Shown piece by piece: positions 1-64,000 of a DNA stretch of 64,000 nt; position 1 is the first letter of the stretch; every line of letters begins with the position of its first letter. A program made the position numbers and the translations under genes. Source of the stretch: Dehalococcoidia bacterium (lineage in GTDB: Bacteria > Chloroflexota > Dehalococcoidia > Dehalococcoidales > E44-bin46); assembly GCA_030605575.1 (NCBI GenBank), contig JAUWIC010000063.1:254-64253 (forward strand). The letters run 5' to 3'. The notes under the pieces are model-generated. The model did not search any database. It was not told where the DNA came from and worked only from the letters and a program-made list of their open reading frames with translations.

Positions 1-328
1 CAAGGTGACATATTGATACCTCATCTACCTCGGTAAGATAGACGGTATTTTTGCCCCTCTCTTTGCCCCTCACCTTATCATGGAAGGTAGCTATCCCTAT
101 AATCAGGACGCCACTGATTTCATACTCGCCGGGTCCGGTGACCAGCCTCGGCTCACCACTAATGCCCTGAACATAGGAATGACCCAGGTGCTGGTGGCTT
201 ACCGTTACAATGCGGGCGGTAGGCTTGCCCAACGAGTAGCCCAGGCTCGGTGGATAAGGGTCAGTAATAATTGTGGCGTGGCTACCCCTAATCCTGAAGC
301 AAGAGTGACCTAACCAGCTAATCTCCAT
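1..328 (-). CDS. MBL-fold metal-dependent hydrolase (UPF0173-like), N-terminal part; the gene runs off the window start
   Basis: My own reverse-strand translation from the ATG at 328-326 gives MEISWLGHSCFRIRGSHATIITDPYPPSLGYSLGKPTARIVTVSHQHLGHSY..., the typical N-terminus of this family. It is absent from the ORF track because no stop codon lies in the window. Confidence 0.6.
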   Translation of the reverse strand, partial: MEISWLGHSCFRIRGSHATIITDPYPPSLGYSLGKPTARIVTVSHQHLGHSYVQGISGEPRLVTGPGEYEISGVLIIGIATFHDKVRGKERGKNTVYLTEVDEVSICHL

Positions 329-507
329 ATTTCTAATCCCTCTAACCTATCTGAATATAGCATAGGTGAATTGGCCGGTCAATTTGTGACTCCGCCGGCT
401 GGTTTCACAATGTGAGATTTTAATGAAATTTAAACGCCATTTTTATGAGCAATTTAATACCACAGTTTTATTATGAGTATAGCGCCAACAATAAAAGGAG
501 GACGATA

Positions 508-705
508 ATGATTAAAACTGCTATTAAGTGCCCAAATGGTGTGGTTATGGTATTCGACAAAAAGGGAGAGCAAATCCCTGAATATCAGGGTCAATACCAG
601 AAGGTAAAGGAAAGCATCCTAAAAAATGCTCCACCAGATGCAACATTCGGTTATTTCCCTAATTATGAGGCTGAATTAAGGGCAGTTCCCAGAGAGGAAT
701 GGTAA
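508..705 (+). CDS. Small hypothetical protein (65 aa from the internal ATG)
   Basis: An AAGGAGG Shine-Dalgarno at 494-500 lies 7 nt upstream of the ATG at 508, in frame with track ORF 445-705. I recognise no family. Confidence 0.4.
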   Translation: MIKTAIKCPNGVVMVFDKKGEQIPEYQGQYQKVKESILKNAPPDATFGYFPNYEAELRAVPREEW

Positions 706-876
706 CCACCAAGAAATAGGACGCAATACGAGGTGAAAATATTCGGCTGGGAAAGCTAGCCTTAAGATATTAACTCTAGCACCACCTGATTGAGCCCCAT
801 TCTGGTAACAAGATTGTTTTTAATCTACCCCCTTTAGGCTATTATTTAGTAACCTATCCCCCCAACCCCCTCACTT

Positions 877-913
877 AACCTGTTTTGCCAAAGGCAAAGC
901 AGGTTATTTTTAT
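877..913 (+). terminator. Rho-independent terminator-like hairpin
   Basis: AACCTGTTTTGCC / GGCAAAGCAGGTT form a 13-bp stem with one G-T pair and a 3-nt loop, followed by ATTTTTAT. Confidence 0.5.
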
Positions 914-927
914 AAATTCCTAAAATG

Positions 928-1090
928 CCTACTGGCATTTTTTGTGCTTTCGTGATACAATAGACAACAGCGATTAATTCCCTCTAAGTACTTACTGGCA
1001 TTTTTTGTGCTTTTATGGTACAATTAGCGTTATTAAGCTACTTGCTTTAATACTCATTGGCAATATTTGTGCCTTTTGCGACCATTGCCA
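928..1090 (+). repeat. Three tandem ~62-bp promoter/operator-like repeats upstream of the sensor kinase
   Basis: (C/T)TACTGGCATTTTTTGTGCTTT occurs at 928 and 991, with a degenerate CATTGGCAATATTTGTGCCTTT at 1053. The first two copies are each followed by TGnTACAAT (extended -10) at 953-961 and 1016-1024. Confidence 0.6.
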
Positions 1091-1134
1091 CCAAAACTAA
1101 CTGAGGAGGATGGGGATGTCTAAAAAAAGGGAGC

Positions 1135-4100
1135 ATGACGAAGAAAGAGGCAAAGAAAGAAAAGGGGGCTAGCAAGATGCCCCCTTTTAATATTACCGAG
1201 CACAAGCCGATGGAGGAAGAAATGAGAAAACTAAGTTCTGCTATTGAGCAGTCGATCGACGGTGTAGCCATAGCTGACCTGGAACCAAAACTGACATATG
1301 TTAATGATGCTTTTGCCCGGATGCACGGTTATTCCCGTGAAGAAATGATGGGAATGAAAGTTGTCAACCTACATAATGAGGAACAGATGGACGAATACCA
1401 GAGGAGTATGAATCAGATAAAAACACAGGGTTCATGGGAAGGTAAAATAGGGCGTATTAGAAAAGACGGAACACCTTTTGCCACCTACATGTCGGTTAGT
1501 TTATTGAAAGGTGACGACGGAAAGCCCAAAGGAATTGCGACCGTTGCCACCGACATCACCGAGCACAAGCCGACGGAGGAGGCACCAGGACAAGACCAGA
1601 CCGAGTTAGAAAGACGAATGGAGGAACGAACTACAGAGCTGGTAACAACTAACGAAGTATTACAGGCTGAAATCACTAAGCGCAAGCAGGCAGAGGAGAG
1701 GCTAAAGATATTATTTGAATATGCACCAGATGCTTATTACTTGAACGACTTAAAAGGTAACTTCGTTGACGGCAATAAAGCTACCGAGGAAATAACTGGC
1801 TACAAGAGAGATGAATTAATTGGGAAGAGCTTTTTAAAACTACACCTGCTACCACGAAGCCAAATCCCAAGAGCGGCTGCGCTTTTAGTCAGAAATGCTC
1901 TGGGGAAAGCCACTGGACCAGATGAGTTTACTCTAAATCGGAAAGACGGCAGTCAGGTTCCAGTGGAAATAAGGACATTCCCAGTAAAAATTAAAGGTAA
2001 AACTTTGGTGTTAGGCATTGCCCGCGACATCACCGAGCGCAAGCAGGTAGAGAAGGAGATGAGGATTAAGGATAATGCTATTGCCTCGTCCATGAACGCT
2101 ATTGGCATAGCTGACCTTGAAGGTAATCTGACCTACGTAAACAATACCTTTCTCAAAATGTGGGGATATGCCGATGAGAAGGAGATTCTGGGGAAGAATG
2201 CTGTAGAATTCTGGCAGGTAGCAGAAAAGGCTGTGGAGATAATGCAAGTAGCGATGGAACGAGGGGGCTGGATAGGTGAACTAGCCGCCAAGAGAAAGGA
2301 CGGCTCAATCTTCGATGTCCAGCTGTCAGCAAGCGTGGTTAAAGATGAAGCTGGCAGGCCTATTTGCAGGTTGGGTTCTTTTGTTGACATCACCGAGCGC
2401 AAGCGGGCGGAGGAGGAGCTCAAACGCTCAAAAGAATTCTCGAAAACTGTCCTTGACAGCACTAATGATGCTATCTCCCTCATCGATGTTCATGATTTCA
2501 GGATAGTCGGAGTCAACAGTGCCTTGCTGAAGCATCTTGGGTTGAAAGAAGAAGAGGTCATAGGGAAGACCTGTTACCAGATAAGCCATCACCGGTCTAA
2601 ACCATGTACAGGACCGGATAACGTCTGCCCCCTCTCGGATACCGTAGCCAGCGGAAAGTACTCCGCAGCCGAGCATGTGCATTGCCGTGCGGATGGTGAA
2701 AAGATATATGTAGAGGTGTCTACATCTCCAGTAAAAGATGAAAATGGAAAGGTCATACAGGTTGTTCACGTATCAAGGGACATCACCGAGCGCAAGCGGG
2801 CGGAAGAGGCGCTAAAAGACTCTGAAGAAAGGTATAGAAGCCTGATAAACAACGTGAAATTAGGCATACTTAGGTCGACACCGGGACCCCCAGGCAGGAT
2901 ACTGGAAGTGAATCCCGCCATGGAAGAGATTACCGGCTACTCCAAGAGAGAGCTCCTGAAGATGGATATTTCTGAGTTGTATGTGTATCCAGAAGAAAGA
3001 GAAGCCCTCGTTCAGGAATTAGCCTCAACTAGAGGGAAGGTAGTAAGGGAACTACGCTGGAAGAAAGAGGATGGGACGGAAATGGTGGTGTTGAATAGAG
3101 TGATGGCGGTAAGAGACGATACGGGCAAGGTTCTATATTTGGATGCCATTATGGAGGACATCACCGAGCGCAAGCAGATGGAGGAGGCACTGGTCGATGA
3201 AGCAATCCGACGGCGTATCCTAATCGATCAGTCCAGAGATGGGATCGTTATCCTTGATAAGAATGGCAAGGTATATGAGGCGAACCAGCAATTTGCCGAG
3301 ATGCTCGGATACTCCCCCAAGGAAGCCGCTCAGCTCCATGTGTGGGATTGGGATACTCAGTGGCCACGCGAGCAACTGCTCGAGATGATCCGGAGTGTTG
3401 ACGCAGCCGGTGCCCAATTCCAGACGTACCATCGTCGCAAGGATGGTACGGTCTATGACGTTGAAATCAGCACCAATGGGGCCGTGTGCGCGGGTCAGAA
3501 GCTGGTCTTCTGCGTGTGCCGGGACATCACCGAGCGCAAGCAGATGGAGCAAAGGATAGAGCACCTCAACGCCGTGCTTCAAGCTATTCGCAACGTTAAC
3601 CAACTCATTGCCCGAGAAAAAGACCGCGATAAGCTGCTCAAAGGTGTCTGCGACAATCTCATCCAGACTCGTGGCTATTATATCGCCTGGCTGGCTATAT
3701 TGGATGAGTCCGGAGGGCTGGTAACCACCACTGAAGCTGGTTTGGGTAAAGACTTCCTGCCAATGGTCGAGTTACTGAAGCGTGGCGAGTTGACCGATTG
3801 CGCTCAGAGGGCACTGAGGCAATCGGAAGTGGTGGTAACCGAAGCCCCAGCCTCCACCTGCGTTGACTGTCCTCTAGCCGGCATGTTCCGTGGCAAGGGG
3901 GCAATGACTATCGGTTTGGAACATAAAGGAAAGGCCTACGGGGTGTTGTGTGTCTCCATTCCCCGAGCTCTTGTCACCGATGAGGAAGAGCAATCTTTGT
4001 TCAAAGAACTCGCCAATGATATTGCTCTCGCCCTGCACAACATAGAACTGGAAGAAAAGCACAAGCAATCGGAGGTGGCTTTGAAGCAGTCGGAGGAGAA

Positions 4101-5229
4101 GTATAGAACCTTGTTTGAGCAAAAGCTTGAGGGTGTAATCGTTATTGATGAAACAATGAAACTATTGCTGGCTAATCAAGCCGCCACAGAAATGTTTGGC
4201 TTGGATTCTGTGGGGGAAGTGCCTGAAGTGAACCCATTCGATTTCGTTCCCTCAGAGGAAAGAGAGCGAGTTCTCACCATTATAACCAAGGATATGTTTG
4301 GAAATGACCAGCGGCAGGTCAATGAGTTTCGGCTGATAAACAAGGCTGGTAAGGAAATGTGGATAAGCGCAGTTGGTGCACGGACTGAATATCAAGGCAA
4401 AGCAGCCGGTTTGGTTTCACTTAGAGACGTCACTGAGCGCAAGCGGGCGGAGCAAGAACTTGAGGAAAAGAATAAGCAATTGATGGCACAACAGCAGGAA
4501 CTTATGGAGAAAACCAATGAGGTGGAAGCGGCTAGCCAGGCTAAGTCGGACTTCCTGGCTCATATGTCCCACGAGCTACGCACCCCGCTCAATGTTATTA
4601 TCGGCTTCTCCGAATTGATGGCGGACGGGGTGCCCGGGGATATTAATAGTGAGCAGAAGCAGTGCCTGGACGACATCCTGAGCAGTAGCAAGCACCTGCT
4701 GGGCTTAATCAATGATGTCCTTGACCTGTCCAAGGTAGAATCGGGCAAGATAAAACTCAGGCTGGCTGAGGTTATTCTGCCCGACATCCTGGAAGAGTTA
4801 AAAAGAACTATGACGCCTATACTGGCACCAAGAAAGCAAAACCTTGATATCGAGGTAGAAAAGGGGCTTTCCCCGGTTTATGCCGATAAAGCCAAAGTAA
4901 AACAGGTACTTTTAAACCTGTTGGGCAATGCCACTAAGTTTACCCCGGATGGAGGCAAGCTAAAGATTGAGGCTATCAAGAAGGGTGGGTGGTGTCACGT
5001 CAGCGTGATTGATAATGGTGTTGGTATCAACAAGGAAGACCAGAAAAAGATATTTGAACCTTTCCGCCAGCTAGACAATCCCCTAACCGGGGAAAAGGGT
5101 GGGGCTGGGCTAGGACTAGCGGTGGTCAAGCAAATTATTGAGAAGCACGGTGGTAAGATTCGGGTCGAGAGTGAATATGGCAAGGGAAGCCGGTTTACCT
5201 TTACTCTACTACTAGCCCCAGTCGTTTAG
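1135..5229 (+). CDS. Multi-domain sensor histidine kinase (7 PAS, 1 GAF, HisKA, HATPase_c)
   Basis: PAS-length blocks are each closed by a DITE(R/H)K...EE linker. The kinase core shows an H-box HMSHELRTPLN, an N-box NLLGNATKFT, G1 DNGVGI and G2 GGAGLGLAVV. I saw no obvious TM segments. Confidence 0.9.
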   Translation: MTKKEAKKEKGASKMPPFNITEHKPMEEEMRKLSSAIEQSIDGVAIADLEPKLTYVNDAFARMHGYSREEMMGMKVVNLHNEEQMDEYQRSMNQIKTQGSWEGKIGRIRKDGTPFATYMSVSLLKGDDGKPKGIATVATDITEHKPTEEAPGQDQTELERRMEERTTELVTTNEVLQAEITKRKQAEERLKILFEYAPDAYYLNDLKGNFVDGNKATEEITGYKRDELIGKSFLKLHLLPRSQIPRAAALLVRNALGKATGPDEFTLNRKDGSQVPVEIRTFPVKIKGKTLVLGIARDITERKQVEKEMRIKDNAIASSMNAIGIADLEGNLTYVNNTFLKMWGYADEKEILGKNAVEFWQVAEKAVEIMQVAMERGGWIGELAAKRKDGSIFDVQLSASVVKDEAGRPICRLGSFVDITERKRAEEELKRSKEFSKTVLDSTNDAISLIDVHDFRIVGVNSALLKHLGLKEEEVIGKTCYQISHHRSKPCTGPDNVCPLSDTVASGKYSAAEHVHCRADGEKIYVEVSTSPVKDENGKVIQVVHVSRDITERKRAEEALKDSEERYRSLINNVKLGILRSTPGPPGRILEVNPAMEEITGYSKRELLKMDISELYVYPEEREALVQELASTRGKVVRELRWKKEDGTEMVVLNRVMAVRDDTGKVLYLDAIMEDITERKQMEEALVDEAIRRRILIDQSRDGIVILDKNGKVYEANQQFAEMLGYSPKEAAQLHVWDWDTQWPREQLLEMIRSVDAAGAQFQTYHRRKDGTVYDVEISTNGAVCAGQKLVFCVCRDITERKQMEQRIEHLNAVLQAIRNVNQLIAREKDRDKLLKGVCDNLIQTRGYYIAWLAILDESGGLVTTTEAGLGKDFLPMVELLKRGELTDCAQRALRQSEVVVTEAPASTCVDCPLAGMFRGKGAMTIGLEHKGKAYGVLCVSIPRALVTDEEEQSLFKELANDIALALHNIELEEKHKQSEVALKQSEEKYRTLFEQKLEGVIVIDETMKLLLANQAATEMFGLDSVGEVPEVNPFDFVPSEERERVLTIITKDMFGNDQRQVNEFRLINKAGKEMWISAVGARTEYQGKAAGLVSLRDVTERKRAEQELEEKNKQLMAQQQELMEKTNEVEAASQAKSDFLAHMSHELRTPLNVIIGFSELMADGVPGDINSEQKQCLDDILSSSKHLLGLINDVLDLSKVESGKIKLRLAEVILPDILEELKRTMTPILAPRKQNLDIEVEKGLSPVYADKAKVKQVLLNLLGNATKFTPDGGKLKIEAIKKGGWCHVSVIDNGVGINKEDQKKIFEPFRQLDNPLTGEKGGAGLGLAVVKQIIEKHGGKIRVESEYGKGSRFTFTLLLAPVV

Positions 5230-5254
5230 CCCTATTCAAAGGAAAGAAACCGCC

Positions 5255-5641
5255 ATGAAAGAGAAAATACTAATTGTAGAAGACAATCCCCTAAATATGA
5301 GACTGATTGAGATGACCCTTAGGCCGAAGGGCTATAGGCTACTCGGGGCGACTGACGGGGAAAAGGCACTAGATATGGCTACCAGGGAGAAACCAGACCT
5401 CATTATAATGGATATATCCCTTCCCAAAATGAGCGGGCTTGAAGTAACCAAAAGACTGAGGCAGATGCCAGTCTTCAACCATATCCCCATTATTGCCGTT
5501 ACGGCTCATGCTATGAAGGGAGACGAGGTAGAGATTATTGACGCCGGGTGCGATGCCTACTTACCCAAACCAATCAATACTCGCCAGTTACCTGAAGTGA
5601 TTGCAGAACTGCTTCGACAACGGACAAAAGATGGTACTTAG
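5255..5641 (+). CDS. Single-domain response regulator (CheY-like receiver)
   Basis: Receiver motifs are present: ILIVEDNP, DLIIMDISLP (phospho-Asp), VTAHAMKG and YLPKP. Confidence 0.9.
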   Translation: MKEKILIVEDNPLNMRLIEMTLRPKGYRLLGATDGEKALDMATREKPDLIIMDISLPKMSGLEVTKRLRQMPVFNHIPIIAVTAHAMKGDEVEIIDAGCDAYLPKPINTRQLPEVIAELLRQRTKDGT

Positions 5642-5659
5642 CACCCGGGGGAAACGGTA

Positions 5660-6361
5660 ATGACCAAGAAAATCCTTATAATTGATGACGACCCCGCCTT
5701 TCTTAATCTGATTGAGCAGGTTCTTACCCAGAAAGGATACGAGGTGCTCAAGGCTAGGAGTGGGCGGGAAGGGCTACGGCTTATCTTTGACCAGAGACCA
5801 GATTTAGTGCTTCTGGATGTGATGATACCCGGCATAGATGGCTGGCAGGTTTGCAGCCGCATCCGTGAAATTTCTGATATACCGATCATTATGATTACTG
5901 GTCGGCACAAGTCCGAGGAGGACGTAGTGCGTGGGCTTGACCACGGAGCCGATGACTACATCACCAAGCCAGTGGGGAGTAGGGAACTGGTAGCCAGGGT
6001 GCGAGCAGTATTACGCCGCGCCGAGTTGCCCTCCTCGCAGGATATAAGGCAGGGAGTTATCTATAGCGATGGCCTCCTTACCGTTGATATTACTGAGCGG
6101 AAGATTATAGCGGATGGCAAGCGGATTAAGCTCACCCCGAGAGAGTTCCGCTTGTTTGCCCTCCTGGTAGAGAATGCCGGCCGTATTCTTACCCACAAGC
6201 AGCTCCTGGAAAAGGTATGGGGCTGGGAATATACTGATGACCTGGATTATGTGCGCATCTACATCTCACATCTGCGTCAGAAGATAGAACCAGACCCCAG
6301 CCTGCCCCGATACATCATAACTGAACCCGGAGTAGGCTACTCCTTCCAGAAATTCGGCTAA
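5660..6361 (+). CDS. OmpR/PhoB-family DNA-binding response regulator
   Basis: The receiver domain shows ILIIDDDP and LLDVMIPGIDG. The winged-helix output shows LTPREFRLFALLVENAGRILTHKQLLEKVWG...GVGY. Confidence 0.9.
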   Translation: MTKKILIIDDDPAFLNLIEQVLTQKGYEVLKARSGREGLRLIFDQRPDLVLLDVMIPGIDGWQVCSRIREISDIPIIMITGRHKSEEDVVRGLDHGADDYITKPVGSRELVARVRAVLRRAELPSSQDIRQGVIYSDGLLTVDITERKIIADGKRIKLTPREFRLFALLVENAGRILTHKQLLEKVWGWEYTDDLDYVRIYISHLRQKIEPDPSLPRYIITEPGVGYSFQKFG

Positions 6362-6588
6362 TACCAAGCCACACATTGCACAATCTAGCTAAATGTTCAG
6401 TTTGTCCCTAGGTATCTGGAATCAAGGACTTCGTATTCGGTGCATATCTCGTTCGCTGGCTGAGTTAAGGCATCGCCGCTGACGAAGACACCTTTCCGGT
6501 TGGTCTCTAGAGTCTCTTAAGGAGGCAAGGCATCACTAATCAATATGAACGAGTATAAATGTTGGCGATTATCCCTTGAGAGCAAGTA

Positions 6589-6597
6589 TGGTATAAT
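6589..6597 (+). promoter_or_regulatory. Extended -10 promoter candidate (TGgTATAAT) ahead of the AOR cluster
   Basis: TGGTATAAT is the only strong sigma70-like element in the 330-bp gap before 6690. There is no good -35. Confidence 0.35.
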
Positions 6598-6689
6598 GGA
6601 ACACGGTGTAGGGCTTTCTTGCTTGGCTTCGTGGTACCAACCCTACCCCCAAGCGCATTATAGCAACAAAGGTAGAAGATGAGGTTATC

Positions 6690-6938
6690 TTGAACAAAGA
6701 GACAACGGCGGAAACTACAGCTAAGGGTAGAACCTCAGGGGCATTTAGATGCCTAAACTGCTTCACTAGAATCAGCCCACCCAAGGGAGCAAAAACCTAT
6801 AAATGTCCCAATTGTAGTTTTGAGTGGCGTGTATCCTGGCCCCGGCCCAACCTGCCCAGGATAAGGGGACCGGTATGGGAGGTAAACAGGCGCTTAGCTG
6901 AGGAAGCTATGGTTAAAAAGGAAAAGAGGCGAGAGTGA
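6690..6938 (+). CDS. Small zinc-ribbon protein (hypothetical)
   Basis: Two CxxC pairs (CLNC...CPNC) are present. It has a TTG start and its stop lies 4 nt before the AOR start, which suggests translational coupling. Confidence 0.4.
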   Translation: MNKETTAETTAKGRTSGAFRCLNCFTRISPPKGAKTYKCPNCSFEWRVSWPRPNLPRIRGPVWEVNRRLAEEAMVKKEKRRE

Positions 6939-6942
6939 ATAT

Positions 6943-8850
6943 ATGGCGCTAAATAGGAAGATAGCCTATATTAATCTGACTAAAGGTAAAATTGAGGTAA
7001 AGTCCATTCCAATCAAGCTGCGGAAGCTGTTTCTGGGTAGTAGAGGGTTGGATATGTATTTAATGTATAACCATATAGAGCCCGGCACTGACCCTCTGGG
7101 AGCGGATAACGTGGCTCTGATTAGTGCCGGGATTCTGGTTGGTACCCTAGCTTCGGCTTCAGCTAGAACCCATATCGGGGGCAAGTCACCGCTTACTGGC
7201 TTTGTCGGCAGTACCAACATGGGTGGTTTCTTTGCTCCCGAAATGAGATGGGCTGGCTTTGACCACCTGGTAATAAAGGGAAAGGCAGAAAAACCAGTCT
7301 ATTTGTGGGTTCATAATGGTGAAATTGAAATAAGAGATGCCTTAAACATCTGGGGGAAGGATGTTCATGAGACCCAGGAGATTATTCGGGAAGAACTGGG
7401 CGATAGAGATATAAAGATACTGACCATAGGTCTGGCCGGTGAAAAGCTGGTGAGGTACGCCAATGTTATGACTGAGCTCAAGAATGCGGGGGGCAGGTCG
7501 GGGATGGGGGCCCTACTCGGCTCCAAGAACCTCAAGGCAATAGCAGTTAGAGGCACCATGGATATTAAAATAGAGCACCCTGATGAAGCCCTGGAATATA
7601 ATAAGAGGCTAATCAGCCAGGTAACCTCGGCTAAGGTGTCTCAAGAACAGGGAAAGTTAGGTACGACCTTCATCTGGGGGGCAACTAATAGTCAGGGTCT
7701 GGTCAGAGTTAGAAACTTCCAGCTTAATCAGCTTGAGGAAGCTGATGATATTGAGCCGGAAGCTCTTGAGGAATTTAGCCTGGGCATGGCTGGCTGCTTC
7801 GGCTGCCAGGTCCACTGCCGAGGTAAATATATTATACCTAGTGGCCCCTACACCGGGGTTTATGATGAGGGTCCCGAATATACCTCAATGGGTGCCTGGG
7901 CGGCTGAGCCAGGCTGTAGAAACCCCCTTACTATTTTGGTATGCAATCACCTGGTAAATAGCTACGGTCTGGATACCCTGGAGACAGGTAGCATGATTGC
8001 CTGGGCAATGGAGCTATATGAAAAGGGTATTCTGACCAATAAGGATACCGATGGCTTAGAGTTGAGGTTTGGTAATGATGAGGCGGTCATTGAGATGGTG
8101 CATCGTATTGCCCGAAGGCAGGGGCTAGGCGATATCCTGGCTGAGGGACCGCTACGAGCCGCGGAGAAGATAGGCAAGGACTCTGCCCAATATTTAATTC
8201 ATGTAAAAGGTATGAGTAACCTCCACTCTGATGAAAGGCCAACCCCATCTCTGGCACTGGGTATAGCCACCAGCTCCAGGGGTTCTGACCACTTGAGAAG
8301 CCGACCAGCGATTGACTTGTATCATCTACCTGAGCCTATTCTCAGAAAGATATATAGTCAACCGGTAGCTTATGACGGTCCATTAACCTCAAATTTTACC
8401 GACTACGAGGGAAAACCGTGGCAGGTTATATGGCAGGAATTATGCTTTGAGGCGGTAGATTGCCTTGGTATATGTAAGTATCACACGTTATTCCTTGGCC
8501 CCAACTTTCCCAACTTTGATGAGTGGTCTAAATTGCTTTACTACAACACCGGGTTAGAGCTATCGCCGCTGGATATCTGGAATATAGCTGATAGAGCTTA
8601 CACTATGGAGAGGCTGTTTAACATCAGGGAAGGACTGACCAGAAATGACGACTGGCTGGTTGACCGATACTTTGATGAGCCAACCAAACTTGGCATACCC
8701 ATTGTCAGGGGCAAGGTCATAGATAGAGACAAGTTCAGGCAGATGATAGATGAATACTATGAGCTTCACGGCTGGGATGAGAATGGTGTTCCTCGTCCGG
8801 AGACACTCCGCAAACTGGGTATAGACCAGGAGCCATCACATATGCTCTAG
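6943..8850 (+). CDS. Aldehyde:ferredoxin oxidoreductase (AOR) family tungsten/molybdopterin enzyme, catalytic subunit
   Basis: AOR hallmarks are present: GGFFAPEMRWAGFDHLVIKGKAEKPVYLWV, the 4Fe-4S motif CFGCQVHC plus DCLGICKY, EGPEY, and SSRGSDHLRS. Confidence 0.9.
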   Translation: MALNRKIAYINLTKGKIEVKSIPIKLRKLFLGSRGLDMYLMYNHIEPGTDPLGADNVALISAGILVGTLASASARTHIGGKSPLTGFVGSTNMGGFFAPEMRWAGFDHLVIKGKAEKPVYLWVHNGEIEIRDALNIWGKDVHETQEIIREELGDRDIKILTIGLAGEKLVRYANVMTELKNAGGRSGMGALLGSKNLKAIAVRGTMDIKIEHPDEALEYNKRLISQVTSAKVSQEQGKLGTTFIWGATNSQGLVRVRNFQLNQLEEADDIEPEALEEFSLGMAGCFGCQVHCRGKYIIPSGPYTGVYDEGPEYTSMGAWAAEPGCRNPLTILVCNHLVNSYGLDTLETGSMIAWAMELYEKGILTNKDTDGLELRFGNDEAVIEMVHRIARRQGLGDILAEGPLRAAEKIGKDSAQYLIHVKGMSNLHSDERPTPSLALGIATSSRGSDHLRSRPAIDLYHLPEPILRKIYSQPVAYDGPLTSNFTDYEGKPWQVIWQELCFEAVDCLGICKYHTLFLGPNFPNFDEWSKLLYYNTGLELSPLDIWNIADRAYTMERLFNIREGLTRNDDWLVDRYFDEPTKLGIPIVRGKVIDRDKFRQMIDEYYELHGWDENGVPRPETLRKLGIDQEPSHML

Positions 8851-8878
8851 TGGTCATAGGGAAAGGTGGTGTTTATCT

Positions 8879-9373
8879 ATGCCAAAAATGCTGGTAGTAA
8901 ATTACGATAAATGCACTGGTTGCCGTTTATGCGAGCTGGTCTGCTCGGTTAAACACGAAGGGGTTAGTAACCCTTCACGAGCCAGAATCCATATTACCAA
9001 GTGGGAAATGGAAGGGATAATGATGCCCATGGTCTGCAACCAGTGTGAACCAGCACCGTGCATAGATGCTTGCCCGACCAATGCTCGCTCCTGGGACGAG
9101 CATTTGGGCAGGGTAGTAATCGACTATGACCGCTGTATTGAGTGTAAGACATGCGTAGCCGTATGCCCTTTTGGGGCAGTGAGTTTTGACCATGTTGCCG
9201 GCAGGATAATCAGTTGCGACCTGTGTGATGGTGACCCCGCATGTGTTAATTTCTGCGAGACCGAAGCCATACAATATGTTGACGCCAGCGAGATCAATAA
9301 GAGGCGGCAAAGAGAAGCCGCCGAGAAGCTCTATGAATCAATGCGCAAATTTACTATGGCACCTGCTGGTTAG
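8879..9373 (+). CDS. Poly-ferredoxin-like 4Fe-4S subunit (four Cys clusters)
   Basis: Four cluster motifs are present: CTGCRLCELVC, CNQCEPAPCIDAC, CIECKTCVAVC and CDLCDGDPACVNFC. Confidence 0.85.
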   Translation: MPKMLVVNYDKCTGCRLCELVCSVKHEGVSNPSRARIHITKWEMEGIMMPMVCNQCEPAPCIDACPTNARSWDEHLGRVVIDYDRCIECKTCVAVCPFGAVSFDHVAGRIISCDLCDGDPACVNFCETEAIQYVDASEINKRRQREAAEKLYESMRKFTMAPAG

Positions 9374-9424
9374 ACAGCAGTTCCAGCTGCGTCTAGCTGC
9401 CAGTGTAATCCGTAAGGCATAATT

Positions 9425-10687
9425 ATGAAGGTCATTGTCATCGGCAACGGAGTTGCCGGCAATACTGCCAGCTCCACTATTCGGCGTCTTGATGGCCAGG
9501 CTGAGATTACGATAATCTCTGAGGAGATATACCCTGAGTACTCGCCCTGTGCTCTTCCCCAGTACCTCGCTGGTGAACTCAGCAGACCGAATGTATTTCT
9601 AAGAACCAAAAGGGATTACTCCAGAGAGAGGACCAAAACCATCTTCGGTCAAAAAGTCACCAGCATCAGCCCCGAAGATAGAAGGGTGTCCTTGGATACC
9701 ACGAGTTTGACCTATGACAAGCTCATTATTGCCACCGGCAGTAAGCCTGTAATGCTCCCCATCAAAGGTACGAATCTTGATGGGGTCTTCCCTCTAAAGT
9801 CACTGGGGGATGCCGACCAAATCTTCCATTATACTGGCAACACCGCGGTAATAATTGGCTCCGGCCCTATAGGTGTAGAAACGAGTGTAGCTTTGAGTAA
9901 ACGAGGACTGCAGATTTACCTGATAGAGGTGCTTAATCGGATAATGCCCAGAGTATTTGATGAAACGCCTTCATCTCTGCTGAGGGGTATCCTCGAAGAA
10001 CGAGGGGTCAGGGTATTAACTGGAGAGAAGGTGATAAGCATCGTTGGTAACGGTAAGGTAGAAGGCATAGTTACCGACAAACACCGGATAAAATGTGATA
10101 TGGTAGTCCTCGGCGCCGGCATGAAACCAAATATAGAGTTAGCCCAACAGTCAGGAGTGAATATAGGCGCCCTGGGCGGTATCGCCGTTACCCAGCAGAT
10201 GATGACGAACCTTGATAATATTTACGCCTGTGGTGATTGTGTGGAGACGGAAGACAGGGCTAGTGGCGAACATACACTAAGTCTTCTGTGGCATAATGCC
10301 CGAAGACAGGGTGAGGTAGCCGGATACAGCTGCTCCGGGGTCCCCAAGAGCTACCTCGGGTCAGAGAACATTACCAGCCTGGACATCTTCGGCGTTCATG
10401 CTGTCTCTTTCGGTAGCATAGAAGCTGATGGCAACCAACACCAGGACATTGAGGTAATCGAAAGGTTTTTGGGTAAGAACTACTACCGCCTGATTATTGC
10501 CCAAAGCAGGTTAATAGGAGCTCAATCCATCGGTAATGCTCAGGACATGGGGGCGTTACTATGTGCCCTGATAAGAAGGGATAACCTAAGCGAAATTAAA
10601 CGGGCAATCGACAAAAAAACTCTGCCGCTAAACCCATTGTATTATAGGATAGCCCGATGCTTAGGCCCAAATATCAGACGCCTTTAA
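9425..10687 (+). CDS. FAD-dependent pyridine nucleotide-disulfide oxidoreductase (NAD(P)H-linked)
   Basis: It carries GNGVAGNTA (FAD GxGxxG), a YSPCALPQY redox-Cys-like motif, a second Rossmann IGSGPIGVE, and IYACGDC. Confidence 0.85.
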   Translation: MKVIVIGNGVAGNTASSTIRRLDGQAEITIISEEIYPEYSPCALPQYLAGELSRPNVFLRTKRDYSRERTKTIFGQKVTSISPEDRRVSLDTTSLTYDKLIIATGSKPVMLPIKGTNLDGVFPLKSLGDADQIFHYTGNTAVIIGSGPIGVETSVALSKRGLQIYLIEVLNRIMPRVFDETPSSLLRGILEERGVRVLTGEKVISIVGNGKVEGIVTDKHRIKCDMVVLGAGMKPNIELAQQSGVNIGALGGIAVTQQMMTNLDNIYACGDCVETEDRASGEHTLSLLWHNARRQGEVAGYSCSGVPKSYLGSENITSLDIFGVHAVSFGSIEADGNQHQDIEVIERFLGKNYYRLIIAQSRLIGAQSIGNAQDMGALLCALIRRDNLSEIKRAIDKKTLPLNPLYYRIARCLGPNIRRL

Positions 10688-10709
10688 TAGAAGGATAAAA
10701 ACAGCCAAG

Positions 10710-11621
10710 ATGGTAGATAGATTAAAAGATAGAGTGGCTATAGTTACCGGTTCCGGGCAGGGGATTGGCCGAGCCATAGCCCTAGCTATGGCTGCCGAAG
10801 GTGCCAAGGTAGTAACTAATAACCGCCGGCGCGGCACCCCCGGTGGCGATGCTGAGACCACGGCTAAAGAAATTAAGGGGATGGGTATGCCGGCAGTGCC
10901 ATTCTTTGGCAGCGTCTCTGAGTTTGATGTCGCCCAGAAACTAATACAGTCGGCGGTAGATAACTTTGGCCGGCTTGATATCTTGGTCAACAACGCTGGT
11001 GCTGATGCCCCCCGAATGGTCTGGAATATGACTAAAGAAGATTGGGGTATATGTGTTGACTCTTTCCTCAAGGGCTCTTTTAATTGCACTCGCCATGCCT
11101 GCGTCAGAATGAGAGAGCAGAGATGGGGAAGGATAATTAATACCACCTCTACCGCCTGGCTGGGGGCGGTGGGGCACTGTAATTATGGGGCAGCTAAAGC
11201 TGGCATTGTCGGTCTAACCAGGAACGTTGCCCGAGAGATGGGCAGGTACGGAGTAACTTGCAATGCTTATGCGCCGACGGCAGCTACTCGGTTTACCCTC
11301 AATGAGGAGGTATTAGCCGGCTTCAAGAAACGTTATGAGGCTGGTCTTATGACCAGGGAGCGATTTGAGGAGTTAACTCACCCACCACCCCCGGAAACAG
11401 TAACCCCGTTCATAATCTACCTATGCGCTGACGAAGCCGCTGATATCAATGGTCAGGTTTTTGATGTTACCGGCAATAATATTGCTATTTACTCGGAGCC
11501 GGTAAAGAAGAAGGTGCTCGGGAAGGAAGAAGGCTTGTGGTCAGTAGAAGAGTTAATCGAGCAAGTACCCAGGGTATTACTGGAAGGATACCAGAACCCA
11601 GCCCCACCCCGGCTTCAATAG
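10710..11621 (+). CDS. Short-chain dehydrogenase/reductase (SDR)
   Basis: SDR motifs TGSGQGIGRAIA, NNAG and YGAAK (YxxxK) are present. Confidence 0.85.
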   Translation: MVDRLKDRVAIVTGSGQGIGRAIALAMAAEGAKVVTNNRRRGTPGGDAETTAKEIKGMGMPAVPFFGSVSEFDVAQKLIQSAVDNFGRLDILVNNAGADAPRMVWNMTKEDWGICVDSFLKGSFNCTRHACVRMREQRWGRIINTTSTAWLGAVGHCNYGAAKAGIVGLTRNVAREMGRYGVTCNAYAPTAATRFTLNEEVLAGFKKRYEAGLMTRERFEELTHPPPPETVTPFIIYLCADEAADINGQVFDVTGNNIAIYSEPVKKKVLGKEEGLWSVEELIEQVPRVLLEGYQNPAPPRLQ

Positions 11622-11765
11622 CAACTGGCGGCGACACCACTTAAACTTGACACCGCAAGTGACAGACCTTAAGATTACAGCGTAAAATTAAAGCCATATT
11701 ATAATTCACAGTTCTTTGACAAAGAGGGGTTGCGTCCAGGCTGACAGAGAAAATCTAACCAATTA

Positions 11766-12938
11766 TTGTCCAATTTAAAGGCATTTATGCAAGAAGTAGC
11801 TATTGTTGGGGCAGGGCAAAGTGTATTCTCTCGCAATTGCGGCATGTCAATTCGCGAGCTCTGCTTTGAGGCATATAAAGAAGCAATTGAAGGGCTGAAT
11901 CTCTCCCATAAGGAAATTGATGCCTCTATTATCTGCTCGGCACCGGAGTATGATAAACAGCGTACCCCGGCGGCATTAATATCAGAGTATCTAGAGCTGA
12001 CACCAAAACCCACATTCTATATAGAGAGCATTTGCTCCTCCAGCAGTACCGGGTTAAGAGTGGCATGGTCGCTGATAAAATCGGGGCTTCACCAGGTTAT
12101 AGCCGTGATAGGCTTCCAGAAAATGTCTGAGTTGACCTCTCGTGAGGCGGCGGAGCGGATGGGCAGGGGGGACGATATAATGTTTGGGTCACCCTTGGGC
12201 ATAACTATGCCCGCAGGATATGCCATGTATGCCCATGCCCATATGGCTAAGTATGGCACCACCGAGGAAGACCTAGCCTTGATAAGAGTTAAGAACTCAA
12301 ACTATGGAGCCATGAATCCCAAGGCTACCTATCGCAAAGCATTGAGCCTGGAGGAAATACTAACTTCCGATGTTATTTGCAGTCCATTAAAGAAATACGA
12401 CTGCTGTGCCAATGCTGATGGCTCGTCCTGCCTCCTTATTGCCAGTGCCGAGAAAGCCAAAAAGATAACCAGTAAACCGGTATGGATAATGGGCATAGGC
12501 ATGGGGACATCCGAATTGAACATGAGTGCCCGAGAATCGCTAACCAGTTTGAACTGTGCCCGGGAAGCGGCACGGCAGGCCTACCAGATGGCGGACCTGG
12601 GACCGGAAGACATAGATGTAGCTGAAGTCCATGATTGTTTTACCATCGCTGAGCTCTTAGCCTATGAGGACCTGAGATTTGCCCAACCCGGTGAGGGGGT
12701 TAGGTTAATAAGAGACAAACAGACATATGTTGGCGGTAAGATTCCAGTAAATACCGATGGCGGCTTGTTATCTAAAGGGCATCCCATTGGGGCTACCGGG
12801 GGCTCTCAGATAAGAACCATAGTCAGGCAACTCAGGGGAGAGGCGGGAGAAACTCAGGTTGAGAATACCCAAATAGGGCTAATTCACAATGTAGGCGGGG
12901 TGGGTACATACGCCAATGTTACCATCCTGGGGAGGTAA
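11766..12938 (+). CDS. Thiolase-like protein (SCP-x/non-acetoacetyl type), partner of the following DUF35 protein
   Basis: It shows VAIVGAGQS, an active-site region IESICSSSSTGL, C-terminal NTDGGLLSKGHPIGATG, and HNVGG. The start could instead be the ATG at 11787. Confidence 0.85.
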   Translation: MSNLKAFMQEVAIVGAGQSVFSRNCGMSIRELCFEAYKEAIEGLNLSHKEIDASIICSAPEYDKQRTPAALISEYLELTPKPTFYIESICSSSSTGLRVAWSLIKSGLHQVIAVIGFQKMSELTSREAAERMGRGDDIMFGSPLGITMPAGYAMYAHAHMAKYGTTEEDLALIRVKNSNYGAMNPKATYRKALSLEEILTSDVICSPLKKYDCCANADGSSCLLIASAEKAKKITSKPVWIMGIGMGTSELNMSARESLTSLNCAREAARQAYQMADLGPEDIDVAEVHDCFTIAELLAYEDLRFAQPGEGVRLIRDKQTYVGGKIPVNTDGGLLSKGHPIGATGGSQIRTIVRQLRGEAGETQVENTQIGLIHNVGGVGTYANVTILGR

Positions 12939-12946
12939 TAGGCGAA

Positions 12947-13360
12947 ATGGGATTTGAAAAATTCGGTGTCGTCAGCTTCACCTCGGATGCCAAAGTAGCC
13001 CCATTGGTGGACTATCTGGAAAAAGGCAAGGTTATGATGACGAAGTGCCAGCAGTGCGGAAAAGCGTTCTTTCCTCCGAAAGCTGATTGCCCGCGGTGTG
13101 TGTCCAGTAACGTGGAATGGCTTGAGATCAGCAGTATCGGCACATTGCTTGCTTTTACCGTAGTCAATTACGGTCCGTCAGGATTTGAGAACGATACACC
13201 TTATACTCTGGGGATAGCTGAATTCGAGGAAGGGGTGAAGGTACTGGGTCGAGTAAGCAAGGCGATTAGTCCCGAGGATGTCAAGGTCGGAATGAGAGTC
13301 AAGCTGGCTCCGCTAAAGCTAGCCAATGAACAAATTATCTATGAGATGCAAAGGAGCTAG
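12947..13360 (+). CDS. DUF35 OB-fold / zinc-ribbon acyl-CoA-associated protein
   Basis: A zinc ribbon CQQCGKAFFPPKADCPRC is followed by an OB-fold-length C-terminus. It lies immediately after the thiolase-like gene. Confidence 0.8.
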   Translation: MGFEKFGVVSFTSDAKVAPLVDYLEKGKVMMTKCQQCGKAFFPPKADCPRCVSSNVEWLEISSIGTLLAFTVVNYGPSGFENDTPYTLGIAEFEEGVKVLGRVSKAISPEDVKVGMRVKLAPLKLANEQIIYEMQRS

Positions 13361-13423
13361 TGCCATGATTGAGTAAGGTTAAAGACTAAGGCTATTGGAT
13401 TCAATTCTGTAGAGGAGGTAAAA

Positions 13424-14494
13424 ATGGCCAAGATACCAGATAAAATTGAAACATGGCAGATGACCGAGCCGGGGAAACTAGCTAGAGTGAGCCTCGATGT
13501 CCCTGAATTACAGGCGGGAGAGGTACTGGTTGAGATTGCTGGCTGCGGGGTATGCCATACCGACCTGGGATACTTTTATGATGGCGTACCTACGGTGACC
13601 AAACCACCGCTAACCCTGGGGCACGAAATTAGCGGCATAGTAATAGCTGGCGATGGCGGATGGATAGGCAAAGAGGTAATTGTACCCGCGGTAATGCCCT
13701 GCAATAAATGCCCTATTTGCGCCAGTGGCCGAGGCAATCGCTGCCTGGCCCAGAAGATGCCGGGAAATAGTATGGGGATTTACGGCGGCTTTTCCAGTCA
13801 TATTGTGGTGCCCTCTGAAGATTTGTGTGTGATTGAGGATAAGAAGGGAACGCCGCTCCCGCACTTCGCCGTAATTGCCGATGCCGTAACTTCGCCTTAT
13901 CAGGCAGCAATAAGGGCTGAGGTTAAACCCGGGGATTTGACTGTTGTGGTTGGTGCTACCGGAGGTCTCGGCATCTATGCTACTCAAATTTGTTCCGCCT
14001 TAGGGGCTAAAGAGGTGGTTGGCATTGCCCGCAATCCCAAGAAGCTGGAACGAGCTCTGAAATATGGGGCCACCCGTACTATTAGTACCGTGGATAAGAG
14101 TGCCAGGGAGGTTAGGGATGAATTCCGGAGCTACAGCAAAGAAAAGGGGCTGCCCGTTTATGGCTGGAAGATATTTGAGTGGAGTGGCACAGCAGTAGGG
14201 CAAGAGATTGCTTTAGACCTGCTGTCCTTCGTTTCCACACTGATTATAGCCGGTTATGGGATGCAAAAGAACGAATATCAGCTATCAAGGTTAATGGGAT
14301 TTGACGCCGACATCAAGGGCACCTGGGGTTGTTTACCTAAATACTATCCCGAAGTCCTCAAGATGGTCCTGGAAAAGAAAATAGAAATAGAGCCCTTTAT
14401 CGAGACCAGGCCAATGAGCCAGATTCAGCAAGCATTTGAAGATGTCCACAAGGGGGGATTGGACACAAGGATAGTGCTAATCCCCGACTTTTAA
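13424..14494 (+). CDS. had: Zn-dependent alcohol dehydrogenase family; probable 6-hydroxycyclohex-1-ene-1-carbonyl-CoA dehydrogenase (Had/BamQ-like)
   Basis: It has GCGVCHTDL, GHEISG and the NAD motif GATGGLG. The functional call rests on its position directly upstream of the oah-like gene. Confidence 0.65.
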   Translation: MAKIPDKIETWQMTEPGKLARVSLDVPELQAGEVLVEIAGCGVCHTDLGYFYDGVPTVTKPPLTLGHEISGIVIAGDGGWIGKEVIVPAVMPCNKCPICASGRGNRCLAQKMPGNSMGIYGGFSSHIVVPSEDLCVIEDKKGTPLPHFAVIADAVTSPYQAAIRAEVKPGDLTVVVGATGGLGIYATQICSALGAKEVVGIARNPKKLERALKYGATRTISTVDKSAREVRDEFRSYSKEKGLPVYGWKIFEWSGTAVGQEIALDLLSFVSTLIIAGYGMQKNEYQLSRLMGFDADIKGTWGCLPKYYPEVLKMVLEKKIEIEPFIETRPMSQIQQAFEDVHKGGLDTRIVLIPDF

Positions 14495-14526
14495 CTTAAC
14501 TAAATAAAAAATAATGGAGGTATTAA

Positions 14527-15669
14527 ATGGCTTTAGACTGGATACCAAGGGACAATGTATTAAAAGACCATCAGCTTTTCGGCGATGAGCACTTGGGCAC
14601 CGAGCCACCGTGCACCATGTTTGAGAAGAAGCCGCTGATTAACCCTAACACTGGGGGGGAGGTTGAGGGTCTTTATACGGCCTGGGTCACCCTCAACAAT
14701 CCTGCCCAGTATGGTTCCTACACTACAGAAATGGTAAAGGGAGTTCAGGCCGGTATGCACAAGGCATCAATGGACAGGAGTGTCGTTGCCACCATATTTA
14801 CTGGCACCGGTGACCGGGCATTTTGCACCGGTGGTAATACCAAAGAATATGCCGAGTATTACACCAAGAGACCAAAGGAGTATGCCGACTACATGGACCT
14901 TTTCTCAGGTATGGTGGATGGCATCCTGAAGAGCCGGGTTCCGGTAATCTGTCGGTGTAACGGCATGCGGGTCGCTGGCGGTCAGGAGATTGGTCAAGCT
15001 TGCGACCTTACTGTAGCGGCTGATACTGCTCAATTCGGTCAGGCAGGGACAAGGCATGGTTCTACGCCAACCGGCGGCTCCAGCGATTTTCTGCCGTGGC
15101 AGTTGCCAACCACCGAACTGGCAATGTGGAACTGCTTCTCCAATGAAATGTGGAGCGCTTACAAGATGGAAAGGCTGGGCTTCATCACCAAGGCTGTGCC
15201 GATTAAGAAGAACGACAAGGGGGAGTGGGTAAGAGACCCGAGGGTTATCACTGATAAATATGTGGAGAACGGTGAGATAGTTTACGGTGAACTTAGGAAA
15301 GGGGACGAATTAAAACAGGCTAAGGATACTCTAAAGGGGCTTCAAACTGACTGGTCGCTGCTTGACGACTACATAAATAGAATGGTCTGGACCATAGCCA
15401 ACCTCATGCCTCTCTGCCTGATGACGACCGTTGAGTCTATAAGAATGAAGAAGAAGTCCTTCTGGGATGATACTAAAGTTTATTCCATGTACTGGCTGGC
15501 AGCCAATATGAATGCCGAAGCCTGGCTCGGCTTCAATGCCTTCAACACTTCAGACCTCACCGGTCAAAGGACTATAGATTTCATCAAGTACCGCCAGCTT
15601 GTAGCGCAGGGACACCAGTATGATGATGCGTTGATGGAAGCCGTTATGCCCAAACTCAAGCCACAGTAG
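14527..15669 (+). CDS. oah: 6-oxocyclohex-1-ene-1-carbonyl-CoA hydrolase (Oah/BamA-like ring-cleaving crotonase)
   Basis: This is a 380-aa enlarged crotonase. The stretches HLGTEPPC...GLYTAWVTLNNP..YGSYTTEMVKGV and GDRAFCTGGNTKEYAEYY match my memory of Oah/BamA. That match is recalled, not computed. Confidence 0.7.
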   Translation: MALDWIPRDNVLKDHQLFGDEHLGTEPPCTMFEKKPLINPNTGGEVEGLYTAWVTLNNPAQYGSYTTEMVKGVQAGMHKASMDRSVVATIFTGTGDRAFCTGGNTKEYAEYYTKRPKEYADYMDLFSGMVDGILKSRVPVICRCNGMRVAGGQEIGQACDLTVAADTAQFGQAGTRHGSTPTGGSSDFLPWQLPTTELAMWNCFSNEMWSAYKMERLGFITKAVPIKKNDKGEWVRDPRVITDKYVENGEIVYGELRKGDELKQAKDTLKGLQTDWSLLDDYINRMVWTIANLMPLCLMTTVESIRMKKKSFWDDTKVYSMYWLAANMNAEAWLGFNAFNTSDLTGQRTIDFIKYRQLVAQGHQYDDALMEAVMPKLKPQ

Positions 15670-15691
15670 TTGAGCTCATCAAATTAGTAAT

Positions 15692-15727
15692 AGAAAGCCC
15701 GGGGTACACTCGGGCTTTCTATTTTTC
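15692..15727 (+). terminator. Rho-independent terminator after oah
   Basis: AGAAAGCCCG / CGGGCTTTCT form a 10-bp stem with a 9-nt loop, followed by ATTTTT. Confidence 0.6.
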
Positions 15728-15731
15728 CCGT

Positions 15732-15760
15732 TTGACAAAGAGATACGCATGGGCTAGCAT
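15732..15760 (+). promoter_or_regulatory. Sigma70-like promoter (TTGACA-N17-TAGCAT)
   Basis: TTGACA lies at 15732-15737 and TAGCAT at 15755-15760, about 90 nt upstream of the 15852 start. Confidence 0.4.
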
Positions 15761-15851
15761 TGTTGAGGTCAGGTATGCCATCCTACGTACCGCGTTCTAA
15801 CCGAGGACATTACGGTAAATAACAGGTCAAACAGCATTCAGAGGAGAAGAT

Positions 15852-16622
15852 ATGGAGTTTCAAAATATTACCTTGGAGAAGCAGGAAGGCATAGCCAAAC
15901 TCACTATTAACCGACCGCCGGTTAATGTAATCAATTATGATGCTCTGGTAGAAATCAATGCTGCCCTGGAAGAGTTAGGCAAGGATGAAGCGACGAAGGT
16001 TTTACTAATCCGCGGGAGTGGGAACCGGGCTTTCTGCGCCGGGGTAGAGGTAAAAGACCACCTTGGAGAGATGATGCCCAAGATGATGAGAGAATTTGGC
16101 AGGATGTTCCGGCTTTTGAGAAACCTGGGCAAGCCAAGCATTGCTGTGGTCAATGGTGTGGCTTTGGGGGGCGGCTGTGAGCTTGTTGCCGGCTGCGATA
16201 TGGCTATTGCCTCGGAGAAGGCTGCGCTTGGTCAGCCGGAGATAAAACTGGGTGGTTTAGCGCCGGCGGCGGCTCCGTTGTTTCCCAGGATAATGGGAGA
16301 GAAGAAGGCTTTCGAGCTTATTCTCCTGGGAGAGAACGTAAGCGCCAAGGAAGCCGAGCGAATTGGCTTAGTCAATAAAGTCGTAGCGGAAGAAGAACTG
16401 GACAGCACCGCCGAGGAACTTGCTGGCAAGTTCCTGGAGAAAAGCAGCCTCGGTGTCAGGCTCGTCAGAGACGCTTTTTATCAATGCGCTGATACCGCTG
16501 AATTCGATGAAGCTATGCAGAAAGGGGTAGAGCTGGGGATAAAGACCTGGGAAACAGAGGACGGTCAGGAAGGCTTGAAATCCTTCCTGGAGAAAAGGAA
16601 GCCTATCTGGAAGAATAAGTGA
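15852..16622 (+). CDS. Enoyl-CoA hydratase/crotonase; possibly cyclohexa-1,5-dienecarbonyl-CoA hydratase (Dch/BamR-like)
   Basis: The crotonase fold shows GNRAFCAGVEVKDH, VNGVALGGGCELVAGCD and GQPEIKLG. The specific role is inferred from the had-oah neighbourhood. Confidence 0.8.
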   Translation: MEFQNITLEKQEGIAKLTINRPPVNVINYDALVEINAALEELGKDEATKVLLIRGSGNRAFCAGVEVKDHLGEMMPKMMREFGRMFRLLRNLGKPSIAVVNGVALGGGCELVAGCDMAIASEKAALGQPEIKLGGLAPAAAPLFPRIMGEKKAFELILLGENVSAKEAERIGLVNKVVAEEELDSTAEELAGKFLEKSSLGVRLVRDAFYQCADTAEFDEAMQKGVELGIKTWETEDGQEGLKSFLEKRKPIWKNK

Positions 16623-16731
16623 ACGATTAGAACTTGGCTGAGAGGCTAAGCTTCGGTCTAAGATTGTCATCCCCTGCTGGAAGTAAGCGCTGAGATTAAT
16701 TATCTATACGAACGGGAGGCAATAATCTAGC

Positions 16732-18783
16732 ATGGCGCCAAAAATAATCAAAACCGACTGTATATTATGTGTCAATAGCTGTGGCATAAATGCCTATGTT
16801 GAGGACGGCAAGCTGATCAAGGTGGAAGGTATGGCTGAGCACCCGGTAAGCGAGGGTGCAATCTGCCCCAGGGGTGAAGCGCTGGTAGACTATGTCTATT
16901 CACCAGACAGGCTGAAATACCCGATGAAAAAGGTGAACGGTAACTGGGAGAGAATCTCCTGGGATGAGGCTTTAGATATCATAGCTGAGCAGTTGAAGCA
17001 GATTAAGGAAAAATATGGCGCCAAGGCTCTGGCTGTCTACAACGGCTCGATAGGGGTGGAGAATATTGAGCTGGCTGGCTTTGCCCAGAGGTTCCGTGGC
17101 GTTTACGGCACGCCCAACTTAATATCGGTGGAGGGCAACTGCTTCCGCTCCCGGATTATGGCTCGCCAGATGACCTTTGGCGGTTACCCTATTGAAGAGC
17201 CGTGGAACTCTAAATGTCTTATCATCTGGGGGCAAAACATGGACAATTCCAGAGTGCCCATGGCGGCTAAGATTTATAAAGCCCTGGATAGTGGTAGCGT
17301 GTCGCAATTGATTGTCATTGACCCCAAGCGCATCCCGATGGCAGAAAGGGGGATTCATATCCAGATAAGACCGGGAACCGACTGTGCCTTAGCGCTGGGG
17401 ATGCTAAATGTCATCATTGCGGAAGGTCTTCATGATAAAGAATTTATAGAGAAATATACCCTCGGATTTGATAAGTTGGCGGAGCATGTCAAGCAATACC
17501 CACCGGAGAAGGTAGAGGAGATAACCTGGGTTCCGGCTGAGGATATAAGAAAGATTGCCCGCATATTTGCTACTATCAAGCCAGCCTCCATTGTTCCCGG
17601 CACCTGCTCCATTGACCAGCACATAAACGGTTTCCAGAACAACCGTGTCCTGGCTCTTTTGCAGATAGTAACCGGTAATATAGATATACCCGGGGGATGG
17701 GTGTTCATACCCTTTATCCGCCTGGGTGACCTCAGAGTTATGGAGATTAGTGAGCCGATTGGGGCTGAGGAGCACCCTCTGTTTCGCCAGTTCTGGGGTA
17801 GAATATCCCCCTATGGTCAGCAGATGCTGTTTGCCGATGCTGTCCTCCAGGAAAAGCCGTATCCTATCAAAGCCTTGATTGTTAACGGCGGTAATCCCGC
17901 CCTTACTCTGCCTGATTCCGTGCGGATTAAACAGGCTATGAAGAAGCTAGACTTTATGGTGGTGATGGACCTGTTCATGACCGAAACTGCCGAGCTGGCT
18001 GACATTGTGCTTCCCGCCTGCTCCTTCCTGGAAAAGAGCGGGGTGGGCTATGTTTATGGAGTAACCACCTGTATGCCGTATGCTTTGCTCCGCAAAAAGG
18101 TGATAGAGCCAATCGGGGAAAGCTGGGCTGACTGGAAAATCTGGACGGAAATAGGCAGGAGAATGGGCTACGGAGAATTCTTCCCCTGGGAAACTGAGGA
18201 GGAGGTTATTGATTTCTTCTTAAAGCCAAGCGGTTTAACCAGGGAACAACTGGACAAAGAGCACCCGGAGGGGGCTTACTATGCCGAGAAGAAATATCTC
18301 GCTGCCAAGTACCGGACCCCGTCAGGGAAGATTGAGATTTACTCAGAAACGCTAGCCGAGAATGGCTATGACCCGCTGCCAGTTTATATTGAGCCCAGCC
18401 ATAGCCCGGTCAGCACCCCGGAACTGGCTAAGAAGTTTCCTCTAATCCTGACCACCGGCGCCCGGATTCCGCAATATACCCACACCCAGCTTAGAAATGT
18501 GCCAGTCTTGCGAAAGGCAGCCCCTGAGCCAATAGCTGAAATTCACCCTGAGACTGCGGGAAGGTATGGCATTGCCGATGGCGATATGATGACTGTGGAA
18601 ACAGTAAAGGGGCAGATAGCAATTAAAGTAAATACTACCGAGGATTTAGCCCCCGGGATAGTTAGTATCCCCCACGGCTGGGCTGAGGCTAATGCCAATT
18701 TGCTGACAGAACTCGAACCCCGAGACCCGGTAACCGGGTATACTGAGCTCAAAGCCCTGCTCTGCAGAATAAAGAAGATTTAA
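16732..18783 (+). CDS. Molybdopterin (bis-MGD) oxidoreductase, DMSO-reductase superfamily, cytoplasmic
   Basis: The N-terminal 4Fe-4S motif is CILCVNSCGI...CPRG. There is no twin-arginine signal. The size (683 aa) and the C-terminal beta-barrel-like end are typical of the superfamily. Confidence 0.85.
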   Translation: MAPKIIKTDCILCVNSCGINAYVEDGKLIKVEGMAEHPVSEGAICPRGEALVDYVYSPDRLKYPMKKVNGNWERISWDEALDIIAEQLKQIKEKYGAKALAVYNGSIGVENIELAGFAQRFRGVYGTPNLISVEGNCFRSRIMARQMTFGGYPIEEPWNSKCLIIWGQNMDNSRVPMAAKIYKALDSGSVSQLIVIDPKRIPMAERGIHIQIRPGTDCALALGMLNVIIAEGLHDKEFIEKYTLGFDKLAEHVKQYPPEKVEEITWVPAEDIRKIARIFATIKPASIVPGTCSIDQHINGFQNNRVLALLQIVTGNIDIPGGWVFIPFIRLGDLRVMEISEPIGAEEHPLFRQFWGRISPYGQQMLFADAVLQEKPYPIKALIVNGGNPALTLPDSVRIKQAMKKLDFMVVMDLFMTETAELADIVLPACSFLEKSGVGYVYGVTTCMPYALLRKKVIEPIGESWADWKIWTEIGRRMGYGEFFPWETEEEVIDFFLKPSGLTREQLDKEHPEGAYYAEKKYLAAKYRTPSGKIEIYSETLAENGYDPLPVYIEPSHSPVSTPELAKKFPLILTTGARIPQYTHTQLRNVPVLRKAAPEPIAEIHPETAGRYGIADGDMMTVETVKGQIAIKVNTTEDLAPGIVSIPHGWAEANANLLTELEPRDPVTGYTELKALLCRIKKI

Positions 18784-18852
18784 GCCAGGAACGCAGCCGA
18801 TATTGCCAAAGAGAAAGACTCACCACTGCGTAGCCAGGAACCTTAGGCCTCT

Positions 18853-20043
18853 TTACTTGATTAGCTCCATAACCAGGGCCCCTCCGTGGCCCCCATTACC
18901 ACAAAGAGTAGCCAGGCCATAGCGTCCACCGCGCTCAACAAGCGAATTCAAAACATCCAGCGTTATCCGGTTTCCCGACATCCCTGTGGGGTGGCCCAGG
19001 GCGACACCACCTCCGTGAATATTCACCCGGCTCATATCCCATTGTAATTCTCGGCTAACAGCTATCACCTGAGCGGCAAAAGCCTCGTTGATTTCAATGA
19101 CGTCGATGTCACCAAGAGTCAATCCTGCTTTCTTCAGAGCCTTGGGCACGGCCAAAACGGGAGCCAAGCCAAACCTCTTAGCTTCCACCGCGGTTACCGC
19201 GTAGGAGAGGATTCTGGCCAGAGGTTTAAGACCAAGCTCACCAGCCTTATCTCGAGATGTTACCACCACTGCCGAGGCTCCGTCAGTGATAGGCGGTGAG
19301 TTCCCGGCGGTGATGGTTCCGTCGGGGCGGAAGGCAAGGCGGAGCTTAGCCAGTACCTCCAGGGTTGTGTCAGGACGTGGGGCCTCGTCCTCCTGAAATA
19401 CTATAGGGGCTCCCTTCGCCTGAGGTACCTCTATCGGTATTATGGTCTTGGCGAAGAAGCCGCTCTTCTTAGCCTTGGCCGCCTTCTGCTGACCCTCAAA
19501 AGCGAACTGGTCTTGCTCCTCTCGTGTGATGCCCAGCTCTTCGGCCAAAACGTCGGTTAACAGCCCCATATGCACATGCTCGATGCCACAATGGTAGCCG
19601 TCTTTAAACTGGCCATCCACCAGTGTCACATCACCCATTCTCGCCCCCCAGCGCGTCTGCATATTCAGGTAAGGAACGCTGCTGTGATGCTCCATGCCTC
19701 CGGCCAAGACGATGTCCGAATTCTCCAAAGTTATGCTTTGGTAAGCCAGTATGATCGAGAGCATACCCGACACGCAGGCCACATTTACGGCATAGGCGGG
19801 AGTACTGGCCGGGATGCCAGCGTTGATCGATACAATTCGAGCAGCATTAGGACCACCGCCGGCCTGACGGGCATGTCCGATGATGACCTCGTCCACTTGT
19901 TCCGGCTTCACTCCGGACCTCTCAAGGGCTCCTTTTACGGCGACCACGCCGATATCTATGACGGTAAGGTCTCTCAGAGCACCACCAAAGCGCCCTATGG
20001 CAGTTCGAGCCCCGTTAATGATGACAACTTCCTTGTCTGGCAT
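18853..20043 (-). CDS. Acetyl-CoA C-acetyltransferase (thiolase)
   Basis: It shows NVACVSGM (active Cys), NIHGGGVALGHPTGMSG and CGNGGHGGA. Confidence 0.9.
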   Translation of the reverse strand: MPDKEVVIINGARTAIGRFGGALRDLTVIDIGVVAVKGALERSGVKPEQVDEVIIGHARQAGGGPNAARIVSINAGIPASTPAYAVNVACVSGMLSIILAYQSITLENSDIVLAGGMEHHSSVPYLNMQTRWGARMGDVTLVDGQFKDGYHCGIEHVHMGLLTDVLAEELGITREEQDQFAFEGQQKAAKAKKSGFFAKTIIPIEVPQAKGAPIVFQEDEAPRPDTTLEVLAKLRLAFRPDGTITAGNSPPITDGASAVVVTSRDKAGELGLKPLARILSYAVTAVEAKRFGLAPVLAVPKALKKAGLTLGDIDVIEINEAFAAQVIAVSRELQWDMSRVNIHGGGVALGHPTGMSGNRITLDVLNSLVERGGRYGLATLCGNGGHGGALVMELIK

Positions 20044-20087
20044 ATCACACCTCCCAAAGTCACGTTATTTATCTGGAGAACCCCTGT

Positions 20088-20873
20088 TCACCGACCTTGA
20101 AAATTGGGGCTGCGTTTCTCCAAGAAGGCAGCCACACCCTCTCTTTTATCCTCACTGCCGCACAGGATAGCAAAGTTCTTTTGCTCATACCTAATCCCCT
20201 CAGCCAGGCTGAGATTAAGCCCGGTATTGATGGCATCCTTAGCCATCTTGAGAGCGAGGGGTGATTTGCTGGTCAGCTTCCTGGCTAGTTGCCTGGCATG
20301 TTCCATCAGCTCGGCTAGGGGGACTACCTGGTTGACCAACCCAATGCGGTATGCCTCAGCGGCGTCGATGAGTTCCCCGGTAAGAATCATCTCCATAGCC
20401 CGACCTTTACCCACCAGTCTGGGTAGTCGCTGGGTTCCCCCATTTCCAGGCATTATACCCAGGTTTATCTCTGGCAGCCCAAACCTGGCTGTATCCACAG
20501 CTATCCTCAAGGTACAGGCCATGGCTATTTCCAGTCCAACGCCGACAGCAAAACCATTGATAGCGGCTATAGTGGGTTTCGGCATAGTCTCCAGTAGATT
20601 AGCCAGCACCCGCCTTCTCCCTGAGCGCTCCCCCAGTTCGGTCAAGGTATTGCGCTGCTGCAATTCCCCTATGTCCGCCCCCGAGATAAAGGCCTTGTCG
20701 CCAGCGCCGGTGAGGATGAGTACTCTTACTGCCTCATCAGCCTCAGCTTTTCTGGCGGCATCTAAAGCCTCATCGATGGCGAGGTAATTAAGAGCATTGC
20801 GCACCTCAGGTCGATTGAAGGTAATGATAGCAAGCTCGTCCTCTTTGTCATAGACGATATGTTTGTAGACCAT
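20088..20873 (-). CDS. Enoyl-CoA hydratase (crotonase)
   Basis: I moved the start to MVYKHIVYDKED (ATG at 20873), which follows an AGGAGG SD. The longer track ORF overlaps hbd. Motifs AFISGADI and GLPEINLGIMPGNGGTQRL are present. Confidence 0.85.
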   Translation of the reverse strand: MVYKHIVYDKEDELAIITFNRPEVRNALNYLAIDEALDAARKAEADEAVRVLILTGAGDKAFISGADIGELQQRNTLTELGERSGRRRVLANLLETMPKPTIAAINGFAVGVGLEIAMACTLRIAVDTARFGLPEINLGIMPGNGGTQRLPRLVGKGRAMEMILTGELIDAAEAYRIGLVNQVVPLAELMEHARQLARKLTSKSPLALKMAKDAINTGLNLSLAEGIRYEQKNFAILCGSEDKREGVAAFLEKRSPNFQGR

Positions 20874-20883
20874 CCCTAACCTC

Positions 20884-21738
20884 CTATTTCGTGTAATCGT
20901 AGAAGCCCCGCCCGCTCTTACGTCCCAGATAGCCAGCCCTGACCATCTTTCGGAGAAGGGCGTGGGGGCGGTACTTAAGGTCTCCCAGCTCGCGACAGAG
21001 GTTATCGGAGTTGATGACATGGATATCAACCCCGACCAGGTCAATAAGCTCCAGGGGGCCTATGGGCAAGCCGGCGCCTAGTTTCATGGCAGTGTCAATG
21101 TCCTCAGCGCTGGCTACTCCTTCGGCCAGGATATCAACCGCCGCGTTGCGCATGGCACTTAGAATCCGGCTGACAATCCCTCCCGGAGCCTCGTTCACCC
21201 GAACCGGAGTTTTCCCCACCTTTCGGGAAAACTCCATAACCGCCTCAATGGTCTCCTCAGAGGTGCCCAAGCCAGCAGTAACCTCTATTAACCTCATCAC
21301 CGGCGCTGGATTGAACCAGTGCATTCCAATTGTCTTATCGGGCCTCTTGGTAGCGGAACCTATCTCAGTAGGCGATAGAATAGAGGTATTGGTCGCCAGG
21401 ATGGTGCCGGTGGGGCACAATTCATCGAGCTCGGTGAAGACCTGCTTCTTCAACTCCATGTTCTCGACCACCGCCTCAATAACAAGGTCAACGTCGGCGA
21501 TGTCCTGCATCTTGGTGGTAGTTCTTATCCGGGTCAGCACCTCCTTGGCCTCTTCAGCACTCATCTTTCCCCGGTCAACCAGCGATTGGAGATTCTTCCG
21601 GGTTTTGCCCAGGTTCCTCTCCAGTATATCTTCACTCAAGTCTCCTACGTTAACCGAAAACCCCTTCTGGGCAAGTGCCTGGCTGATACCCATACCCATC
21701 ACCCCAGCCCCGACCACGCTAACTTTATTAATCTCCAT
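20884..21738 (-). CDS. hbd: 3-hydroxybutyryl-CoA dehydrogenase
   Basis: It shows VVGAGVMGMGIS (NAD binding) and HWFNPAPVMRLIEV, and the 284-aa size is typical. Confidence 0.9.
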   Translation of the reverse strand: MEINKVSVVGAGVMGMGISQALAQKGFSVNVGDLSEDILERNLGKTRKNLQSLVDRGKMSAEEAKEVLTRIRTTTKMQDIADVDLVIEAVVENMELKKQVFTELDELCPTGTILATNTSILSPTEIGSATKRPDKTIGMHWFNPAPVMRLIEVTAGLGTSEETIEAVMEFSRKVGKTPVRVNEAPGGIVSRILSAMRNAAVDILAEGVASAEDIDTAMKLGAGLPIGPLELIDLVGVDIHVINSDNLCRELGDLKYRPHALLRKMVRAGYLGRKSGRGFYDYTK

Positions 21739-21810
21739 GATTGCCTCCCTAGAAGTATTAATGATTTTTCTTTTCGTATGCCTGCCACTATCTTATATTG
21801 CCCAGCGTGA

Positions 21811-22968
21811 CTAAGAGGTAAAGGCACTGATACCGGTGGCGTTGCGCCCTATGATTAACTTATGCATCTCGGAGGTGCCCTCGAGCAAGGTGGCTACCTT
21901 GGCATCCCTATAGTAACGTTCCACCGGGTACTCATCAGAATAACCATAACCCCCGTGAATCTGGACGGCGTTATTGGCGGCTCTGAGGGCAACCTCTGAG
22001 GCGTAGTATTTCGCCATGGAGATCTCAACCGTGCTGGGAGCGCCTTTGTTCTTGAGATAGGCGGCTCTATAGGTTAAGAAGCGCGCCGCTTCCGTCTCCA
22101 CAATCATATTGGCAATCATCTCCTGCACCAATTGATAGCTCCCGATAGGCTTCCCAAACTGCTGACGGGTCTGGGCATACAGTACACTGGCGTCGATACA
22201 GGCTTGAGCCAATCCTACACAGCCGGCGGCAACACACAAACGAGCATTGTCAAAGGCGCTCATGGCAATCTTGAAGCCCTCCCCTACCTGTCCCAACAGA
22301 TTCTCTTCCGGTACCAGACAGTCCTCCAAGGTTAACTCGGCAGTGTTAGCCGCACGCAGTCCCAGTTTCCCGTGAATATCCCGGCTGGAGAATCCAGGGG
22401 TATCCTTTTCCACCAAGAAGGCGGCAAGACCCCGGTGTTTCTTGGCTTTATCCGTTTGGGCAAAGATTAGAGCCACCCCAGCCACTCCACCGTTTGAGAT
22501 CCACGTCTTGTTGCCGTTAAGCCGCCACTTGCCTCCGTCTAACACCGCCGAGGTCTCAGTGCTAGCGATATCGCTACCCACGTTGGGCTCGGTGGTGGCG
22601 AAACAGCCTAATATCTCACCCTTGGTCGTACGCGGCAGATACTTTTGCTTTTGCTCCTCGGTACCCCACCGGTTAAGAGTTTGCTGGAAAAGGGAAATAT
22701 GAACGGAAACTATAGAGCGTAAGGCAAAGCTAACACGGGCGAGTTCCTCAATCATAACAACGTAGGCAATGTGGTCAATACCCATGCCACCATATTCCTC
22801 AGGCAACGGCGCTCCCAAGAAACCGAGTTGTGCCATCTTGTCTAATATATCCCCCGGAAAGCGCTCGTTACGGTCGTCATCTCGTACTTTGGGGAGGATT
22901 TCGTTTTTGGCGAAATCTTCCATCAGGTTACGAATCATGATTTGCTCTTCAGTCAAGCCAAAGTCCAT
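21811..22968 (-). CDS. Acyl-CoA dehydrogenase (short/medium chain or glutaryl-type)
   Basis: I chose the start MDFGLTEEQ (ATG at 22968), which follows a GGAGGA SD. Motifs CFATTEPNVGSD and GGYGYSDEYPVERYYRDAKV..EGTSE are present. Confidence 0.9.
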   Translation of the reverse strand: MDFGLTEEQIMIRNLMEDFAKNEILPKVRDDDRNERFPGDILDKMAQLGFLGAPLPEEYGGMGIDHIAYVVMIEELARVSFALRSIVSVHISLFQQTLNRWGTEEQKQKYLPRTTKGEILGCFATTEPNVGSDIASTETSAVLDGGKWRLNGNKTWISNGGVAGVALIFAQTDKAKKHRGLAAFLVEKDTPGFSSRDIHGKLGLRAANTAELTLEDCLVPEENLLGQVGEGFKIAMSAFDNARLCVAAGCVGLAQACIDASVLYAQTRQQFGKPIGSYQLVQEMIANMIVETEAARFLTYRAAYLKNKGAPSTVEISMAKYYASEVALRAANNAVQIHGGYGYSDEYPVERYYRDAKVATLLEGTSEMHKLIIGRNATGISAFTS

Positions 22969-23257
22969 GGCAACTCCTCCTTCAGTCACTGACTATTACG
23001 AACTCGGTTTCTAGCTGCTGGGAGTATCTTTCTGGCAAATGCTGGTATTTCCTGGAGGCTTCTAGCTACCGGCACACCGGCTGCCTATATGTGATAACCT
23101 AGACTGAAACCACCGTAGGACATTATACATCAAATGCCCCGTTTTACAAAGGCTGGTACCGGCTCTGGAGTAAGAAGGATTACCATGACCAAATCCGAGG
23201 CGCCTGGTAGTGCCTGGCACTAACAATACAATTTATTGCTGAAGACATACCCAAGTC

Positions 23258-23285
23258 TTGACAAAGCTGGAAAACTAGTTATACT
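23258..23285 (+). promoter_or_regulatory. Sigma70-like promoter (TTGACA-N16-TATACT) for the ABC transporter operon
   Basis: TTGACA lies at 23258-23263 and TATACT at 23280-23285. Confidence 0.45.
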
Positions 23286-23418
23286 CTTAGGGGCAGACAA
23301 AGCGATACAGTATATATCATGAGTACATTATAAAAAGGAGGGATGATATGTAAAGGTAGTGATTTTCCCATAAGCCGGTGAGAACTTTTATAAAGAACCT
23401 AGAAAGGAGGGAAGATAA

Positions 23419-24705
23419 ATGACAAAGAAGTTGCTTTTTGGTCTGATAACGATAACCCTAGTAGCCTTAGTGGCCGTGCCTTTGTGTTCTTCTTCCTGTG
23501 TCCCAGCCCCAGCCCCAGCCAAAGATAGCATCGTTATTGGCGCGTCCAGACCTCTTTCCGGTATGAACGCTATGATCGGAGACGCGGCATTCGGGCCAAT
23601 CATGACTATGTGGGAAGAGGAGGTCAATGCCGCCGGCGGGATATATGTGGCCGACTATGGCAAGAAATTGCCCATAGAATACCTCATATATGATGATGCC
23701 ACTGATGTGGGCACCATGGTGAGGCTGACGGAAAAGCTGATATTAGAGGATAAGGTTGACATCCTGTTCTCCTCCTGTGGCACCGCTTTCATTTCTGCTC
23801 AAGCCCCCATAGCCAATAAGTACGGTTATGTACTGCTCACAGCCGAGGGCGGCGCCACGATTATGAGGGACGCGCTTTATGGTCTGCCCTACGTGTTTAT
23901 CAGCTTGCCTTTCTCCGACCACTACCAATTGCCGGTTTTCGCTGACATGCTGGCTGCCAAGGGCGCCAAGACGGCGTATATAGTCTCCATTGCCGACCTC
24001 CATGGCGTAGAGTATAGCGGCGTGGCGGCTATAGAATTCGCTAGGGTAGGAATTGATCTAATTGCTAGCGTAAGCGTTCCAGAAACCCAGGAGGACTTCT
24101 CAATCATAATTAAGGATGCCAAGGCGGCTAACCCCGATGTCTTTTGCGTTTTTGGCTATCCCCCTCAAGTCCTGCCTTGTACCGCCGAGTCAATGGCGCT
24201 TGGCTTTAACCCGAAGTGCTTCATAGCCGGACCTGGAGCCAATTTCGGGTTTTATCAATTCACGTTTATAGAAGCGCTTGGCCCCAATTGCGTAGATGGA
24301 GTACTTTGTTTTGCCGCTGCCAACCGGGCAACGTCTCCCGAATTTGCCGAATTATATGATGACCTCGAGGCTATCGTTAGCCCAGCTATGTTGGATTGGT
24401 GGGGACATCCGTACTACGCGCCCTTGGTGCAAATCTGGCAGGAGGCTATCGAGGAGACCGGAACCCTTGACCAGGACATACTAAGGGATTACATAGCTAC
24501 GCACCATTTCGATACCATTCTGGGAGATACTTACTTCGAGATGTCCGGTGAAGGTGGCGGCGGACTTCTGGTCAAGGAAACTCATCCCGGGGAGATTGGT
24601 CAGTGGCAGAATGGGGTCGTTGAAATCGTAGGCGGTGGTCCATGGTCTAACACGGTGATTACCGCAGACTTTATATACCCCAAGCCGCCATGGCCAACAC
24701 CCTAA
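23419..24705 (+). CDS. ABC transporter substrate-binding lipoprotein (LivK/branched-chain-amino-acid type fold)
   Basis: A signal peptide with lipobox-like VPLCSSSC is present. It has type I periplasmic-binding-protein length and is followed by LivHMGF-type genes. Confidence 0.85.
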   Translation: MTKKLLFGLITITLVALVAVPLCSSSCVPAPAPAKDSIVIGASRPLSGMNAMIGDAAFGPIMTMWEEEVNAAGGIYVADYGKKLPIEYLIYDDATDVGTMVRLTEKLILEDKVDILFSSCGTAFISAQAPIANKYGYVLLTAEGGATIMRDALYGLPYVFISLPFSDHYQLPVFADMLAAKGAKTAYIVSIADLHGVEYSGVAAIEFARVGIDLIASVSVPETQEDFSIIIKDAKAANPDVFCVFGYPPQVLPCTAESMALGFNPKCFIAGPGANFGFYQFTFIEALGPNCVDGVLCFAAANRATSPEFAELYDDLEAIVSPAMLDWWGHPYYAPLVQIWQEAIEETGTLDQDILRDYIATHHFDTILGDTYFEMSGEGGGGLLVKETHPGEIGQWQNGVVEIVGGGPWSNTVITADFIYPKPPWPTP

Positions 24706-24873
24706 ATAAGTAGACATTGAGTTTAGGATTTTAGCGGTAATAATATAGTAAGCAGGCTGTCTAAAGGGTGCGAAAATAACACCTGTTAGAGGTGGGTTTT
24801 TTCGCCAATGGGTTATTCTTGTGCTTTATAGACAGCCTGCCCCCATGATTGCCAGAGCCAGGAAGCTATTATT

Positions 24874-25746
24874 ATGGATTTAGTGACAATCCTGGACATA
24901 GCGATTGGCGGGTTACTGATGGGCGGTATCTATGCCCTGCTTGCTATGGGGCTTAGCCTGCAGTACGGCGTTGCCCGGGTGCTGAACATCGCTCACGGCG
25001 AATTCATCATGCTCGGGGCTTTTGCCACCTACACGCTTTACACCGCATTTGGCATTAACCCCCTGCTTACTCTTGCCATTGTTGGTCCGATTATATTCAT
25101 AATAGGTTTTCTACTTCATAGGACTTTGTTTACCCGCCTTAGAATCTCATCACCATCACCAGGCGCCTTTGAGAGCCGTTCCCTGTTAGCCACTTTTGGC
25201 ATCCTCTTCATCATCCAAAATCTAGCTTTAATAGGGTGGGGTGCCAACCTGAGAGCGTACTCTTATTTAAACTTTGGGGTCAATTTGGGGGGAGCGATAT
25301 TTACCGCCAATCGCCTGGTGAGCCTTGGCTTTGCTATAGGCATAGGTTTAGCCTTCTATATCTTTTTAGTCCGTACCCGAATGGGCAAAGCCATCAGGGC
25401 CGCCGCCCAAGACCCGGCAACCGCAAGCCTCATGGGGGTAAATATCAACCGGGTGCTGGCTATATGCTTTGGCCTTGGTGCCGTAATGGCTGGTTTTGCC
25501 GGCACACTTCTAAGCATGCGAGTCCCCATTAATCCAGCTATGGGTATGAACTATACCATCATCGCCATCATCGTTATCGTCTTAGGCGGGCTGGGCAGTA
25601 TCCCGGGCAGTTTTATCGGGGGTTTTATACTGGGTATCATTGGCACCGTAGTAACCTATATAGAGCCGAGCTTATCTCTAGCTGCCTACTATTTTATCTT
25701 CATGCTCCTGCTACTGGTGAGACCGAAAGGTATTTTGGGGAAGTAG
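24874..25746 (+). CDS. ABC transporter permease (LivH type)
   Basis: It is polytopic and hydrophobic, with the MGLSLQYGVARVLNIAHGEF pattern typical of LivH. Confidence 0.9.
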   Translation: MDLVTILDIAIGGLLMGGIYALLAMGLSLQYGVARVLNIAHGEFIMLGAFATYTLYTAFGINPLLTLAIVGPIIFIIGFLLHRTLFTRLRISSPSPGAFESRSLLATFGILFIIQNLALIGWGANLRAYSYLNFGVNLGGAIFTANRLVSLGFAIGIGLAFYIFLVRTRMGKAIRAAAQDPATASLMGVNINRVLAICFGLGAVMAGFAGTLLSMRVPINPAMGMNYTIIAIIVIVLGGLGSIPGSFIGGFILGIIGTVVTYIEPSLSLAAYYFIFMLLLLVRPKGILGK

Positions 25747-25750
25747 AGAT

Positions 25751-26719
25751 ATGGATATTACCGCATTGACGTCTAGAAGGTTCTTGGTACCGGGGTTAAT
25801 TACTCTAACCGTATTAGCTACTTTACCCCTCTATGGCTCGCTTTATACTGTCATACTAATAACCACCATCTTGATGTATATCATCCTTGCTGTGAGCTGG
25901 GTTATCTTTTCCGGTCCCACCGGTTACATGTCACTGGCGTCGGCGGCTTTCTTCGGGGTCGGCATATATACTGCAGCTGTATTAATGCCGAACACGGGGC
26001 AGTTATTACCCCTGCCTGTCGTTGTTGCTATTGCTGGTCTCATCAGCGGCCTTCTTGCCGTTCTCGTTGGCGCTTTGACTCTGCGGCTAAGGGGCATATA
26101 TTTTGCTATATTCACTTTCGGACTCGTTGAGATAATCAAACAGGTCCTCCTGTACTGGGAGTTTGAAGTAACGCACACGCGTGGCCGATTCGTTGTCCTG
26201 GTGGACAACGACACTGTTTTTTACATCATGCTCGGCATCTTTGTGGCATTAATGCTTACCGTCTACTTTATCCGACGCTCTAAATTTGGTTTAGCCTTGC
26301 AGAGCATCGGTGAAAATGAGGAGGCTGCGGCTCACACCGGCATTAATGTAACTATGGTGAAGGTTATCACCTTTGGCATCAGTGCTATTTTCATGGGGGC
26401 AGCGGGGGCAATCATGGCGACAAGATGGACATATATTGACCCATACATCGCCTTTAATCCCCTCTTTTCTTTCATGCCGGTTTTAATGGCTATCTTTGGC
26501 GGCATGGGGCAGCTTTATGGTCCCGTAATAGGCGCCGCCATTTTTGCCTACCTGCAAGAAACACTACAAACCACGTTTCCCTATTACTACATGCTCATTT
26601 TCGGCATCGTATTAGTGGTGGCTATATTATATCTGCCCAATGGAATTGTGGGACTGATACAAAAACTGATACAAAGGTGGCGGAAAGGAGGTTCGGCGGA
26701 GCAGAATGCAAATACTTGA
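25751..26719 (+). CDS. ABC transporter permease (LivM type)
   Basis: It is polytopic and hydrophobic, with the GYMSLASAAFFGVGIY pattern. It overlaps the next gene by 14 nt. Confidence 0.9.
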   Translation: MDITALTSRRFLVPGLITLTVLATLPLYGSLYTVILITTILMYIILAVSWVIFSGPTGYMSLASAAFFGVGIYTAAVLMPNTGQLLPLPVVVAIAGLISGLLAVLVGALTLRLRGIYFAIFTFGLVEIIKQVLLYWEFEVTHTRGRFVVLVDNDTVFYIMLGIFVALMLTVYFIRRSKFGLALQSIGENEEAAAHTGINVTMVKVITFGISAIFMGAAGAIMATRWTYIDPYIAFNPLFSFMPVLMAIFGGMGQLYGPVIGAAIFAYLQETLQTTFPYYYMLIFGIVLVVAILYLPNGIVGLIQKLIQRWRKGGSAEQNANT

Positions 26720-27425
26720 AGGTGAAGGGGTTACCAAGTACTTTGGAGGACTAGCCGCCGTATCAAAGGTTGACTTCCATGTCGACCAGGGCGAAATCGC
26801 AGGTCTGATTGGCCCCAACGGAGCCGGTAAAACAACCCTGTTTAATTTAATATCGGCGGCTCTGGTGCCTAAACCAGGGACAATAAGATTTAAAGGCGAA
26901 AAGATTACCGGCTTAAAGCCGCATAAAATCTGCAGGCTGGGATTGGCCAGAACCTTTCAGGAGGTTAAGATTTTCTCCAATATGACAGTTCTAGAAAATG
27001 TATTATTGGGTTCGTTATTCGGGTGCTCCACCGGTATGTCATCAGCGGATGCTTCAAGGGAAGCTGAGGAGTTATTGGAGTTTGTCGGGTTGTCAGCAGT
27101 GAGAACGACCCCGGCTAAAGACCTGACCCTGGTTAACCAGAAGCGAATTGAAGTAGCCAGAGCGTTAGCCACCAAGCCAGAGCTATTGATGCTTGATGAG
27201 CTGATGGCGGGGTTAAACCCGGCTGAGGTCGCCCAGGCTATGGAGCTGGTCACCAGAATCCGGGATAAGGGGATTACCATTTTCATGATTGAGCATGTTA
27301 TGAAAGCAATTATGAGCGTATGTGACCGAATTATGGTGCTCCATCACGGGGAGAAGATTGCCGAAGGAACGCCACAGGAGATTGCTATCAGCAAAAAAGT
27401 TGTTGAGGTATACTTAGGAGAGTAG
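26706..27425 (+). CDS. ABC transporter ATP-binding protein (LivG type)
   Basis: Walker A GPNGAGKTT and Walker B LLMLDE are present. Confidence 0.9.
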   Translation: MQILEGEGVTKYFGGLAAVSKVDFHVDQGEIAGLIGPNGAGKTTLFNLISAALVPKPGTIRFKGEKITGLKPHKICRLGLARTFQEVKIFSNMTVLENVLLGSLFGCSTGMSSADASREAEELLEFVGLSAVRTTPAKDLTLVNQKRIEVARALATKPELLMLDELMAGLNPAEVAQAMELVTRIRDKGITIFMIEHVMKAIMSVCDRIMVLHHGEKIAEGTPQEIAISKKVVEVYLGE

Positions 27426-27429
27426 GCTG

Positions 27430-28134
27430 ATGCTGGAAGTTAGCAATATTGATACTTTTTACGGCAAGGCTCAGGCCTTATGGGACGTTTCTTTGAGAGT
27501 CGATGAAGAAGAAATAGTCGCTTTGATTGGTGCCAACGGAGCCGGTAAAACGACACTGCTTAATACTATATCCGGTTTGCTACGTCCGGCTTCAGGCAGT
27601 GTGGAGTTCCTTGGTAAGAAAATAGATGGGCTAGCCCCTCACTCCATTGTGGAACTGGGTATTTCTCATGTACCCGAGGGTAGAAAACTTTTTACCGACA
27701 TGACGGTGCGTGAAAACTTAGAGATGGGTGCCTATCCTTACCACGCCTGGAAACAGAAGGAAGAAACGCTTGAGCATGTTTATCAAATTTTCCCAGCATT
27801 AAAAGAAAGAGAGAAGCAATTATCTAGAACACTAAGCGGTGGCGAACAGCAAATGTTAGCCATGGGTCGGGGTTTAATGTCAAGGCCCAAACTATGCATG
27901 TTTGATGAGCCGTCGTACGGTCTGGCACCGATATTAGTAGTAGAAGCTTTCCGGGCGATAAAGTCCCTGCGTGAACAGGGAATTACCATCTTGCTGATTG
28001 AGCAAAATGTTCGACGTACCCTGGAGATAGCTGACCGGGCGTACGTGCTAGAAAATGGCCGAGTGGTCTTGGAAGGAGCCTGTGACAAGCTTCTCCAAAG
28101 TGATTATGTGAGGAAAGCCTATTTAGGCATTTAG
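27430..28134 (+). CDS. ABC transporter ATP-binding protein (LivF type)
   Basis: Walker A GANGAGKTT, signature LSGGEQQML and Walker B LCMFDEPS are present. Confidence 0.9.
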   Translation: MLEVSNIDTFYGKAQALWDVSLRVDEEEIVALIGANGAGKTTLLNTISGLLRPASGSVEFLGKKIDGLAPHSIVELGISHVPEGRKLFTDMTVRENLEMGAYPYHAWKQKEETLEHVYQIFPALKEREKQLSRTLSGGEQQMLAMGRGLMSRPKLCMFDEPSYGLAPILVVEAFRAIKSLREQGITILLIEQNVRRTLEIADRAYVLENGRVVLEGACDKLLQSDYVRKAYLGI

Positions 28135-28356
28135 GACAGTAGCTTAACTGATACAATATGTCGCGGCAAAGTTGGTGGTGAAGCTAAGAAGTTTCATGTA
28201 TCAAAACAGCGTTTAGGTGCCAGGGAGATGAGAGGAATACCATTCAGGAAGTAAGTATCTATACCCTTAACAATATTAGGTTTCCACTACTGACATACAC
28301 CGGTACCTTTCACGGTGACCTGTACTGCGGGAAAATATGTTTTTCAGGAGGTTAAT

Positions 28357-29112
28357 ATGAGAACGCTTCAAACTGATTTATCCATATATAGCAAATTTAA
28401 TTTTGAGAAGCCACCTGTAGCTGTCAAGTTTCTGCCCACCAGACCAGAGGGAATTGAGCAACTGGATAAGGCTATATCTTTCTGTGAAATGCTCAAAGAA
28501 GCACAGCAAAGGGAAACCCCATTTTACTTCGCTAAAGAGAACGAGACTTGCCTAGGAAAAGCAGTATTGGGAATGGAGGATTTGCCTACATTCGCCGAAG
28601 CCGGAGAAATAGGAGTTAAACTTGAAATCTTTCAGGAGCCGCGGGCTAACAGCAGCCTATATCAATACCTCCCCAAATTACCGAGGGGCATTGTTAACTA
28701 TGTCGCCTACTCCACTTTAGACAAGCTGACATTCGAGCCAGACCTCTTAGTTCTTACTGCCAATGCCAGCCAGGCAGAAATTGTGATGAGGGCAATGTGC
28801 TATTCGACCGGCGCGATACGGGAGTCTAAGACAACAGGTGTATTGGGGTGCGCCTGGGTTTACATTTATCCATATCGAAGCGGCAAAGTGAATTACACGG
28901 TTACCGGATTGGCCTTTGGTATGAGATCAAAAGAGGCATTTGAAGAGGGATCGATACTGATATCTATCCCTTATCATTGGATACCGACTATAACGCAGAA
29001 CCTGCAGGAAATGAAATGGGTTCTTCCGTCATACACAGAGGGTAGGGAACAGTTTCTGAAACGGGAGCGAGCCAACATAGAGGAATTAGAGCGAATTTTT
29101 CAAAATCCCTAA
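28357..29112 (+). CDS. DUF169-family protein (function unknown)
   Basis: The start MRTLQTDL follows an AGGAGG SD. The pattern PVAVKF...FCEM...CLG resembles DUF169 as I recall it. Confidence 0.6.
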   Translation: MRTLQTDLSIYSKFNFEKPPVAVKFLPTRPEGIEQLDKAISFCEMLKEAQQRETPFYFAKENETCLGKAVLGMEDLPTFAEAGEIGVKLEIFQEPRANSSLYQYLPKLPRGIVNYVAYSTLDKLTFEPDLLVLTANASQAEIVMRAMCYSTGAIRESKTTGVLGCAWVYIYPYRSGKVNYTVTGLAFGMRSKEAFEEGSILISIPYHWIPTITQNLQEMKWVLPSYTEGREQFLKRERANIEELERIFQNP

Positions 29113-29289
29113 ATTTATGGAGAATAATTACGTAAAATTGTTTATGATGTTTTATAGATTTATTCCGGCAATAATAGGAAAAAAGGTGAAGTAAACAATG
29201 AGTGATAGGAAGTCGCTTTTTGTGGGAAAGAGTGTAAGAAAATTTCTCTTGAGCGTTAAGCTGAAAGATAGCAAAGCAAGGAGGGAACT

Positions 29290-31146
29290 ATGGCAAGAGG
29301 CTATATGGGCAAGATGCTGATGGTGGACCTTTCCCGAAATGAGCTAAAGGATGAGGTGCTTGACGAAAAGCTAGGCCGCCAGTTCATTGGAGGCTATGGC
29401 ATCGGTGCCAGGATTCTCTTCAGCCGGCAGAAGGCTGGTGTTGACCCGCTCGGCCCGGATAACACCCTGGGCATTCTTACCGGCCCATTCACCGGTACCC
29501 CGGCACTTTCGGGGACAAGGCACACTGTGGTCGGGAAATCACCGTTGACCGGGGGCTGGGGTGATGCCAATTCGGGTGGTGATTTCGGGGCTCGCCTGAA
29601 GTTCGCCGGCTATGATGCGGTGTTCTTCACCGGTATATCAGAAAAGCCGGTTTACCTCTTTATTGATAATGGCAAAGCCGAGCTGAGAGACGCCGCCCAT
29701 CTATGGGGGAAGGATTCTTGCCAAACCGAAGATATGCTCAAATCTGAACTGGGCAAAAGTGTAGAAGTAGCCTGCATTGGCCAATCAGGCGAGAAGGTCT
29801 CTCTCATCTCTGCGGTGGTACACAAGAGCAGAACCGCGGCTCGTTCCGGTTTGGGCGCCGTGATGGGCTCAAAGAGGCTTAAGGCGGTGGCGGTGAACGG
29901 CAACATGAAGGTTCCTATCGCCGATGAAAAAAGAACCAAGGAGCTAAGAACTAAGTGCCAGCATGAGCTGGGAGGGCATATTGTCTGGTTAAAGCCGATA
30001 GGCACGCCGTTCCTTACTGTCGGAGACGCCAAGAGCGGTGGATCGCCGGTCAAAAACTGGGGGGGAGTAGGGGTTATTGACTTTCCCGATGCCGAACCCA
30101 TCGGAGCCGACGCTGTGATTGAGCGCAGGTCGAAGAGGTTCGCCTGTTACCTGTGCCCCATTGGATGTGGAGGCTACATGAAGGCAGGAACCGGAGAGTA
30201 TAAATATGAGGCCGGTTCACGTAGACCGGAATATGAGACGATAGCTATGTTTGGCACCAATTGTCTCAATAACAATATTGAATCGATAATCAAGGTAAAC
30301 GATATTTGCGATCGCTATGGGCTTGACACCATCTCGGCCGGGGCTACCATCGCCTTTGCTATTGAATGCTTTGAGAATGGGCTCATTACCAGGGCAGATA
30401 CCGATGGTATTGAAATGACCTGGGGCAACCATAAGGCTATCGTTGCCATGACGGAAAAATTAGCCAGGAGGGAAGGCTTCGGTGCCATATTAGCCGATGG
30501 AGTAAAGGTGGCGGCGGAGAAGATTGGCAAGGGCGCCGACCAATACGCCATGCATATTCAAGGGCAAGAGATCCCGGCACATGACCCGAAGCATGCCTTT
30601 CACTACGCCACTAGCTACCGGCTGGACCCCACTCCGGGTCGTCATTTTGTGGGCTCAGAATTGTCGGATGCCCCCGCGCATCCCTCAGGACTGCTGCCCG
30701 AATTCGACTTAAAATCGTTTGCCGGCAGGGGAGAAGCACACAAGATAGGCAGCAACTTTCACCAAGCCGTGGTTTGTACCGGGACGTGCCTGTTCGTGTA
30801 CTGGGCTTTTCCCAACATTGACCCTATCGCTGAGTTTATGAGGGCGATTACCGGCTGGGACATAACTACTGACGAGCTGCTTAAGACCGGGGAGAGAATT
30901 TCTAACCTTCGTCAGGCTTTCAATATTCGTGAAGGGTTGAACCCGCTACAGTTCAAAGTCCCCGATAGAGTGCTCGGCCGACCGCCGCAAAAAGAGGGAC
31001 CCCTGGCTGGAGCAACCGTTGATGAGGAGACTATGATCAGAGAGTGCCTTACTGCCATGGACTGGGACCTCAAGACAGCCAAGCCGAGTAAAAAGAAGCT
31101 GCAAGAACTGGGGCTGGAAGACGTGGCTCGGGAACTCTGGCCTTAA
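29290..31146 (+). CDS. Second AOR-family tungsten/molybdopterin oxidoreductase
   Basis: It shows GGDFGARLKFAGYDAVFFTGISEKPVYLFI and CYLCPIGC, with a later Cys in VCTGTCLF, and PEYE. No FeS partner gene lies adjacent. Confidence 0.9.
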   Translation: MARGYMGKMLMVDLSRNELKDEVLDEKLGRQFIGGYGIGARILFSRQKAGVDPLGPDNTLGILTGPFTGTPALSGTRHTVVGKSPLTGGWGDANSGGDFGARLKFAGYDAVFFTGISEKPVYLFIDNGKAELRDAAHLWGKDSCQTEDMLKSELGKSVEVACIGQSGEKVSLISAVVHKSRTAARSGLGAVMGSKRLKAVAVNGNMKVPIADEKRTKELRTKCQHELGGHIVWLKPIGTPFLTVGDAKSGGSPVKNWGGVGVIDFPDAEPIGADAVIERRSKRFACYLCPIGCGGYMKAGTGEYKYEAGSRRPEYETIAMFGTNCLNNNIESIIKVNDICDRYGLDTISAGATIAFAIECFENGLITRADTDGIEMTWGNHKAIVAMTEKLARREGFGAILADGVKVAAEKIGKGADQYAMHIQGQEIPAHDPKHAFHYATSYRLDPTPGRHFVGSELSDAPAHPSGLLPEFDLKSFAGRGEAHKIGSNFHQAVVCTGTCLFVYWAFPNIDPIAEFMRAITGWDITTDELLKTGERISNLRQAFNIREGLNPLQFKVPDRVLGRPPQKEGPLAGATVDEETMIRECLTAMDWDLKTAKPSKKKLQELGLEDVARELWP

Positions 31147-31197
31147 AAGAAGAACAATCTGGGCGGTGAGAACTCTCTAGCCTTACGGGAAACAAAG

Positions 31198-31256
31198 GGT
31201 GCCAGTAAGACTATAATTATATGCCTGCTGTCTTACTGGCACCTGCCTATTTTTAT
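31198..31256. terminator. Bidirectional terminator hairpin between convergent genes
   Basis: GGTGCCAGTAAGAC / GTCTTACTGGCACC form a perfect 14-bp stem with an 18-nt loop, followed by a T-tract (CTATTTTTATT). Confidence 0.6.
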
Positions 31257-31281
31257 TGGTCAAGAAACTGGTGCACGGTAT

Positions 31282-32049
31282 CTATAACATAATGTGTCCG
31301 CCATTTATAAGGATGATCTGCCCTGTGATTAAATCCGAGTCTTTTGAGGCTAGAAATACCGCAGCCCCTACTACGTCTTCTGGCTCTTCACGCCGTTTTA
31401 TTAATTGTGCTGCGACAACACCTTCGAATAATTGTTCACTACCATCCTGGCCTAAACTGGCTTCGGTAGCCGTATATCCCGGGGCAATAGCATTTACATT
31501 AATACCGGATGGGCCTAAAGCGGCGGCTAAAGAATGGGTCATTGTGTAAATCGCTGATTTGGTTAAAGCATAAGGTACAAAGAACTGGGAATCCGGGGAT
31601 TTAAAAACATCAGATGTAATATTGATAATCTTACCACTGGACTGCTTAACCATAAGGGGGGCTATCGCCTTACAGACCAGCCAGGTTCCCCTTACATTCA
31701 CCGTAAACATTCGGTCCCATTCTTCCACTGTCCAGGCATCCCACGGCTTGGCATTGATTCCATACCATATAGCAGCATTATTGACAAGGATATCTACCCT
31801 GCCATACTGCTCTATAACCTTCTCCGCTATCTTTTTAGTGGAATCTTCGTATGAGATATCGGCCTCCATGATTGCTACTTCCCCGCCTTTAGCCTTTACT
31901 TCATTAACCGTGCCCTGAGCCCTTTCCAGATTAGTAGTGGTTAATAGTAGTTTGGCTCCTTCCTCGGCGAACCTCAAGGCGAAGGCCTTCCCCATACCGC
32001 GGCTGGCTCCGGTTATGATGGCTACTTTGTCCTCTAATACTGGTGACAT
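31282..32049 (-). CDS. Short-chain dehydrogenase/reductase (SDR)
   Basis: SDR motifs TGASRGMGKAFA, NNAA and YALTK are present. Confidence 0.85.
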   Translation of the reverse strand: MSPVLEDKVAIITGASRGMGKAFALRFAEEGAKLLLTTTNLERAQGTVNEVKAKGGEVAIMEADISYEDSTKKIAEKVIEQYGRVDILVNNAAIWYGINAKPWDAWTVEEWDRMFTVNVRGTWLVCKAIAPLMVKQSSGKIINITSDVFKSPDSQFFVPYALTKSAIYTMTHSLAAALGPSGINVNAIAPGYTATEASLGQDGSEQLFEGVVAAQLIKRREEPEDVVGAAVFLASKDSDLITGQIILINGGHIML

Positions 32050-32137
32050 ATCTCCCTCCTTTTAATTTCTTTATGTTATACATTATACATCCAATACTCC
32101 TCCGGTAAACTCTGCCTTGGGGGCTAATTATAAAACC

Positions 32138-32686
32138 TTACGCTGACAATTTCACATTCCCTTTTTCAAATTCATCCAGGATAATTTCAGTAGTCCACTT
32201 AGCCGTTTGCATAATAGTGCACCCCTGGCTTATACCCAGGAACTCGTGACTCATCTCGTCATTTGTCAGGTCCCAGGCTTTCCCGAAAAATTTCCTCTGT
32301 ACATCCTTGCAGAGTATAGACCTATATTCCTGGTAATACTTATCCAGAATAGTATTGCGAATGGTGGCACAAGCCCTACGCAAAGTGCTGTCATCCTGAC
32401 CCTCCCGAGGAGTTCCCAGAGCCAGGCCAATCGCCAAAGCGCTGCTGGCTACAGCACCACAGGTACCATCTCCGGTCATGCCAACGCCAGCACTCAGAAC
32501 GCATATCCCGGGGAAAAGCCTCTCTTCCACATCCTCGGGGATAAGTTCCAAGCCGCCCCACCTTAGAGCATCAACTATTGCCAAAAACGTAGACTGACCA
32601 CAGCCCTTGTATTTGGCTTCATATTCTACCGCCAACTCATCTGCCTTCTTAATAATCTCCTCTTTGGTATGCTTGAGCTTAACCAT
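32138..32686 (-). CDS. C_GCAxxG_C_C-family putative redox-active protein
   Basis: GCGQSTFLAIV, DGTCGAVASSALAIG and further conserved Cys residues (CKDV, GCTIM) fit the family layout as I recall it. Confidence 0.5.
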   Translation of the reverse strand: MVKLKHTKEEIIKKADELAVEYEAKYKGCGQSTFLAIVDALRWGGLELIPEDVEERLFPGICVLSAGVGMTGDGTCGAVASSALAIGLALGTPREGQDDSTLRRACATIRNTILDKYYQEYRSILCKDVQRKFFGKAWDLTNDEMSHEFLGISQGCTIMQTAKWTTEIILDEFEKGNVKLSA

Positions 32687-32957
32687 AACTGGCCTACCTC
32701 CATTTCTGTTTTCCGCCCCAAGAATTATATATTATAAACAAACTTTGAACAAACTCAGCCTAATATATTGCAATTCGGCATATGTCGTGCTACATTTGAA
32801 CAGATATTATGACTTTAATATCTCCGGGATACGGCGATATAATAAGGGGATACCCGATGAGGTGAATGTACTAACGCTAGCGACTTATAATACCGATTAA
32901 GATAGGTTAAGGAGGGCAAGGAACATAGCTGAAGATCTGGTTAGCACATTAGCCGAT

Positions 32958-33557
32958 TTGAAGGAAAAAGAAGCTCTTAAAATTGTTGAAGATAGGCTCA
33001 ATGCTGGTAAAGAGCCACTCAAAATCCTTGACGATGCCCAACGTGCTATGGAAATCGTGGGCCAGCGTTTTGCCGATAGCCAGTATTTCATCCCTGACCT
33101 AGTGTACTCCGGTGAGATACTGAAGGAAATAACCGATATGGTTAAGCCCAAGCTAGCCAAGGCAGCGGAGGTTAAGCGTGTGGGTAAGGTTGTCATAGGC
33201 ACCGTTGCCGGGGACATACATGATATCGGCAAGGACATAGTGGTCTTCATGCTCGACGTCAACGGTTTTGAGGTCTACGACCTGGGCGTGGATGTCCCAG
33301 CCCAGAAGTTTGTCGACAAGATAAAGGAGAGCGGTGCCCCTATTGTTGGTTTAAGCGGCTTTCTGGCGCTGGCCTATGATTCCATGAAACAGACTGTAGA
33401 AGCCATAAAAGATGCTGGTCTGAGAAACAAGGTAAAGGTCATGATTGGTGGTGGTCAGATTACCGAGGAGGTAAAGAAGTATACCGGCGCTGATGCCTAT
33501 GGCAAAGATGCCATGGTCGGCGTATCCCTGGCTAAAAAATGGTCAGGCGCCGGGTAA
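32958..33557 (+). CDS. Corrinoid (cobalamin)-binding protein of a methyltransferase system
   Basis: The B12 motif GDIHDIGKDIV (DxHxxG), SGFLA and MIGGG are present, with an N-terminal helical cap. The track start is a TTG with no SD. The frame is open from 32901 and a strong SD lies at 32909-32916, so the true start is probably upstream. Confidence 0.8.
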   Translation: MKEKEALKIVEDRLNAGKEPLKILDDAQRAMEIVGQRFADSQYFIPDLVYSGEILKEITDMVKPKLAKAAEVKRVGKVVIGTVAGDIHDIGKDIVVFMLDVNGFEVYDLGVDVPAQKFVDKIKESGAPIVGLSGFLALAYDSMKQTVEAIKDAGLRNKVKVMIGGGQITEEVKKYTGADAYGKDAMVGVSLAKKWSGAG

Positions 33558-33593
33558 GAATCCTCAGCCGAGAATTGGCAGGAGGTAATAAAA

Positions 33594-34931
33594 CTGGAAA
33601 AGCAACGGGAAGAGTTATCATCGGATGAAAAGCAGGAGGCACTGTTTCAAAGGTGGATTTCACCAGAGGGCGTAGAGTTTGCCAGCCCTGAAGCCGAGAA
33701 GCTGTACAAAGAAAGGACAACCCGGATAAAAGATGCCATTCAATTGAAGAAATTGCCGGACCGGGTGCCGGTCATGCTAATTCCCAGCTTTGCCCCCGCT
33801 TTTTATTCCGGGTTAACCCCTCACGATGTCATGTATGACTACGACAAAATCAAAGTGGCATGGAAAAAATTCTTCATAGACTTTCAGCCGGATACGCACG
33901 GTGGCTGTGAAGTGCCTAGCCCGGGAAGGTTCCTTGACATTCTTGACTTCAAACTATACAAGTGGCCCGGCCATGGGGTCTCACCTGAAACCACCTACCA
34001 GTGTATTGAAGGCGAATACATGAAGGCGGATGAATATGATGCCCTTATTCAGGACCCGTTTTATTTCTTAAGCTTCACCTGGGCATCACGCATATTCGGA
34101 GCCTTGGAGCCCCTCCAGACGATCCCTCATCGCGCCAGCATATTCGAAATGTATGGAGTTAGCTTTCCTTTTATACCCTATGGTACGCCCCCCGTTCAAG
34201 CCGCCTACAGGGCTCTTCTGGAAGCCGGGAATGAAGCCGTGAAATGGATAGGGGTTATCAATTCCTTTTCCAAGGAGATGCCAGAGTTAGGATTTCCCGC
34301 CCACCAAGCTGGCCCTACCAAAGCACCTTTTGACGTGATTGGCGACACCCTCAGGGGAACTAGAGGGATAATGCTGGATATGTACCGCCAGCCCGATAAG
34401 CTCCTCCAGGCCATGGAAGCAATGACGCCAATCATGATTCAGACGGGGGTAGGCATGGCAAAACAGGCCGGAAATCCCCTGATTTTTATGCCCCTGCATA
34501 AGGGCGCTGATGGTTTCCTCTCCGATGAGCAGTACAAAAAATTCTACTGGCCTACCCTTAGAAAGGTCATCATGGGCTTAATTGATGAGGGAGTGGTACC
34601 ACTTCTTTGGGCTGAGGGGGGCTATAACTCGCGTCTGGAGGTTATCCGGGACTTACCTAAAGGCAAGACGGCATGGTTGTTCGACCTGACCGATATGGCT
34701 AAAGCCAAGAAGGCATTGGATGGCATTGCTTGCGTAATGGGCAACATGCCCATGGATTTGTTGACTGTAGGTACCCCCCAGGACGCCAAGGAGCACGCCA
34801 AGAAGCTCATCGATACCTGCGGCAAAGGTGGTGGCTATATCATGGCCAATGGGGCGTTCTTTGATGAGGTAAAGTGGGAGAATCTCAAGACGATAGTTGA
34901 CTTCACCAAGGAATACGGCGTATACAAGTAG
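33594..34931 (+). CDS. Uroporphyrinogen-decarboxylase (URO-D)-like family protein, putative corrinoid-dependent methyltransferase
   Basis: I extended this from the track ORF at 33744 (TTG start). The in-frame upstream sequence LEKQREELSSDEKQEALFQRWISPEGVEF... follows a GGAGG SD at 33581-33585, which leaves CTG 33594 as the only start-like codon. The start is uncertain. Confidence 0.65.
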   Translation: MEKQREELSSDEKQEALFQRWISPEGVEFASPEAEKLYKERTTRIKDAIQLKKLPDRVPVMLIPSFAPAFYSGLTPHDVMYDYDKIKVAWKKFFIDFQPDTHGGCEVPSPGRFLDILDFKLYKWPGHGVSPETTYQCIEGEYMKADEYDALIQDPFYFLSFTWASRIFGALEPLQTIPHRASIFEMYGVSFPFIPYGTPPVQAAYRALLEAGNEAVKWIGVINSFSKEMPELGFPAHQAGPTKAPFDVIGDTLRGTRGIMLDMYRQPDKLLQAMEAMTPIMIQTGVGMAKQAGNPLIFMPLHKGADGFLSDEQYKKFYWPTLRKVIMGLIDEGVVPLLWAEGGYNSRLEVIRDLPKGKTAWLFDLTDMAKAKKALDGIACVMGNMPMDLLTVGTPQDAKEHAKKLIDTCGKGGGYIMANGAFFDEVKWENLKTIVDFTKEYGVYK

Positions 34932-35037
34932 CTACTTGTCGGGCTGAGATTATAATATAATAGTTGAAGAGAGGCTGGGCACCGGGTCTATCCTGATGGT
35001 ATGTCCCAGTACCGGCAGGACCCTGAGGAAGAGAGAT

Positions 35038-35760
35038 ATGCCTGTAATCCTTGACATCCCCCTGAGTTTGAAGACCGGGGAAGTGTTGCGCCGGGAGGGA
35101 TTGGGGGGAAATTTTAAAATCAGGCCTAGGATAAAAAACCTCATTCTGGAACTGCTTGCCAGTGTGAAGCAGGTACATCTTCTGGAGCCAGCGGTGGCCT
35201 ATGAAATCCAGTCGATAACTGAGATGAGCCGTGAGCAGGTATCGCTGGAGGGTAATTCAGTGGTGCACGGCTCATTATTACCTTCAACCTTCCCCGAGGC
35301 TAAAGAGCTGGCTATTGCCGTCGGCACTATCGGCCCCAGGCTGGAAAAACAGGTAGCAGAGTACTTTGACCGGGACGAGCCTTTGCGAGGTATACTTCTG
35401 GATGGCATCGGCAGCGCCGCCGTGGACTCGCTAACGCAAGAAGTCTGCAGGTTGATAACGGCGGAGGCATCATCCCGCGGCTATCAGGCGAGCAGTCCCG
35501 TCAATCCGGGTATGCCTGGCTTACCCATTACCGAGCAGTGGCGGTTGCTGGAAATGGTACCGGCACGGGAAATTGGAGTGAGCCTGACCTCTTCAGGAGA
35601 AATGATCCCCCGTAAATCAATCTCCATGATCATTGGCATAGGGCCAAAAATGAAAACGTGGACACGAGCTGAAGTCTGCGCCCGCTGCAGCCTTAAGAAT
35701 AACTGCCCCTATAGAGTAAAGATTAAAGCGTACCGGCAACACCAGAAGCAGCAGAAATAG
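35038..35760 (+). CDS. MetH activation-domain-like protein (vitamin B12-dependent methionine synthase activation domain family)
   Basis: It shows SPVNPGMPGLPITEQWRLLEMV and MIPRKSISMIIGIG, with a C-terminal CARCSLKNNCPY. I chose the start MPVILDIP. Confidence 0.55.
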   Translation: MPVILDIPLSLKTGEVLRREGLGGNFKIRPRIKNLILELLASVKQVHLLEPAVAYEIQSITEMSREQVSLEGNSVVHGSLLPSTFPEAKELAIAVGTIGPRLEKQVAEYFDRDEPLRGILLDGIGSAAVDSLTQEVCRLITAEASSRGYQASSPVNPGMPGLPITEQWRLLEMVPAREIGVSLTSSGEMIPRKSISMIIGIGPKMKTWTRAEVCARCSLKNNCPYRVKIKAYRQHQKQQK

Positions 35761-35785
35761 TTAGTAAATGGGACGGAGGGAAGGA

Positions 35786-37387
35786 ATGCCAACCAAGAAT
35801 ATATTAAGAGAACTATGCCGATACAACATAGATACCTATGCCGATGTCATCTGCCGAAATGCGCTCTTGTATCCCGACCAAGAAGCCTTCGTGTGTGGAA
35901 ATACAAGGATAACTTTCTCCGAATTCAATACCAGAGTAAACAAGCTGGTACACGCTTTACATGAAATGGGGGTGAGAAAAGGAGACGTACTTGGTATTCT
36001 ATCCTGGAATTGCCTTGAGTATGCCGATGTTTACGGGGCAGCAATGAAGGGAGGATTTATTGCCTCACCTTTTAATACCAGGTTACAAGCCAACGAGCTG
36101 GAACATATTATTAACTACTCGGAAGCCACCACCCTTTTTGTCGGGGCTGAATTATTAGAAGTGGTCAATTCCTTAAGGCGGCGTCTACCTAAGGTTAGAA
36201 ATTTTATCTCTTTTGAGGGTCCTGCCCCTAACATGATAGCTCACCGTGGCTTGCTGGCATCACACCCGGGGCATGAGCCTGATGTTTGTGTAGACGAGGA
36301 TGACCTCGTCGGCATCATCTATACCAGTGGCACTACCGGTCTGCCCCGTGGTGCCCTATATACTCACCGTCGTTTCATAGAAGACGCCAAGACTCTGGCT
36401 ATAGATATGGGCTTACAACCGGGGCACAAGCGTATTCAGATAACGCCTCTGTTCCATATTGCGGGGAATACCCATTTCCGGTCCTCCCTGTACACCGCGG
36501 GGTGCAATGTTCTCTTAAAATTCTTTGACCCCGCAACTACGCTACAAATTATCCAGGATGAGCGGGCTACCCATATGGACATTGTGCCCACCCACCTGGT
36601 AGCGATGCTTAACCTACCCGACCTCGGTAAGTATGATATCAGCTCAATGAAGTTAATGTGGTATGGTGCCTCACCCATGCCTTTGGAGGTATTAAAGAAA
36701 GGCATGAAGGTTTTCGGCCCTATTTTCGCCCAAGGCTACGGGCAGAGTGAAAGTGGGCCGGCTATCTCTCACCTGTCGAAAGAGGACCACGATGTCCTGG
36801 ACAGACCGGAGGCGGAACAGAAGAAGCTCATGTCGGCTGGCCGGCCGGATATCGGGGTGCAGGTCAGAATTGTGGATAATGCCGGCAATGATGTCAAGCC
36901 TGGTGAAGTGGGCGAGATAATAGTGCGGAGCAAACAAATCATGGTTGAATACTGGCATAAGCCGGATGATACCAAAGCCAGCATCAAGGACGGCTGGCTC
37001 TATACCGGAGATATGGGATACTACGATGAACAGGGCTATATCTATATTGTGGACCGCAGAAAAGATTTGATTATCTCCGGCGGAGAGAATGTCTACCCCA
37101 GAGAGGTGGAGGAGGTCCTCTACCGGCATCCCACCGTTCTAGAGGCGGCTGTTATTGGCATCCCTGACCCGTACTGGGTCGAGAGGGTCCACGCTGTAGT
37201 GGTCTTAAAGCAGGGAGCAAGCACTACCGATGAAGAGCTTATTGCCTTCTGCAAAGAACACATAGCCGGTTACAAGGCGCCAAAGTCGGTTGAGTTTGTT
37301 GATTCCCTGCCCAAGAACCCGGCGGGCAAGATTTTGAAGAGAGAGTTGAGAGCAAAGTACCGCGCAGACTTGGAGGGAAGGGTTTAA
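35786..37387 (+). CDS. AMP-forming acyl-CoA synthetase/ligase
   Basis: It shows IIYTSGTTGLPRGA, GYGQSE, TGDMGYYDEQGYIYIVDRRKDLIISGGENVYP and PKNPAGKILKREL. Confidence 0.9.
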   Translation: MPTKNILRELCRYNIDTYADVICRNALLYPDQEAFVCGNTRITFSEFNTRVNKLVHALHEMGVRKGDVLGILSWNCLEYADVYGAAMKGGFIASPFNTRLQANELEHIINYSEATTLFVGAELLEVVNSLRRRLPKVRNFISFEGPAPNMIAHRGLLASHPGHEPDVCVDEDDLVGIIYTSGTTGLPRGALYTHRRFIEDAKTLAIDMGLQPGHKRIQITPLFHIAGNTHFRSSLYTAGCNVLLKFFDPATTLQIIQDERATHMDIVPTHLVAMLNLPDLGKYDISSMKLMWYGASPMPLEVLKKGMKVFGPIFAQGYGQSESGPAISHLSKEDHDVLDRPEAEQKKLMSAGRPDIGVQVRIVDNAGNDVKPGEVGEIIVRSKQIMVEYWHKPDDTKASIKDGWLYTGDMGYYDEQGYIYIVDRRKDLIISGGENVYPREVEEVLYRHPTVLEAAVIGIPDPYWVERVHAVVVLKQGASTTDEELIAFCKEHIAGYKAPKSVEFVDSLPKNPAGKILKRELRAKYRADLEGRV

Positions 37388-37617
37388 TACCTTGATACGG
37401 GGAAGGTCCCCGAAATCTATCCCATTGGCGTATGATGCCCTGGCTATAGTATTTCAGATTGGCTACGACCTGTGGGCTAACTGGCAACAGTTTGCCCAGG
37501 CTTATATTTCGTGGTAAGCTGTAAAGGTGAGAATGGGCGCTCTGGTTCACTAGAGGTAACAGCTAGCGTTTCCCCGAAATTTATGCCTCAAACGAAAAGA
37601 AAAGTGAAGAGGTTTAA

Positions 37618-38811
37618 ATGGCAAAGAGGACGAATGCGGTAATACTTGGCGGGGGAGTGAGTAAATTCGGTGTAAGACAGGCACATTTACTTGATATGAT
37701 TCAGGAGGCAGCCAAAGCCTGCTCCGATGACATTCCGGCACTAAAGCCGACAGATATCGATGGCCTCATCGTTTGTACTACATTGGCGGGGAGGCATTCC
37801 AATGCCCTTAACACAGCTCCTCTTGTGGTTCACAGATTAGGATTAAGGCCAACGTCGATTTGTATCAGGCTGGATACCCTGTGTGCCGGCTCCAATTCCG
37901 GGATTATTGTGGCCAAGGGACTGGTAGAAAGCGGTATTTCTGACATAGTTCTGGTGACCGGGGCGGAGAAGGTTTATCTACCCCAGAGATGGGAAACAAA
38001 CTATACACAACTAATGGTAAATGACCATGACTGGGACTCCGCCATGGGGTTAGGGGTACCCCCTCCGTTTTTCGCTATGATTGCCAGAATGCATATGAAG
38101 CGCTACGGGACGACCAAAGAACAAATGGCGCATGTTTCCGTAGCCAATTACAATTATGGCTCAACCAATCCCAACGCACACTTTTATCCGAGGACGCTGA
38201 CCATAGAGGAGGCGCTGAGCGCCAGGCTAATCGCTGACCCCTTTACTCTATTTGACTGCTGCCCTCTATCCGACGGTGCTTCCGCTGTTATCATTACCTC
38301 AGAAGAAAGAGCCAAAGACCTCTCGGACAGGCCGCTGGTCTATATCCGTGGTACCGGTCAGCATGCCACCCATAGTATGTCGGCAGGTTGGCCCGGCGAA
38401 ACCCCGGCCGAGTGGCCTCATCTGAAGAAAGCGGCTGAGGTAGCTTACAAAAATGCCCGGGTCAGCCCCAAGGATATAGACGTGGCACAGGTCCATGATT
38501 GCTTCACCATATCTCAGATTATAGAGATGGAAGAGCTTGGTTTCTGCCAGAAGGGAGAAGGCGGCGATTATGTAGCCTCAGGAGCCATCAATATTGACGG
38601 TGAACGCCCGATAAATACCGATGGTGGCCTTATTAGCTGTGGACATCCCTTCGGTGCCTCCGGAGCCCGCCAATCTCTCGAGCTGTGCAAGCAACTCCAG
38701 GGTAGAGCCATAAATCAGGTTAAAGACCCCAAGATTGCCCTGGCGCACAATTTAAGCGGTGCTTCGGCTCAACATACGGTGGTAATCTACGGGACGGAGC
38801 CGGTGGAATAA
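37618..38811 (+). CDS. Thiolase-like protein (SCP-x type), second copy
   Basis: It shows LDTLCAGSNSG, NTDGGLISCGHPFGASG and HNLSG. It is paired with the following DUF35 gene. Confidence 0.85.
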   Translation: MAKRTNAVILGGGVSKFGVRQAHLLDMIQEAAKACSDDIPALKPTDIDGLIVCTTLAGRHSNALNTAPLVVHRLGLRPTSICIRLDTLCAGSNSGIIVAKGLVESGISDIVLVTGAEKVYLPQRWETNYTQLMVNDHDWDSAMGLGVPPPFFAMIARMHMKRYGTTKEQMAHVSVANYNYGSTNPNAHFYPRTLTIEEALSARLIADPFTLFDCCPLSDGASAVIITSEERAKDLSDRPLVYIRGTGQHATHSMSAGWPGETPAEWPHLKKAAEVAYKNARVSPKDIDVAQVHDCFTISQIIEMEELGFCQKGEGGDYVASGAINIDGERPINTDGGLISCGHPFGASGARQSLELCKQLQGRAINQVKDPKIALAHNLSGASAQHTVVIYGTEPVE

Positions 38812-38843
38812 GCTATATTAGGATTTAGATAAGGGGAACAGAA

Positions 38844-39365
38844 ATGGCAGATATACAAAAGGCACAGATAGAAGGGACTCCAGCTCTGGACGGAAGATAC
38901 ATTTCGGAAATGGATATGTGGCCATTAGAATGCCAGGAATTCAATCGGAACTATCAGTTTTACGATAACCTCAGGGAAGGCAGGTTTACCACGACCAAGT
39001 GCCAGAAGTGTGGATATATCGCCTTCCCCCCGGGTGTGATATGCCCCAAGTGCTGGTCTGACGACCTGGAGTGGGTAGACCTGCCGCAGAGGGCCAGAGT
39101 GGTCGCTTTTACCGAAACGCAAGCCGGCGCTCCCATTGGTTTCGAGCCTCCGTTAATCATGGCCTGGCTTGATTTTGGCAAGGACAGCCCGCTGAAGCAT
39201 CTACTGGGTCGTATAATAAATTGTCCCGAAGGCAAGCTTAAAGAAGGTGATGAGGTCAAGTTTGTGGTCTTTGATGTCCCGGCACACCCGATAGAGGTCA
39301 AGAGGGAAACCAAGATATGCGACAGGGTGTATTATGCCTTTGAGCCTGTAGAAAAGGCGGCTTAA
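38844..39365 (+). CDS. DUF35 OB-fold / zinc-ribbon protein, second copy
   Basis: A zinc ribbon CQKCGYIAFPPGVICPKC is followed by an OB-fold-length C-terminus. Confidence 0.8.
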   Translation: MADIQKAQIEGTPALDGRYISEMDMWPLECQEFNRNYQFYDNLREGRFTTTKCQKCGYIAFPPGVICPKCWSDDLEWVDLPQRARVVAFTETQAGAPIGFEPPLIMAWLDFGKDSPLKHLLGRIINCPEGKLKEGDEVKFVVFDVPAHPIEVKRETKICDRVYYAFEPVEKAA

Positions 39366-39393
39366 CTATATTAAACTGAGGGGGCTGTAACCC

Positions 39394-41379
39394 ATGAAGA
39401 AGATAAAAAATATCGCTGTCCTCGGAGCCGGGGCTATGGGAGCACAGATAGGCGCCCTGGCGGCGGAAGCAGGCTACAAGGTAAAAATCAGGGATATTAA
39501 GGAGAAATTCCTGGAGCGAGGCCGTCAGACAGTCGAAGCAATGTATGACAAGCGGATTCAGAGAGGTCGTTTAACCGAGGCGGCCAGGAAGGATAATATG
39601 AGTCGGCTGAGCTTCCTTCTCGACCTGAAGGAAACGGTCAAAGACGCCGACCTTATCATAGAGGCTATACCGGAGATAATGGATTTGAAACAAAGCGTAT
39701 TAAGAGAGGTCTCGGCATTATGCCCGGAGGATACGGTTTTGGCAACCAATACCTCCTCTTTGAGCATCGCTGAGATTGCTGAGGCTGCCAAGCGGCCGGA
39801 AATGGTAGTGGGCACGCACTATTTTAACCCTCCCAGCCGGATGACCCTGCTGGAAATTGTTCACGGAGCCAAGACAAGTGACGAAGCTATTGAGATAGCC
39901 GAGCGCGCAGCTAAAGCCATGGGCAGAGCTGTAATTCATGTCAAAGATGTTCCCGGCTTCGTCGCCAACAGAATCTTCTGCAACATGGCTAACGAGGCTG
40001 ATTGGGCACTGGCCCAAAATGAAGGCAAGAGCGCGTTGGAAATAGATTCGGCAATAAAGTATAAGCTGGGGCTGCCTATGGGTATGTTTGAACTCCAGGA
40101 TGTTTTGGGCGGCGGTTCCATAGATGTGCAGTACCACGTAATGGAGTATTTCGCCTCTACTCTGGGTGAAAGCTACCGACCGGCTCCCATTCTGGCAAAA
40201 TTGTTCAAGGCTGGTCACTACGGGAAAAAGACGGGCAAGGGATACTATGATTGGTCAGAGGGCAAAACCAACGAAATTCCCATGAATGCCGGCGTGGAAT
40301 TCGACCCGATAAGATTGCTGGCGCCAGCCGTCAATGAAGCTGCCAAGTTGATTGAAACGGGAGCCACCAATAAGGAAGCAATAGACACAGCGGTACTCCT
40401 CGGGCTTAACTACCCCCGAGGTCTCCTCAGGATGGCCGACAGCACCGGCCTGGATAAGATAGTGGCTGAGCTGAACCGGCTGTATAGTACCTACAAGGAA
40501 GAAAGATACAAGTGTTCCTCGGTATTAACCGACCTGGTGGCGCAGGGGAAGCTGGGGAGAAAGACCGGAGAGGGATTTCACTCCTACGGACCGGGGGAAT
40601 ACGAGTTTGTCAAGCTTGATGTTAACCGGGAAACAAAGGTAGCCAGGCTAATCCTAAATCGGCCTTACCGTGCCAATGCCCTTAATTTTGACTTCATAAC
40701 GGAGATAGATAAAGCCTTGGACGAAGTTGAGGGGCAGGCTGATGCGCGGTGTATTGTTATCACCGGTGCCGGCGCTAATTTCTGCAGTGGTGCCGATGTC
40801 TCCGCCTTCGCCTCCGGGCAGATGAATAACGTACTGAATTTCAGCAATGCCGGCCATAATGTATTTACCAGAATTGAAACCTATTCTAGACCGGTAATAG
40901 CGGCTATCAATGGGCCAGCCATAGGCGGTGGTCTGGAGCTTGCCCTTGCCTGTGATATAAGGATAATGAACCAAACAGCCCGGCTACGTCTTCCCGAGCT
41001 GAATCTGGGACTGACTCCGGGGTGGGGCGGTATACAGCGGTTAAGCCGGTTGATTGGGGGAACACGCGCCAAAGAGATGGTGCTGTTAGCTGAGCCGGTA
41101 ATGGCCGATAAAGCCCTTGAGTGGGGATTAGTTAATTACGTCGCCGAGCCGGACAAATTTGAGGCTCTAGTAGATGATATCGCCGGCAGGCTGGCCAGTG
41201 GCGCTCCATTAGCCCAAAAACTGGCTAAGTCTACATTTTATTATGGTGCTCAAGCTGACCAAAGGACAGGCTTATTCATCGAAACCTCAGCCTCTGCCGA
41301 TATTTCTCTAACCAAAGATTTGAATGAGGGGCTTACCGCAATGTCTTACCGGCGCCAGCCTAAATTTACCGGCGAGTAA
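39394..41379 (+). CDS. Fusion protein: 3-hydroxyacyl-CoA dehydrogenase (N-terminal) + enoyl-CoA hydratase (C-terminal)
   Basis: The N-terminus shows VLGAGAMGAQIG and THYFNPPSRMTLLEIV. The C-terminus shows ITGAGANFCSGADV and AINGPAIGGGLELALACD. The domain order is the reverse of FadB. Confidence 0.9.
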   Translation: MKKIKNIAVLGAGAMGAQIGALAAEAGYKVKIRDIKEKFLERGRQTVEAMYDKRIQRGRLTEAARKDNMSRLSFLLDLKETVKDADLIIEAIPEIMDLKQSVLREVSALCPEDTVLATNTSSLSIAEIAEAAKRPEMVVGTHYFNPPSRMTLLEIVHGAKTSDEAIEIAERAAKAMGRAVIHVKDVPGFVANRIFCNMANEADWALAQNEGKSALEIDSAIKYKLGLPMGMFELQDVLGGGSIDVQYHVMEYFASTLGESYRPAPILAKLFKAGHYGKKTGKGYYDWSEGKTNEIPMNAGVEFDPIRLLAPAVNEAAKLIETGATNKEAIDTAVLLGLNYPRGLLRMADSTGLDKIVAELNRLYSTYKEERYKCSSVLTDLVAQGKLGRKTGEGFHSYGPGEYEFVKLDVNRETKVARLILNRPYRANALNFDFITEIDKALDEVEGQADARCIVITGAGANFCSGADVSAFASGQMNNVLNFSNAGHNVFTRIETYSRPVIAAINGPAIGGGLELALACDIRIMNQTARLRLPELNLGLTPGWGGIQRLSRLIGGTRAKEMVLLAEPVMADKALEWGLVNYVAEPDKFEALVDDIAGRLASGAPLAQKLAKSTFYYGAQADQRTGLFIETSASADISLTKDLNEGLTAMSYRRQPKFTGE

Positions 41380-41450
41380 GGGTCAGGCAATGGGCTACTC
41401 CTGAGACAAATGCAGTTTGAGGAGTCGGGGCAGAGGATGCTGACCTGAGA

Positions 41451-41525
41451 TGGAGCCAGCGGTCGGATTCGAACCGACGACCGGCGGTTTACGAAACCGC
41501 TGCTCTACCCCTGAGCTACACTGGC
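41451..41525 (-). tRNA. tRNA-Thr (anticodon CGU), CCA encoded
   Basis: I folded the cloverleaf by hand. It has acceptor GCCAGTG/CGCTGGC, D-arm GCTC-AGGGGTA-GAGC, anticodon arm GCGGT-TTCGTAA-ACCGC, T-arm GTCGG-TTCGAAT-CCGAC and 3' TCCA. Confidence 0.9.
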
Positions 41526-41596
41526 TGTGCCTAAGTATAGCACAAAGTTATGTCACCAATGAATAGCATCCAAAGCTATATCTTGTTTTATTGTTC

Positions 41597-41850
41597 GTTA
41601 GCAACCTACCCCCTTGATCCCCCTCCCTTACAAGGGAGGGGGAATTGGTTATATAAGGGAGGCTCTTTACCCCACAAAAACTTTGTTTTTGCGGGGACCC
41701 CGTTATCTGCCTCCCTTTGATCCTCCGTAATACGGATATACATTCCTATCACGGGGGAAGAGACTTTAGAGAGGGGCTTCGCCCCTCTCTTACCTACACT
41801 CCCCCCTTCCCTTATTAAGGGAAGGGGGTCAGGGGGATAGGTTGCTAAAC
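41597..41850. repeat. Composite palindromic intergenic repeat element (MITE/REP-like) with imperfect terminal inverted repeats
   Basis: The left end GTTAGCAACCTACCCCC faces the right end GGGGGATAGGTTGCTAAAC. Internal GC hairpins are CCCCCTCCCTT-ACAA-GGGAGGGGG, GAGGGGC-TTC-GCCCCTC and CCCCCCTTCCCTT-ATTA-AGGGAAGGGGG. Confidence 0.7.
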
Positions 41851-41860
41851 GCACTCGTAA

Positions 41861-41889
41861 TTGACGCTTAGATTGGCTTATGATAGTAT
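41861..41889 (+). promoter_or_regulatory. Sigma70-like promoter (TTGACG-N17-TAGTAT) ahead of ribF
   Basis: TTGACG lies at 41861-41866 and TAGTAT at 41884-41889. Confidence 0.4.
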
Positions 41890-42000
41890 TTTTAAAACGC
41901 TCTAGCTATGATAGCCTACCGGGTGATTACTAAGCTTTTTTATCCCTTGGCTATTTAAGGCTGTGCTTTTCACCGATAATCCTGCTCAGAGGAAAGCATC

Positions 42001-42933
42001 ATGCAAGTAGAGAAAGAGTTAGCCAAGTTACAACCTAAGCAAGATACACTACTAACCATCGGTGTTTTTGATGGAGTTCATCTGGGACATAAATACCTGC
42101 TGTCACAGCTAACGGAGCAGGCTAGAGAGCAGAATTTGCTTAGCGGAGTGGTAACCTTTAACCAGCACCCCCACGAAGTACTGTCACCTCAGACCAGGCT
42201 ACCATTCTTAACCGACCTTACCCAGAGGAGCAACCTTCTCCAAAATGAGGGCGTTGAAGCCATCTTTACCTTGTCCTTCACCACTGAGTTAGCTCAACTC
42301 AGTGCCCGTCAATTCGTCAGTCTACTAAAGAAATACCTCAGAATGCGCGGACTGGTAATTGGACCTGACTTTGTCTTAGGTCAAAACCGAGAAGGTAACA
42401 CCAATACCCTGGGCACATTGGGACAAGCTATGAATTTCAGTGTAACCGTAATACCCCCGGTAATGATAAATGGTGAACTGGTAAGCAGCACCGCCATCAG
42501 AAATTCCCTAGCCAACGGAGATATGAAAAGGGTGCTCACCCTGGTAGGTCGCCCCTTTAGCCTAAACGGGCGTGTAACCAGCGGGGCGGGTCGAGGGGTA
42601 GAGTTGGGTTTCCCCACTGCCAATCTGGATATAGACCCGGGGCAGGCTCTTCCCGCTGAGGGAGTTTATGCTACCTGGGCCCATATTGATGGTCAAGCCT
42701 ATCAATCAATGACCAATATTGGCCCACAACCTACCTTCGGTGGTAGCCAGCGTGTGGTAGAGGTCTATGTCCTTGACTATCATAGTAACCTGTATGGGCG
42801 CGAGCTAAAAATTGATATTATGGAGCGGCTCCGCGGTGAGAAACAATTTGACACCGCCGAGGAACTAAAGAAACAAATAACCGAGGATGTAAAACGAGGC
42901 AGAGCGATACTAAACTCCCAAGGTAGAGGCTAA
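42001..42933 (+). CDS. ribF: Bifunctional riboflavin kinase / FMN adenylyltransferase
   Basis: It shows GVFDGVHLGH and GFPTANL, and the 310-aa size is typical. Confidence 0.9.
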   Translation: MQVEKELAKLQPKQDTLLTIGVFDGVHLGHKYLLSQLTEQAREQNLLSGVVTFNQHPHEVLSPQTRLPFLTDLTQRSNLLQNEGVEAIFTLSFTTELAQLSARQFVSLLKKYLRMRGLVIGPDFVLGQNREGNTNTLGTLGQAMNFSVTVIPPVMINGELVSSTAIRNSLANGDMKRVLTLVGRPFSLNGRVTSGAGRGVELGFPTANLDIDPGQALPAEGVYATWAHIDGQAYQSMTNIGPQPTFGGSQRVVEVYVLDYHSNLYGRELKIDIMERLRGEKQFDTAEELKKQITEDVKRGRAILNSQGRG

Positions 42934-42935
42934 GT

Positions 42936-44228
42936 ATGGACACCGCTAGAAAAGTTATGAGCAGCCAGGATATTAGTTATTTGCTAAAGCGAGGGGTAGC
43001 TGAAATTATAATTGAGGCAGAGATGATGAAGCTGCTAGGCTCGGGCAAACAACTACGGCTAAAAGAGGGTTTTGACCCCAGTTTTCCCGACATCCATCTG
43101 GGTCATGTGGTAACCCTGAGAAAGCTACGTCAATTCCAGGATTTGGGGCATCAGGTTATTCTCATCGTTGGTGATTGGACAGCTCAAATTGGTGACCCAA
43201 GTGGTGCCTCAACTACCCGACCGATGCTGTCTAAAGAACAGGTCCAGGCTAATGCCGAAACCTATATGAAGCAGTTCTTCAAGGTAGTTGATAAGAAGCG
43301 AACCGAGGTCAGGTGGCAGAGTGAGTGGTTTGGTAAATTTACCCTCAGCGATATCATTCAGCTTACCAGTAAGTTTACCGTAGCCCAGCTACTGGCTAGA
43401 GAGGACTTTAGCAATAGATATAGTGCCGGACGACCCATCGCCGTGACCGAACTGCTCTACCCCTTGCTCCAAGCCTATGACTCAGTAGCTATCAAGGCCG
43501 ATGTTGAATTCGGCGGCACCGACCAGAAGTTTAACCTGCTGGTGGGCAGGGAGCTTCAATCCATTGCCGGACAGCCTCCCCAGCAGGTCTTTTTAGCCCC
43601 CCTCCTCATCGGCACCGACGGTAGTCAAAAGATGAGCAAGAGCCTGGGTAACTATATCGGTATCACTGAACCACCTGATGAGATATACGGCAAGGTGATG
43701 TCTATTCCTGACAGCCTTATCCTGCACTACTTTGAATTAGTAACCGATGTTCCTGACCAGGAACTGGAGGAGTTCAAGCAGGGGCTTAGCCGTCAGACCG
43801 TTAATCCTATGACGTTAAAGAAGCGACTGGCCGGGGAGATTGTGACCCAGCTCTACAGTCAAAAGGCAGCCACCGACGCTGAGGAGCACTTCGCTAAAGT
43901 GTTTCAAAAAAGGCAAGTGCCAGAAGAAACACCACAAGTAGAGATAACTGAAGAATTACTACAAAGAATAAAAGCTCGCTCATTTAAAGAGGAGGGATTA
44001 TTGGGTAGCATTAGAGAGGTCGGCAAGCCTAAGACTGAGGAGTGGATTATATCAGTTCCTCTGCTGTTATGTGAGATAGGTTTAGCTAAAAGTCGCAGTG
44101 ATGCTAAGCGTCTTATAGAACAAGAGGCTGTTCACATAGATGGCAAGACAATTTATGAGACAAATAGTAATATCAAAATAGGTAGCATAATTAAGGTAGG
44201 GCCTCGCCATTGGGTGAAACTTGTTTGA
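42936..44228 (+). CDS. tyrS: Tyrosine--tRNA ligase
   Basis: It has the HIGH-type HLGH, KMSKS, and a C-terminal S4-like domain (SRSDAKRLIEQEAVHIDG). Confidence 0.85.
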   Translation: MDTARKVMSSQDISYLLKRGVAEIIIEAEMMKLLGSGKQLRLKEGFDPSFPDIHLGHVVTLRKLRQFQDLGHQVILIVGDWTAQIGDPSGASTTRPMLSKEQVQANAETYMKQFFKVVDKKRTEVRWQSEWFGKFTLSDIIQLTSKFTVAQLLAREDFSNRYSAGRPIAVTELLYPLLQAYDSVAIKADVEFGGTDQKFNLLVGRELQSIAGQPPQQVFLAPLLIGTDGSQKMSKSLGNYIGITEPPDEIYGKVMSIPDSLILHYFELVTDVPDQELEEFKQGLSRQTVNPMTLKKRLAGEIVTQLYSQKAATDAEEHFAKVFQKRQVPEETPQVEITEELLQRIKARSFKEEGLLGSIREVGKPKTEEWIISVPLLLCEIGLAKSRSDAKRLIEQEAVHIDGKTIYETNSNIKIGSIIKVGPRHWVKLV

Positions 44229-44308
44229 TGATAATTATGATACAAACTAGTAAGCGCCGCTTTGCTAAAGTGATAAATACTGATACACTAACAGAATAGA
44301 GGAGACAG

Positions 44309-45397
44309 ATGGAACATTTACGCATTCCAGGACCCACCCCTTGCCCTAGCGAGGTGCTTCAGGCAATGACCAAGCAGATGATAAATCACCGGGGTGAAGA
44401 ATTTGGGCAGATACTGAATAAGGTAACGGCTAATCTAAAGCGGTTGTTTCAGACTAAAGGCGATGTTTTTCTGCTTACCAGTTCAGGAACCGGCGGTTTA
44501 GAAACGGCTATCGTTAATACCCTATCCCCGGGTGATAAAATATTATCGGTATCTATTGGTGCCTTCGGCGAACGCTTTGCCACCATCGCCCAGCAATTTG
44601 GAGCTGAGGTAATCCCGCTTCGCTTTGAGTGGGGTAAAGCCGCTGATGTTGACGCCGTGCGCCAGGCTCTCAGCACCGAACCCAAAATCAAAGCGGTGCT
44701 GGTCACCCATAATGAAACCTCTACCGGCGTTACCAATGACCTGGCTTCAATTAACTCGGTAGTCAAGGAATTTGATAAACTACTGCTGGTTGATGCCATA
44801 AGCAGTCTGGGCTCAATTAATTTACCAGTAGATGACTGGCACTGCGATGTTACCGTTACCGGTTCCCAGAAGGGATGGATGGCTCCCCCCGGTCTGGCTA
44901 TGGTCAGTGTCAGCCCAGAAGCCTGGCAGGCTTACGCCAAAGCTAAGATGCCTCGCTTCTACTGGGACTTTGCCCACGCCAAGAGCTACTTAGAAAAGGG
45001 GCAAACGCCGTGGACACCAGCCCTGTCCACCATATTTGCCCTGGAGGTATCACTAGAAATGATGCTCAAGGAAGGCTTGCCTAACATCATAGCCCGGCAT
45101 GCTCAGGTGGGTAACGCCGCCCGAGCTGGGGTAAAATCACTAGGGCTGTCCCTTTTTGCCGACGAAAACTACGCCTCCAATACCGTTACTGCCGTAGCTA
45201 CTTCGGATGGGCTTGACACCAAAAAGATGCTCAAGCTCTTAAGAGAGGAACACCAGATTGCGCTCGGTGGCGGACAGCAGAGATTAGACGGCAAAATATT
45301 CCGCATCGGTCACCTGGGCTGGGTGACGGAAAGCGATATTGAAACCGTAATATCGGCACTGAAGGTAGTACTACCACAGGCTGGATTCAGGAGTTAG
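44309..45397 (+). CDS. Class V aminotransferase (serine-pyruvate/phosphoserine aminotransferase type)
   Basis: It has the PLP-Lys region TGSQKGWMAPPG. Adjacency to serA suggests a SerC-like role. Confidence 0.75.
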   Translation: MEHLRIPGPTPCPSEVLQAMTKQMINHRGEEFGQILNKVTANLKRLFQTKGDVFLLTSSGTGGLETAIVNTLSPGDKILSVSIGAFGERFATIAQQFGAEVIPLRFEWGKAADVDAVRQALSTEPKIKAVLVTHNETSTGVTNDLASINSVVKEFDKLLLVDAISSLGSINLPVDDWHCDVTVTGSQKGWMAPPGLAMVSVSPEAWQAYAKAKMPRFYWDFAHAKSYLEKGQTPWTPALSTIFALEVSLEMMLKEGLPNIIARHAQVGNAARAGVKSLGLSLFADENYASNTVTAVATSDGLDTKKMLKLLREEHQIALGGGQQRLDGKIFRIGHLGWVTESDIETVISALKVVLPQAGFRS

Positions 45398-45402
45398 TTA
45401 AA

Positions 45403-46977
45403 ATGAAGGTTTTAATTGCTGAGCCTATCTCTGATGAGGGAATAGATATTCTGCGTAGCTATGCCCAGGTGGATATTAAGCTAAAGCTAGAGCCAGAGGA
45501 AATCATATCCATAATTGGCGATTATGAGGCACTGGTGGTGCGCAGTCAGACCCGGGTCTCAGCTAAGATGATACAAGCCGGGGAAAAATTACAGGTCATC
45601 GCCCGAGCCGGGGTTAGCGTAGACAACATTGATGTAGAAGAAGCCACCCGACGTGGCATTGTGATAGTTCACGCTCCTACCGGCAACACTATCTCGGCTG
45701 CCGAGCATACCATTGCCCTTATGCTCGCCTTAGCCCGCCACATCCCTCAGGCTAGCGCCACGCTCAAATCTGGGATATGGCGACGAACTGACTTCATGGG
45801 TATCGAGGTCAGAAATAAAACATTAGGTATTATCGGCTTGGGCAACGTGGGGTCAGAGGTAGCCAAACGGGCTCGAGGTCTGGAAATGAAGCTTATCGCC
45901 CACGACCCCTTCATCTCTGTCGACCACGCCCATAACCTGCAGGTAGAGCTGGTTTCTTTAGAGCAGTTACTCCAAGAATCGGACTTTATCACCCTCCACC
46001 TGCCATTAACCAAATCAACCAAGAGACTAATCGGAGCCAAAGAACTATCTTTAGTCAAACCAACAGCTCGTATTATTAACACCGCCCGGGGTGACTTAAT
46101 TGACGAACAGGCTCTAGCCAGGGCAATAAAGGAGAAGAGAGTGGCTGGGGCTGCCATTGATGTCTTCCCTACCGAACCAACTACCCAGAGCGTCCTTTTT
46201 GACAATGATAACGTCATTGTTACCCCCCATTTAGGCGCTTCCACCACTGAAGCCCAGGCTATGGTAGCCAAGGATGTCGCCAACCAGATTATTGCCGTAT
46301 TTAAAGGACAGCCAGCCAGATATTCGGTTAATGCTCCCTTTGTCGCGGCTGAAACTCTGCCGATACTGGCACCCTTCATAAAGTTGGCGGCCATAGCTGG
46401 TAAACTGGTCAGCCAACTGGCTGAGGGGCAAATGAATGCCATCCAGATTAGATATGAGGGTGAGATTTCTAATTATGACACTAATGCTCTCAAGGCATCG
46501 GTCCTGGGCGGATTACTTGAGGAGATAAGTGAAGAACGAATTAACCTGGTCAATGCTAATATAGTGGCGGCTCGGCGTGGTCTAACCGTGGTGGAACAGA
46601 AGGAAGCTACCTGTGAAAACTATGCCAGCCTGATTACTATCCAGGCCACCACCAGCGCCGGGGTTACTATTGTGGCCGGAACGGTAATACGTGGGGAATC
46701 ACACATTGTCCGGGTTAATAACTACTGGCTTGATATTGTGCCCACCGGGGGTTACTTCCTGTTCAGTGACCACCGAGACCGTCCCGGTCTCATCAGCGCT
46801 GTAAGCAAGGTAACCGGTGATGCCGATGTCAATATCAGTTCCATGCATGTTGGCCGCCTTAAGCCCAGGGGTCAAGCCCTAATGGTATTAGCCCTAGATG
46901 AACCCCTGTTGGAAGAGCACCTCCGGCAAATACTCTCCATCCCCGATGTCTACACCGCCAAACTGATAAAGCTGTAG
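45403..46977 (+). CDS. serA: D-3-phosphoglycerate dehydrogenase (long form with ASB and ACT domains)
   Basis: It has the NAD motif GLGNVGSEVAKRA, the catalytic ARGDLID...TPHLGAST, and a C-terminal ACT-like region. Confidence 0.9.
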   Translation: MKVLIAEPISDEGIDILRSYAQVDIKLKLEPEEIISIIGDYEALVVRSQTRVSAKMIQAGEKLQVIARAGVSVDNIDVEEATRRGIVIVHAPTGNTISAAEHTIALMLALARHIPQASATLKSGIWRRTDFMGIEVRNKTLGIIGLGNVGSEVAKRARGLEMKLIAHDPFISVDHAHNLQVELVSLEQLLQESDFITLHLPLTKSTKRLIGAKELSLVKPTARIINTARGDLIDEQALARAIKEKRVAGAAIDVFPTEPTTQSVLFDNDNVIVTPHLGASTTEAQAMVAKDVANQIIAVFKGQPARYSVNAPFVAAETLPILAPFIKLAAIAGKLVSQLAEGQMNAIQIRYEGEISNYDTNALKASVLGGLLEEISEERINLVNANIVAARRGLTVVEQKEATCENYASLITIQATTSAGVTIVAGTVIRGESHIVRVNNYWLDIVPTGGYFLFSDHRDRPGLISAVSKVTGDADVNISSMHVGRLKPRGQALMVLALDEPLLEEHLRQILSIPDVYTAKLIKL

Positions 46978-46995
46978 TGGGAAGGTTAGAGCCAC

Positions 46996-48312
46996 TTACA
47001 CTAACCGATGGAAAACCAATCCAGCTGGTACTTTGGGGTAAAAGTAGGTTGATTTCCTGGGCATCCTGTCACCGACATCAGCAATGGCTTTAACCACTTC
47101 TGCCTTAACCGGACTTAATAGAAAGGCTAGCTGGTATTCCCGGTTTAATACCCTGTTTACCGCATCCAGCTTATCATAACTATAGTCAAGAAATGCTTCC
47201 TCTCTACCGCCGCTCAGCCCCAGCAACTTCTCCAGTATAATATGGTCAAGAATACTAACATCTAATCTCTTATATAGCTCACCGTGAAAGTAAGGCATCA
47301 TCTGGCTGGTAGCGGCGAAGTCGCGCAACCGTAGTAAATAAAGGTGCTCCGGGGCTAAGCCAAAAAGGATTAAACTAACCTGGTCTGTATCCTGCCCAGC
47401 CAGTAAATCGTCAACCTCCTGCCAGATACCGGGCATACTTAGGGGCAACTCTTCCACCTCAAAGAACGACCTCAACTTAGCCGGCAGCTCATTCAAGCTT
47501 TCTTTGGACATACCACGAACCAGCCGGTGGGGCGGTAGAATAATAAGCCCCGGGTCGGCAAAGCTTACCAGCGTCATCATCACAAAATTAAACCCCTCAT
47601 CCCCTGATACTAATGAGGAACAGACCTGTCTTTCCCGCTGATGGGTAAGAGCACTCTCATAGCGGTGATGCCCATCAGCAATATAAAGCGGCTGGTGAGC
47701 CAGGTTAGCGCCTATCTGGTTTATAACCTCAGGCTCAGTGATAGACCAAATACGGTGACTCTCTCCGTTAGCCGTGCTCAGACTAATTATCGGCTGGCCT
47801 GGCTCCTCCCGAGCCAACAACGAGGAGATGCGCTTTCCCTGGTCTTCATACAGAGCTAGAATTGGGCTAGTATTGGTTTGGAGCGCCCATAATAGGCTCA
47901 GGCGGTCATTCCCGGGCTCGACTAACGTGCCTTCATGGGGGCGAATCACCATCTCATCCCATTCCTCCAGCCTAACGCAGACGATTATGCCCCGGCGTCT
48001 ATATTGCTTTTCCTGGTGCTTAAAATAGTGGTCGTGGAGATAAATGGCTGGCGCCTCATCAATCTTAAGCACACCCAGCTTCAGCCACTCTTCCAGAGTA
48101 GCTGCGGAACGAGTGTACCTGTTGTCTACAATTGTATCCTGCGGTAACTGCCGGCCGTGCTCCAATCGGACAAAGTTATACTCACTTTGATGATAAAGCT
48201 CTGGCTCTACCTGTGGGGTAATAATGTCATAAGGGGGACAGATAACCGATGACAGGTCGGTAACTAACTGTTGATTATAACGCACACCCTGAAAGGGGCG
48301 AACCTCAGCCAT
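46996..48312 (-). CDS. DUF1015-family protein
   Basis: The N-terminus MAEVRPFQGVRY and the HRYESAL region fit DUF1015 as I recall it. Confidence 0.7.
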   Translation of the reverse strand: MAEVRPFQGVRYNQQLVTDLSSVICPPYDIITPQVEPELYHQSEYNFVRLEHGRQLPQDTIVDNRYTRSAATLEEWLKLGVLKIDEAPAIYLHDHYFKHQEKQYRRRGIIVCVRLEEWDEMVIRPHEGTLVEPGNDRLSLLWALQTNTSPILALYEDQGKRISSLLAREEPGQPIISLSTANGESHRIWSITEPEVINQIGANLAHQPLYIADGHHRYESALTHQRERQVCSSLVSGDEGFNFVMMTLVSFADPGLIILPPHRLVRGMSKESLNELPAKLRSFFEVEELPLSMPGIWQEVDDLLAGQDTDQVSLILFGLAPEHLYLLRLRDFAATSQMMPYFHGELYKRLDVSILDHIILEKLLGLSGGREEAFLDYSYDKLDAVNRVLNREYQLAFLLSPVKAEVVKAIADVGDRMPRKSTYFYPKVPAGLVFHRLV

Positions 48313-48439
48313 GCTTACCTAATCCTTTTCTAATTGAATCCAGGGCAAGGTGATTCTTAATCACCCTAGTTTACTGTATGCCGCCGATAAGGCGCAAGTG
48401 AGCAACAATGGGATTATGTGTTATAATTTCTAAAAATAG

Positions 48440-50473
<2,034 letters not shown>

Positions 50474-50490
50474 AATTTATCAAGGGTAGA

Positions 50491-50568
50491 TTGAAGGGGC
50501 TTCGCCCCTTCAAATCCTATACTCCCCCTCTCCTTTGAATGAGAGGGGGATACAGGGGGTGAGGTAGG
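50491..50568. repeat. Intergenic GC-hairpin repeat unit (same family as 41597-41850)
   Basis: TTGAAGGGGCTTCGCCCCTTCAA and CCCCCTCTCCTT-TGAA-TGAGAGGGGG are followed by ATACAGGGGGTGAGGTAGG. The unit lies between ligA and pth. Confidence 0.65.
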
Positions 50569-50579
50569 AAGTAGTCTTA

Positions 50580-51158
50580 ATGAAATTAATTGTAGGACTA
50601 GGTAATCCGGGGCGAGGTTACGCCCACAACCGCCATAATGTAGGATTTGTCTGCCTTAACCATTTTGCCAGGACACAGGGCATCCGATTTGATAGAAAGC
50701 AGGGAAAAGCCCGAGTTGGCACCGGCAAGGTAGCTGGCAACAAAGTGCTCTTAGCCAGACCCCAGACCTACATGAACCTAAGCGGTCAGTCAGTTAGCCG
50801 ACTGATGAAGAAATTTAATATCAACCTCAATGACCTTCTAGTTATCCATGATGACCTTGACCTCCCCCTGGGCAAAATTCGCCTCCGCCACGGTAGTAGC
50901 TCTGGCGGACACAAAGGGATTGACTCTATCATCTCTTGCCTGGGAAGCCAGGATTTCACTCGGCTTCGGGTAGGTATTGGACGACCAACTACCGAAGGCT
51001 TGGCTCCAACCAGCGAGGCTGATATTGTGGCTTATGTACTTAGTAATCTCACCCCCGAAGAAAAACAGATTATAGCCCAAGTCATACCCAGGGCGAGTGA
51101 AGCTATTTATTGCCTCCTCAGCCAAGGGCTAGTGGCAGCTATGAACAAATATAACTAG
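50580..51158 (+). CDS. pth: Peptidyl-tRNA hydrolase
   Basis: It shows LIVGLGNPG..Y..NRHNVGF and HDDLDLPLGKIRL. Confidence 0.9.
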   Translation: MKLIVGLGNPGRGYAHNRHNVGFVCLNHFARTQGIRFDRKQGKARVGTGKVAGNKVLLARPQTYMNLSGQSVSRLMKKFNINLNDLLVIHDDLDLPLGKIRLRHGSSSGGHKGIDSIISCLGSQDFTRLRVGIGRPTTEGLAPTSEADIVAYVLSNLTPEEKQIIAQVIPRASEAIYCLLSQGLVAAMNKYN

Positions 51159-51164
51159 AATTTA

Positions 51165-51433
51165 TTAACCTCACCCCCTTTATGCACCCTAAAAAATCTT
51201 TGATTTTTCAGGGAACCCGCTTTATCCCCCTCTCCTTAAAAGGAGAGGGGGAATGATTATTTTAATGAAGGGGCGTTAGCCCCTTCAAACTACCCCAAAT
51301 AAGTGCCCTTTATTTGAGGATGAAGAATAATTCTAGATATGTAAGCGGGAGTTTTAGAGGGGCATAGCCCCTCTAAAACATTCTCTTCCCCTTCCCCTTA
51401 AGAAGGGGAAGGGGATACAGGGGATAGGGTTAC
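51165..51433. repeat. Composite intergenic repeat element (two inverted units of the GC-hairpin family)
   Basis: The left end is TTAACCTCACCCCC and the right end is GGGATAGGGTTAC. Hairpins are CCCCCTCTCCTT-AAAA-GGAGAGGGGG, GAAGGGGCGTTAGCCCCTTC, AGAGGGGCATAGCCCCTCT and CCCCTTCCCCTT-AAG-AAGGGGAAGGGG. Confidence 0.65.
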
Positions 51434-51524
51434 TATATAATCTTATAACCAGTTAATTGCTAGAATTTAAGCTTAGGTGCTATAATCTATAATCCATATA
51501 CCATCTAAAAGAGAGGTTGGTGGA

Positions 51525-52007
51525 GTGATAAGTAACCAGAAATTTATTGCTGTTATTGGTGGTAGTCAACCTTCGTCAGAGGAAGCCCGGTTGGCTAAGG
51601 AGGTAGGTCGTGGGCTAGCCAAACAAGGGGCTATCTTGGTCTGCGGCGGCTTGGGCGGGGTGATGGAGGCAGCCTGTAAAGGCGCCAGTTCTGAGGGCGG
51701 GGTAACCATCGGCATTCTCCCCGGGGATAACCGTCAGGCGGCTAACCCCTATGTTCAAATTCCCATCGTTACCGGGATAGGCTACGCCAGAAATGTGGCT
51801 GTGGTTAAATCAGCCCAAGCCGTTATCGCCATTGGCGGCAACTATGGTACCCTTTCTGAAATAAGCCACGCTTTGCAAAGCGGCATCCCGGTTATCGGTT
51901 TAAATACCTGGGCACTATCCAGAAATAGCCAGCAGGATAATTCAATTATCACAGCTCAAAGCCCTGCTGAGGCAGTAAATAAAGCCCTTAACTTAGCTAT
52001 AAACTAA
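51525..52007 (+). CDS. TIGR00725/LOG-like Rossmann-fold protein
   Basis: It shows VCGGLGGVMEAACKGA and GVTIGILPG, with a GTG start. Confidence 0.65.
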   Translation: MISNQKFIAVIGGSQPSSEEARLAKEVGRGLAKQGAILVCGGLGGVMEAACKGASSEGGVTIGILPGDNRQAANPYVQIPIVTGIGYARNVAVVKSAQAVIAIGGNYGTLSEISHALQSGIPVIGLNTWALSRNSQQDNSIITAQSPAEAVNKALNLAIN

Positions 52008-52010
52008 TAA

Positions 52011-54334
<2,324 letters not shown>

Positions 54335-54365
54335 CCAATACCATACCCCGAGCACCGGTATAAGT

Positions 54366-54395
54366 TTGACATCCTCACACGGATTTGATTAAAAT
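54366..54395 (+). promoter_or_regulatory. Sigma70-like promoter TTGACAT-N17-TAAAAT for tubulin-like paralog 1
   Basis: TTGACA lies at 54366-54371 and TAAAAT at 54390-54395. The architecture matches the one at 57924-57953. Confidence 0.4.
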
Positions 54396-54425
54396 AACAA
54401 AGCTGAGTTAATACCGAAGGGTAAA

Positions 54426-55589
54426 ATGAAATTACTGGTTATAGGTTTTGGGCAATGTGGCGGCAGGGTTGCCGATGAGTTCATCCGGCTAGGTATAAGG
54501 GCACGCGTTGAGCGTGGGATTAATATAATTACCGGCGTCTTCGCTGTTAACACCGATGTTGCCGATTTAAGCGGGCTACTCACCATAAGGCCTGATTACC
54601 AGCATAGAATACTCATCGGGGGTCAAAAGACCGGTGGTCGTGGTGTCGGCAAAATTAACGAGCTGGGTGCCGAGATAGCCAGAGAAGATAGCGACAAGAT
54701 TATAGATGCCATCAAGACAACAGAACGACTCGCTGAGACAGACGCTTTCTTATTGATCGCTGGTGCTGCTGGTGGCACTGGCTCAGGGGCAATAGCCGCC
54801 GTAACCCAAAAATTAAAAGAGCGCTATATGGAAAAACCGATATATAACCTTATTATCCTTCCCTTTCAGCACGAGGAGGAAGTAGAGGGAAGGACTATCT
54901 ATAATTCGGCTACCTGCCTTAAATCTGCTTACTTAGTGGCCGATGCCGTAATTCTTATTGATAATCAAAGGTATATTAGTAAGAACCTCTCAATTAGAAG
55001 CAACCTGGCTAAAATCAATGCCTTAATAGCTGAGCCATTTTATAATCTACTTTGCGCCGGTGAAGAAAAAAAGCCCCAATACATTGGGTCAAGGATACTT
55101 GATGGTGGGGATATAATACAGACTCTAGCCGGGTGGACAGTGATAGGCTATAGCAAATCACAAAAAGCACGAATCAAAAACCCCTTTGATTTCAGGGACA
55201 AGATGACTGAAAGCCAAAGGGGAGCTCAAGTAATGGACAATGCCCTAAGCGAGTTATCACTCCAGTGCAACCCCAAGGATGCAGGCAGAGGACTATATCT
55301 CCTGTCGGCATCACCTAAGGAAATGGATATGAACCTGGTTAGAGACCTCGGAGCCCATCTGAAGCGTATAGCTCCCGAGGCTATAATAAGGACTGGCGAT
55401 TACCCCAGGGGGGATAGCGCAATCCATGTTACTGTAATCCTCTCTGAGCTTAGCGGTGTGAGTAAAATTGTAAACTACTTCACCCAAACGATTGAACTCG
55501 TCACCGCTCTTAAAAAGAAAAGGCAAGGAATAGAGGTCGAACATAGAGACCTTGGGGAAGCCTTTAAAGATATACCCTCGTTACTATAA
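54426..55589 (+). CDS. Tubulin/FtsZ-superfamily GTPase, CetZ-like (paralog 1)
   Basis: It shows MKLLVIGFGQCGGRVADEF (T1), GRGVGKINELGAEIA, DAFLLIAGAAGGTGSGA (T4 signature), ILIDNQRY, LDGGDIIQTLAG (T7-like) and RTGDYPRG. The C-terminal tail is DIPSLL. Confidence 0.85.
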   Translation: MKLLVIGFGQCGGRVADEFIRLGIRARVERGINIITGVFAVNTDVADLSGLLTIRPDYQHRILIGGQKTGGRGVGKINELGAEIAREDSDKIIDAIKTTERLAETDAFLLIAGAAGGTGSGAIAAVTQKLKERYMEKPIYNLIILPFQHEEEVEGRTIYNSATCLKSAYLVADAVILIDNQRYISKNLSIRSNLAKINALIAEPFYNLLCAGEEKKPQYIGSRILDGGDIIQTLAGWTVIGYSKSQKARIKNPFDFRDKMTESQRGAQVMDNALSELSLQCNPKDAGRGLYLLSASPKEMDMNLVRDLGAHLKRIAPEAIIRTGDYPRGDSAIHVTVILSELSGVSKIVNYFTQTIELVTALKKKRQGIEVEHRDLGEAFKDIPSLL

Positions 55590-55663
55590 TTAATCAAATA
55601 AGCTAGTCAGAAACAACGTTTCAGTCTCTTAGACTCGGTGTCTTATCCCGTCTCCTCAGCTAC

Positions 55664-57799
55664 CTATCCGTCTTCCGTCTTTCCCTTTATCTTGGCTTGT
55701 TTATTTTTGGGGGTTTCTTCTCCGGTCTCCTCGACTTGTTTGGCTTTATTAGCCGCATACATTCTGGCTAGAAACTCCAAACGGGATTTAACTTCCCCAC
55801 CTGTTTCCTTAGCCCGGCTTATCGCTTCCTCAGCAACCTCCTCAGCCAACTCACCTGTTTCCTCAGCGTGGCTTATTGCTTCCTCAACCGCCTCCTCAAC
55901 CACTTTACGTGTTCCTTCAGCCTGGCTTATCGCCAACTCAAATGCTCTTATTGATGACTCAGCTGCCGCCTTGGCTGCTTTTCTCGCCGCCTCAGCCGCC
56001 GCCTTGGCCTCCCTTTTAGCCGCTTCAGCCGCCTCCTTAGACTCTTTACCTACTGCCTCAGCGCTGGCTATCGCTTCCTGAGATACTCTGGTGGCTTCCT
56101 CAACCGCTTTCTGAGATTCCTTTATCGCCGTCTCAGTAACCTCCTTAGCCGACTTACCTGTCTCCTCCACCCGGCTTACCGCTTCCTGATATACTCTGCT
56201 GGCTTCCTCAACCGCCTCCCGAATCTCCTGGCTTATTTCCTCAGCCCTGGCTATCGCTGCCTGCGAAGCCTGCCTTATCGACTCAGCAGCCTTCTTTGAC
56301 TCCTCACGCACTCCCTCAGCACCAACTACAGCCTTCTCAAAGGTTCCAGCCGCCGTCTCAACGGTCTCTTGAGACCATTTAGTTGTTTCTTCCGCCCGGA
56401 TTATCGCCCTATCAAGGGTCTTGGTTAATGCCGCCGTGGACTCTTCAAGTGCCTCACTTATCTTCTCAGCCCTCTCCACCGCTTGCCGAGAGGCTTTAGC
56501 TGCCTCCCCGGCGGCCTTCTTAGCTGATTTGCTTATCTCTTGCACCCTGGATGCCGCTTCCTGAGATACCATTCTGGCTTCCTCAGCCATCTCCCTAGAT
56601 TCTTTAGCTACTGCCTCAGCCCTAGCCATCGCTTCCTGAGACACTCTGGTGGCTTCCTCAACCGCCTCCTCAACCACTTTACGTGTTCCTCCAGCCTGGC
56701 TTATCGCCGACTCAAACGCTCCTATCGCCGCCTCAGCTGCCGCCCTGGCCTCCCTTTTAACCGCTTCAGCCGCCTCCTTAGACTCTTTAGCTACTGCCTC
56801 AGCCCTGGCTATCGCTTCATGAGACACTCTGGTGGCTTCCTCAACCACCTTCTGAGATTCATTTATCGCCGCCTCAGTAACCTCCTTAGTCGACTTACCT
56901 GTCTCCTCCACCGTCCTTACCGCTTCCTGAGACATCTTAGTCGCCGCCTTAACTGCCTCCCGAATCTCCCGGCTTATTTCCTCAGCCCTGGCTGCCGCTG
57001 CCTGCGAAGCCTGCCTCACCGACTCAGCAGCCTTCTTTGACTCCTCACGCACTCCCTCAGCACCGACTATAGCCTCCTCAAAGGTCCCAACCGCCGTCTC
57101 AACGGTCTCTCTAGACCATTTAGCTGTTTCTTCCGCCTGGGTTATCACCCTATCAAAGGTCTTGGCTGATGCCGCAATGGACTCCTCAAGTACCTTGCTT
57201 ATCTTGTTAGCCCTTTCCACTGCTTTCCGAGAGGCTTTGGTTGCCTCCTCAGCGGCTTTCTTAGCTGATTTGCTCATCTCTTGCACCCTGGATGCCGCTT
57301 CCTGAGATACTCTTTTAGCTTCCTCAGCCATCTCCTCAGCCAATGTGCCTGTTTTCTCAGCCCGTCTTACCGCGGCCGCAGACTCCTTTATTGACGCCGC
57401 CGCAGCTTCCTTAACCGCCTTGACCGTCTTCTCAGTTTTAGCCGCCGATTCTTCAAAGGTTCGGGTTAAAACCTCAATCGCTTCCTTAGCCCGCCTGACT
57501 GCTTCCTCAGCTCTGGCTATCGCCTCCCCAGATGCCCTTGATGATGCTTCAGCAAGCTCCTTAGCCTCCTTGCTTACTTTCTCAGCCTTGCCCACCGCCT
57601 TCTGAGAGGCTTTTTGGGCTTGCTCTGCCACTTTCCTGGCTGACTTACCTATTCCCTCAGCCCTGGCTATTGCTTCTTGAGCTGCGCTTTTTGATGCCTC
57701 AGCTGCTCCCTTGGCTGACTTACTTAGTATCTCAGCCCTAGCTGCTGCTTCCTCAACCGCCTCAGTATCGTTTTCCATAGCTCTTAATAACCCTCCCAT
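55664..57799 (-). CDS. 711-aa Ala/Glu/Lys/Ser-rich all-helical repeat protein (about 28 x 25-residue repeats); function unknown
   Basis: This is a long uninterrupted ORF. An xRAE-type triplet recurs every 25 residues. I saw no signal peptide or TM segment, and the C-terminus is basic. The opposite-strand ORFs are shadows of it. Confidence 0.8.
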   Translation of the reverse strand: MGGLLRAMENDTEAVEEAAARAEILSKSAKGAAEASKSAAQEAIARAEGIGKSARKVAEQAQKASQKAVGKAEKVSKEAKELAEASSRASGEAIARAEEAVRRAKEAIEVLTRTFEESAAKTEKTVKAVKEAAAASIKESAAAVRRAEKTGTLAEEMAEEAKRVSQEAASRVQEMSKSAKKAAEEATKASRKAVERANKISKVLEESIAASAKTFDRVITQAEETAKWSRETVETAVGTFEEAIVGAEGVREESKKAAESVRQASQAAAARAEEISREIREAVKAATKMSQEAVRTVEETGKSTKEVTEAAINESQKVVEEATRVSHEAIARAEAVAKESKEAAEAVKREARAAAEAAIGAFESAISQAGGTRKVVEEAVEEATRVSQEAMARAEAVAKESREMAEEARMVSQEAASRVQEISKSAKKAAGEAAKASRQAVERAEKISEALEESTAALTKTLDRAIIRAEETTKWSQETVETAAGTFEKAVVGAEGVREESKKAAESIRQASQAAIARAEEISQEIREAVEEASRVYQEAVSRVEETGKSAKEVTETAIKESQKAVEEATRVSQEAIASAEAVGKESKEAAEAAKREAKAAAEAARKAAKAAAESSIRAFELAISQAEGTRKVVEEAVEEAISHAEETGELAEEVAEEAISRAKETGGEVKSRLEFLARMYAANKAKQVEETGEETPKNKQAKIKGKTEDG
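55880..57336. repeat. Intragenic tandem duplication (two ~0.7-kb copies) superimposed on a 75-bp periodicity
   Basis: TAGCTGATTTGCT(T/C)ATCTCTTGCACCCTGGATGCCGCTTCCTGAGATAC occurs at 56521 and 57262, an offset of 741 bp. One copy carries a 33-bp indel. The CTCAGCC-type motif recurs at about 56240, 56315, 56390, 56465, 56539, 56615 and 56689. Confidence 0.85.
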
Positions 57800-57858
57800 A
57801 CTTTAAAAATCTTATTTAGCCTCCCAACTAAAAGTTTAACATTCTGGCCGTATCTTCT

Positions 57859-57887
57859 ATTTTATGATAGGCTATTTAGTTTTGCAA
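57859..57887 (-). promoter_or_regulatory. Sigma70-like promoter TTGCAA-N17-TAAAAT for the repeat-protein gene
   Basis: Read on the minus strand, TTGCAA lies at 57887-57882 and TAAAAT at 57864-57859. Confidence 0.35.
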
Positions 57888-57923
57888 TACAAACCCGGTT
57901 AAAGATAAAAAAATATATAGTAA

Positions 57924-57953
57924 TTGACATTATTCTATAAATATGCCTAAAAT
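57924..57953 (+). promoter_or_regulatory. Sigma70-like promoter TTGACAT-N17-TAAAAT for tubulin-like paralog 2
   Basis: TTGACA lies at 57924-57929 and TAAAAT at 57948-57953, within an AT-rich 182-bp divergent region. Confidence 0.4.
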
Positions 57954-57981
57954 AATGAAATTCTTAATAATGGGGTGAGAA

Positions 57982-59157
57982 ATGAAATTAGTAGTCATAG
58001 GTTTCGGACAATGCGGTGGCAGAATTGCCGATGAGTTTGCCCGACTAAATAGAAGGGCGCGTAGTTATCGTGGGATTGAGATAGTTACTGGTGCTTTCGC
58101 CGTAAACACCGATGCTGCCGATTTAAGCGGGCTAACCACCATAAGGTCTGATTACCAGCACCGAATCCTCATTGGGGGTCGGAAGACTAGCGGTCACGGC
58201 GTAGGTAAGATAAATGAACTGGGGGCTGAGATAGCCAACGAGGACGGCGACAAGATCATCGATGCTATAAGAAGCGCCCGGCGTTTCTTTGAGTCAGATG
58301 CCTTCTTACTAATCGCCTCTTCCGCCGGTGGCACCGGCTCGGGGGGAATACCAATAATAACGCAACTCATAAAAGAGCGCTACATGGATAAACCGGTATA
58401 CAATCTTATTGTCCTTCCCTTTGAGCACGAAGAGACTACCGAGGAAAGAACTATCTATAACTCAGCGGTATGCCTTAAATCAGTTAACGCAGTGGCTGAT
58501 GCCATAATTCTGGTTGACAATCAAAGGTATGTTAGAAAGGACTTCTCACTTAGAAACAACCTGGCCAAAATAAATGCCCTAATGGTGGAACCATTCTACA
58601 ACTTACTCTGCGCCGGTGAGGAGAAAAAGCCAAAGCACATCGGGGCCAGGATGCTTGATGCCGGAGACATAATACAGACTTTGGTAGGATGGACAGTAAT
58701 AGGTTATGGTAAATCACCGCTACCGCTAATCACCCTTCCCTTTGAGCGAAAGCGCAACTTCAGGCAAAAAAGCACCGAAACCCACAAGGGAATCCAAGCC
58801 ATGGATGAAGCCATAAGTGAGCTGTCACTCAGGTGTAACCCCAAGGATGCCGGCAGAGCCCTATACCTCCTTTCGGCACCAGCTAAAGAAATGAATATGG
58901 ACTTAATCAAGGAGCTGGGAGACTATCTAAGAGACATAGCCCCAGAGGCTACAATAAGAAATGGCGATTACCCCCGAGAAAGAGGGGTTCTGGATGTAGC
59001 TGTAATCCTGTCGGAACTCAACACTGTGGACAAGGTCAAGGACTACTATAATAAATCGGCTGGCTTTATCTCCGAGGTTAAACAGAGGCAGGAAGAAATA
59101 AAGGGCAAACTTAAAGAAATAGAAGATGCTTCACAAGATATACCCTCGTTATTATAA
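57982..59157 (+). CDS. Tubulin/FtsZ-superfamily GTPase, CetZ-like (paralog 2)
   Basis: It shows MKLVVIGFGQCGGRIADEF, GHGVGKINELGAEIA, DAFLLIASSAGGTGSGG, ILVDNQRY, LDAGDIIQTLVG and RNGDYPRE. The C-terminal tail is DIPSLL. Confidence 0.85.
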   Translation: MKLVVIGFGQCGGRIADEFARLNRRARSYRGIEIVTGAFAVNTDAADLSGLTTIRSDYQHRILIGGRKTSGHGVGKINELGAEIANEDGDKIIDAIRSARRFFESDAFLLIASSAGGTGSGGIPIITQLIKERYMDKPVYNLIVLPFEHEETTEERTIYNSAVCLKSVNAVADAIILVDNQRYVRKDFSLRNNLAKINALMVEPFYNLLCAGEEKKPKHIGARMLDAGDIIQTLVGWTVIGYGKSPLPLITLPFERKRNFRQKSTETHKGIQAMDEAISELSLRCNPKDAGRALYLLSAPAKEMNMDLIKELGDYLRDIAPEATIRNGDYPRERGVLDVAVILSELNTVDKVKDYYNKSAGFISEVKQRQEEIKGKLKEIEDASQDIPSLL

Positions 59158-59205
59158 CTAGCCAGTCCGAGCCATTTCAAACCACGCTTACTGGCTCAGT
59201 TTCCT

Positions 59206-59240
59206 ATACCCCTCTTCCGGTGAAGAGGGGTATTTATTTT
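59206..59240 (+). terminator. Rho-independent terminator after paralog 2
   Basis: ATACCCCTCTTC-CGGT-GAAGAGGGGTAT forms a perfect 12-bp stem, followed by TTATTTT. Confidence 0.7.
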
Positions 59241-59327
59241 AAGAGGGTCATCCCAAAATTCAATACTTATTTAGTCCCAAAACCTTGGGAAACCAGATAA
59301 TATAGAGTATAATAGAAGCAACTGAAG

Positions 59328-60899
59328 ATGGCTTCTCAAGTTTTTTATCGTAAGTGGCGTCCTCAAAGCTTAGCCGAGGTAGTTGGTCAGGAACAGGTAA
59401 CCCAGACACTACGTAATGCCCTCAATAGTGATCGTGTATCTCACGCCTACCTTTTTTGTGGTCCACGAGGAACAGGCAAGACCACCACTGGCCGCATCCT
59501 GGCTAAGGCAGTAAATTGCCTGACCAATGGTAAGGGTGAACCGTGTAATGCTTGCCCTATGTGCCAGGCAATAAGCGAGGGCAGGGCTCTGGATGTCATA
59601 GAAATTGATGCTGCCAGCAACCGTGGCATTGACGAAATCCGAGACCTTCGTGCCCGGGTCAACTATGCGCCTAACCAAGCCCGTTATAAAGTCTATATTA
59701 TAGATGAAGTTCATATGCTGACTAAAGAAGCCTCCAACGCCCTGTTGAAGACGCTTGAGGAACCACCACCACACGTTATTTTTATTCTGGCTACTACCGA
59801 AGCCCATAAAGTCCTACCCACCATTTCGTCACGGTGCCAGCGTTTCGATTTCCGGCGCATCTCCCAGGCCGACATAGTCTCCAAACTCACCCGCATTTGT
59901 AGCCAGGAAGGCATTGATATGGAGCCAGAGGCATTACGGCTTATCGCTAAGAGTGCCACCGGTAGCCTGCGAGACGCTGAAAACCTGCTGGAACAGCTAA
60001 CTACCTATTATGGCTCAGAGGTCGGACTGCAGCAGGTCCAGGCTATCCTGGGCGCCACCGGAGACTGGCGAGTCAAAGAGGTGGTAAAGCACATTATAAA
60101 TAATGATATCTCGGCCGGGATAACAACGATAAACAGTGTTAATAACGATGGCCTGGATTTACGCCAATTCAATCGGGAACTGGTGGAATACCTCAGAGGC
60201 TTACTGCTAATAAAGACCGGCTCCGACCAAACTATAGACTTCACTGCCGAGGATATAGCTGAACTGAAGGCTCTAGCCGCTAAAGCCTCGCTAGCTCAAA
60301 TATTGAAGGCAGTCAAGCTCTTCGGTCAGCTTGAGCTTGGCCTTGATAACTACTCCACCCTGCCCCTAGAGCTAGCCCTGGTTGACTGCACCCTAACCCC
60401 GGAGGGGGAAAAGGGAAGCCCGGCTGTAGAAGCTGAGCCTGAATTTCGTCAGCCGGTAACAACGGCTCCCCCGCCAGCGGCTCCACCCCAGCCAACAGTC
60501 AAACCTGAGCCAGCTAACCTCCCCACCCCACCAGCACCAAAGGCTACTATTCCCCCGCCGGAACCGGGTAGTGAAATTGAACAAATGAGAGCCAATTGGA
60601 AGCAGGTTATTGAGCAAGCTCCAGAAAATACCAAAAGAACCCCGGCTATTGCTATTCTTAGAAGTGCCGGGGTTAAGCCGGTGGCAATTGAAGACGATAC
60701 CATAGTCTTAGCCTTTAGATATCCATATCATAAGGAGCAAATAGAGAAGCCGGAAAATCAACAGATAGCCGAAAAAATCATAGGTAACTTCCTCGGGCGT
60801 CCCTGCCATGTGCGTTGTATTTATGAGCCGGAAGCTAATCACCTGCTGCAGGCAGCACTAAAGATGGGCGCCCAAATTATCGATGTGGAGGAGAAATGA
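59328..60899 (+). CDS. dnaX: DNA polymerase III subunit gamma/tau
   Basis: It has Walker A GPRGTGKTT, DEVHML, a Zn module CNACPMC, a SRC-type region and a Pro-rich linker. Confidence 0.9.
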   Translation: MASQVFYRKWRPQSLAEVVGQEQVTQTLRNALNSDRVSHAYLFCGPRGTGKTTTGRILAKAVNCLTNGKGEPCNACPMCQAISEGRALDVIEIDAASNRGIDEIRDLRARVNYAPNQARYKVYIIDEVHMLTKEASNALLKTLEEPPPHVIFILATTEAHKVLPTISSRCQRFDFRRISQADIVSKLTRICSQEGIDMEPEALRLIAKSATGSLRDAENLLEQLTTYYGSEVGLQQVQAILGATGDWRVKEVVKHIINNDISAGITTINSVNNDGLDLRQFNRELVEYLRGLLLIKTGSDQTIDFTAEDIAELKALAAKASLAQILKAVKLFGQLELGLDNYSTLPLELALVDCTLTPEGEKGSPAVEAEPEFRQPVTTAPPPAAPPQPTVKPEPANLPTPPAPKATIPPPEPGSEIEQMRANWKQVIEQAPENTKRTPAIAILRSAGVKPVAIEDDTIVLAFRYPYHKEQIEKPENQQIAEKIIGNFLGRPCHVRCIYEPEANHLLQAALKMGAQIIDVEEK

Positions 60900-61189
60900 A
60901 TCCATCCTTCCTAAATCAAGCCCGGGAACTTAAATCAAAGCTAGACAAAGCCCAAAAAGAGTTAAGCGACACTATCGTAGAAGCCAGCTCAGGTAAAGGC
61001 GCAGTTAAGGTTACTATTAACGGTCAGCAAAAATTACAGTCAATAAAAATTTCACCCCAGGTGATAAACCCCGACAAGGCAGAAGTCCTGGAAGAATTAG
61101 TGTTAACAGCGGTAAGCGATGCCATTGCCAAATCTCAAAAGGTTGCCGCCAAGTGTCTGGGGGGCATTAAATTCCACGGGCTAACCTAA
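60896..61189 (+). CDS. ybaB: YbaB/EbfC-family nucleoid-associated protein
   Basis: It is 97 aa and overlaps the dnaX stop by 4 nt. It sits in the canonical dnaX-ybaB-recR order. Confidence 0.85.
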   Translation: MNPSFLNQARELKSKLDKAQKELSDTIVEASSGKGAVKVTINGQQKLQSIKISPQVINPDKAEVLEELVLTAVSDAIAKSQKVAAKCLGGIKFHGLT

Positions 61190-61239
61190 TACATGAGGCT
61201 CTTTATTTTAGAAGGAGTTTAAAGGGACTAATATAAAAA

Positions 61240-61382
61240 GAGTGTCAAAAAGAGGCGGTTTGGCAGGAGAAGTTTGAAGGGGTAAATATAAAGGAAAGTC
61301 AAAGAGAGGCGGAGCCTCTCTTATATAAACCAGTTCCCCTTCCCCTTGATAAGGGGAAGGGGATAAAGGGGATAGGGTCTCC
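61240..61382. repeat. Intergenic GC-hairpin repeat unit plus degenerate partial copy
   Basis: AGAGAGGC-GGA-GCCTCTCT and CCCCTTCCCCTT-GAT-AAGGGGAAGGGG are followed by ATAAAGGGGATAGGGTC. GTCAAA(A)AGAGGCGG is duplicated at 61243 and 61299. Confidence 0.6.
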
Positions 61383-61400
61383 AAACGAAAACTTAAAGAG

Positions 61401-62018
61401 GTGAGGTTGGACCAGAATCTCATACCGACCACTGAATCGGTGTATAAGCTCATCCAGGAGCTTAACAAACTGCCTGGCATTGGACCCAAGAGTGCCCAGC
61501 GACTTGCCTACTACCTATTGCGTGCCCCTGAAGAGCAAGCCAAGCTTCTAGCTGATGCCATTCTGTCAATAAAACGGAAGACCAAGTTATGCTCGGTTTG
61601 CTTTAATGTTACCGACTCTGACCCCTGCTCCATCTGCCGCAATAACCAGCGCGACCGCACTAAGATTTGCATTGTTGAACAGCCACAGGACATTCTAGCC
61701 CTGGAGCACACCCGGATTTATAACGGACTGTACCACGTGCTCCACGGCGCTATCTCACCTACCGAAGGGGTAGGCACTGACGATATAAGAATCAAGGAGC
61801 TTATGAACCGGTTACAGGCTGGCTCAATAGATGAAGTCATCCTGGCGACCAACCCCAACCTTGAGGGAGAACAGACCGCCCTGTATCTAAGCCAACTCAT
61901 TTCACCCCTGGGCATCAGGGTTACCCGCCTGGCTAGGGGACTACCCTTCGGCACCGAGCTGGAATATGCCGACGATGTTACCCTGACCCGAGCCATTGAG
62001 GGCAGGCAGGAGTTTTAA
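61401..62018 (+). CDS. recR: Recombination protein RecR
   Basis: It has [17 protein letters not shown] (HhH), a Zn finger CSVCFNV...CSIC and a Toprim region. The start is either GTG 61401 or TTG 61407. Confidence 0.9.
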
Positions 62019-62035
62019 TAAAAAGGGGGCTACAA

Positions 62036-62350
62036 ATGAAAGTAATGCAGCGAGGAATTATGAAAGTCGCCCCGGGCAAGATGGCAGAGGCGATGGCGCT
62101 TAGTGAAAAGCTCATGGCTCTCTCCAGTCGCTACGGGATGTCGACTACTGGGGCGAGGATGTACCGTCCCTTCACTGGGGGAGGCGATGCCATACACACC
62201 GTCATTTTTGAGATTGAGTGGGATAGCCTCACCGAAATGGCAGCCTTTTTTGAGAAGATGATGGCAGACCCGGAGTATCAGTCGCAGATGTCACAGTGGG
62301 ATACACTCCTCGAGAATCACCAAGTCGAATTGTATGTGGTACTGTCATAG
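62036..62350 (+). CDS. Hypothetical small protein (104 aa)
   Basis: It has an ATG start after a GGGGG-rich SD-like stretch. I recognise no family. Confidence 0.45.
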   Translation: MKVMQRGIMKVAPGKMAEAMALSEKLMALSSRYGMSTTGARMYRPFTGGGDAIHTVIFEIEWDSLTEMAAFFEKMMADPEYQSQMSQWDTLLENHQVELYVVLS

Positions 62351-62505
62351 GAACCTGACTAAGGCAGGTTAATCTTGATGTAAACTGGTCACCGTGATAA
62401 GGCGGGGGGCGGACTGTTTGGTCGTTTCGCCCCCTTGCCCTTCAGGTAGGTTAACACTGGCTCTGCGACTGGACTTCAGGTATTATTCATAAGAGAGTAG
62501 ACAAA

Positions 62506-63045
62506 ATGCACATATATATAATCTTAGGTGCTATGTGGGGTGGTATTGCCGCTGGATGGCTAGTCCCTATGATACGAAAACGTATCGTTTGTGAAATTTA
62601 CGAAGCCTGTGGCTTAGGCAGCTTCTTTACAATACTGATTCTTGGCCACGGTGGAGTAGGAACACAGCTTAATGTTCTGGCACTCCGAATTATTGGCCTT
62701 ATTATCTTAGTTACCGGAGCTTCCTTCGTTGTATCTGCCTTTGTTGCACTTAAGCGCAAAGGTAAACCCGAGACTGGTTGGGAAAACACCACCGTTATGA
62801 TTGACAGTAACATATTTAGAACTGTGCGACATCCCCTGTATCTAGGAACTGCCATTTCAGCAACTGGATTGATGTTACTCTATCAATCAATCCCATCAAC
62901 CGTACTGGGAGTAGTAAGCGTCTTCTGCTGCTGGATGGCATCTAGAAAAGAGGACGCATTCAATATTGAGAAATTTGGAGATAGCTACCGGGAATACATG
63001 GAAAAAGTTCCAATGTGGAACGCTTTTAAGGGATTGAGAAAATAG
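62506..63045 (+). CDS. Membrane methyltransferase of the ICMT/PEMT-like family
   Basis: It has several TM helices plus FRTVRHPLYLG and GDSYREYMEKVP. Confidence 0.7.
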   Translation: MHIYIILGAMWGGIAAGWLVPMIRKRIVCEIYEACGLGSFFTILILGHGGVGTQLNVLALRIIGLIILVTGASFVVSAFVALKRKGKPETGWENTTVMIDSNIFRTVRHPLYLGTAISATGLMLLYQSIPSTVLGVVSVFCCWMASRKEDAFNIEKFGDSYREYMEKVPMWNAFKGLRK

Positions 63046-63070
63046 AGAGCAAAAATAAAGGAAGAAAATC

Positions 63071-63634
63071 ATGTCGCTAATACCAGTCTTTGAAATAGGT
63101 GTTTGGAATGTCTGGATTATCATACTCTACGGTGTATTGGCTACTTTTATTCCGAATCTAATTTTCAACAGAGATAATTTGAAAGTTGAAGGGCCAAAGA
63201 GCCAGACCGAGAAGAAGCTCCGTCTTCCGTGGTTTATACTTTATGTTCTCTTCGCTATATACAGTATTTTCCTGCCATTGAAACTCGGGACGGCCTGGTT
63301 TTATGTCGGCCTGCCTATTTGTTTAACCGGATTAATTTTGTTAACGATAACCGCAGTGAATATGGCTACTACCCCCCTTCGTTATAAGTGTGTAACCAAA
63401 GGACTATACCGCCATTCCAGACATCCGGGGTACCTCACTATGTTCTTGCTGCTTATTGGGGCGGGTATAGCCTCGGCTTCGTGGGTTTTTATACTATTTG
63501 CCATTGTGTCGATGATATTTTGGGTTCCTCTTTCAATTTCAGAAGAAGACTATTGCCTCGAGAAATATGGCGACGCCTATCGTGAATATATGAATAAAAC
63601 CCCGAGATGGATAGGAATGCCGAAACCAGCGTAA
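63071..63634 (+). CDS. Membrane methyltransferase of the ICMT/PEMT-like family (second tandem copy)
   Basis: It has TM helices plus GLYRHSRHPGYL and GDAYREYMNKTP. Confidence 0.7.
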   Translation: MSLIPVFEIGVWNVWIIILYGVLATFIPNLIFNRDNLKVEGPKSQTEKKLRLPWFILYVLFAIYSIFLPLKLGTAWFYVGLPICLTGLILLTITAVNMATTPLRYKCVTKGLYRHSRHPGYLTMFLLLIGAGIASASWVFILFAIVSMIFWVPLSISEEDYCLEKYGDAYREYMNKTPRWIGMPKPA

Positions 63635-63646
63635 AAGTAAGAAACT

Positions 63647-64000
63647 ATGGGTGAGATAAAGTACCAGCCGATTGGAGTCATTCATTCCCCGTTCCAGGAA
63701 CCCAAAGGGACACCGATACAACCGGCGGGGGCTAAGGGAATCCGCGGCACGGTTGAGGTCTTCCCCGAATATGCTAACGGCTTGAAGGATGTTGACGGCT
63801 TTTCTCACCTTATTTTGATATACCACTTTCATCTATCCCAGGGGTCATCCCTAGAAGCCAAGCCGTACATGGATAACCAAGCCCGTGGCGTCTTTGCCAT
63901 GCGCGGTCCCAACCGACCGAACCCAATCGGTATCTCCGTAGTCCGTCTGATTAGGATTGAAAAGAATATCCTCCATATCCAGGATGTTGACATTGTAGAT
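63647..64000 (+). CDS. tsaA: TsaA/YaeB-family tRNA methyltransferase (UPF0066), N-terminal part; the gene runs off the window end
   Basis: My own translation from the ATG at 63647 gives MGEIKYQPIGVIHSPFQEPKGTPIQP...GFSHLILIYHFH...RGPNRPNPIGISVVRL. It is absent from the ORF track because no stop lies in the window. Confidence 0.75.
   Translation, partial: MGEIKYQPIGVIHSPFQEPKGTPIQPAGAKGIRGTVEVFPEYANGLKDVDGFSHLILIYHFHLSQGSSLEAKPYMDNQARGVFAMRGPNRPNPIGISVVRLIRIEKNILHIQDVDIVD

Follow-up and report, generated by a model that had tools for sequence, protein, structure and literature searches.

The gene cluster at positions 6690–10687 of the 64,000-nucleotide Dehalococcoidia sequence analysed here (the window) appears to encode an oxidoreductase from an uncharacterised clade of the AOR/WOR family that acts on a non-standard, probably anionic, carbonyl-type substrate in aryl-CoA catabolism and is neither an AorB orthologue nor a BamB-type reductase; we put the probability of this reading at roughly 0.55. 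As judged from sequence, an NAD-linked enzyme turning over such a substrate is the most likely role of the module, the substrate class being read from three residue changes together with the gene neighbourhood. Three proteins form the conserved core of the module, namely a zinc-ribbon protein, a large subunit with pterin and [4Fe-4S], and a polyferredoxin with four predicted clusters; here an AorC/PadH-like flavoprotein is added to them.

A four-gene module with a conserved core

The four genes are real. All lie on the plus strand with intergenic gaps of 4, 28 and 51 nt, and the tightly linked reading frames were found exactly as set out in a preliminary description of this DNA. The motifs it had named were also located: CFGCQVHC and DCLGICKY in the 635-aa protein (residues 285–292 and 506–513), YSPCALPQY in the 420-aa FAD protein (residues 39–47), and four cysteine cluster motifs in the 164-aa protein, in which we counted 16 Cys in four CxxCxxCxxxC-type motifs.

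Table 1. Features of the module and of the surrounding same-strand genes.
Feature	Position	Strand	Remarks
PAS-rich histidine kinase (1364 aa), single-domain response regulator, OmpR-type response regulator	1135..6361	+	Directly upstream of the module; translations
Zinc-ribbon small protein	6690..6938	+	82 aa; TTG start; GAGG 5 nt upstream
Catalytic pterin/[4Fe-4S] subunit, AOR (WOR) family	6943..8850	+	635 aa; AFOR_N + AFOR_C
Polyferredoxin subunit (WorS/AorA-like), four predicted [4Fe-4S] clusters	8879..9373	+	164 aa
FAD/NAD(P)-binding subunit (AorC/PadH-like) with Nox/CoADR-type Cys43	9425..10687	+	420 aa
SDR, SCP-x-type thiolase, DUF35/ChsH2 OB-fold protein	10710..13360	+	Pfam and NCBIfam; short gaps
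had, oah, crotonase (dch-like): lower benzoyl-CoA pathway	13424..16622	+	NCBIfam/Pfam
Cytoplasmic Mo/W-bis-PGD enzyme, closest to acetylene hydratase	16732..18783	+	Last gene of the same-strand block

The 82-aa reading frame has no Pfam or NCBIfam match, and the earlier remark that it has no known counterpart in the AorABC and BamB systems holds. That it is a gene follows from its 100 homologue clusters (lengths 77–138 aa) with 13 invariant residues (R20, C21, C24, R27, R47, W50, P56, R57, I58, R59, G60, V62 and W63) and from its constant place upstream of the AOR gene: a homologue directly precedes that gene in 77 of 80 related loci, the remaining three being contig ends, and does so likewise in a relative of 47% identity (L081). 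The zinc-ribbon cysteines are Cys21, Cys24, Cys39 and Cys42, and the tail PRIRGPVW is invariant. Apart from a few generic zinc-ribbon labels, the homologue clusters are named 'hypothetical' or left blank. A Foldseek search with the AF2 model (mean pLDDT 76) returned nothing beyond generic zinc ribbons (E ≥ 0.14). This reading frame is a hallmark of the catalytic-subunit clade, and its product is probably a fourth subunit or an assembly factor.

The polyferredoxin matches several Fer4 dicluster Pfam families and, in the PDB, AorA best (8c0z_C, 6.3e-38; BamC, 8.2e-14). Its cysteines suffice for four [4Fe-4S] clusters, whereas BamC has three and the BamC-like protein of locus L025 has 12 Cys. It starts MPKMLVVNYDKC and carries no Tat motif. 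The 420-aa protein matches Pyr_redox_2 (9e-63) and, weakly, Rubredoxin_C (1.2e-5; 25.6 bits against a cutoff of 25.9), contains the Rossmann motifs GNGVAG and GSGPIG, and aligns over its full length with AorC (8c0z_E, 2.9e-45, residues 1–396 against 1–402, 31% identity), although AorC has Met in place of Cys43. The preliminary description had the subunit inventory right, and these two subunits resemble those of AorABC; the catalytic subunit is not AorB-like. The AorABC complex of Aromatoleum aromaticum (PDB 8C0Z; WOR Class III, clade 87) likewise combines a pterin/[4Fe-4S] large subunit, a four-cluster polyferredoxin and an FAD/NAD subunit, with the same predicted wire from the metal over five clusters to FAD and NAD; it differs from the module in lacking the obligatory zinc-ribbon gene.

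The FeS and FAD proteins also match the NCBIfam models PadI (2e-29) and PadH (3.4e-63), both far below the equivalog cutoffs. In the phenylglyoxylate:NAD+ oxidoreductase PadEFGHI these are the electron-exit subunits, and the likeness extends to context, with PaaK and PaaX in relatives of the module and a benzoyl-CoA pathway in the window. The catalytic part of Pad, however, is a TPP-dependent 2-oxoacid:ferredoxin oxidoreductase whereas the module is a pterin enzyme, and a functional analogy between the two might be entertained purely as a working hypothesis.

The trio of zinc-ribbon, large and FeS genes (Znr-L-S) is adjacent throughout the clade and across phyla, contig ends aside; in the 80 related loci the FeS gene immediately follows the AOR gene unless the contig stops there. 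The next partner varies and may be an AorC-like FAD protein, a GltD-like NAD(P)H module, an HdrA-like protein, NrfD with a second ferredoxin, or an Fe-S/CCG pair. The FAD protein, which is the third subunit of AorABC, is thus a minority partner in this clade, following the FeS gene in only 5 of the 80 loci. Such variation is what one typically sees when a catabolic dehydrogenase is coupled to different acceptors. A MoaD gene follows the FAD gene in L008 and L017; tblastn of the 64-kb window detected no MoaD-like gene.

Placement and active site of the catalytic subunit

The 635-aa protein is a member of the AOR family by both Pfam domains (AFOR_N, 2e-72, 243.5 bits against a gathering score of 29.8; AFOR_C, 3e-111, 372.6 bits against 27). 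A phmmer search of the PDB placed PfAOR first (1AOR, 1.5e-106), followed by AorB (1.9e-85) and BamB (7.7e-68), with identities of 36–37%, 33–34% and 28–29%, respectively. Identity within the AOR subfamily is at least 50% (PMC6365974 Table 5), so that 33–34% is at the between-subfamily level (PMC6365974). Within a library clustered at 50% identity the whole clade is a single representative, its next relatives being at most 50% identical. In a neighbour-joining tree built on a MAFFT alignment, with reference sequences taken from HMMER output, the clade is supported by 200/200 bootstrap replicates and the superclade by 172/200, every characterised reference falling outside the latter. The protein is hence not a member of AOR sensu stricto (WOR clade 87). 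Species genomes contain 391 matches to the clade, in Dehalococcoidia, Anaerolineae, Desulfobacterota and others, and the best 80 of the 391 are all from MAGs. Sequence-based placement therefore assigns the catalytic subunit to an uncharacterised, widespread clade of the AOR/WOR tungsto(molybdo)pterin family, separate from both AorB and BamB.

The four [4Fe-4S] ligands (Pf Cys288, Cys291, Cys295 and Cys494) and Asn93 of the Mg/pterin site are kept in the 635-aa protein and throughout the clade (77/77 members), and the protein shares Thr243, Glu311, Tyr312 and His448 with PfAOR as well as the fold-defining domains. PfAOR itself is a homodimer without partner subunits; compared to it, the 635-aa protein has ~30 aa inserted beyond the catalytic His, and its C-terminus carries the tail EPSH(M/L)L. 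Aldehyde-oxidising members conserve the tetrad Thr243/Glu313/Tyr427/His448 (PMC12096430, PMC13328260). Here Glu313 is replaced by Thr314 and Tyr427 by Ser429, while Arg255 takes the place of a Pro, in the column of BamB His260. These changes recur across the 77 clade members (Thr in 76, Ser in all 77, Arg in 75), and all three columns lie within ungapped alignment blocks, that of His260 being anchored by a conserved NF motif. An apparent Tyr452 to Arg change is alignment-dependent, MAFFT and HMMER disagreeing. By itself, loss of the tetrad is not diagnostic: Glu313 is also missing from half of the 145 closest representatives of the family, so that such losses are frequent among uncharacterised AOR-family proteins. 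Some aldehyde chemistry may be possible, given that the clade retains Thr243, Glu311, Tyr312 and His448.

BamBC, the core of class II benzoyl-CoA reductase (Geobacter metallireducens, PDB 4Z3W), resembles the module in pairing an AOR-family large subunit with a polyferredoxin, in having lost part of the aldehyde-type second shell, and in its genomic linkage to had, oah and dch. In BamB the protein binds W through Cys322, a residue common to all BamB and YdhV proteins, and the invariant Glu251, His255, Glu257 and His260 provide a Zn site and a proton conduit. The corresponding stretch of the 635-aa protein, GPEYTS, lacks a Cys, and either Pro or Asp falls in the Cys322 column, depending on the alignment used; the four other positions are Ile, Ser, Gly and Arg. 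YdhV (WOR Class V, clade 41), which has this Cys ligand and a small subunit that is Tat-exported or membrane-associated, does not fit either, as the 635-aa protein lacks the Cys and its small subunit has no Tat motif; the NCBIfam YdhV model covers the N-terminal third only (190 bits against a cutoff of 868). The preliminary description had offered AorABC-type and BamB-like enzymes as the two possibilities, and for the catalytic subunit both fail, one on the absence of Glu313 and Tyr427 and the position outside the AOR clade, the other on the absence of Cys322. Its refuting test paired a place inside the AorB/AOR clade with a lack of BamB-specific residues: the residues are indeed missing, but the protein lies outside that clade.

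Gene neighbourhood in the window and in related loci

The module lies between a two-component system, whose last gene (5660–6361) encodes Response_reg and Trans_reg_C domains, and genes likely to serve 3-hydroxyacyl-CoA oxidation and thiolysis (SDR, thiolase and DUF35). The had-oah-dch genes had been placed 3 kb downstream of the module. They start 2.7 kb downstream, and had (TIGR03201, 482 bits, cutoff 339) and oah (TIGR03200, 474 bits, cutoff 464) exceed their cutoffs, but the 'dch' gene matches ECH_1 alone and is backed only as a crotonase-family protein. The Mo/W-bis-PGD protein that ends the block matches 2e7z best in the PDB (2.5e-100), then FdhF and PsrA, and is under all NCBIfam cutoffs. 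CoA ligases occur near the module. Searching the 64-kb window by tblastn revealed no BamB orthologue, no class I BCR genes (HGD-D, BcrAD ATPase) and no CCG, HdrA or BamD-like gene, in agreement with the earlier observation that no other dearomatising reductase was in view.

Among the related loci, L027, L036, L044, L062, L066 and L080 have homologues of had, oah or dch no more than 10 kb from the trio; counting the window, this gives 7 of the 77 scored loci (the window and 76 related loci), against an expectation of 0.7% (binomial P ~1e-6). Homologues of the Mo/W-bis-PGD enzyme (at least 49% identity) occur near the trio in L008, L031, L038, L046, L066, L074 and L080, PaaK-type ligases in eight loci, PaaX in L008 and L052, and IclR in 19; thiolase, ACAD and ETF genes are also recurrent. 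Since housekeeping genes surround the trio in most related loci, the aromatic link is recurrent rather than universal. BamB-type genes adjoin the module in L008, L025, L031 and L052; they are 58–77% identical to G. metallireducens BamB and retain Cys322 in the same alignment. BamBCD-like genes lie beside the module, transcribed divergently from it in L008 and arranged in tandem with it in L025 and L031, and class-I-BCR-like HGD-D/ATPase genes adjoin it in Anaerolineae.

Possible functions of the module

We consider it unlikely that the module is an ordinary AorABC-type, broad-spectrum aldehyde:NAD+ oxidoreductase, by which aromatic aldehydes (phenylacetaldehyde, benzaldehydes) would be detoxified or channelled into an acid/CoA-ligase/benzoyl-CoA route, with the zinc-ribbon protein a dispensable accessory. 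The known L+S+N composition of Class III (PMC13328260) fits this account, as do AORs as best PDB matches of the catalytic subunit, FeS and FAD subunits matching AorA and AorC best or over full length, the four retained residues and the CoA ligases nearby. Against it, Glu313 and Tyr427 have given way to other residues in virtually all members of the clade, whereas Thr and Glu, at the least, are retained in all characterised clades that oxidise aldehydes (PMC12096430); the identity to AorB is that between subfamilies, and the protein falls outside AOR sensu stricto. Furthermore, the genes run Znr-L-S-N, then SDR, rather than S-L-N-MoaD-MoaD (aorA-B-C-D-E), and a second, more canonical AOR is already present in the window at 29290–31146.

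It is improbable that the module instead provides a new dearomatising, aryl-CoA-reducing tungsten enzyme in place of benzoyl-CoA reductase, functionally BamB-like but mechanistically different. The module opens a same-strand block encoding the rest of the benzoyl-CoA pathway, no recognised BCR lies within 64 kb, aldehyde-type second-shell residues are lost as in BamB, linkage to had, oah and dch recurs, and the HdrA-like or Fe-S/CCG partners of other genomes resemble BamDE logic. However, the BamB ligand and relay residues are absent, identity to BamB is low (28–29%), the small subunit has four clusters rather than three, and BamDEFGHI genes are missing here. The true BamB paralogues adjoining the same module in four related loci weaken the idea further, and together with the class-I-BCR-like genes elsewhere mark the module as a companion rather than a replacement. 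Without bifurcation, moreover, NADH at −320 mV cannot power the reduction of benzoyl-CoA by a cofactor near −650 mV (PMC12096430), a potential out of reach of NAD(P)H acting through a simple flavoprotein. A third alternative is a low-potential electron-input module, in which a reduced substrate would be oxidised at the pterin and the polyferredoxin would hand the electrons to a BamB-type or class I reductase encoded nearby instead of to NAD. The adjacent BamBCD-like genes and a polyferredoxin chain suited to inter-complex wiring agree with this, but we regard it as very improbable: the 64-kb window has no BamB-type gene, partners of the FAD, GltD and NrfD kinds suggest that the electrons end on NAD(P) or quinone, and the arrangement is without precedent.

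We thus favour an uncharacterised oxidoreductase of aryl-CoA catabolism. By homology to AorABC, electrons would pass from the substrate at the pterin metal to one [4Fe-4S] cluster in the large subunit, four in the small subunit, FAD and finally NAD(P)+, or in reverse; the potential of NADH makes oxidation the likelier direction where the FAD subunit is present. The active site is rebuilt, with the general base Glu313 and Tyr427 gone (Thr, Ser) and a near-invariant Arg at the pocket position where BamB has its proton-donating His260, which suggests that the substrate is no ordinary aldehyde. It would rather be a carbonyl-type intermediate, of low potential and probably anionic, from the anaerobic catabolism of aromatic acids (aryl-CoA/phenylacetate/benzoyl-CoA), an arylglyoxylate or a carboxylated aldehyde being candidates.

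Gene module and its zinc-ribbon partner

The four linked open reading frames of the preliminary description were recovered exactly where it had placed them, all on the plus strand, together with its quoted sequence motifs. They encode a zinc-ribbon protein (Znr), an AOR-family large subunit (L), an iron-sulfur subunit (S) and an FAD subunit, separated by 4, 28 and 51 nt. The four Cys cluster motifs ascribed to S were confirmed, and comprise 16 Cys. The plus strand continues with seven more genes, encoding an SDR, an SCP-x-type thiolase, a DUF35 protein, Had, Oah, a crotonase and a cytoplasmic Mo/W-bis-PGD enzyme. Past this block, the opposite strand carries genes for a thiolase, a crotonase, 3-hydroxybutyryl-CoA dehydrogenase and a glutaryl-CoA-dehydrogenase-like acyl-CoA dehydrogenase. 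Together with the had/oah/crotonase block, these place a lower benzoyl-CoA pathway in the window. The downstream had-oah-dch series described earlier holds for had (TIGR03201) and oah (TIGR03200), both on the plus strand and exceeding the curated cutoffs; the third gene can be assigned as a crotonase only. A tblastn search of the whole 64 kb found no BamB orthologue and no class I BCR genes (HGD-D, BcrAD ATPase), in agreement with the earlier statement that no other dearomatising reductase is in view, and no HdrA, CCG, MoaD, MoeB or NrfD genes.

Features of the window and BamB-type gene regions of four related loci
Feature	Sequence	Position	Strand	Description
Two-component genes	window	1135-6361	+	1364-aa histidine kinase, two response regulators (one OmpR-type)
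Znr	window	6690-6938	+	82 aa, TTG start, no Pfam/NCBIfam match
L	window	6943-8850	+	635 aa, Pfam AFOR_N + AFOR_C
C-terminal tail of L	window	8827-8850	+	...EPSH(M/L)L
S	window	8879-9373	+	164 aa, several Pfam 4Fe-4S dicluster families
FAD subunit	window	9425-10687	+	420 aa, Pfam Pyr_redox_2
Mo/W-bis-PGD enzyme	window	16732-18783	+	last gene of the same-strand block
DUF169 gene	window	28315-29112		precedes second AOR-family gene
Second AOR-family gene	window	29290-31146	+	618 aa, stand-alone
Corrinoid and URO-D-like genes	window	32958-34931	+	B12-binding protein, then URO-D-family methyltransferase-like protein
711-aa ORF	window	55664-57799	-	no Pfam match
Compositional extreme	window	56001-58000		GC skew -0.32, AT skew -0.27
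Tubulin/FtsZ-family gene	window	57982-59157	+	CetZ-type C-terminal domain (Pfam CetZ_C, 1.3e-15)
BamB-type gene	L008	833-4513	-	
BamB-type gene	L025	7115-10895		
BamB-type gene	L031	18929-21417		
BamB-type gene	L052	5679-7820	-	

None of the gaps among the eleven genes contains a plus-strand terminator-like site, and the window's counts of terminator-like (22 vs 14.4 ± 4.2 shuffled) and promoter-like sites (19 vs 17.7 ± 4.3 shuffled) are not clearly above expectation. Promoter-like sites (10/12) occur in the 144-nt gap before the thiolase and the 182-nt gap before the dch-like gene, and an Rfam scan of the window returned one tRNA and nothing else. Two-component genes lie directly upstream of the module, and several sensor-type repeat segments can be discerned by eye in the translated kinase. 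Regulators differ in related loci, which carry IclR or PaaX.

Homologues of Znr form 100 clusters (77-138 aa) that lack any Pfam domain, and share 13 invariant residues that include two of the four Cys, several Arg and a PRIRGPVW segment. Among the 80 best related loci, tblastn located a same-strand Znr homologue immediately 5' of the AOR gene in 77; the contig ends there in the other three. A more remote, 47%-identical relative of L (P0123, locus L081) is preceded by an ORF with the signature RC..C...KCP.CG..WRV. The AF2 model of Znr is moderately confident (pLDDT 76), and a Foldseek search against the PDB retrieved generic zinc ribbons alone (RBR RING2, LysW, RNA polymerase, ribosomal proteins; best E 0.14) and no W/Mo enzyme subunit. 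The earlier remark that the leading zinc-ribbon ORF has no known counterpart is borne out by these searches. Znr is a real conserved partner without a described counterpart in tungsten enzymes, and a candidate for either a subunit or an assembly factor.

Placement and active site of the catalytic subunit

We put the probability that L is orthologous to neither AorB nor BamB at about 0.9. Its homologues fall into more than 120 database clusters (72-97% identity, nearly all exactly 635 aa), mostly from Chloroflexota and labelled just 'AOR family protein'. A one-genome-per-species scan yielded 391 relatives, the best 80 of which (66-84% identity, all from MAGs) belong to Dehalococcoidia, Anaerolineae, Desulfobacteraceae and other Thermodesulfobacteriota, Gemmatimonadota and Acidobacteria. 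Among 1.84 billion 50%-identity representatives, this clade of close relatives corresponds to a single one (69%), the next being at 50%, 47% and then about 40%. The tables accompanying the WOR classification (92-clade scheme) list none of four names of taxa or genomes looked for there. Literature searches on Dehalococcoidia, benzoyl-CoA, AOR and tungsten yielded no paper on the clade, and benzene-degradation papers and a PAH review contained canonical BamB only.

A phmmer search of PDB sequences with L ranked P. furiosus AOR (PfAOR) highest (1.5e-106), followed by 9mqx_D, annotated as aldehyde:ferredoxin oxidoreductase (2.6e-98), AorB (1.9e-85), FOR and then BamB at only 7.7e-68, with WOR5 and WOR83 more distant. 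Identity to AorB is 33-34%, the level reported between subfamilies, against at least 50% inside the AOR subfamily (Arndt et al., PMC6365974). The phylogeny proposed in the preliminary description was run by neighbour joining (91 sequences, 625 columns, 200 bootstraps, automatic MAFFT (--auto) alignment, without WOR4, GOR and GAPOR reference sequences). The clade is supported in 200/200 replicates and sits within a 29-member superclade (172/200) holding none of the characterised references included; PfAOR, 9g7j, AorB and 9mqx group together elsewhere and BamB-type proteins are far off.

Active site residues were compared using near-complete PfAOR, 9mqx_D, 9g7j_A, AorB and FOR sequences recovered from HMMER output, with lengths that agree with chain coordinates, and a G. 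metallireducens BamB reference taken from its alignment to the true BamB orthologue of locus L025. Aldehyde-oxidising members conserve a second shell of Thr243, Glu313, Tyr427 and His448 (PfAOR numbering), and the hallmarks of BamB are Cys322 and Glu251/His255/Glu257/His260 (PMC12096430, PMC13328260). L retains Asn93, Thr243, Glu311, Tyr312, His448 and all four cluster Cys; Glu313 is replaced by Thr314, Tyr427 by Ser429, and the Pro of LYPVKNF by Arg255, in the column of BamB His260 as anchored by the conserved NF motif. All three substitutions fall in alignment blocks without gaps and hardly vary among 77 clade members. The proposed search for the tungsten-ligating Cys of BamB found no Cys in L in or close to the Cys322 column, and Ile/Ser/Gly/Arg take the place of the BamB Zn-site residues. 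A possible fourth substitution, Tyr452 to Arg, was not relied on because it is alignment-dependent, HMMER placing a 6-aa insertion and pairing Tyr452 of PfAOR with Tyr460. The C-terminal tail of L is conserved and absent from AOR, AorB and FOR. Among the 145 nearest full-length representatives, Glu313 is kept in 69 and the canonical tetrad in 38; Arg255 without Glu313, and the EP(S/T)xx(L/I) tail, occur in the superclade only.

Tree, residues and identity thus speak against both identities offered earlier for L, an AorABC-like aldehyde oxidoreductase and a BamB-like reductase. Oxidation of GAP by a GOR- or GAPOR-like enzyme was likewise weighed and rejected: all four tetrad residues are present in GOR (PMC12096430), the score against the GAPOR model is 36 bits, and a normal GAPDH in the window puts this option further out. 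Class V/YdhV was ruled out, there being neither a Cys ligand in L nor a Tat signal in S.

The window's second AOR-family protein keeps Glu313, has His at Tyr427 and is placed close to the AOR sensu stricto clade by the NJ tree; it is a better candidate for the organism's general aldehyde oxidoreductase. A 50%-identical relative of L (P0122, JGI contig) sits in a large redox cluster with a second AOR, a 106-aa protein without Pfam match, NrfD, ferredoxin, a Mo-bis-PGD enzyme, DsrC and DsrM-/DsrK-like proteins, content that connects the superclade with membrane and DsrC-type electron transfer.

Electron-transfer partners and genomic context

The best PDB match of S is AorA (6.3e-38; BamC 8.2e-14), and the FAD subunit aligns with AorC over its full length (2.9e-45, 31% identity), NADH oxidases covering just its first 330 residues. 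Hence the electron-transfer half is AorABC-like, and to this half the AorABC-like composition noted earlier does apply. Both subunits are also PadI/PadH-like. Cys42 in the YSPCALPQY motif of the FAD subunit is Met in A. aromaticum AorC; the YS.CALP Cys is also kept in the N-termini read from the AorC-like partners of L008, L017 and L069. A redox Cys of this kind is typical of NADH oxidase and CoA-disulfide reductase (Nox/CoADR), and Cys42 may point to a thiol/disulfide role and not plain NAD reduction.

Clustering of all ORFs around 77 scored loci (the window and 76 related, four of the 80 being left out) found only Znr, L and S to be constant. In 23 loci S is followed by a ThiS/MoaD-like protein, frequently accompanied by a MoeB-like E1; these serve cofactor maturation as for aorD/E. 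Elsewhere the next gene encodes an Fe-S (Fer4_8) protein, in some cases together with a CCG protein, or S is followed by a GltD-like NAD(P)H module, by HdrA-like flavoproteins, or by NrfD with a second ferredoxin. An AorC-like flavoprotein follows S in only five loci besides the window.

Genes of aromatic catabolism recur near this trio. At least one of had, oah and dch occurs in 7 of the 77 scored loci including the window (binomial P about 1e-6 vs 0.7% expectation), in differing arrangements in L027, L036, L044, L062, L066 and L080. PaaK-type ligases were found in 8 loci, IclR regulators in 19 and PaaX regulators in L008 and L052; thiolase, ACAD and ETF genes recur, as do HGD-D and BcrAD-type ATPase genes in Anaerolineae. 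Four loci, L008 (Dehalococcoidales), L025, L031 and L052, carry BamB-type genes at most 10 kb from the trio, with Cys322 intact and 58-77% identity to Geobacter BamB. BamC-like proteins are encoded beside all four, and BamD-like proteins in L008 and L025. Since BamB-type genes with Cys322 adjoin the trio, the module appears to be a companion to ring reductases and not their replacement. The copies in L008 and L031 (58-59% identity) constitute a subgroup with Ala/Asp for Glu251/His255, possibly a paralogue for another aryl-CoA.

The Mo/W-bis-PGD enzyme of the window has acetylene hydratase as its best solved match (2e7z, 2.5e-100) and has no counterpart of the Asp found there after the second cluster Cys. 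Homologues with at least 49% identity lie near the trio in L008, L031, L038, L046, L066, L074 and L080, flanked in L066 and L080 by NrfD and second ferredoxin genes. This enzyme may work together with the AOR-like enzyme.

Elsewhere in the window, the corrinoid and URO-D-like genes are followed by genes for a CoA ligase, an SCP-x thiolase, a DUF35 protein and a FadB-like protein; the set is reminiscent of an O-demethylase or methyl-transfer system acting on methoxylated aromatics, and L008 has a homologous URO-D-like gene. The CetZ type is usually considered archaeal, and its gene is surrounded by an otherwise bacterial window (LigA, Pth, DnaX). The region of the neighbouring 711-aa ORF has the most extreme composition of the window.

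Proposed function and implications

By homology with AorABC, electrons would probably leave the metal via five [4Fe-4S] clusters and reach FAD and NAD(P). A BamB-type cofactor needs roughly -650 mV (PMC12096430), which a simple flavoprotein, GltD or NrfD cannot supply, so oxidation of a low-potential substrate is the most plausible activity of the FAD-linked form. Without the Glu313 base and Tyr427, and with an invariant Arg in the pocket, the active site disfavours ordinary aldehydes and favours an anionic or otherwise non-standard substrate. The gene context (aryl-CoA, PaaK, PaaX, benzoyl-CoA) points to a compound from aromatic-acid catabolism as intermediate. Taken jointly, substrate class and oxidative direction are put forward tentatively, at slightly less than even odds.

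Arylglyoxylate would be one concrete candidate. S and the FAD subunit are PadI/PadH-like, and the co-conserved acetylene-hydratase-like enzyme, accompanied by NrfD and a ferredoxin in other loci, shows a Psr-like architecture such as is reported for PadBCD. A more speculative and rather unlikely extension is that Znr-L-S constitutes a third mechanistic type of the AOR family, beside Glu313-keeping aldehyde oxidisers and Cys-ligated BamB/YdhV. It would perform a pterin-dependent step of aromatic catabolism in uncultured Dehalococcoidia, Anaerolineae and Desulfobacterota, either as a decarboxylating arylglyoxylate oxidoreductase replacing PadEFGHI, possibly with the acetylene-hydratase-like enzyme as PadBCD analogue, or as a Cys-independent aryl-CoA reductase, with Znr an integral active-site or channel subunit.

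A physiological role has been defined for just five of about 92 WOR clades (PMC13328260). The present clade is abundant in sediment and groundwater MAGs, unusually conserved (66-84% identity across several phyla), and brings a type of subunit that has not been reported from any tungsten enzyme. Domain content alone is insufficient to call such modules 'aldehyde:ferredoxin oxidoreductase' or BamB. Given the recurrent BamB-type, class-I-BCR-like, PaaK, PaaX and benzoyl-CoA neighbours, the clade is a concrete candidate for a missing step feeding or driving the benzoyl-CoA pathway in strict anaerobes, which is of special interest for Dehalococcoidia, whose aromatic metabolism is known from genomes alone.

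Follow-up and report, generated by a model that had tools for sequence, protein, structure and literature searches.

CetZ-like paralogs and a co-inherited helical repeat protein: a candidate cytoskeletal module in Dehalococcoidales

Within the tubulin superfamily, CetZ proteins make up a third major branch. Prosthecobacter has two other tubulin-superfamily paralogs, BtubA and BtubB, whose genes stand with that of a helical-repeat accessory protein, BtubC (Bklc). The Dehalococcoidales are key organohalide-respiring bacteria in bioremediation, and to our knowledge their cell biology is almost unknown. Reviews describe the CetZ family as archaea-specific (PMC9856176, PMC11621097). A phylogenomic survey from 2023 lists "CetZ-like" sequences in Chloroflexota-Dehalococcoidia (PMC9871819), and an "FtsZ/Tubulin GTPase" was detected by proteomics in D. 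mccartyi (PMC8163811). We analyzed a 64-kb stretch of Dehalococcoidales DNA (hereafter the window) that a preliminary description had presented as carrying a candidate undescribed three-gene cytoskeletal module. In view of the two reports just cited, the CetZ-like genes of Dehalococcoidia are already known; the partnership with a helical repeat protein (REP), the paralog structure and the proposed function are new here.

Two paralogous genes, P1 and P2, bracket the REP gene on the opposite strand, and all three reading frames were recovered. The features of the locus are as follows.

52029..54334, plus strand: eno and gap, the upstream synteny backbone (gene order comparison)
54366..54395, plus strand: promoter-like TTGACA-N18-TAAAAT before P1 (11/12 consensus match; consensus match alone)
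54426..55589, plus strand: P1, CetZ-like tubulin/FtsZ-superfamily GTPase, 387 aa (Pfam Tubulin 6e-32, CetZ_C 7.6e-15; member of the P1-type clade)
55664..57778, minus strand: REP, all-helical Ala/Glu/Lys repeat protein; longest ORF from 57799, 711 aa (ORF, repeats, orthologues beside P1-type genes)
57924..57953, plus strand: promoter-like TTGACA-N18-TAAAAT before P2 (11/12 consensus match; consensus match alone)
57982..59157, plus strand: P2, CetZ-like tubulin/FtsZ-superfamily GTPase, 391 aa, adjoining dnaX (Pfam Tubulin 1.5e-32, CetZ_C 1.3e-15)
59206..59233, plus strand: terminator-like hairpin between P2 and dnaX, with a 12-bp stem and a run of T after it
59328..62018, plus strand: dnaX-ybaB-recR, the downstream synteny backbone (gene order comparison)

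The P1 and REP genes are convergent (tail-to-tail) and not arranged as an operon. A separate promoter had been suggested for each gene; this fits P1 and P2, but the best consensus match upstream of REP is a weak 9/12, and such matches are not proof of promoters. The flanking genes are bacterial as described (enolase, GAPDH, dnaX, ybaB and recR, with NAD-dependent LigA and Pth genes upstream in the window), and the G+C content is even over the region. When the window was scanned for Rfam families and tRNAs, a tRNA-Thr was the single match. More than 60 independent MAGs share the gene order eno-gap-[cetZ-like]-dnaX-ybaB-recR, as does the closest complete genome, the closed 1.03-Mb chromosome CP070810.1. 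The host DNA is genuine, non-chimeric Dehalococcoidales (Chloroflexota) DNA; a chimeric bacterial/archaeal assembly was rejected on the gene order and the even G+C.

The alignment of P1 with P2 covers both proteins from end to end (65% identity, 80% positives, E = 8e-180), and every motif quoted for the pair is present: MKL[LV]VIGFGQCGGR, GHGVGKINELGAEIA, AGGTGSG, DNQRY, LD[GA]GDIIQTL and GDYPR. Both proteins match Pfam Tubulin PF00091 (E ~1e-32) and pass CetZ_C PF21011 with 55.3 and 57.8 bits (gathering score 21.6 bits), covering profile positions 3-177 of 180. They fail the FtsZ equivalog TIGR00065, scoring 56.0 (P1) and 61.4 bits where 295.2 bits are required, with a match to the N-terminal domain only, and the Pfam search found no FtsZ_C domain in either. 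Scores for the TubZ family profile Tubulin_2 (PF13809) were 13-18 bits, below its cut-off of 27 bits. Among PDB sequences the best phmmer match of P2 was CetZ1 (4b46, 2.2e-43, full length). The ranking ran from CetZ1 (E = 2e-43, 152 bits) over CetZ2 (1e-28, 104 bits) and M. thermophila CetZ (3e-15, 60 bits) to FtsZ (3.5e-10 or weaker, at most 43 bits) and tubulins (~1e-6, ~30 bits). A Foldseek search with the AF2 model of P2 returned the same three CetZ structures at the top; because the model is of low confidence (shallow alignment at >=79% identity, pLDDT 50.6, C-terminal domain left unmodelled), this is weak corroboration only. P1 and P2 are thus CetZ-like rather than FtsZ, TubZ or BtubA/B, in agreement with the preliminary description. 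TubZ/PhuZ was rejected on the Tubulin_2 scores and on relatives: plasmid searches returned haloarchaeal CetZ paralogs only, none on bacterial plasmids, and phage searches gave no matches. JGI and NCBI often label these proteins "cell division protein FtsZ". That they are ordinary FtsZ, or that the locus is an assembly artefact, was rejected as hardly credible given the shared gene order, the even G+C and the equivalog scores far below cut-off; moreover, related genomes have a true FtsZ, its T1 loop reading GGGGCNA, beside their cetZ-like genes.

The residues expected to matter for GTP hydrolysis, and a short C-terminal tail, lie at the following positions.

55101..55112, plus strand: P1 T7-loop acidic residues D226-G-G-D229 (D229 aligned with H. 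volcanii CetZ1 E218)
58657..58668, plus strand: P2 T7-loop acidic residues D226-A-G-D229 (alignment with CetZ1)
55569..55586, plus strand: P1 C-terminal tail DIPSLL (shared tail of related proteins)
59137..59154, plus strand: P2 C-terminal tail DIPSLL (shared tail of related proteins)

GQCG(G), GGTGSG and the T7 DxGD are kept in all three paralog types of the alignment. D229 lines up with the catalytic T7 residue of H. volcanii CetZ1, E218, and the E218A mutation yields hyperstable polymers (bioRxiv 10.1101/2024.04.08.588506). The tail, D-[IVL]-P-[ST]-L-[LI], forms the C-terminal end of nearly all 108 related proteins. The C-terminal peptide of Dehalococcoidales FtsZ is ELDVPSFLR or ELSIPAFMR, and its core DVPSFL resembles DIPSLL, which suggests FtsA as a concrete candidate tether. 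Archaeal CetZ tails (LESLF, ELESLF, DIDSLL, NLDSLV) are also similar, and rod formation is lost when the CetZ1 tail LESLF is mutated. The likeness to the FtsZ peptide could be ancestral to the superfamily rather than the sign of a shared receptor.

The preliminary description had raised possible acquisition from archaea. In NJ trees the bacterial sequences were monophyletic, excluding the labelled archaeal CetZ sequences in 99/100 bootstraps. Their placement as sister to, versus nested within, archaeal CetZ stood at 53/100 in trees holding few labelled archaeal sequences and none from Thermococcales, the bound of the CetZ clade in Brown & Duggin 2023. Archaeal acquisition is accordingly not demonstrated by these trees. 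The host of P1 and P2 is bacterial, against the archaea-only description of the family.

Relatives carry up to three CetZ-like paralogs, of which the window has two. P1-type proteins form a separate clade (NJ bootstrap 96/100) with 23 members, the window's P1 and 22 relatives from other genomes. In all 22 of those genomes' genes the neighbor is a convergent REP gene, the rearranged loci L033, L065 and L067 included, and in one MAG the P1-REP pair and the dnaX locus are at separate places (L015 versus L067). REP without a neighboring tubulin gene was never seen except at contig ends. Of 80 species-level Dehalococcoidales loci, 24-29 show the paralog/REP/paralog arrangement, original or rearranged. 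Most relatives have a P2-type gene alone at this locus, with neither P1 nor REP, so REP is dispensable for the core function. The idea of a three-gene system thus stands as a recurrent arrangement, but the tight unit is the convergent P1-type plus REP pair rather than the whole triad. CetZ-type GTPases, with P1 always paired with REP, look like an uncharacterized bacterial cytoskeletal module.

Directly after the P2 orthologue lies dnaX in 64/74 evaluable loci, and gap is upstream of the cetZ-like gene in 49/70. P2 is the ancestral, older copy, fixed beside dnaX. A DNA-related cytomotive system for chromosome segregation or organization, like TubZ or PhuZ, would explain the adjacency to dnaX-ybaB-recR, the more so as YbaB is a nucleoid-associated protein. 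We consider this very unlikely. A promoter-like site of its own precedes P2, and a strong terminator-like hairpin separates it from dnaX. With glycolytic genes as upstream neighbors, the gene order seems to reflect inheritance and not function. The sub-threshold Tubulin_2 scores and the lack of bacterial-plasmid or phage homologues also speak against it, and no gene for a TubR-like DNA-binding adaptor lies near P1 or P2.

The 711-aa helical repeat protein reported between the paralogs was confirmed as an ORF. Translation probably begins at the ATG at 57778, behind a GGGAGGG, for a protein of 704 aa. Three features stand out within it.

55757..55786, minus strand: conserved C-terminal amphipathic motif SRLEFLARMY (alignment of 26 orthologues)
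55977..57017, minus strand: internal tandem duplication, 741 nt (247 aa), core copies 55977-56276 and 56718-57017, 89% identical
57644..57778, minus strand: conserved N-terminal head, ..EKAVARAExLSKSAxEAAEA.. (alignment of 26 orthologues)

REP consists of 24% Ala, 19% Glu and 10% Lys with a single proline, and its internal repeats combine a 25-aa period with the 247-aa duplication; the closest orthologue (L007) has 460 aa, approximately 704 minus 247. Its hydrophobic periodicity is 3.58 residues, and AF2 on the single sequence gave ~95% helix (pLDDT 58.6, pTM 0.29), a model too poor for a fold search. The orthologues are intact ORFs of 396-750 aa with conserved termini and a repeat core that diverges rapidly and varies in length. 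The motif [ED]xRLx[FS]L[AST][RKQ]M[YF] is kept in 26/26 aligned orthologues. The charged tail behind it varies and is often acidic, an unusual setting for a membrane-targeting helix. A whole-protein search of a 5.8-billion-protein set returned no match, its candidate list probably swamped by low-complexity proteins, and the C-terminal 55 aa as query matched only three fragments, all named "hypothetical protein". No match was found among PDB sequences, and Pfam and NCBIfam gave sub-threshold noise only, with no TPR match. The low-complexity composition, the convergent transcription, the lack of a detectable domain or PDB relative and the near absence of database homologues would fit an unrelated neighbor, such as a hydrophilic helical protein of the LEA, phasin or apolipoprotein kind, with the tubulin paralogs forming the system alone. 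This appears quite unlikely to us, since REP accompanies P1-type genes in every case (22/22), whichever of at least three gene orders they are in and also where the pair occupies a second genomic site, never stands without an adjoining tubulin gene away from contig ends, and conserves its terminal motifs despite the diverging core.

Canonical ftsZ-ftsA genes are present in Dehalococcoidales (PMC10608941) and at loci L023, L030 and L063, and none was found within the 64-kb window. As canonical ftsZ-ftsA exists in the order, the CetZ-like proteins are additional to FtsZ and do not replace it. At L023 and L030 the cetZ-like gene directly follows mraZ-rsmH-ftsA-ftsZ, and at L063 it is close to ftsA-ftsZ. 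In D. mccartyi co-cultures with barrel-shaped cells the tubulin-like GTPase and FtsZ both fall in abundance (PMC8163811). Together with the D[IV]PS[FL]L tail core, these observations favor the view that the paralogs are dedicated division proteins, extra FtsZs comparable to archaeal or plastid FtsZ1/FtsZ2, that join the Z-ring through an FtsA-binding tail, with REP as a Zap/EzrA-like regulator and no separate role in shape. We hold this to be unlikely: a position next to or near ftsZ occurs in only 3/80 loci, with P1 and P2 of the window between gap and dnaX and outside any ftsA division cluster; archaeal CetZ proteins have a similar tail; and the nearest characterized homologue, CetZ1, is needed for rod shape and motility, not division.

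The dcw/peptidoglycan genes were lost in Dehalococcoidales, whose wall is S-layer-like (PMC10608941). We hypothesize, and think it rather probable, that the CetZ-like filament proteins and REP shape or constrict the envelope of these wall-less cells beside FtsZ/FtsA. P1 and P2 would be GTP-dependent filament formers of a monophyletic bacterial CetZ-like branch fixed in the peptidoglycan-less, S-layered order alongside canonical FtsZ/FtsA. P2 would be the core copy, passed on in its place between gap and dnaX; P1 would be an older duplicate traveling paired with REP. REP, presumably cytoplasmic and nearly all alpha-helical, variable in length between a conserved head and the C-terminal amphipathic motif, may bind, bundle or space P1-containing filaments or tie filaments to the envelope. 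Neighboring genes are in themselves no proof that P1 and REP touch, and the low-confidence AF2 models of REP and P2 lend no structural support to interfaces. The D-I-P-S-L-L tail, as a mimic of the order's FtsZ peptide, would be the likely dock for a membrane tether (FtsA) or a partner (REP). The most likely role would then be envelope shaping or constriction, that is, cell shape and/or division geometry. The cetZ-like genes beside or near ftsA-ftsZ at L023, L030 and L063, and the joint fall with FtsZ in D. mccartyi, count in favor of this reading too. A bolder version, which we put forward tentatively and regard as somewhat doubtful, is that CetZ-type cytoskeletons are not confined to archaea, that an ancient monophyletic bacterial CetZ branch in the peptidoglycan- and dcw-less Dehalococcoidales uses its mimicking peptide to dock on the same FtsA tether as FtsZ, and that one sub-lineage has added REP as a length-variable "ruler" setting envelope geometry. 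It would be a morphogenetic machine independent of a wall, and the branch would either have crossed domains or predate their split.

A large, vertically inherited bacterial CetZ-like branch, expressed in D. mccartyi, stands against reviews that confine CetZ to archaea. The bacteria concerned resemble haloarchaea in having an S-layer and no peptidoglycan, and odd Dehalococcoidales morphologies have already been tied to abundance changes of the tubulin-like GTPase. The locus makes testable by what means prokaryotes without a wall govern their shape and the geometry of division. It also touches on the question of CetZ-type filaments as a general wall-less solution, reached by inter-domain transfer or common descent.

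Among known systems, TubZ/TubR of plasmids and PhuZ of phages are likewise bacterial tubulin-superfamily cytomotive filaments with adaptor proteins, but the P1/P2 genes are chromosomal and vertically inherited and have no DNA-binding adaptor. EzrA and ZapB are long helical proteins like REP, which has no sequence similarity to Zap, EzrA or SepF. Prosthecobacter BtubA/B-BtubC shares the bacterial paralog pair and the helical-repeat accessory gene. However, BtubA/B are true tubulins encoded in an operon (BtubB scores only 29 bits against P2), whereas the P1, REP and P2 genes are not co-directional; and BtubC is a TPR (kinesin-light-chain-like) protein, whereas REP is built of a 25-residue amphipathic-helix repeat. 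Bacterial FtsZ, whose C-terminal peptide has FtsA, ZipA and SepF as receptors and whose helical regulators include ZapA/B and EzrA, has the same GTPase fold and a similar docking-peptide core but differs in its GGGG T1 loop, and in P1 and P2 the tail lies at the very C-terminus. The fullest likeness is to archaeal CetZ1 and CetZ2 of Haloferax volcanii (4b46, 4b45) and the CetZ of M. thermophila (3zid). They share Tubulin and CetZ_C domains with P1 and P2, align over the full length (35% identity in the Foldseek alignment, E = 2e-43), and have the MKLxxIGxGQxGG start without N-terminal extension, GHGVGxxNELGAEIA, GDYP near the end and a length of ~390 aa. CetZ1 also shares the T7 acidic residue at the E218 position and a short hydrophobic tail, and the archaeal hosts, like Dehalococcoidales, have an S-layer and no peptidoglycan. 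Unlike archaeal CetZ, P1 and P2 are bacterial, belong to a separate monophyletic clade, have an M-loop shorter than that of CetZ1, and are of types that neighbor gap/dnaX and sometimes ftsA-ftsZ. They also differ in the dedicated REP partner: in the literature searched we found none for archaeal CetZ, and the strictly co-inherited REP is a first candidate for a CetZ-associated factor.

The three open reading frames lie exactly where the preliminary description had placed them:

54426-55589, plus strand: P1, the first CetZ-like GTPase gene, ORF of 387 aa
55664-57799, minus strand: REP, the helical repeat protein encoded between the two GTPase genes, longest ORF of 711 aa
57982-59157, plus strand: P2, the second CetZ-like GTPase gene, ORF of 391 aa

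P1 and P2 share 65% identity and 80% positives in a pairwise alignment without internal rearrangement (E = 8e-180). Both proteins were matched by the Pfam Tubulin/FtsZ GTPase profile PF00091 (~1e-32) and, over nearly the whole profile, by CetZ_C, PF21011 (55-58 bits, gathering score 21.6). The NCBI FtsZ equivalog TIGR00065 reached 56-61 bits against a cut-off of 295, on the N-terminal domain alone, and the TubZ-type model Tubulin_2 stayed below threshold in both. Among all PDB sequences the best match was H. volcanii CetZ1 (4b46, 2e-43, residues 1-378 aligned), followed by CetZ2 (4b45, 1e-28) and M. thermophila CetZ (3zid, 3e-15); FtsZs scored 3.5e-10 or weaker, and gamma-tubulin, Asgard tubulin and BtubB about 1e-6. 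The same three CetZ structures headed the Foldseek results for an AF2 model of P2 that was itself poor (pLDDT 50.6, shallow alignment). In CetZ1, E218 is the catalytic T7 residue, and its change to Ala (E218A) leads to hyperstable polymers (bioRxiv 10.1101/2024.04.08.588506); D229 of P1 and P2, in GDIIQTL, aligns with it. Taken together, the CetZ_C matches, the low TIGR00065 scores, the PDB ranking and the T7 alignment confirm the initial reading of both proteins as CetZ-like and not FtsZ.

P2 has over 7,500 matches among database proteins; those that carry a name come from Dehalococcoidia, Dehalococcoidales or Chloroflexota. When one genome per GTDB species was searched with two peptide patterns, 264 relatives emerged, and the loci of the best 80, the most P2-like, were examined; frequencies are thus biased toward close relatives. 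Each of these 80 comes from a Dehalococcoidia MAG (a few bear the label Deltaproteobacteria but share the gene order), and among them is the closed 1.03-Mb chromosome CP070810.1. The closest among them, DAOUFA010000034.1, has 98% amino-acid identity for P2, DnaX and RecR. Across the 80 loci the backbone eno-gap-[cetZ-like]-dnaX-ybaB-recR is conserved, dnaX following the cetZ-like gene in 64 of 74 evaluable loci and gap lying upstream of it in 49 of 70. The remaining window genes are ordinary bacterial metabolism and housekeeping genes (NAD-dependent LigA, Pth, TyrRS, SerA, beta-oxidation-like genes, a PAS histidine kinase), and G+C is even across the region. Flanking DNA is therefore bacterial, as first proposed, and a chimeric assembly is excluded by the shared gene order, even G+C and housekeeping content; that the finding is an artefact or an ordinary FtsZ is hardly credible. 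The dnaX-ybaB-recR synteny would suit a DNA-related, TubZ-like role, which we nevertheless judge very improbable, given the terminator-like hairpin after P2, the sub-threshold TubZ model and the lack of bacterial plasmid or phage relatives of P2 (the PLSDB plasmid matches are haloarchaeal).

Three loci labelled 'Deltaproteobacteria bacterium' (L022, L027, L041) carry the typical Dehalococcoidales gap-cetZ-like-dnaX-ybaB-recR order at 62-75% identity, and are either mislabelled bins or contigs binned wrongly. Elsewhere in the window (1135-6361, 6943-16622 and 37618-41379), a 1,364-aa multi-PAS/GAF histidine kinase and an OmpR-type response regulator are followed by an aldehyde:ferredoxin oxidoreductase and two thiolase/ChsH2-like/enoyl-CoA hydratase/3-hydroxyacyl-CoA dehydrogenase clusters, gene content that suggests a host degrading fatty acids or steroid-side-chain-like compounds.

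REP-like ORFs (396-750 aa, >45% Ala+Glu+Lys and tblastn-similar to the window REP) were present in 29 of the best 80 loci. At least two tubulin genes accompany 24 of these, and in the other five the contig stops within or just beyond REP. About 21 loci have the arrangement of the window; the order is P2-P1-REP in L065 and L067, and P2, then REP(+), P1(-) in L033. In a neighbour-joining tree of 109 proteins the REP-adjoining copies formed one clade, the P1-type (23 members including window P1, 96/100 bootstraps), and all 22 members from other genomes lie tail-to-tail with REP. This and the other trees drew on a modest, partly unlabelled sample, with hand-typed E. coli and B. subtilis FtsZ outgroups. 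In the MAG binchicken_co294_13, P2-dnaX (L015) and P2'-P1-REP (L067) lie on separate contigs, which shows REP travelling with the P1-type gene and not with the dnaX locus. Set beside this pairing, the notion that REP is an unrelated neighbour appears quite improbable.

In three loci with two tubulin genes but no REP, a third, divergent paralog (~40% identity) stands directly after gap instead, and in L056 and L071 it occurs alongside the P1-REP-P2 triad. At all five sites (L027 6764-7933; L031 6764; L041 3076; L056 3037; L071 1283) it directly follows gap, upstream of the P2-type gene. This third type has ~37-45% identity to P1 and P2, a GQCGCN T1 loop and an LPTLD or LPSLEF tail, and retains the T4 and T7 motifs. 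The proposed paralog/REP/paralog triad thus recurs in related genomes, but in most relatives P2 is the sole copy at this locus. A better description of the module is that of an ancestral cetZ-like gene to which a P1-REP pair is accessory.

REP consists of 24% Ala, 19% Glu and 10% Lys with one proline, and no signal peptide or transmembrane segment was found in the window protein. Translation likely starts at the second ATG (57778), which has GGGAGGG ahead of it, for a product of 704 aa. Repeats in DNA and protein have a basic period of 75 nt / 25 aa, with variants of 18, 36 and 47 aa. A recent 741-nt / 247-aa internal tandem duplication (55977-57017, core copies 89% identical) accounts for the size that had earned REP the word 'giant': the closest orthologue, in the closest complete genome (L007), has 460 aa, about 704 minus 247, and REP seems to change in length during evolution as repeat blocks are added or lost. 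A very strong hydrophobic periodicity of 3.58 residues (25/7) points to amphipathic helices that run uninterrupted over long stretches and bear an Ala-rich stripe. Single-sequence AF2 predicted ~95% helix in segments of mostly 60-110 residues, with unreliable tertiary structure (pLDDT 58.6). Among 26 orthologues the repeat core diverges fast, down to 34% identity; what is conserved is the head at the N-terminus (IGAxEKAVARAExLSKSAxEAAEA) and an amphipathic motif towards the C-terminus ([ED]xRL[DEN]FLA[RK]MY, then a variable charged tail). Pfam, NCBIfam and PDB returned no REP relatives, and the protein database almost no called homologues; with its conserved ends, REP is a real, conserved, essentially unannotated protein family.

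Positions 56001-58000 alone are strongly negative in GC skew (-0.32) and AT skew (-0.27). The purine-rich (GAA/GCA/AAG) REP coding strand on the minus strand accounts for this, and a replication feature was rejected as the cause. A second Ala/Glu/Lys-rich helical family of about 490-560 aa, absent from the window, lies a few kb from the cetZ-like/dnaX/recR locus in L056 (14911, +), L058 (7909, +) and L074 (3, -). The complete copies (L056, L058) carry a transmembrane helix at the C-terminus (…FLLMIALAVGGAIIAAIAISVGISSLGP); the C-terminus of the L074 copy is cut by the contig end.

GQCG (T1), GGTGSG (T4), DNQR/DNER and the T7 DAGD are kept in all three paralog types, so that each is expected to bind GTP and, within a polymer, to complete an active site. 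The C-terminal residues are D-[IVL]-P-[ST]-L-[LI] in nearly all of 108 proteins. Archaeal CetZ-like sequences end similarly (ELESLF, DIDSLL, NLDSLV; CetZ1 LESLF), and the core of the C-terminal peptide of canonical FtsZ in related loci (ELDVPSFLR or ELSIPAFMR) matches DIPSLL. This FtsZ peptide is the bacterial docking site for FtsA, ZipA and SepF. Mutation of the CetZ1 tail abolishes rod formation (bioRxiv 10.1101/2024.04.08.588506).

Two loci have the order mraZ-rsmH-ftsA-ftsZ-cetZ-like-nrdR with a P2-type gene (L023 3817-9986, L030 3848-9930), and in a third (L063 549-6095) a P2-type gene lies 2 kb from ftsA-ftsZ on the other strand; the canonical FtsZ at these loci has a GGGGCNA T1 loop. 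L023 and L012 (gap-cetZ-like-dnaX) belong to one MAG, whose genome therefore encodes a true FtsZ together with at least two CetZ-like proteins. Dehalococcoidales and SAR202 have lost dcw/peptidoglycan genes but kept mraZ-mraW-ftsA-ftsZ; the wall of D. mccartyi is S-layer-like (PMC10608941). In D. mccartyi 195, ftsZ DET0343 adjoins ftsA, and two more 'FtsZ' genes are DET0589 and DET0636 (PMC5102406). The 'FtsZ/Tubulin GTPase' btf_0551, FtsZ and a neighbouring hypothetical protein are abundant in pure cultures of strain BTF08 and reduced in co-cultures with barrel-shaped cells (PMC8163811). A purely divisional role, as an FtsZ paralog, seems unlikely to us beside the reading we favour and hold to be probable: a bacterial CetZ-like cytoskeleton acting on the envelope of wall-less cells. 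P2 would be its core filament protein, P1 and REP an accessory filament-plus-helical-scaffold pair, and the D-I-P-S-L-L tail a docking peptide with FtsA as the most obvious candidate receptor. Polymerisation, interaction and cellular function are all predictions of this proposal.

Distant 418-aa CetZ_C proteins (L083, L084, 8001-10305; 38% identity to P2, tail LLPDL) are encoded amid many transposases, resolvases and group II introns. A 327-aa protein with an N-terminal transmembrane helix and Pro/Ala-rich linker invariably comes next, and the two may form another tubulin-plus-membrane-partner pair. In PLSDB, the plasmid-borne relatives of P2 are confined to CetZ paralogs of haloarchaeal megaplasmids (32 records, 32-34% identity); on one of these, Halorubrum sp. 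CBA1229 plasmid pCBA1229 (L085, 263770-264942), an IS6 transposase gene separates the paralog from an orc1/cdc6 replication-initiator gene ~2 kb away.

Santana-Molina et al. already report cetZ-like genes in Dehalococcoidia, so of the 'undescribed module' first proposed the existence of the genes is not new, while REP, the pairing and the paralog structure appear to be. Within the literature searched, what appears new is the near-universal syntenic presence of cetZ-like genes in Dehalococcoidales, the three-paralog-clade structure, the strict P1-REP pairing with the REP family itself, the tail likeness to the FtsZ C-terminal peptide, and the cetZ-like gene occasionally adjoining ftsZ. Labelled archaeal sequences in the neighbour-joining trees were H. 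volcanii CetZ1 and CetZ2, three haloarchaeal megaplasmid paralogs and one Nitrososphaerales protein. A clade of the three Dehalococcoidia paralog types and 17 metagenome representatives excluded them in 99/100 bootstraps; the reciprocal split, with few labelled sequences, reached only 53/100, so that the clade may be either sister to archaeal CetZ or nested within it, and an archaeal origin is a possibility. Reviews call CetZ archaea-specific (PMC9856176, PMC11621097). P1 and P2 agree with CetZ in molecular terms, by domain pair, motifs, nearest solved structures and tail; the domain pair, motifs and tail are shared with archaeal CetZ, whereas their host is bacterial.

Follow-up and report, generated by a model that had tools for sequence, protein, structure and literature searches.

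A length-variable repeat protein, putatively a coiled-coil rod, encoded beside a CetZ-type tubulin paralogue in Dehalococcoidia

Results

Genes and features of the locus

The window, by which we mean the whole 64,000-nt stretch of Dehalococcoidia DNA that was analysed, carries on its minus strand a gene for an A/E/K-rich repeat protein predicted to be all-helical, here called REP, which lies between two tubulin-superfamily genes that we call CetZA and CetZB (Table 1). REP is transcribed convergently to CetZA, with no shared operon, and divergently from CetZB. A promoter-like site upstream of REP falls in the 182-nt divergent intergenic region common to REP and CetZB, and the TTGACA/TAAAAT hexamers of the candidate CetZB promoter recur at 54366-54395, upstream of CetZA. 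In most related genomes a small coiled-coil gene with hendecad periodicity (period 3.64-3.69), here called SMALL, sits between CetZA and REP.

Table 1. Features of the REP locus in window coordinates
Feature	Position	Strand	Remarks
CetZA, CetZ-like tubulin-superfamily GTPase	54426..55589	+	Pfam Tubulin 6e-32, CetZ_C 8e-15; convergent with REP
Junction of a ~640-nt deletion relative to L005, SMALL removed	55652..55656	.	blastn, window against L005
REP gene	55664..57799	-	711-aa ORF; A/E/K-rich, all-helical repeat protein (predicted)
C-terminal motif RLEFLARMY	55757..55783	-	aa 673-681, followed by a charged tail
REP rod domain	55835..57742	-	aa ~20-655; about 23-25 units of 25 residues
Duplication copy 2	55878..56594	-	aa 402-640
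33-nt segment, 11 codons (RKAAKAAAESS)	55952..55984	-	Present in copy 2 and L005; deleted from copy 1
Duplication copy 1	56652..57335	-	aa 155-382; one hendecad fewer than copy 2 and the single-copy orthologue
Conserved N-terminal unit of REP	57650..57778	-	aa 8-50; alignment of 33 orthologue N-termini
Probable REP start, Met8	57778	-	704 aa; homologues and one independent gene call
Promoter-like site upstream of REP	57859..57887	-	Consensus scan only; weak, 9/12 matches
Promoter-like TTGACA-18-TAAAAT upstream of CetZB	57924..57953	+	Consensus match
CetZB, CetZ-like paralogue	57982..59157	+	Divergent from REP

The original prediction had described the flanking genes as tubulin-like, and both indeed match Pfam Tubulin (PF00091; 111.8 and 113.8 bits against a cutoff of 33) and CetZ_C (PF21011; 55.3 and 57.8 bits against 21.6). 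The best PDB match of CetZA is 4b46, the sequence of the Haloferax CetZ crystal structure, which it covers at full length (residues 1-363, E = 8.6e-41). The two proteins are 65% identical, and both contain the GGTGSG box and an acidic T7-loop residue; because each keeps the latter, an alpha/beta-like pair with one inactive subunit is unsupported. Canonical FtsZ was likewise rejected, since the TIGR00065 scores (56 and 61 bits) lie far below the NCBIfam equivalog cutoff of 295. At their C-termini the CetZ-like proteins of these loci carry D[IL]P[ST]L[LI], a sequence similar to the docking peptide at the C-terminus of FtsZ. When 118 CetZ copies were grouped by average-linkage clustering on identity, the CetZA-type copies clustered apart from the CetZB-type and solo copies, and they evolve faster (71% versus 76% mean pairwise identity).

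Composition and repeat architecture of REP

The 711-aa ORF proved to be a real gene under purifying selection, with a dN/dS of 0.38 against its L005 orthologue, 0.10-0.14 for the neighbouring genes and 0.10-0.27 for seven other pairs of REP orthologues. Its product is 24% Ala and 37% charged residues (A170, E135, K70, S60, V54, R51, T40, G28, P1, C0), so that the predicted lack of Cys is correct, while the expectation of almost no Gly or Pro holds for Pro and fails for Gly (3.9%). Neither a transmembrane segment nor a signal peptide is present, as had been anticipated, the highest 19-residue Kyte-Doolittle mean being 0.68; together with the absence of an anchor and the acidic N-terminus, this led us to reject a surface adhesin or S-layer protein.

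A repeat of 25 residues had been counted by hand, and identity autocorrelation does peak at lags of 25, 50, 75, 100 and 125. Over the first 330 residues the lag-25 identity is 0.279, against 0.123 +/- 0.018 in shuffled sequences (z = 8.5), and residues 26-325 form 12 successive units in exact register, followed by an irregular stretch of 22 residues, nine further units, 33 extra residues and two last units. On the plus strand, CTCAGCC or degenerate forms of it recur about every 75 nt at each of the predicted sites. The rod unit has the consensus SKEAKEAAEASIKASQEAIARAEEI. The N-terminus consists of the first repeat unit and nothing more, with the family consensus ..FEKAVARAExLSKxAxEAAE.. among 33 orthologues. 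At the other end, RLEFLARMY is the one place in the protein where bulky hydrophobic residues cluster, and the corresponding RLExLAxMY motif occurs in all 36 REP proteins (35 by the strict pattern, with RLNFLAKMY in L015), its R, both L and M being invariant; it is found too in metagenomic members of the family. The tail that follows this C-terminal hydrophobic helix is acidic in most orthologues.

Helical periodicity

The original prediction read the 25-residue unit as 7+7+11 and as suited to a coiled coil. In agreement with this, the hydrophobic residues of REP give a single sharp Fourier peak at 3.58 residues (25/7, or seven helical turns per unit). Its power is 972, some 90 standard deviations above the mean shuffle maximum (49 +/- 10), and all 35 orthologues peak at 3.55-3.62. 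The hydrophobic stripe is coherent across about 640 residues, and its phase is constant over residues 1-325 and 350-575, shifting only at the 22- and 33-residue inserts. The spacing between units in the 36 REP proteins is 25 in 486 of about 630 cases, and nearly all the others are 22, 33, 36, 47 or 69, that is, 25 plus or minus multiples of 11. With reference periodicities for heptad and hendecad coiled coils taken from PMC9858780, a mixed heptad and hendecad coiled coil should show a coherent apolar stripe whose period lies between 3.5 and 3.67, together with insertions that leave the helical phase intact, and REP has both. A heptad coiled coil was rejected on the single peak at 3.58 rather than 3.5, and a single alpha-helix (ER/K) domain on the strong and coherent apolar seam.

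Ala predominates at the core positions of the unit (4, 7, 8, 11, 14/15, 18, 19, 22 and 25), and I/V occur at 19 and 25. The surface positions K2, K5, E6, E9, K13, E17, R21 and E23 match the core positions in conservation, and could mark periodic contacts. This signature suggests, at the level of sequence, that REP forms an unbroken non-heptad coiled coil whose core is rich in alanine, in which case the rod, if it is one continuous helix, would be about 95 nm long here, and the repeat region would extend over roughly 35-100 nm across the family. A single-sequence AF2 monomer model of low confidence (pLDDT 56, pTM 0.28) is about 93% helix and breaks the chain at Gly-containing unit starts, so that a folded-back bundle of helices of 70-100 residues is also possible according to the model.

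A 741-bp duplication and variation in length

REP in the window contains the predicted 741-bp tandem duplication. A repeat search returns a 300-nt pair with a spacing of 741 and 89% identity, and full alignment of the copies (gene nt 465-1148 against 1206-1922) gives 684 aligned nt at 89.6% identity with the single 33-nt indel that had been foreseen; around 56521 and 57262, the two points singled out for comparison in the prediction, 14 of 15 bases match. TRF, which covers periods of up to 500, did not report it. Each copy can be aligned to the single-copy orthologue in L005. The two copies are separated by a dS of 0.15, with a dN/dS of 0.66; this dS is a third of the 0.47 between REP and its L005 orthologue, as would be expected of a real event after the split.

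The worry that the duplication might be an assembly artefact is refuted, since it is present in four more complete assemblies from four other samples (five with the window; JGI 3300031643, 3300031278 and 3300027888, and ENA ERZ936064). Those compared by blastn were colinear with the window, and REP has an intact ORF of 707-715 aa in all of them, with 89-96% protein identity. The nearest orthologues without the duplication have 459-460 aa. In the clade of the window REP has gained 247 residues, and SMALL has been lost. The proposed plasticity of repeat number is evident from the family, in which orthologues have 9-27 units and 396-852 aa, and REP varies in length between genomes by whole 25-residue units and by 11-residue hendecads.

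Synteny with CetZ paralogues

We examined 81 loci, the window and the best 80 of 177 related loci, and the counts that follow are uncorrected for phylogeny. A CetZB-type gene is present in all of the best 80, including those without REP, and REP orthologues are present in 35 of them. In the 81 loci, REP occurs only where a second CetZ paralogue, of the CetZA type, is present. Among complete intervals, those with REP have the CetZA-type paralogue directly adjacent and convergent in 25 of 25 cases, and the 20 without REP comprise 16 with a single CetZ and four with only a 44%-identical extra copy. The trio of CetZA, SMALL and REP holds its internal order through three gene arrangements: CetZA forward, SMALL and REP reverse and CetZB forward; CetZB and CetZA forward, followed by SMALL and REP reverse; and an inverted copy in L021. 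Conserved synteny that resists rearrangement in this way strongly supports the link between REP and the tubulin-like genes on which the original prediction had drawn.

SMALL was not found in the window, nor in five assemblies of its clade, and has been lost also in L092; weak tblastn matches at 27742-28086 of the window lie inside an ABC-transporter ATPase gene and were discarded. With SMALL gone from the window's clade and from L092, and dN/dS raised (0.38, and 0.66 between the duplication copies), the cassette could be under relaxed constraint in this lineage.

Searches for relatives

Full-length REP gave nothing at E <= 1e-3 in a word-indexed protein search, and no Pfam family was assigned to it at E <= 0.1. 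Sequence searches of Pfam, NCBIfam, PADLOC, PHROGs and the PDB produced no significant match for REP or SMALL, and a homologue of REP had only sub-threshold Pfam matches, to Phasin_2 (13 bits) and Alanine_zipper (20 bits). Membership of a known unrelated family, such as a surface adhesin, had been named as an outcome that would overturn the prediction, and neither Pfam nor NCBIfam gave one. A profile of the 52 C-terminal columns retrieved only contig-end fragments of 38-89 aa. An exhaustive HMMER scan of 1.84 billion representatives returned 30 weak matches only, mostly fragments, and no informative domain fusion; three of them (P0014, P0019 and P0040) were set aside as apparent chimeras or matches of composition. 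Outside its own small family, these searches detected no relatives of REP.

Several classes of protein were considered and rejected. The class of FilP, Scy and DivIVA fails on the absence of a DivIVA-like N-terminal motif or domain and of any Pfam match at E <= 0.1; the LEA_4, apolipoprotein and phasin families on the lack of an above-threshold profile match and on a period of 3.58 rather than 3.67; and a phage or anti-phage defence protein on the absence of PHROGs matches and a PADLOC result limited to a 13-bit match to the ZorA coiled-coil tail. In other Dehalococcoidia there are REP-like proteins, rich in A/E/K, that carry a transmembrane anchor at the C-terminus.

Discussion

Our analysis of this locus suggests, with a probability that we put at roughly 0.55, that REP is a long non-heptad coiled-coil rod and a dedicated accessory partner of CetZA, an extra CetZ-type paralogue of Dehalococcoidia. 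As judged from sequence and gene order, REP most likely belongs to a tubulin-like cytoskeleton of bacteria as an accessory component not described before, and it is best read as a length-variable spacer, crosslinker or tether that would act on CetZA filaments. The alanine-rich stripe would drive REP into a nearly straight rod of two or more strands, with putative docking sites at both ends, in the conserved unit at the N-terminus and in the invariant RLExLAxMY helix at the C-terminus. Through these ends REP might bind CetZA or CetZA/CetZB filaments, or link filaments to another structure, and its reach would be set by the number of units. SMALL would be co-transcribed with REP in most genomes, and the cassette as a whole may contribute to the shape or internal organisation of its hosts, with canonical FtsZ kept for division. 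Dehalococcoidia bacteria are described as having no peptidoglycan wall, and the class includes organohalide respirers used in bioremediation; the REP locus offers a handle on how such cells are organised and shaped.

A more ambitious form of the proposal would have CetZA, CetZB and REP, with SMALL where present, make up a complete and unrecognised bacterial tubulin-based cytoskeleton, in which REP would be a periodic length-setter along or between CetZ filaments and the number of its units (9-27) would adjust some dimension of the cell, for instance how thick or how wide the disc-shaped cells are. If this is true, the control of shape by CetZ in haloarchaea would have its counterpart in bacteria, complete with a MAP-like partner of its own, but we regard the idea as a long shot. 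The protofilament repeat of the tubulin/FtsZ family is 4.0-4.4 nm and a 25-residue unit of REP spans about 3.7 nm, and a strict ruler with one unit per subunit fits poorly because of this difference. The same mismatch separates REP from tropomyosin, nebulin and GvpC, acidic or charged helical proteins that run along a polymer or lattice for a distance set by the number of their repeat units; REP is like them in its many quasi-equivalent helical units, a likeness of general plan only.

Among other explanations, it has to be considered whether REP is a self-assembling, intermediate-filament-like scaffold of the FilP, Scy or crescentin kind, with a link to CetZA that is functional but involves no side-binding or tethering of CetZ filaments. 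Like FilP and Scy of Streptomyces and crescentin, REP is predicted to be a very long and almost wholly coiled-coil rod, with non-heptad periodicity that includes hendecads, an alanine-rich core of the type described for the hendecad-containing dimers FilP and Scy, and changes in length by internal expansion (PMC9858780; PMC6599971). The non-rod ends of REP are short. The hendecad coiled-coil protein co-encoded in most genomes would also suit a scaffold. REP differs from FilP and Scy, however, in its 25-residue unit (7+7+11, period 3.57) in place of runs of hendecads, in the lack of a DivIVA-like or other head domain recognised by Pfam at E <= 0.1, in its occurrence in Chloroflexota and not Actinobacteria, and in its tie to a tubulin-superfamily gene and not to a polarisome. 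Strict adjacency to one CetZ paralogue through rearrangements exceeds what participation in a shared process would need, and we therefore consider such a scaffold unlikely.

Alternatively, REP could be an amphipathic helix protein of membrane or lipid surfaces, or a LEA-like hydrophilin, its adjacency to cetZ being a conserved accident of gene order. The A/E/K/S/T-rich composition and the indels in steps of 11 residues fit such a protein, as do the sub-threshold Alanine_zipper and Phasin_2 matches of the homologue and the membrane-anchored A/E/K-rich proteins of other Dehalococcoidia. Nevertheless, LEA_4, apolipoprotein and phasin all remain below the Pfam threshold, the period of 3.58 departs from the 3.67 of 11-mer lipid-binding repeats, and an apolar face made mostly of Ala is probably too weakly hydrophobic for stable membrane insertion. 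Terminal membrane-targeting helices are unlike the C-terminal helix of REP with the acidic tail that follows it in most orthologues. Since REP is also missing wherever CetZA is missing and moves with it, we find this explanation distinctly improbable. Last, and very improbable indeed, is that the 741-bp duplication reflects mis-assembly or strain chimerism, or that the ORF is decaying or non-functional in this lineage: many short-read contigs do stop within REP (L001, L004, L083, L085-L087 and L090), one scaffold has 100 N within it, SMALL is deleted in the window and dN/dS between the copies is high, but copies only 89.6% identical are easy for assemblers to resolve, the further assemblies from other samples carry the duplication, the copies diverge at a third of the dS to the single-copy orthologue, and the ORF is uninterrupted with its amphipathic phase kept.

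If REP is a partner of CetZA, as we favour, it would join a diverse group of proteins associated with tubulin-superfamily polymers. ZapB, EzrA and ZapA are cytoplasmic coiled-coil proteins that bundle or tether FtsZ, from which REP differs in being much longer and regularly repetitive and in accompanying a CetZ-type paralogue instead of FtsZ; Pfam, PDB sequence and NCBIfam searches revealed no homology to them. The genes for BtubC, which accompanies BtubA/B, and for TubY, which accompanies TubZ and is described in PMC7762940, resemble that for REP in encoding a helical or coiled-coil partner beside one or two tubulin-like paralogues. BtubC, however, belongs to the TPR proteins, and TubY forms a short tetramer and has an HTH domain, whereas REP is a predicted rod of about 700 aa built from 25-residue repeats. 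Pfam and other sequence searches showed no relationship of REP to these prokaryotic tubulin accessory proteins. Coiled-coil genes have been noted beside archaeal CetZ and tubulin-like genes (PMC9871819); our literature search found no described partner of a bacterial CetZ-like protein, and no structural partner encoded beside cetZ.

In the portions of the literature consulted, CetZ is usually termed archaea-specific, and most recent work presents CetZ proteins as shape and motility factors. The genes described here resemble archaeal CetZ in their Tubulin GTPase and CetZ_C domains and in the full-length match to 4b46, but their host is bacterial, as indicated by NAD-dependent LigA, Pth, the DnaX-YbaB-RecR context and the Dehalococcoidales contigs. 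CetZ-like proteins are on record in Chloroflexota-Dehalococcoidia, where a published phylogeny places them in paraphyletic 'CetZ-like' groups outside canonical CetZ (PMC9871819), and D. mccartyi expresses a tubulin/FtsZ GTPase besides FtsZ (PMC8163811). What our results add is that CetZ-like genes, one to three in number, occupy a constant chromosomal position in a bacterial order, and that one of these paralogues forms a cassette with an orphan protein, a putative coiled-coil rod, usually accompanied by a second, small coiled-coil protein. REP is thus a concrete candidate for a protein that associates with CetZ-type filaments, with a predicted rod whose length evolves by gain and loss of whole structural units. 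It also provides a clean natural case of 25/7 coiled-coil periodicity, which may be of interest to protein designers.

Repeat architecture and predicted helix

The repeat gene, here called REP, encodes a protein rich in alanine (24%), glutamate (19%) and lysine (10%), with one proline and no cysteine, whose true start is probably Met8 and not the first residue of the ORF. Peaks in its self-identity autocorrelation fall at multiples of 25 residues, with the highest of all at lag 247 (46% identity), the lag-25 signal over residues 1-330 lies 8.5 sd above shuffles, and in a profile scan 12 units fall in exact 25-residue register at aa 26-325, followed by an irregular 22 residues, nine units, 33 extra residues and two final units. 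The original prediction is confirmed, because the period, the duplication, the plus-strand motif (CTCAGCC or degenerate variants at the positions proposed for it), the lack of any hydrophobic segment fit for a signal peptide or transmembrane (TM) helix by hydropathy, and the tubulin-like neighbours on either side, both matching Pfam Tubulin and CetZ_C, all checked out. The only amendments are the Met8 start and the near-absence of Gly and Pro, which is correct for proline and incorrect for glycine (28 residues). Antisense ORFs of 86-166 aa inside REP are by-products of repetitive GC-rich codons and not genes.

Four parts are common to all REP proteins: an opening unit that is conserved (..FEKAVARAExLSKxAxEAAE..), 9-27 units that make up the body and follow the consensus SKEAKEAAEASIKASQEAIARAEEI, a spacer rich in K, E and P, and the C-terminal motif RLExLAxMY (aa 673-681 in the window; R, both L and M invariant), the one place where bulky hydrophobic residues cluster in REP, with a charged tail after it. 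Fourier analysis of REP hydrophobicity gives one peak, at 3.58 residues or 25/7 (power 972; shuffle maxima 49 ± 10), and the peaks of all orthologues fall at 3.55-3.62. The phase of this component is flat across aa 1-325 and aa 350-575 and shifts nowhere but at the inserts of 22 and 33 residues. Spacings between the 666 units of 36 REP proteins are 25 (486 cases), 36 (48) and 22 (42), then 47, 33, 69 and a few less common values, and almost every irregularity is a multiple of 11. Within the unit, apolar residues occupy positions 4, 7, 8, 11, 14/15, 18, 19, 22 and 25, in steps of 3-4-3-4-4-3-4 (7+7+11); Ala predominates among them, I/V being found at 19 and 25. Surface positions are as conserved as core positions.

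An undistorted helix has 3.63 residues per period (PMC9858780), and on these reference values the 3.57 of REP should give a left-handed supercoil that is weak, at about half the heptad level. In its alanine-dominated apolar positions REP resembles FilP and Scy, hendecad-containing dimers with alanine-rich cores (PMC9858780). The periodicity establishes, at the level of sequence, a continuous amphipathic helix. The AF2 single-sequence model, ~93% helical, is unreliable (pLDDT 56, pTM 0.28) and its chain breaks at Gly-containing unit starts; a single rod of ~95 nm (640 residues × 0.148 nm) is therefore put forward as the most likely arrangement, and the protein may alternatively be a folded-back bundle.

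Features of the window and of related loci (L-numbers)
Feature	Position	Strand	Details
REP ORF	55664-57799	-	711 aa
Duplication copies in REP	56652-57335 and 55878-56594		DNA alignment
CetZA type, beside SMALL/REP	54426-55589		Pfam Tubulin + CetZ_C
CetZB type, DnaX-proximal or solo copy	57982-59157		Pfam Tubulin + CetZ_C
Promoter-like hexamers	54366-54395; 57924-57953		TTGACA-18 nt-TAAAAT
DIPSLL tails	55575-55589; 59143-59157
Antisense ORFs inside REP	55638-56081; 56540-57040; 57345-57605	+	rejected
ORF near window start	1135-5229	+	1364 aa
SMALL examples between CetZA and REP	L005 7779-8417; L091 4239-4814; L066 12417-12968
Segment occurring twice in the window	L005 8636-9352
Third CetZ-like paralogue	L018 8764-9939; L029 3037-4206; L043 1988-3157; L020, L025, L076		39-45% identity, tail ..ELPTLD
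TM-anchored REP-like genes	L029 14926-16467; L031 7909-9396; L042 1730-3694
100-N scaffold gap inside REP	L082 7988-8087

Linkage to a CetZ-like paralogue

One genome per species was scanned with the downstream tubulin-like protein, and the best 80 of 177 matches, mostly from Dehalococcoidales or Dehalococcoidia MAGs, were taken as loci. Around the window cassette lie bacterial housekeeping genes in an order conserved across these loci: upstream are LigA, Pth, a SLOG protein, enolase and GAPDH, and downstream are DnaX, YbaB and RecR. REP orthologues (396-852 aa) occur in 35 of the 80. In nearly all genomes that have REP, the gene immediately downstream of it is SMALL, which encodes a helical protein of 126-191 aa with pure hendecad periodicity (3.64-3.69), the motifs AYAAY..A...VAKAY and C-terminal IEQAWxIYSK, and no match in Pfam or NCBIfam. 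Among loci with a complete GAPDH-to-DnaX interval, 17 have the order CetZ>, <SMALL, <REP, CetZ> and five have CetZ>, CetZ>, <SMALL, <REP; two carry a third CetZ in addition, 16 a single CetZ without REP, and four only an extra 44%-identical CetZ, again without REP. The trio is inverted in L021, where the interval is incomplete, and the internal order of CetZA, SMALL and REP is kept across three arrangements. REP was never found without a CetZA-type gene among the best 80 of 177 matches, counted without phylogenetic correction; this co-occurrence, with the order kept through rearrangement, is the main and comparative evidence for a functional link, and across these loci it demonstrates that REP is genetically inseparable from one CetZ paralogue.

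CetZA-type copies cluster apart from CetZB-type copies and evolve somewhat faster; in the window the two are 65% identical. The nearest solved structure to the window proteins is Haloferax CetZ (4b46, E = 8.6e-41, full length), and they score far under the cutoff of NCBIfam FtsZ. Since both paralogues keep the nucleotide-binding box and an acidic T7-loop residue, nothing at either site points to roles divided in an alpha/beta-like way. The tail D[IL]P[ST]L[LI] closes nearly all of the 118 CetZ-like copies examined, and reads DIPSLL in both window proteins. It strongly resembles DIPxFL, the docking peptide conserved at the C-terminus of bacterial FtsZ, so FtsZ-type membrane anchors may serve the CetZ-like proteins as well. 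Promoter-like hexamers precede both CetZ genes, and the alignment of their upstream regions at 77% mean column identity suggests that the promoter was duplicated along with the gene. In some genomes the third, far more divergent paralogue is found between the main CetZ and GAPDH, whether or not the REP cassette is there. The family is called archaea-specific in most of the CetZ literature; CetZ-like proteins of Chloroflexota-Dehalococcoidia are mentioned once, in a phylogenomic survey (PMC9871819).

Proposed role

REP is a helical, length-variable, continuously amphipathic protein under selection, with conserved ends, and we favour, with a probability of roughly 0.55, the view that it serves the CetZA system as a coiled-coil structural partner. 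Through the alanine stripe, two or more strands would assemble into a rod; its conserved ends would dock it onto CetZA or mixed CetZA/CetZB filaments, or would join CetZ filaments to another structure, and its reach would be set by unit number. It could act as spacer, crosslinker or tether. Polymers of the tubulin/FtsZ type repeat every 4.0-4.4 nm. A strict ruler, with one unit per subunit, fits poorly because a REP unit spans 3.7 nm, and some periodic contact is conceivable because surface positions are as conserved as the core.

That REP is instead an autonomous, intermediate-filament-like scaffold would be consistent with the rod, but tight linkage to one CetZ paralogue makes this unlikely. 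More doubtful still is a lipid-binding or LEA-like amphipathic protein. The composition would suit it, as would the tail-anchored look-alikes that exist elsewhere, but the 3.58 period, the Ala-dominated apolar face and the synteny all speak against it. The preferred role as a CetZA partner is of a general kind already known, either a coiled-coil accessory to polymers of the tubulin superfamily or a bacterial cytoskeletal rod of coiled coil; neither the REP family nor its 25/7 architecture nor the pairing with a bacterial CetZ-like paralogue is described in the sequence libraries and literature searched.

Duplication and selection

A repeat search of the window DNA recovers a 300-nt pair at spacing 741, and copies 1 and 2 align in full over 684 nt, with 89.6% identity and one 33-nt indel. 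In L005, whose neighbouring proteins are ~88-93% identical to those of the window, and in L091, REP has 459-460 aa and SMALL is present; the window lacks the segment holding SMALL, which was deleted in its clade. Four more complete assemblies from four other samples (JGI 3300031643, 3300031278 and 3300027888; ENA ERZ936064) likewise have the duplication and no SMALL. REP has 707-715 aa and the lag-247 duplication in all five, and those of the other four are 89-96% identical to that of the window. An artefact or decaying gene is very improbable, since independent assemblies share the duplication, the copies are diverged enough for unambiguous assembly, and the ORF is intact and in phase. Synonymous divergence (dS) is 0.15 between the copies and 0.47 between window and L005, so the duplication postdates their split and, by this comparison, is now fixed in one clade. 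Because L005 and copy 2 both keep the hendecad, the 11-codon difference is a deletion from copy 1. In L092, a separate lineage, SMALL is absent beside an unduplicated REP of 460 aa, so SMALL is dispensable at least sometimes.

Between window and L005, dN/dS is 0.38 for REP and 0.10-0.14 for neighbouring genes; the ratio is 0.10-0.27 in seven further pairs of orthologues and 0.11-0.34 for SMALL. These values mark REP as a genuine gene under selection.

Database reach and look-alikes

The REP family is a tiny orphan one, with no significant match in Pfam, NCBIfam, PADLOC, PHROGs or PDB sequences. An exhaustive HMMER search across 1.84 billion cluster representatives gave only 30 proteins at E <= 1e-3 (best 4.5e-12), mostly contig-end fragments, and several of those examined with intact C-termini have an RLExLAxMY-type motif. 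Short-read contigs often end inside REP (L001, L004, L083, L085, L086, L087, L090), and L082 has a scaffold gap there; full-length members are therefore scarce in protein databases, most entries are 38-90-aa fragments, and word-indexed searches miss the full-length proteins.

Dehalococcoides mccartyi expresses a 'tubulin/FtsZ GTPase' together with canonical FtsZ (PMC8163811), and a protein in the BTF08 proteome of that study may be homologous to REP or SMALL. Other Dehalococcoidia have A/E/K-rich repeat proteins with a terminal TM anchor, 31-33% identical to REP over >300 aa; the one in L029 lies between recO and lysS, and the 117-aa protein before it shares the N-terminal motif KIMTKPLPQILDE. 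In three weak HMMER matches to metagenomic proteins (P0014, P0019, P0040), REP-like repeats sit beside unrelated sequence, and these may be chimeric contigs or genuine fusions. The N-terminus of P0040 resembles by eye a PAS/histidine-kinase-type sensor, and a hydrophobic stretch lies beyond its repeats.
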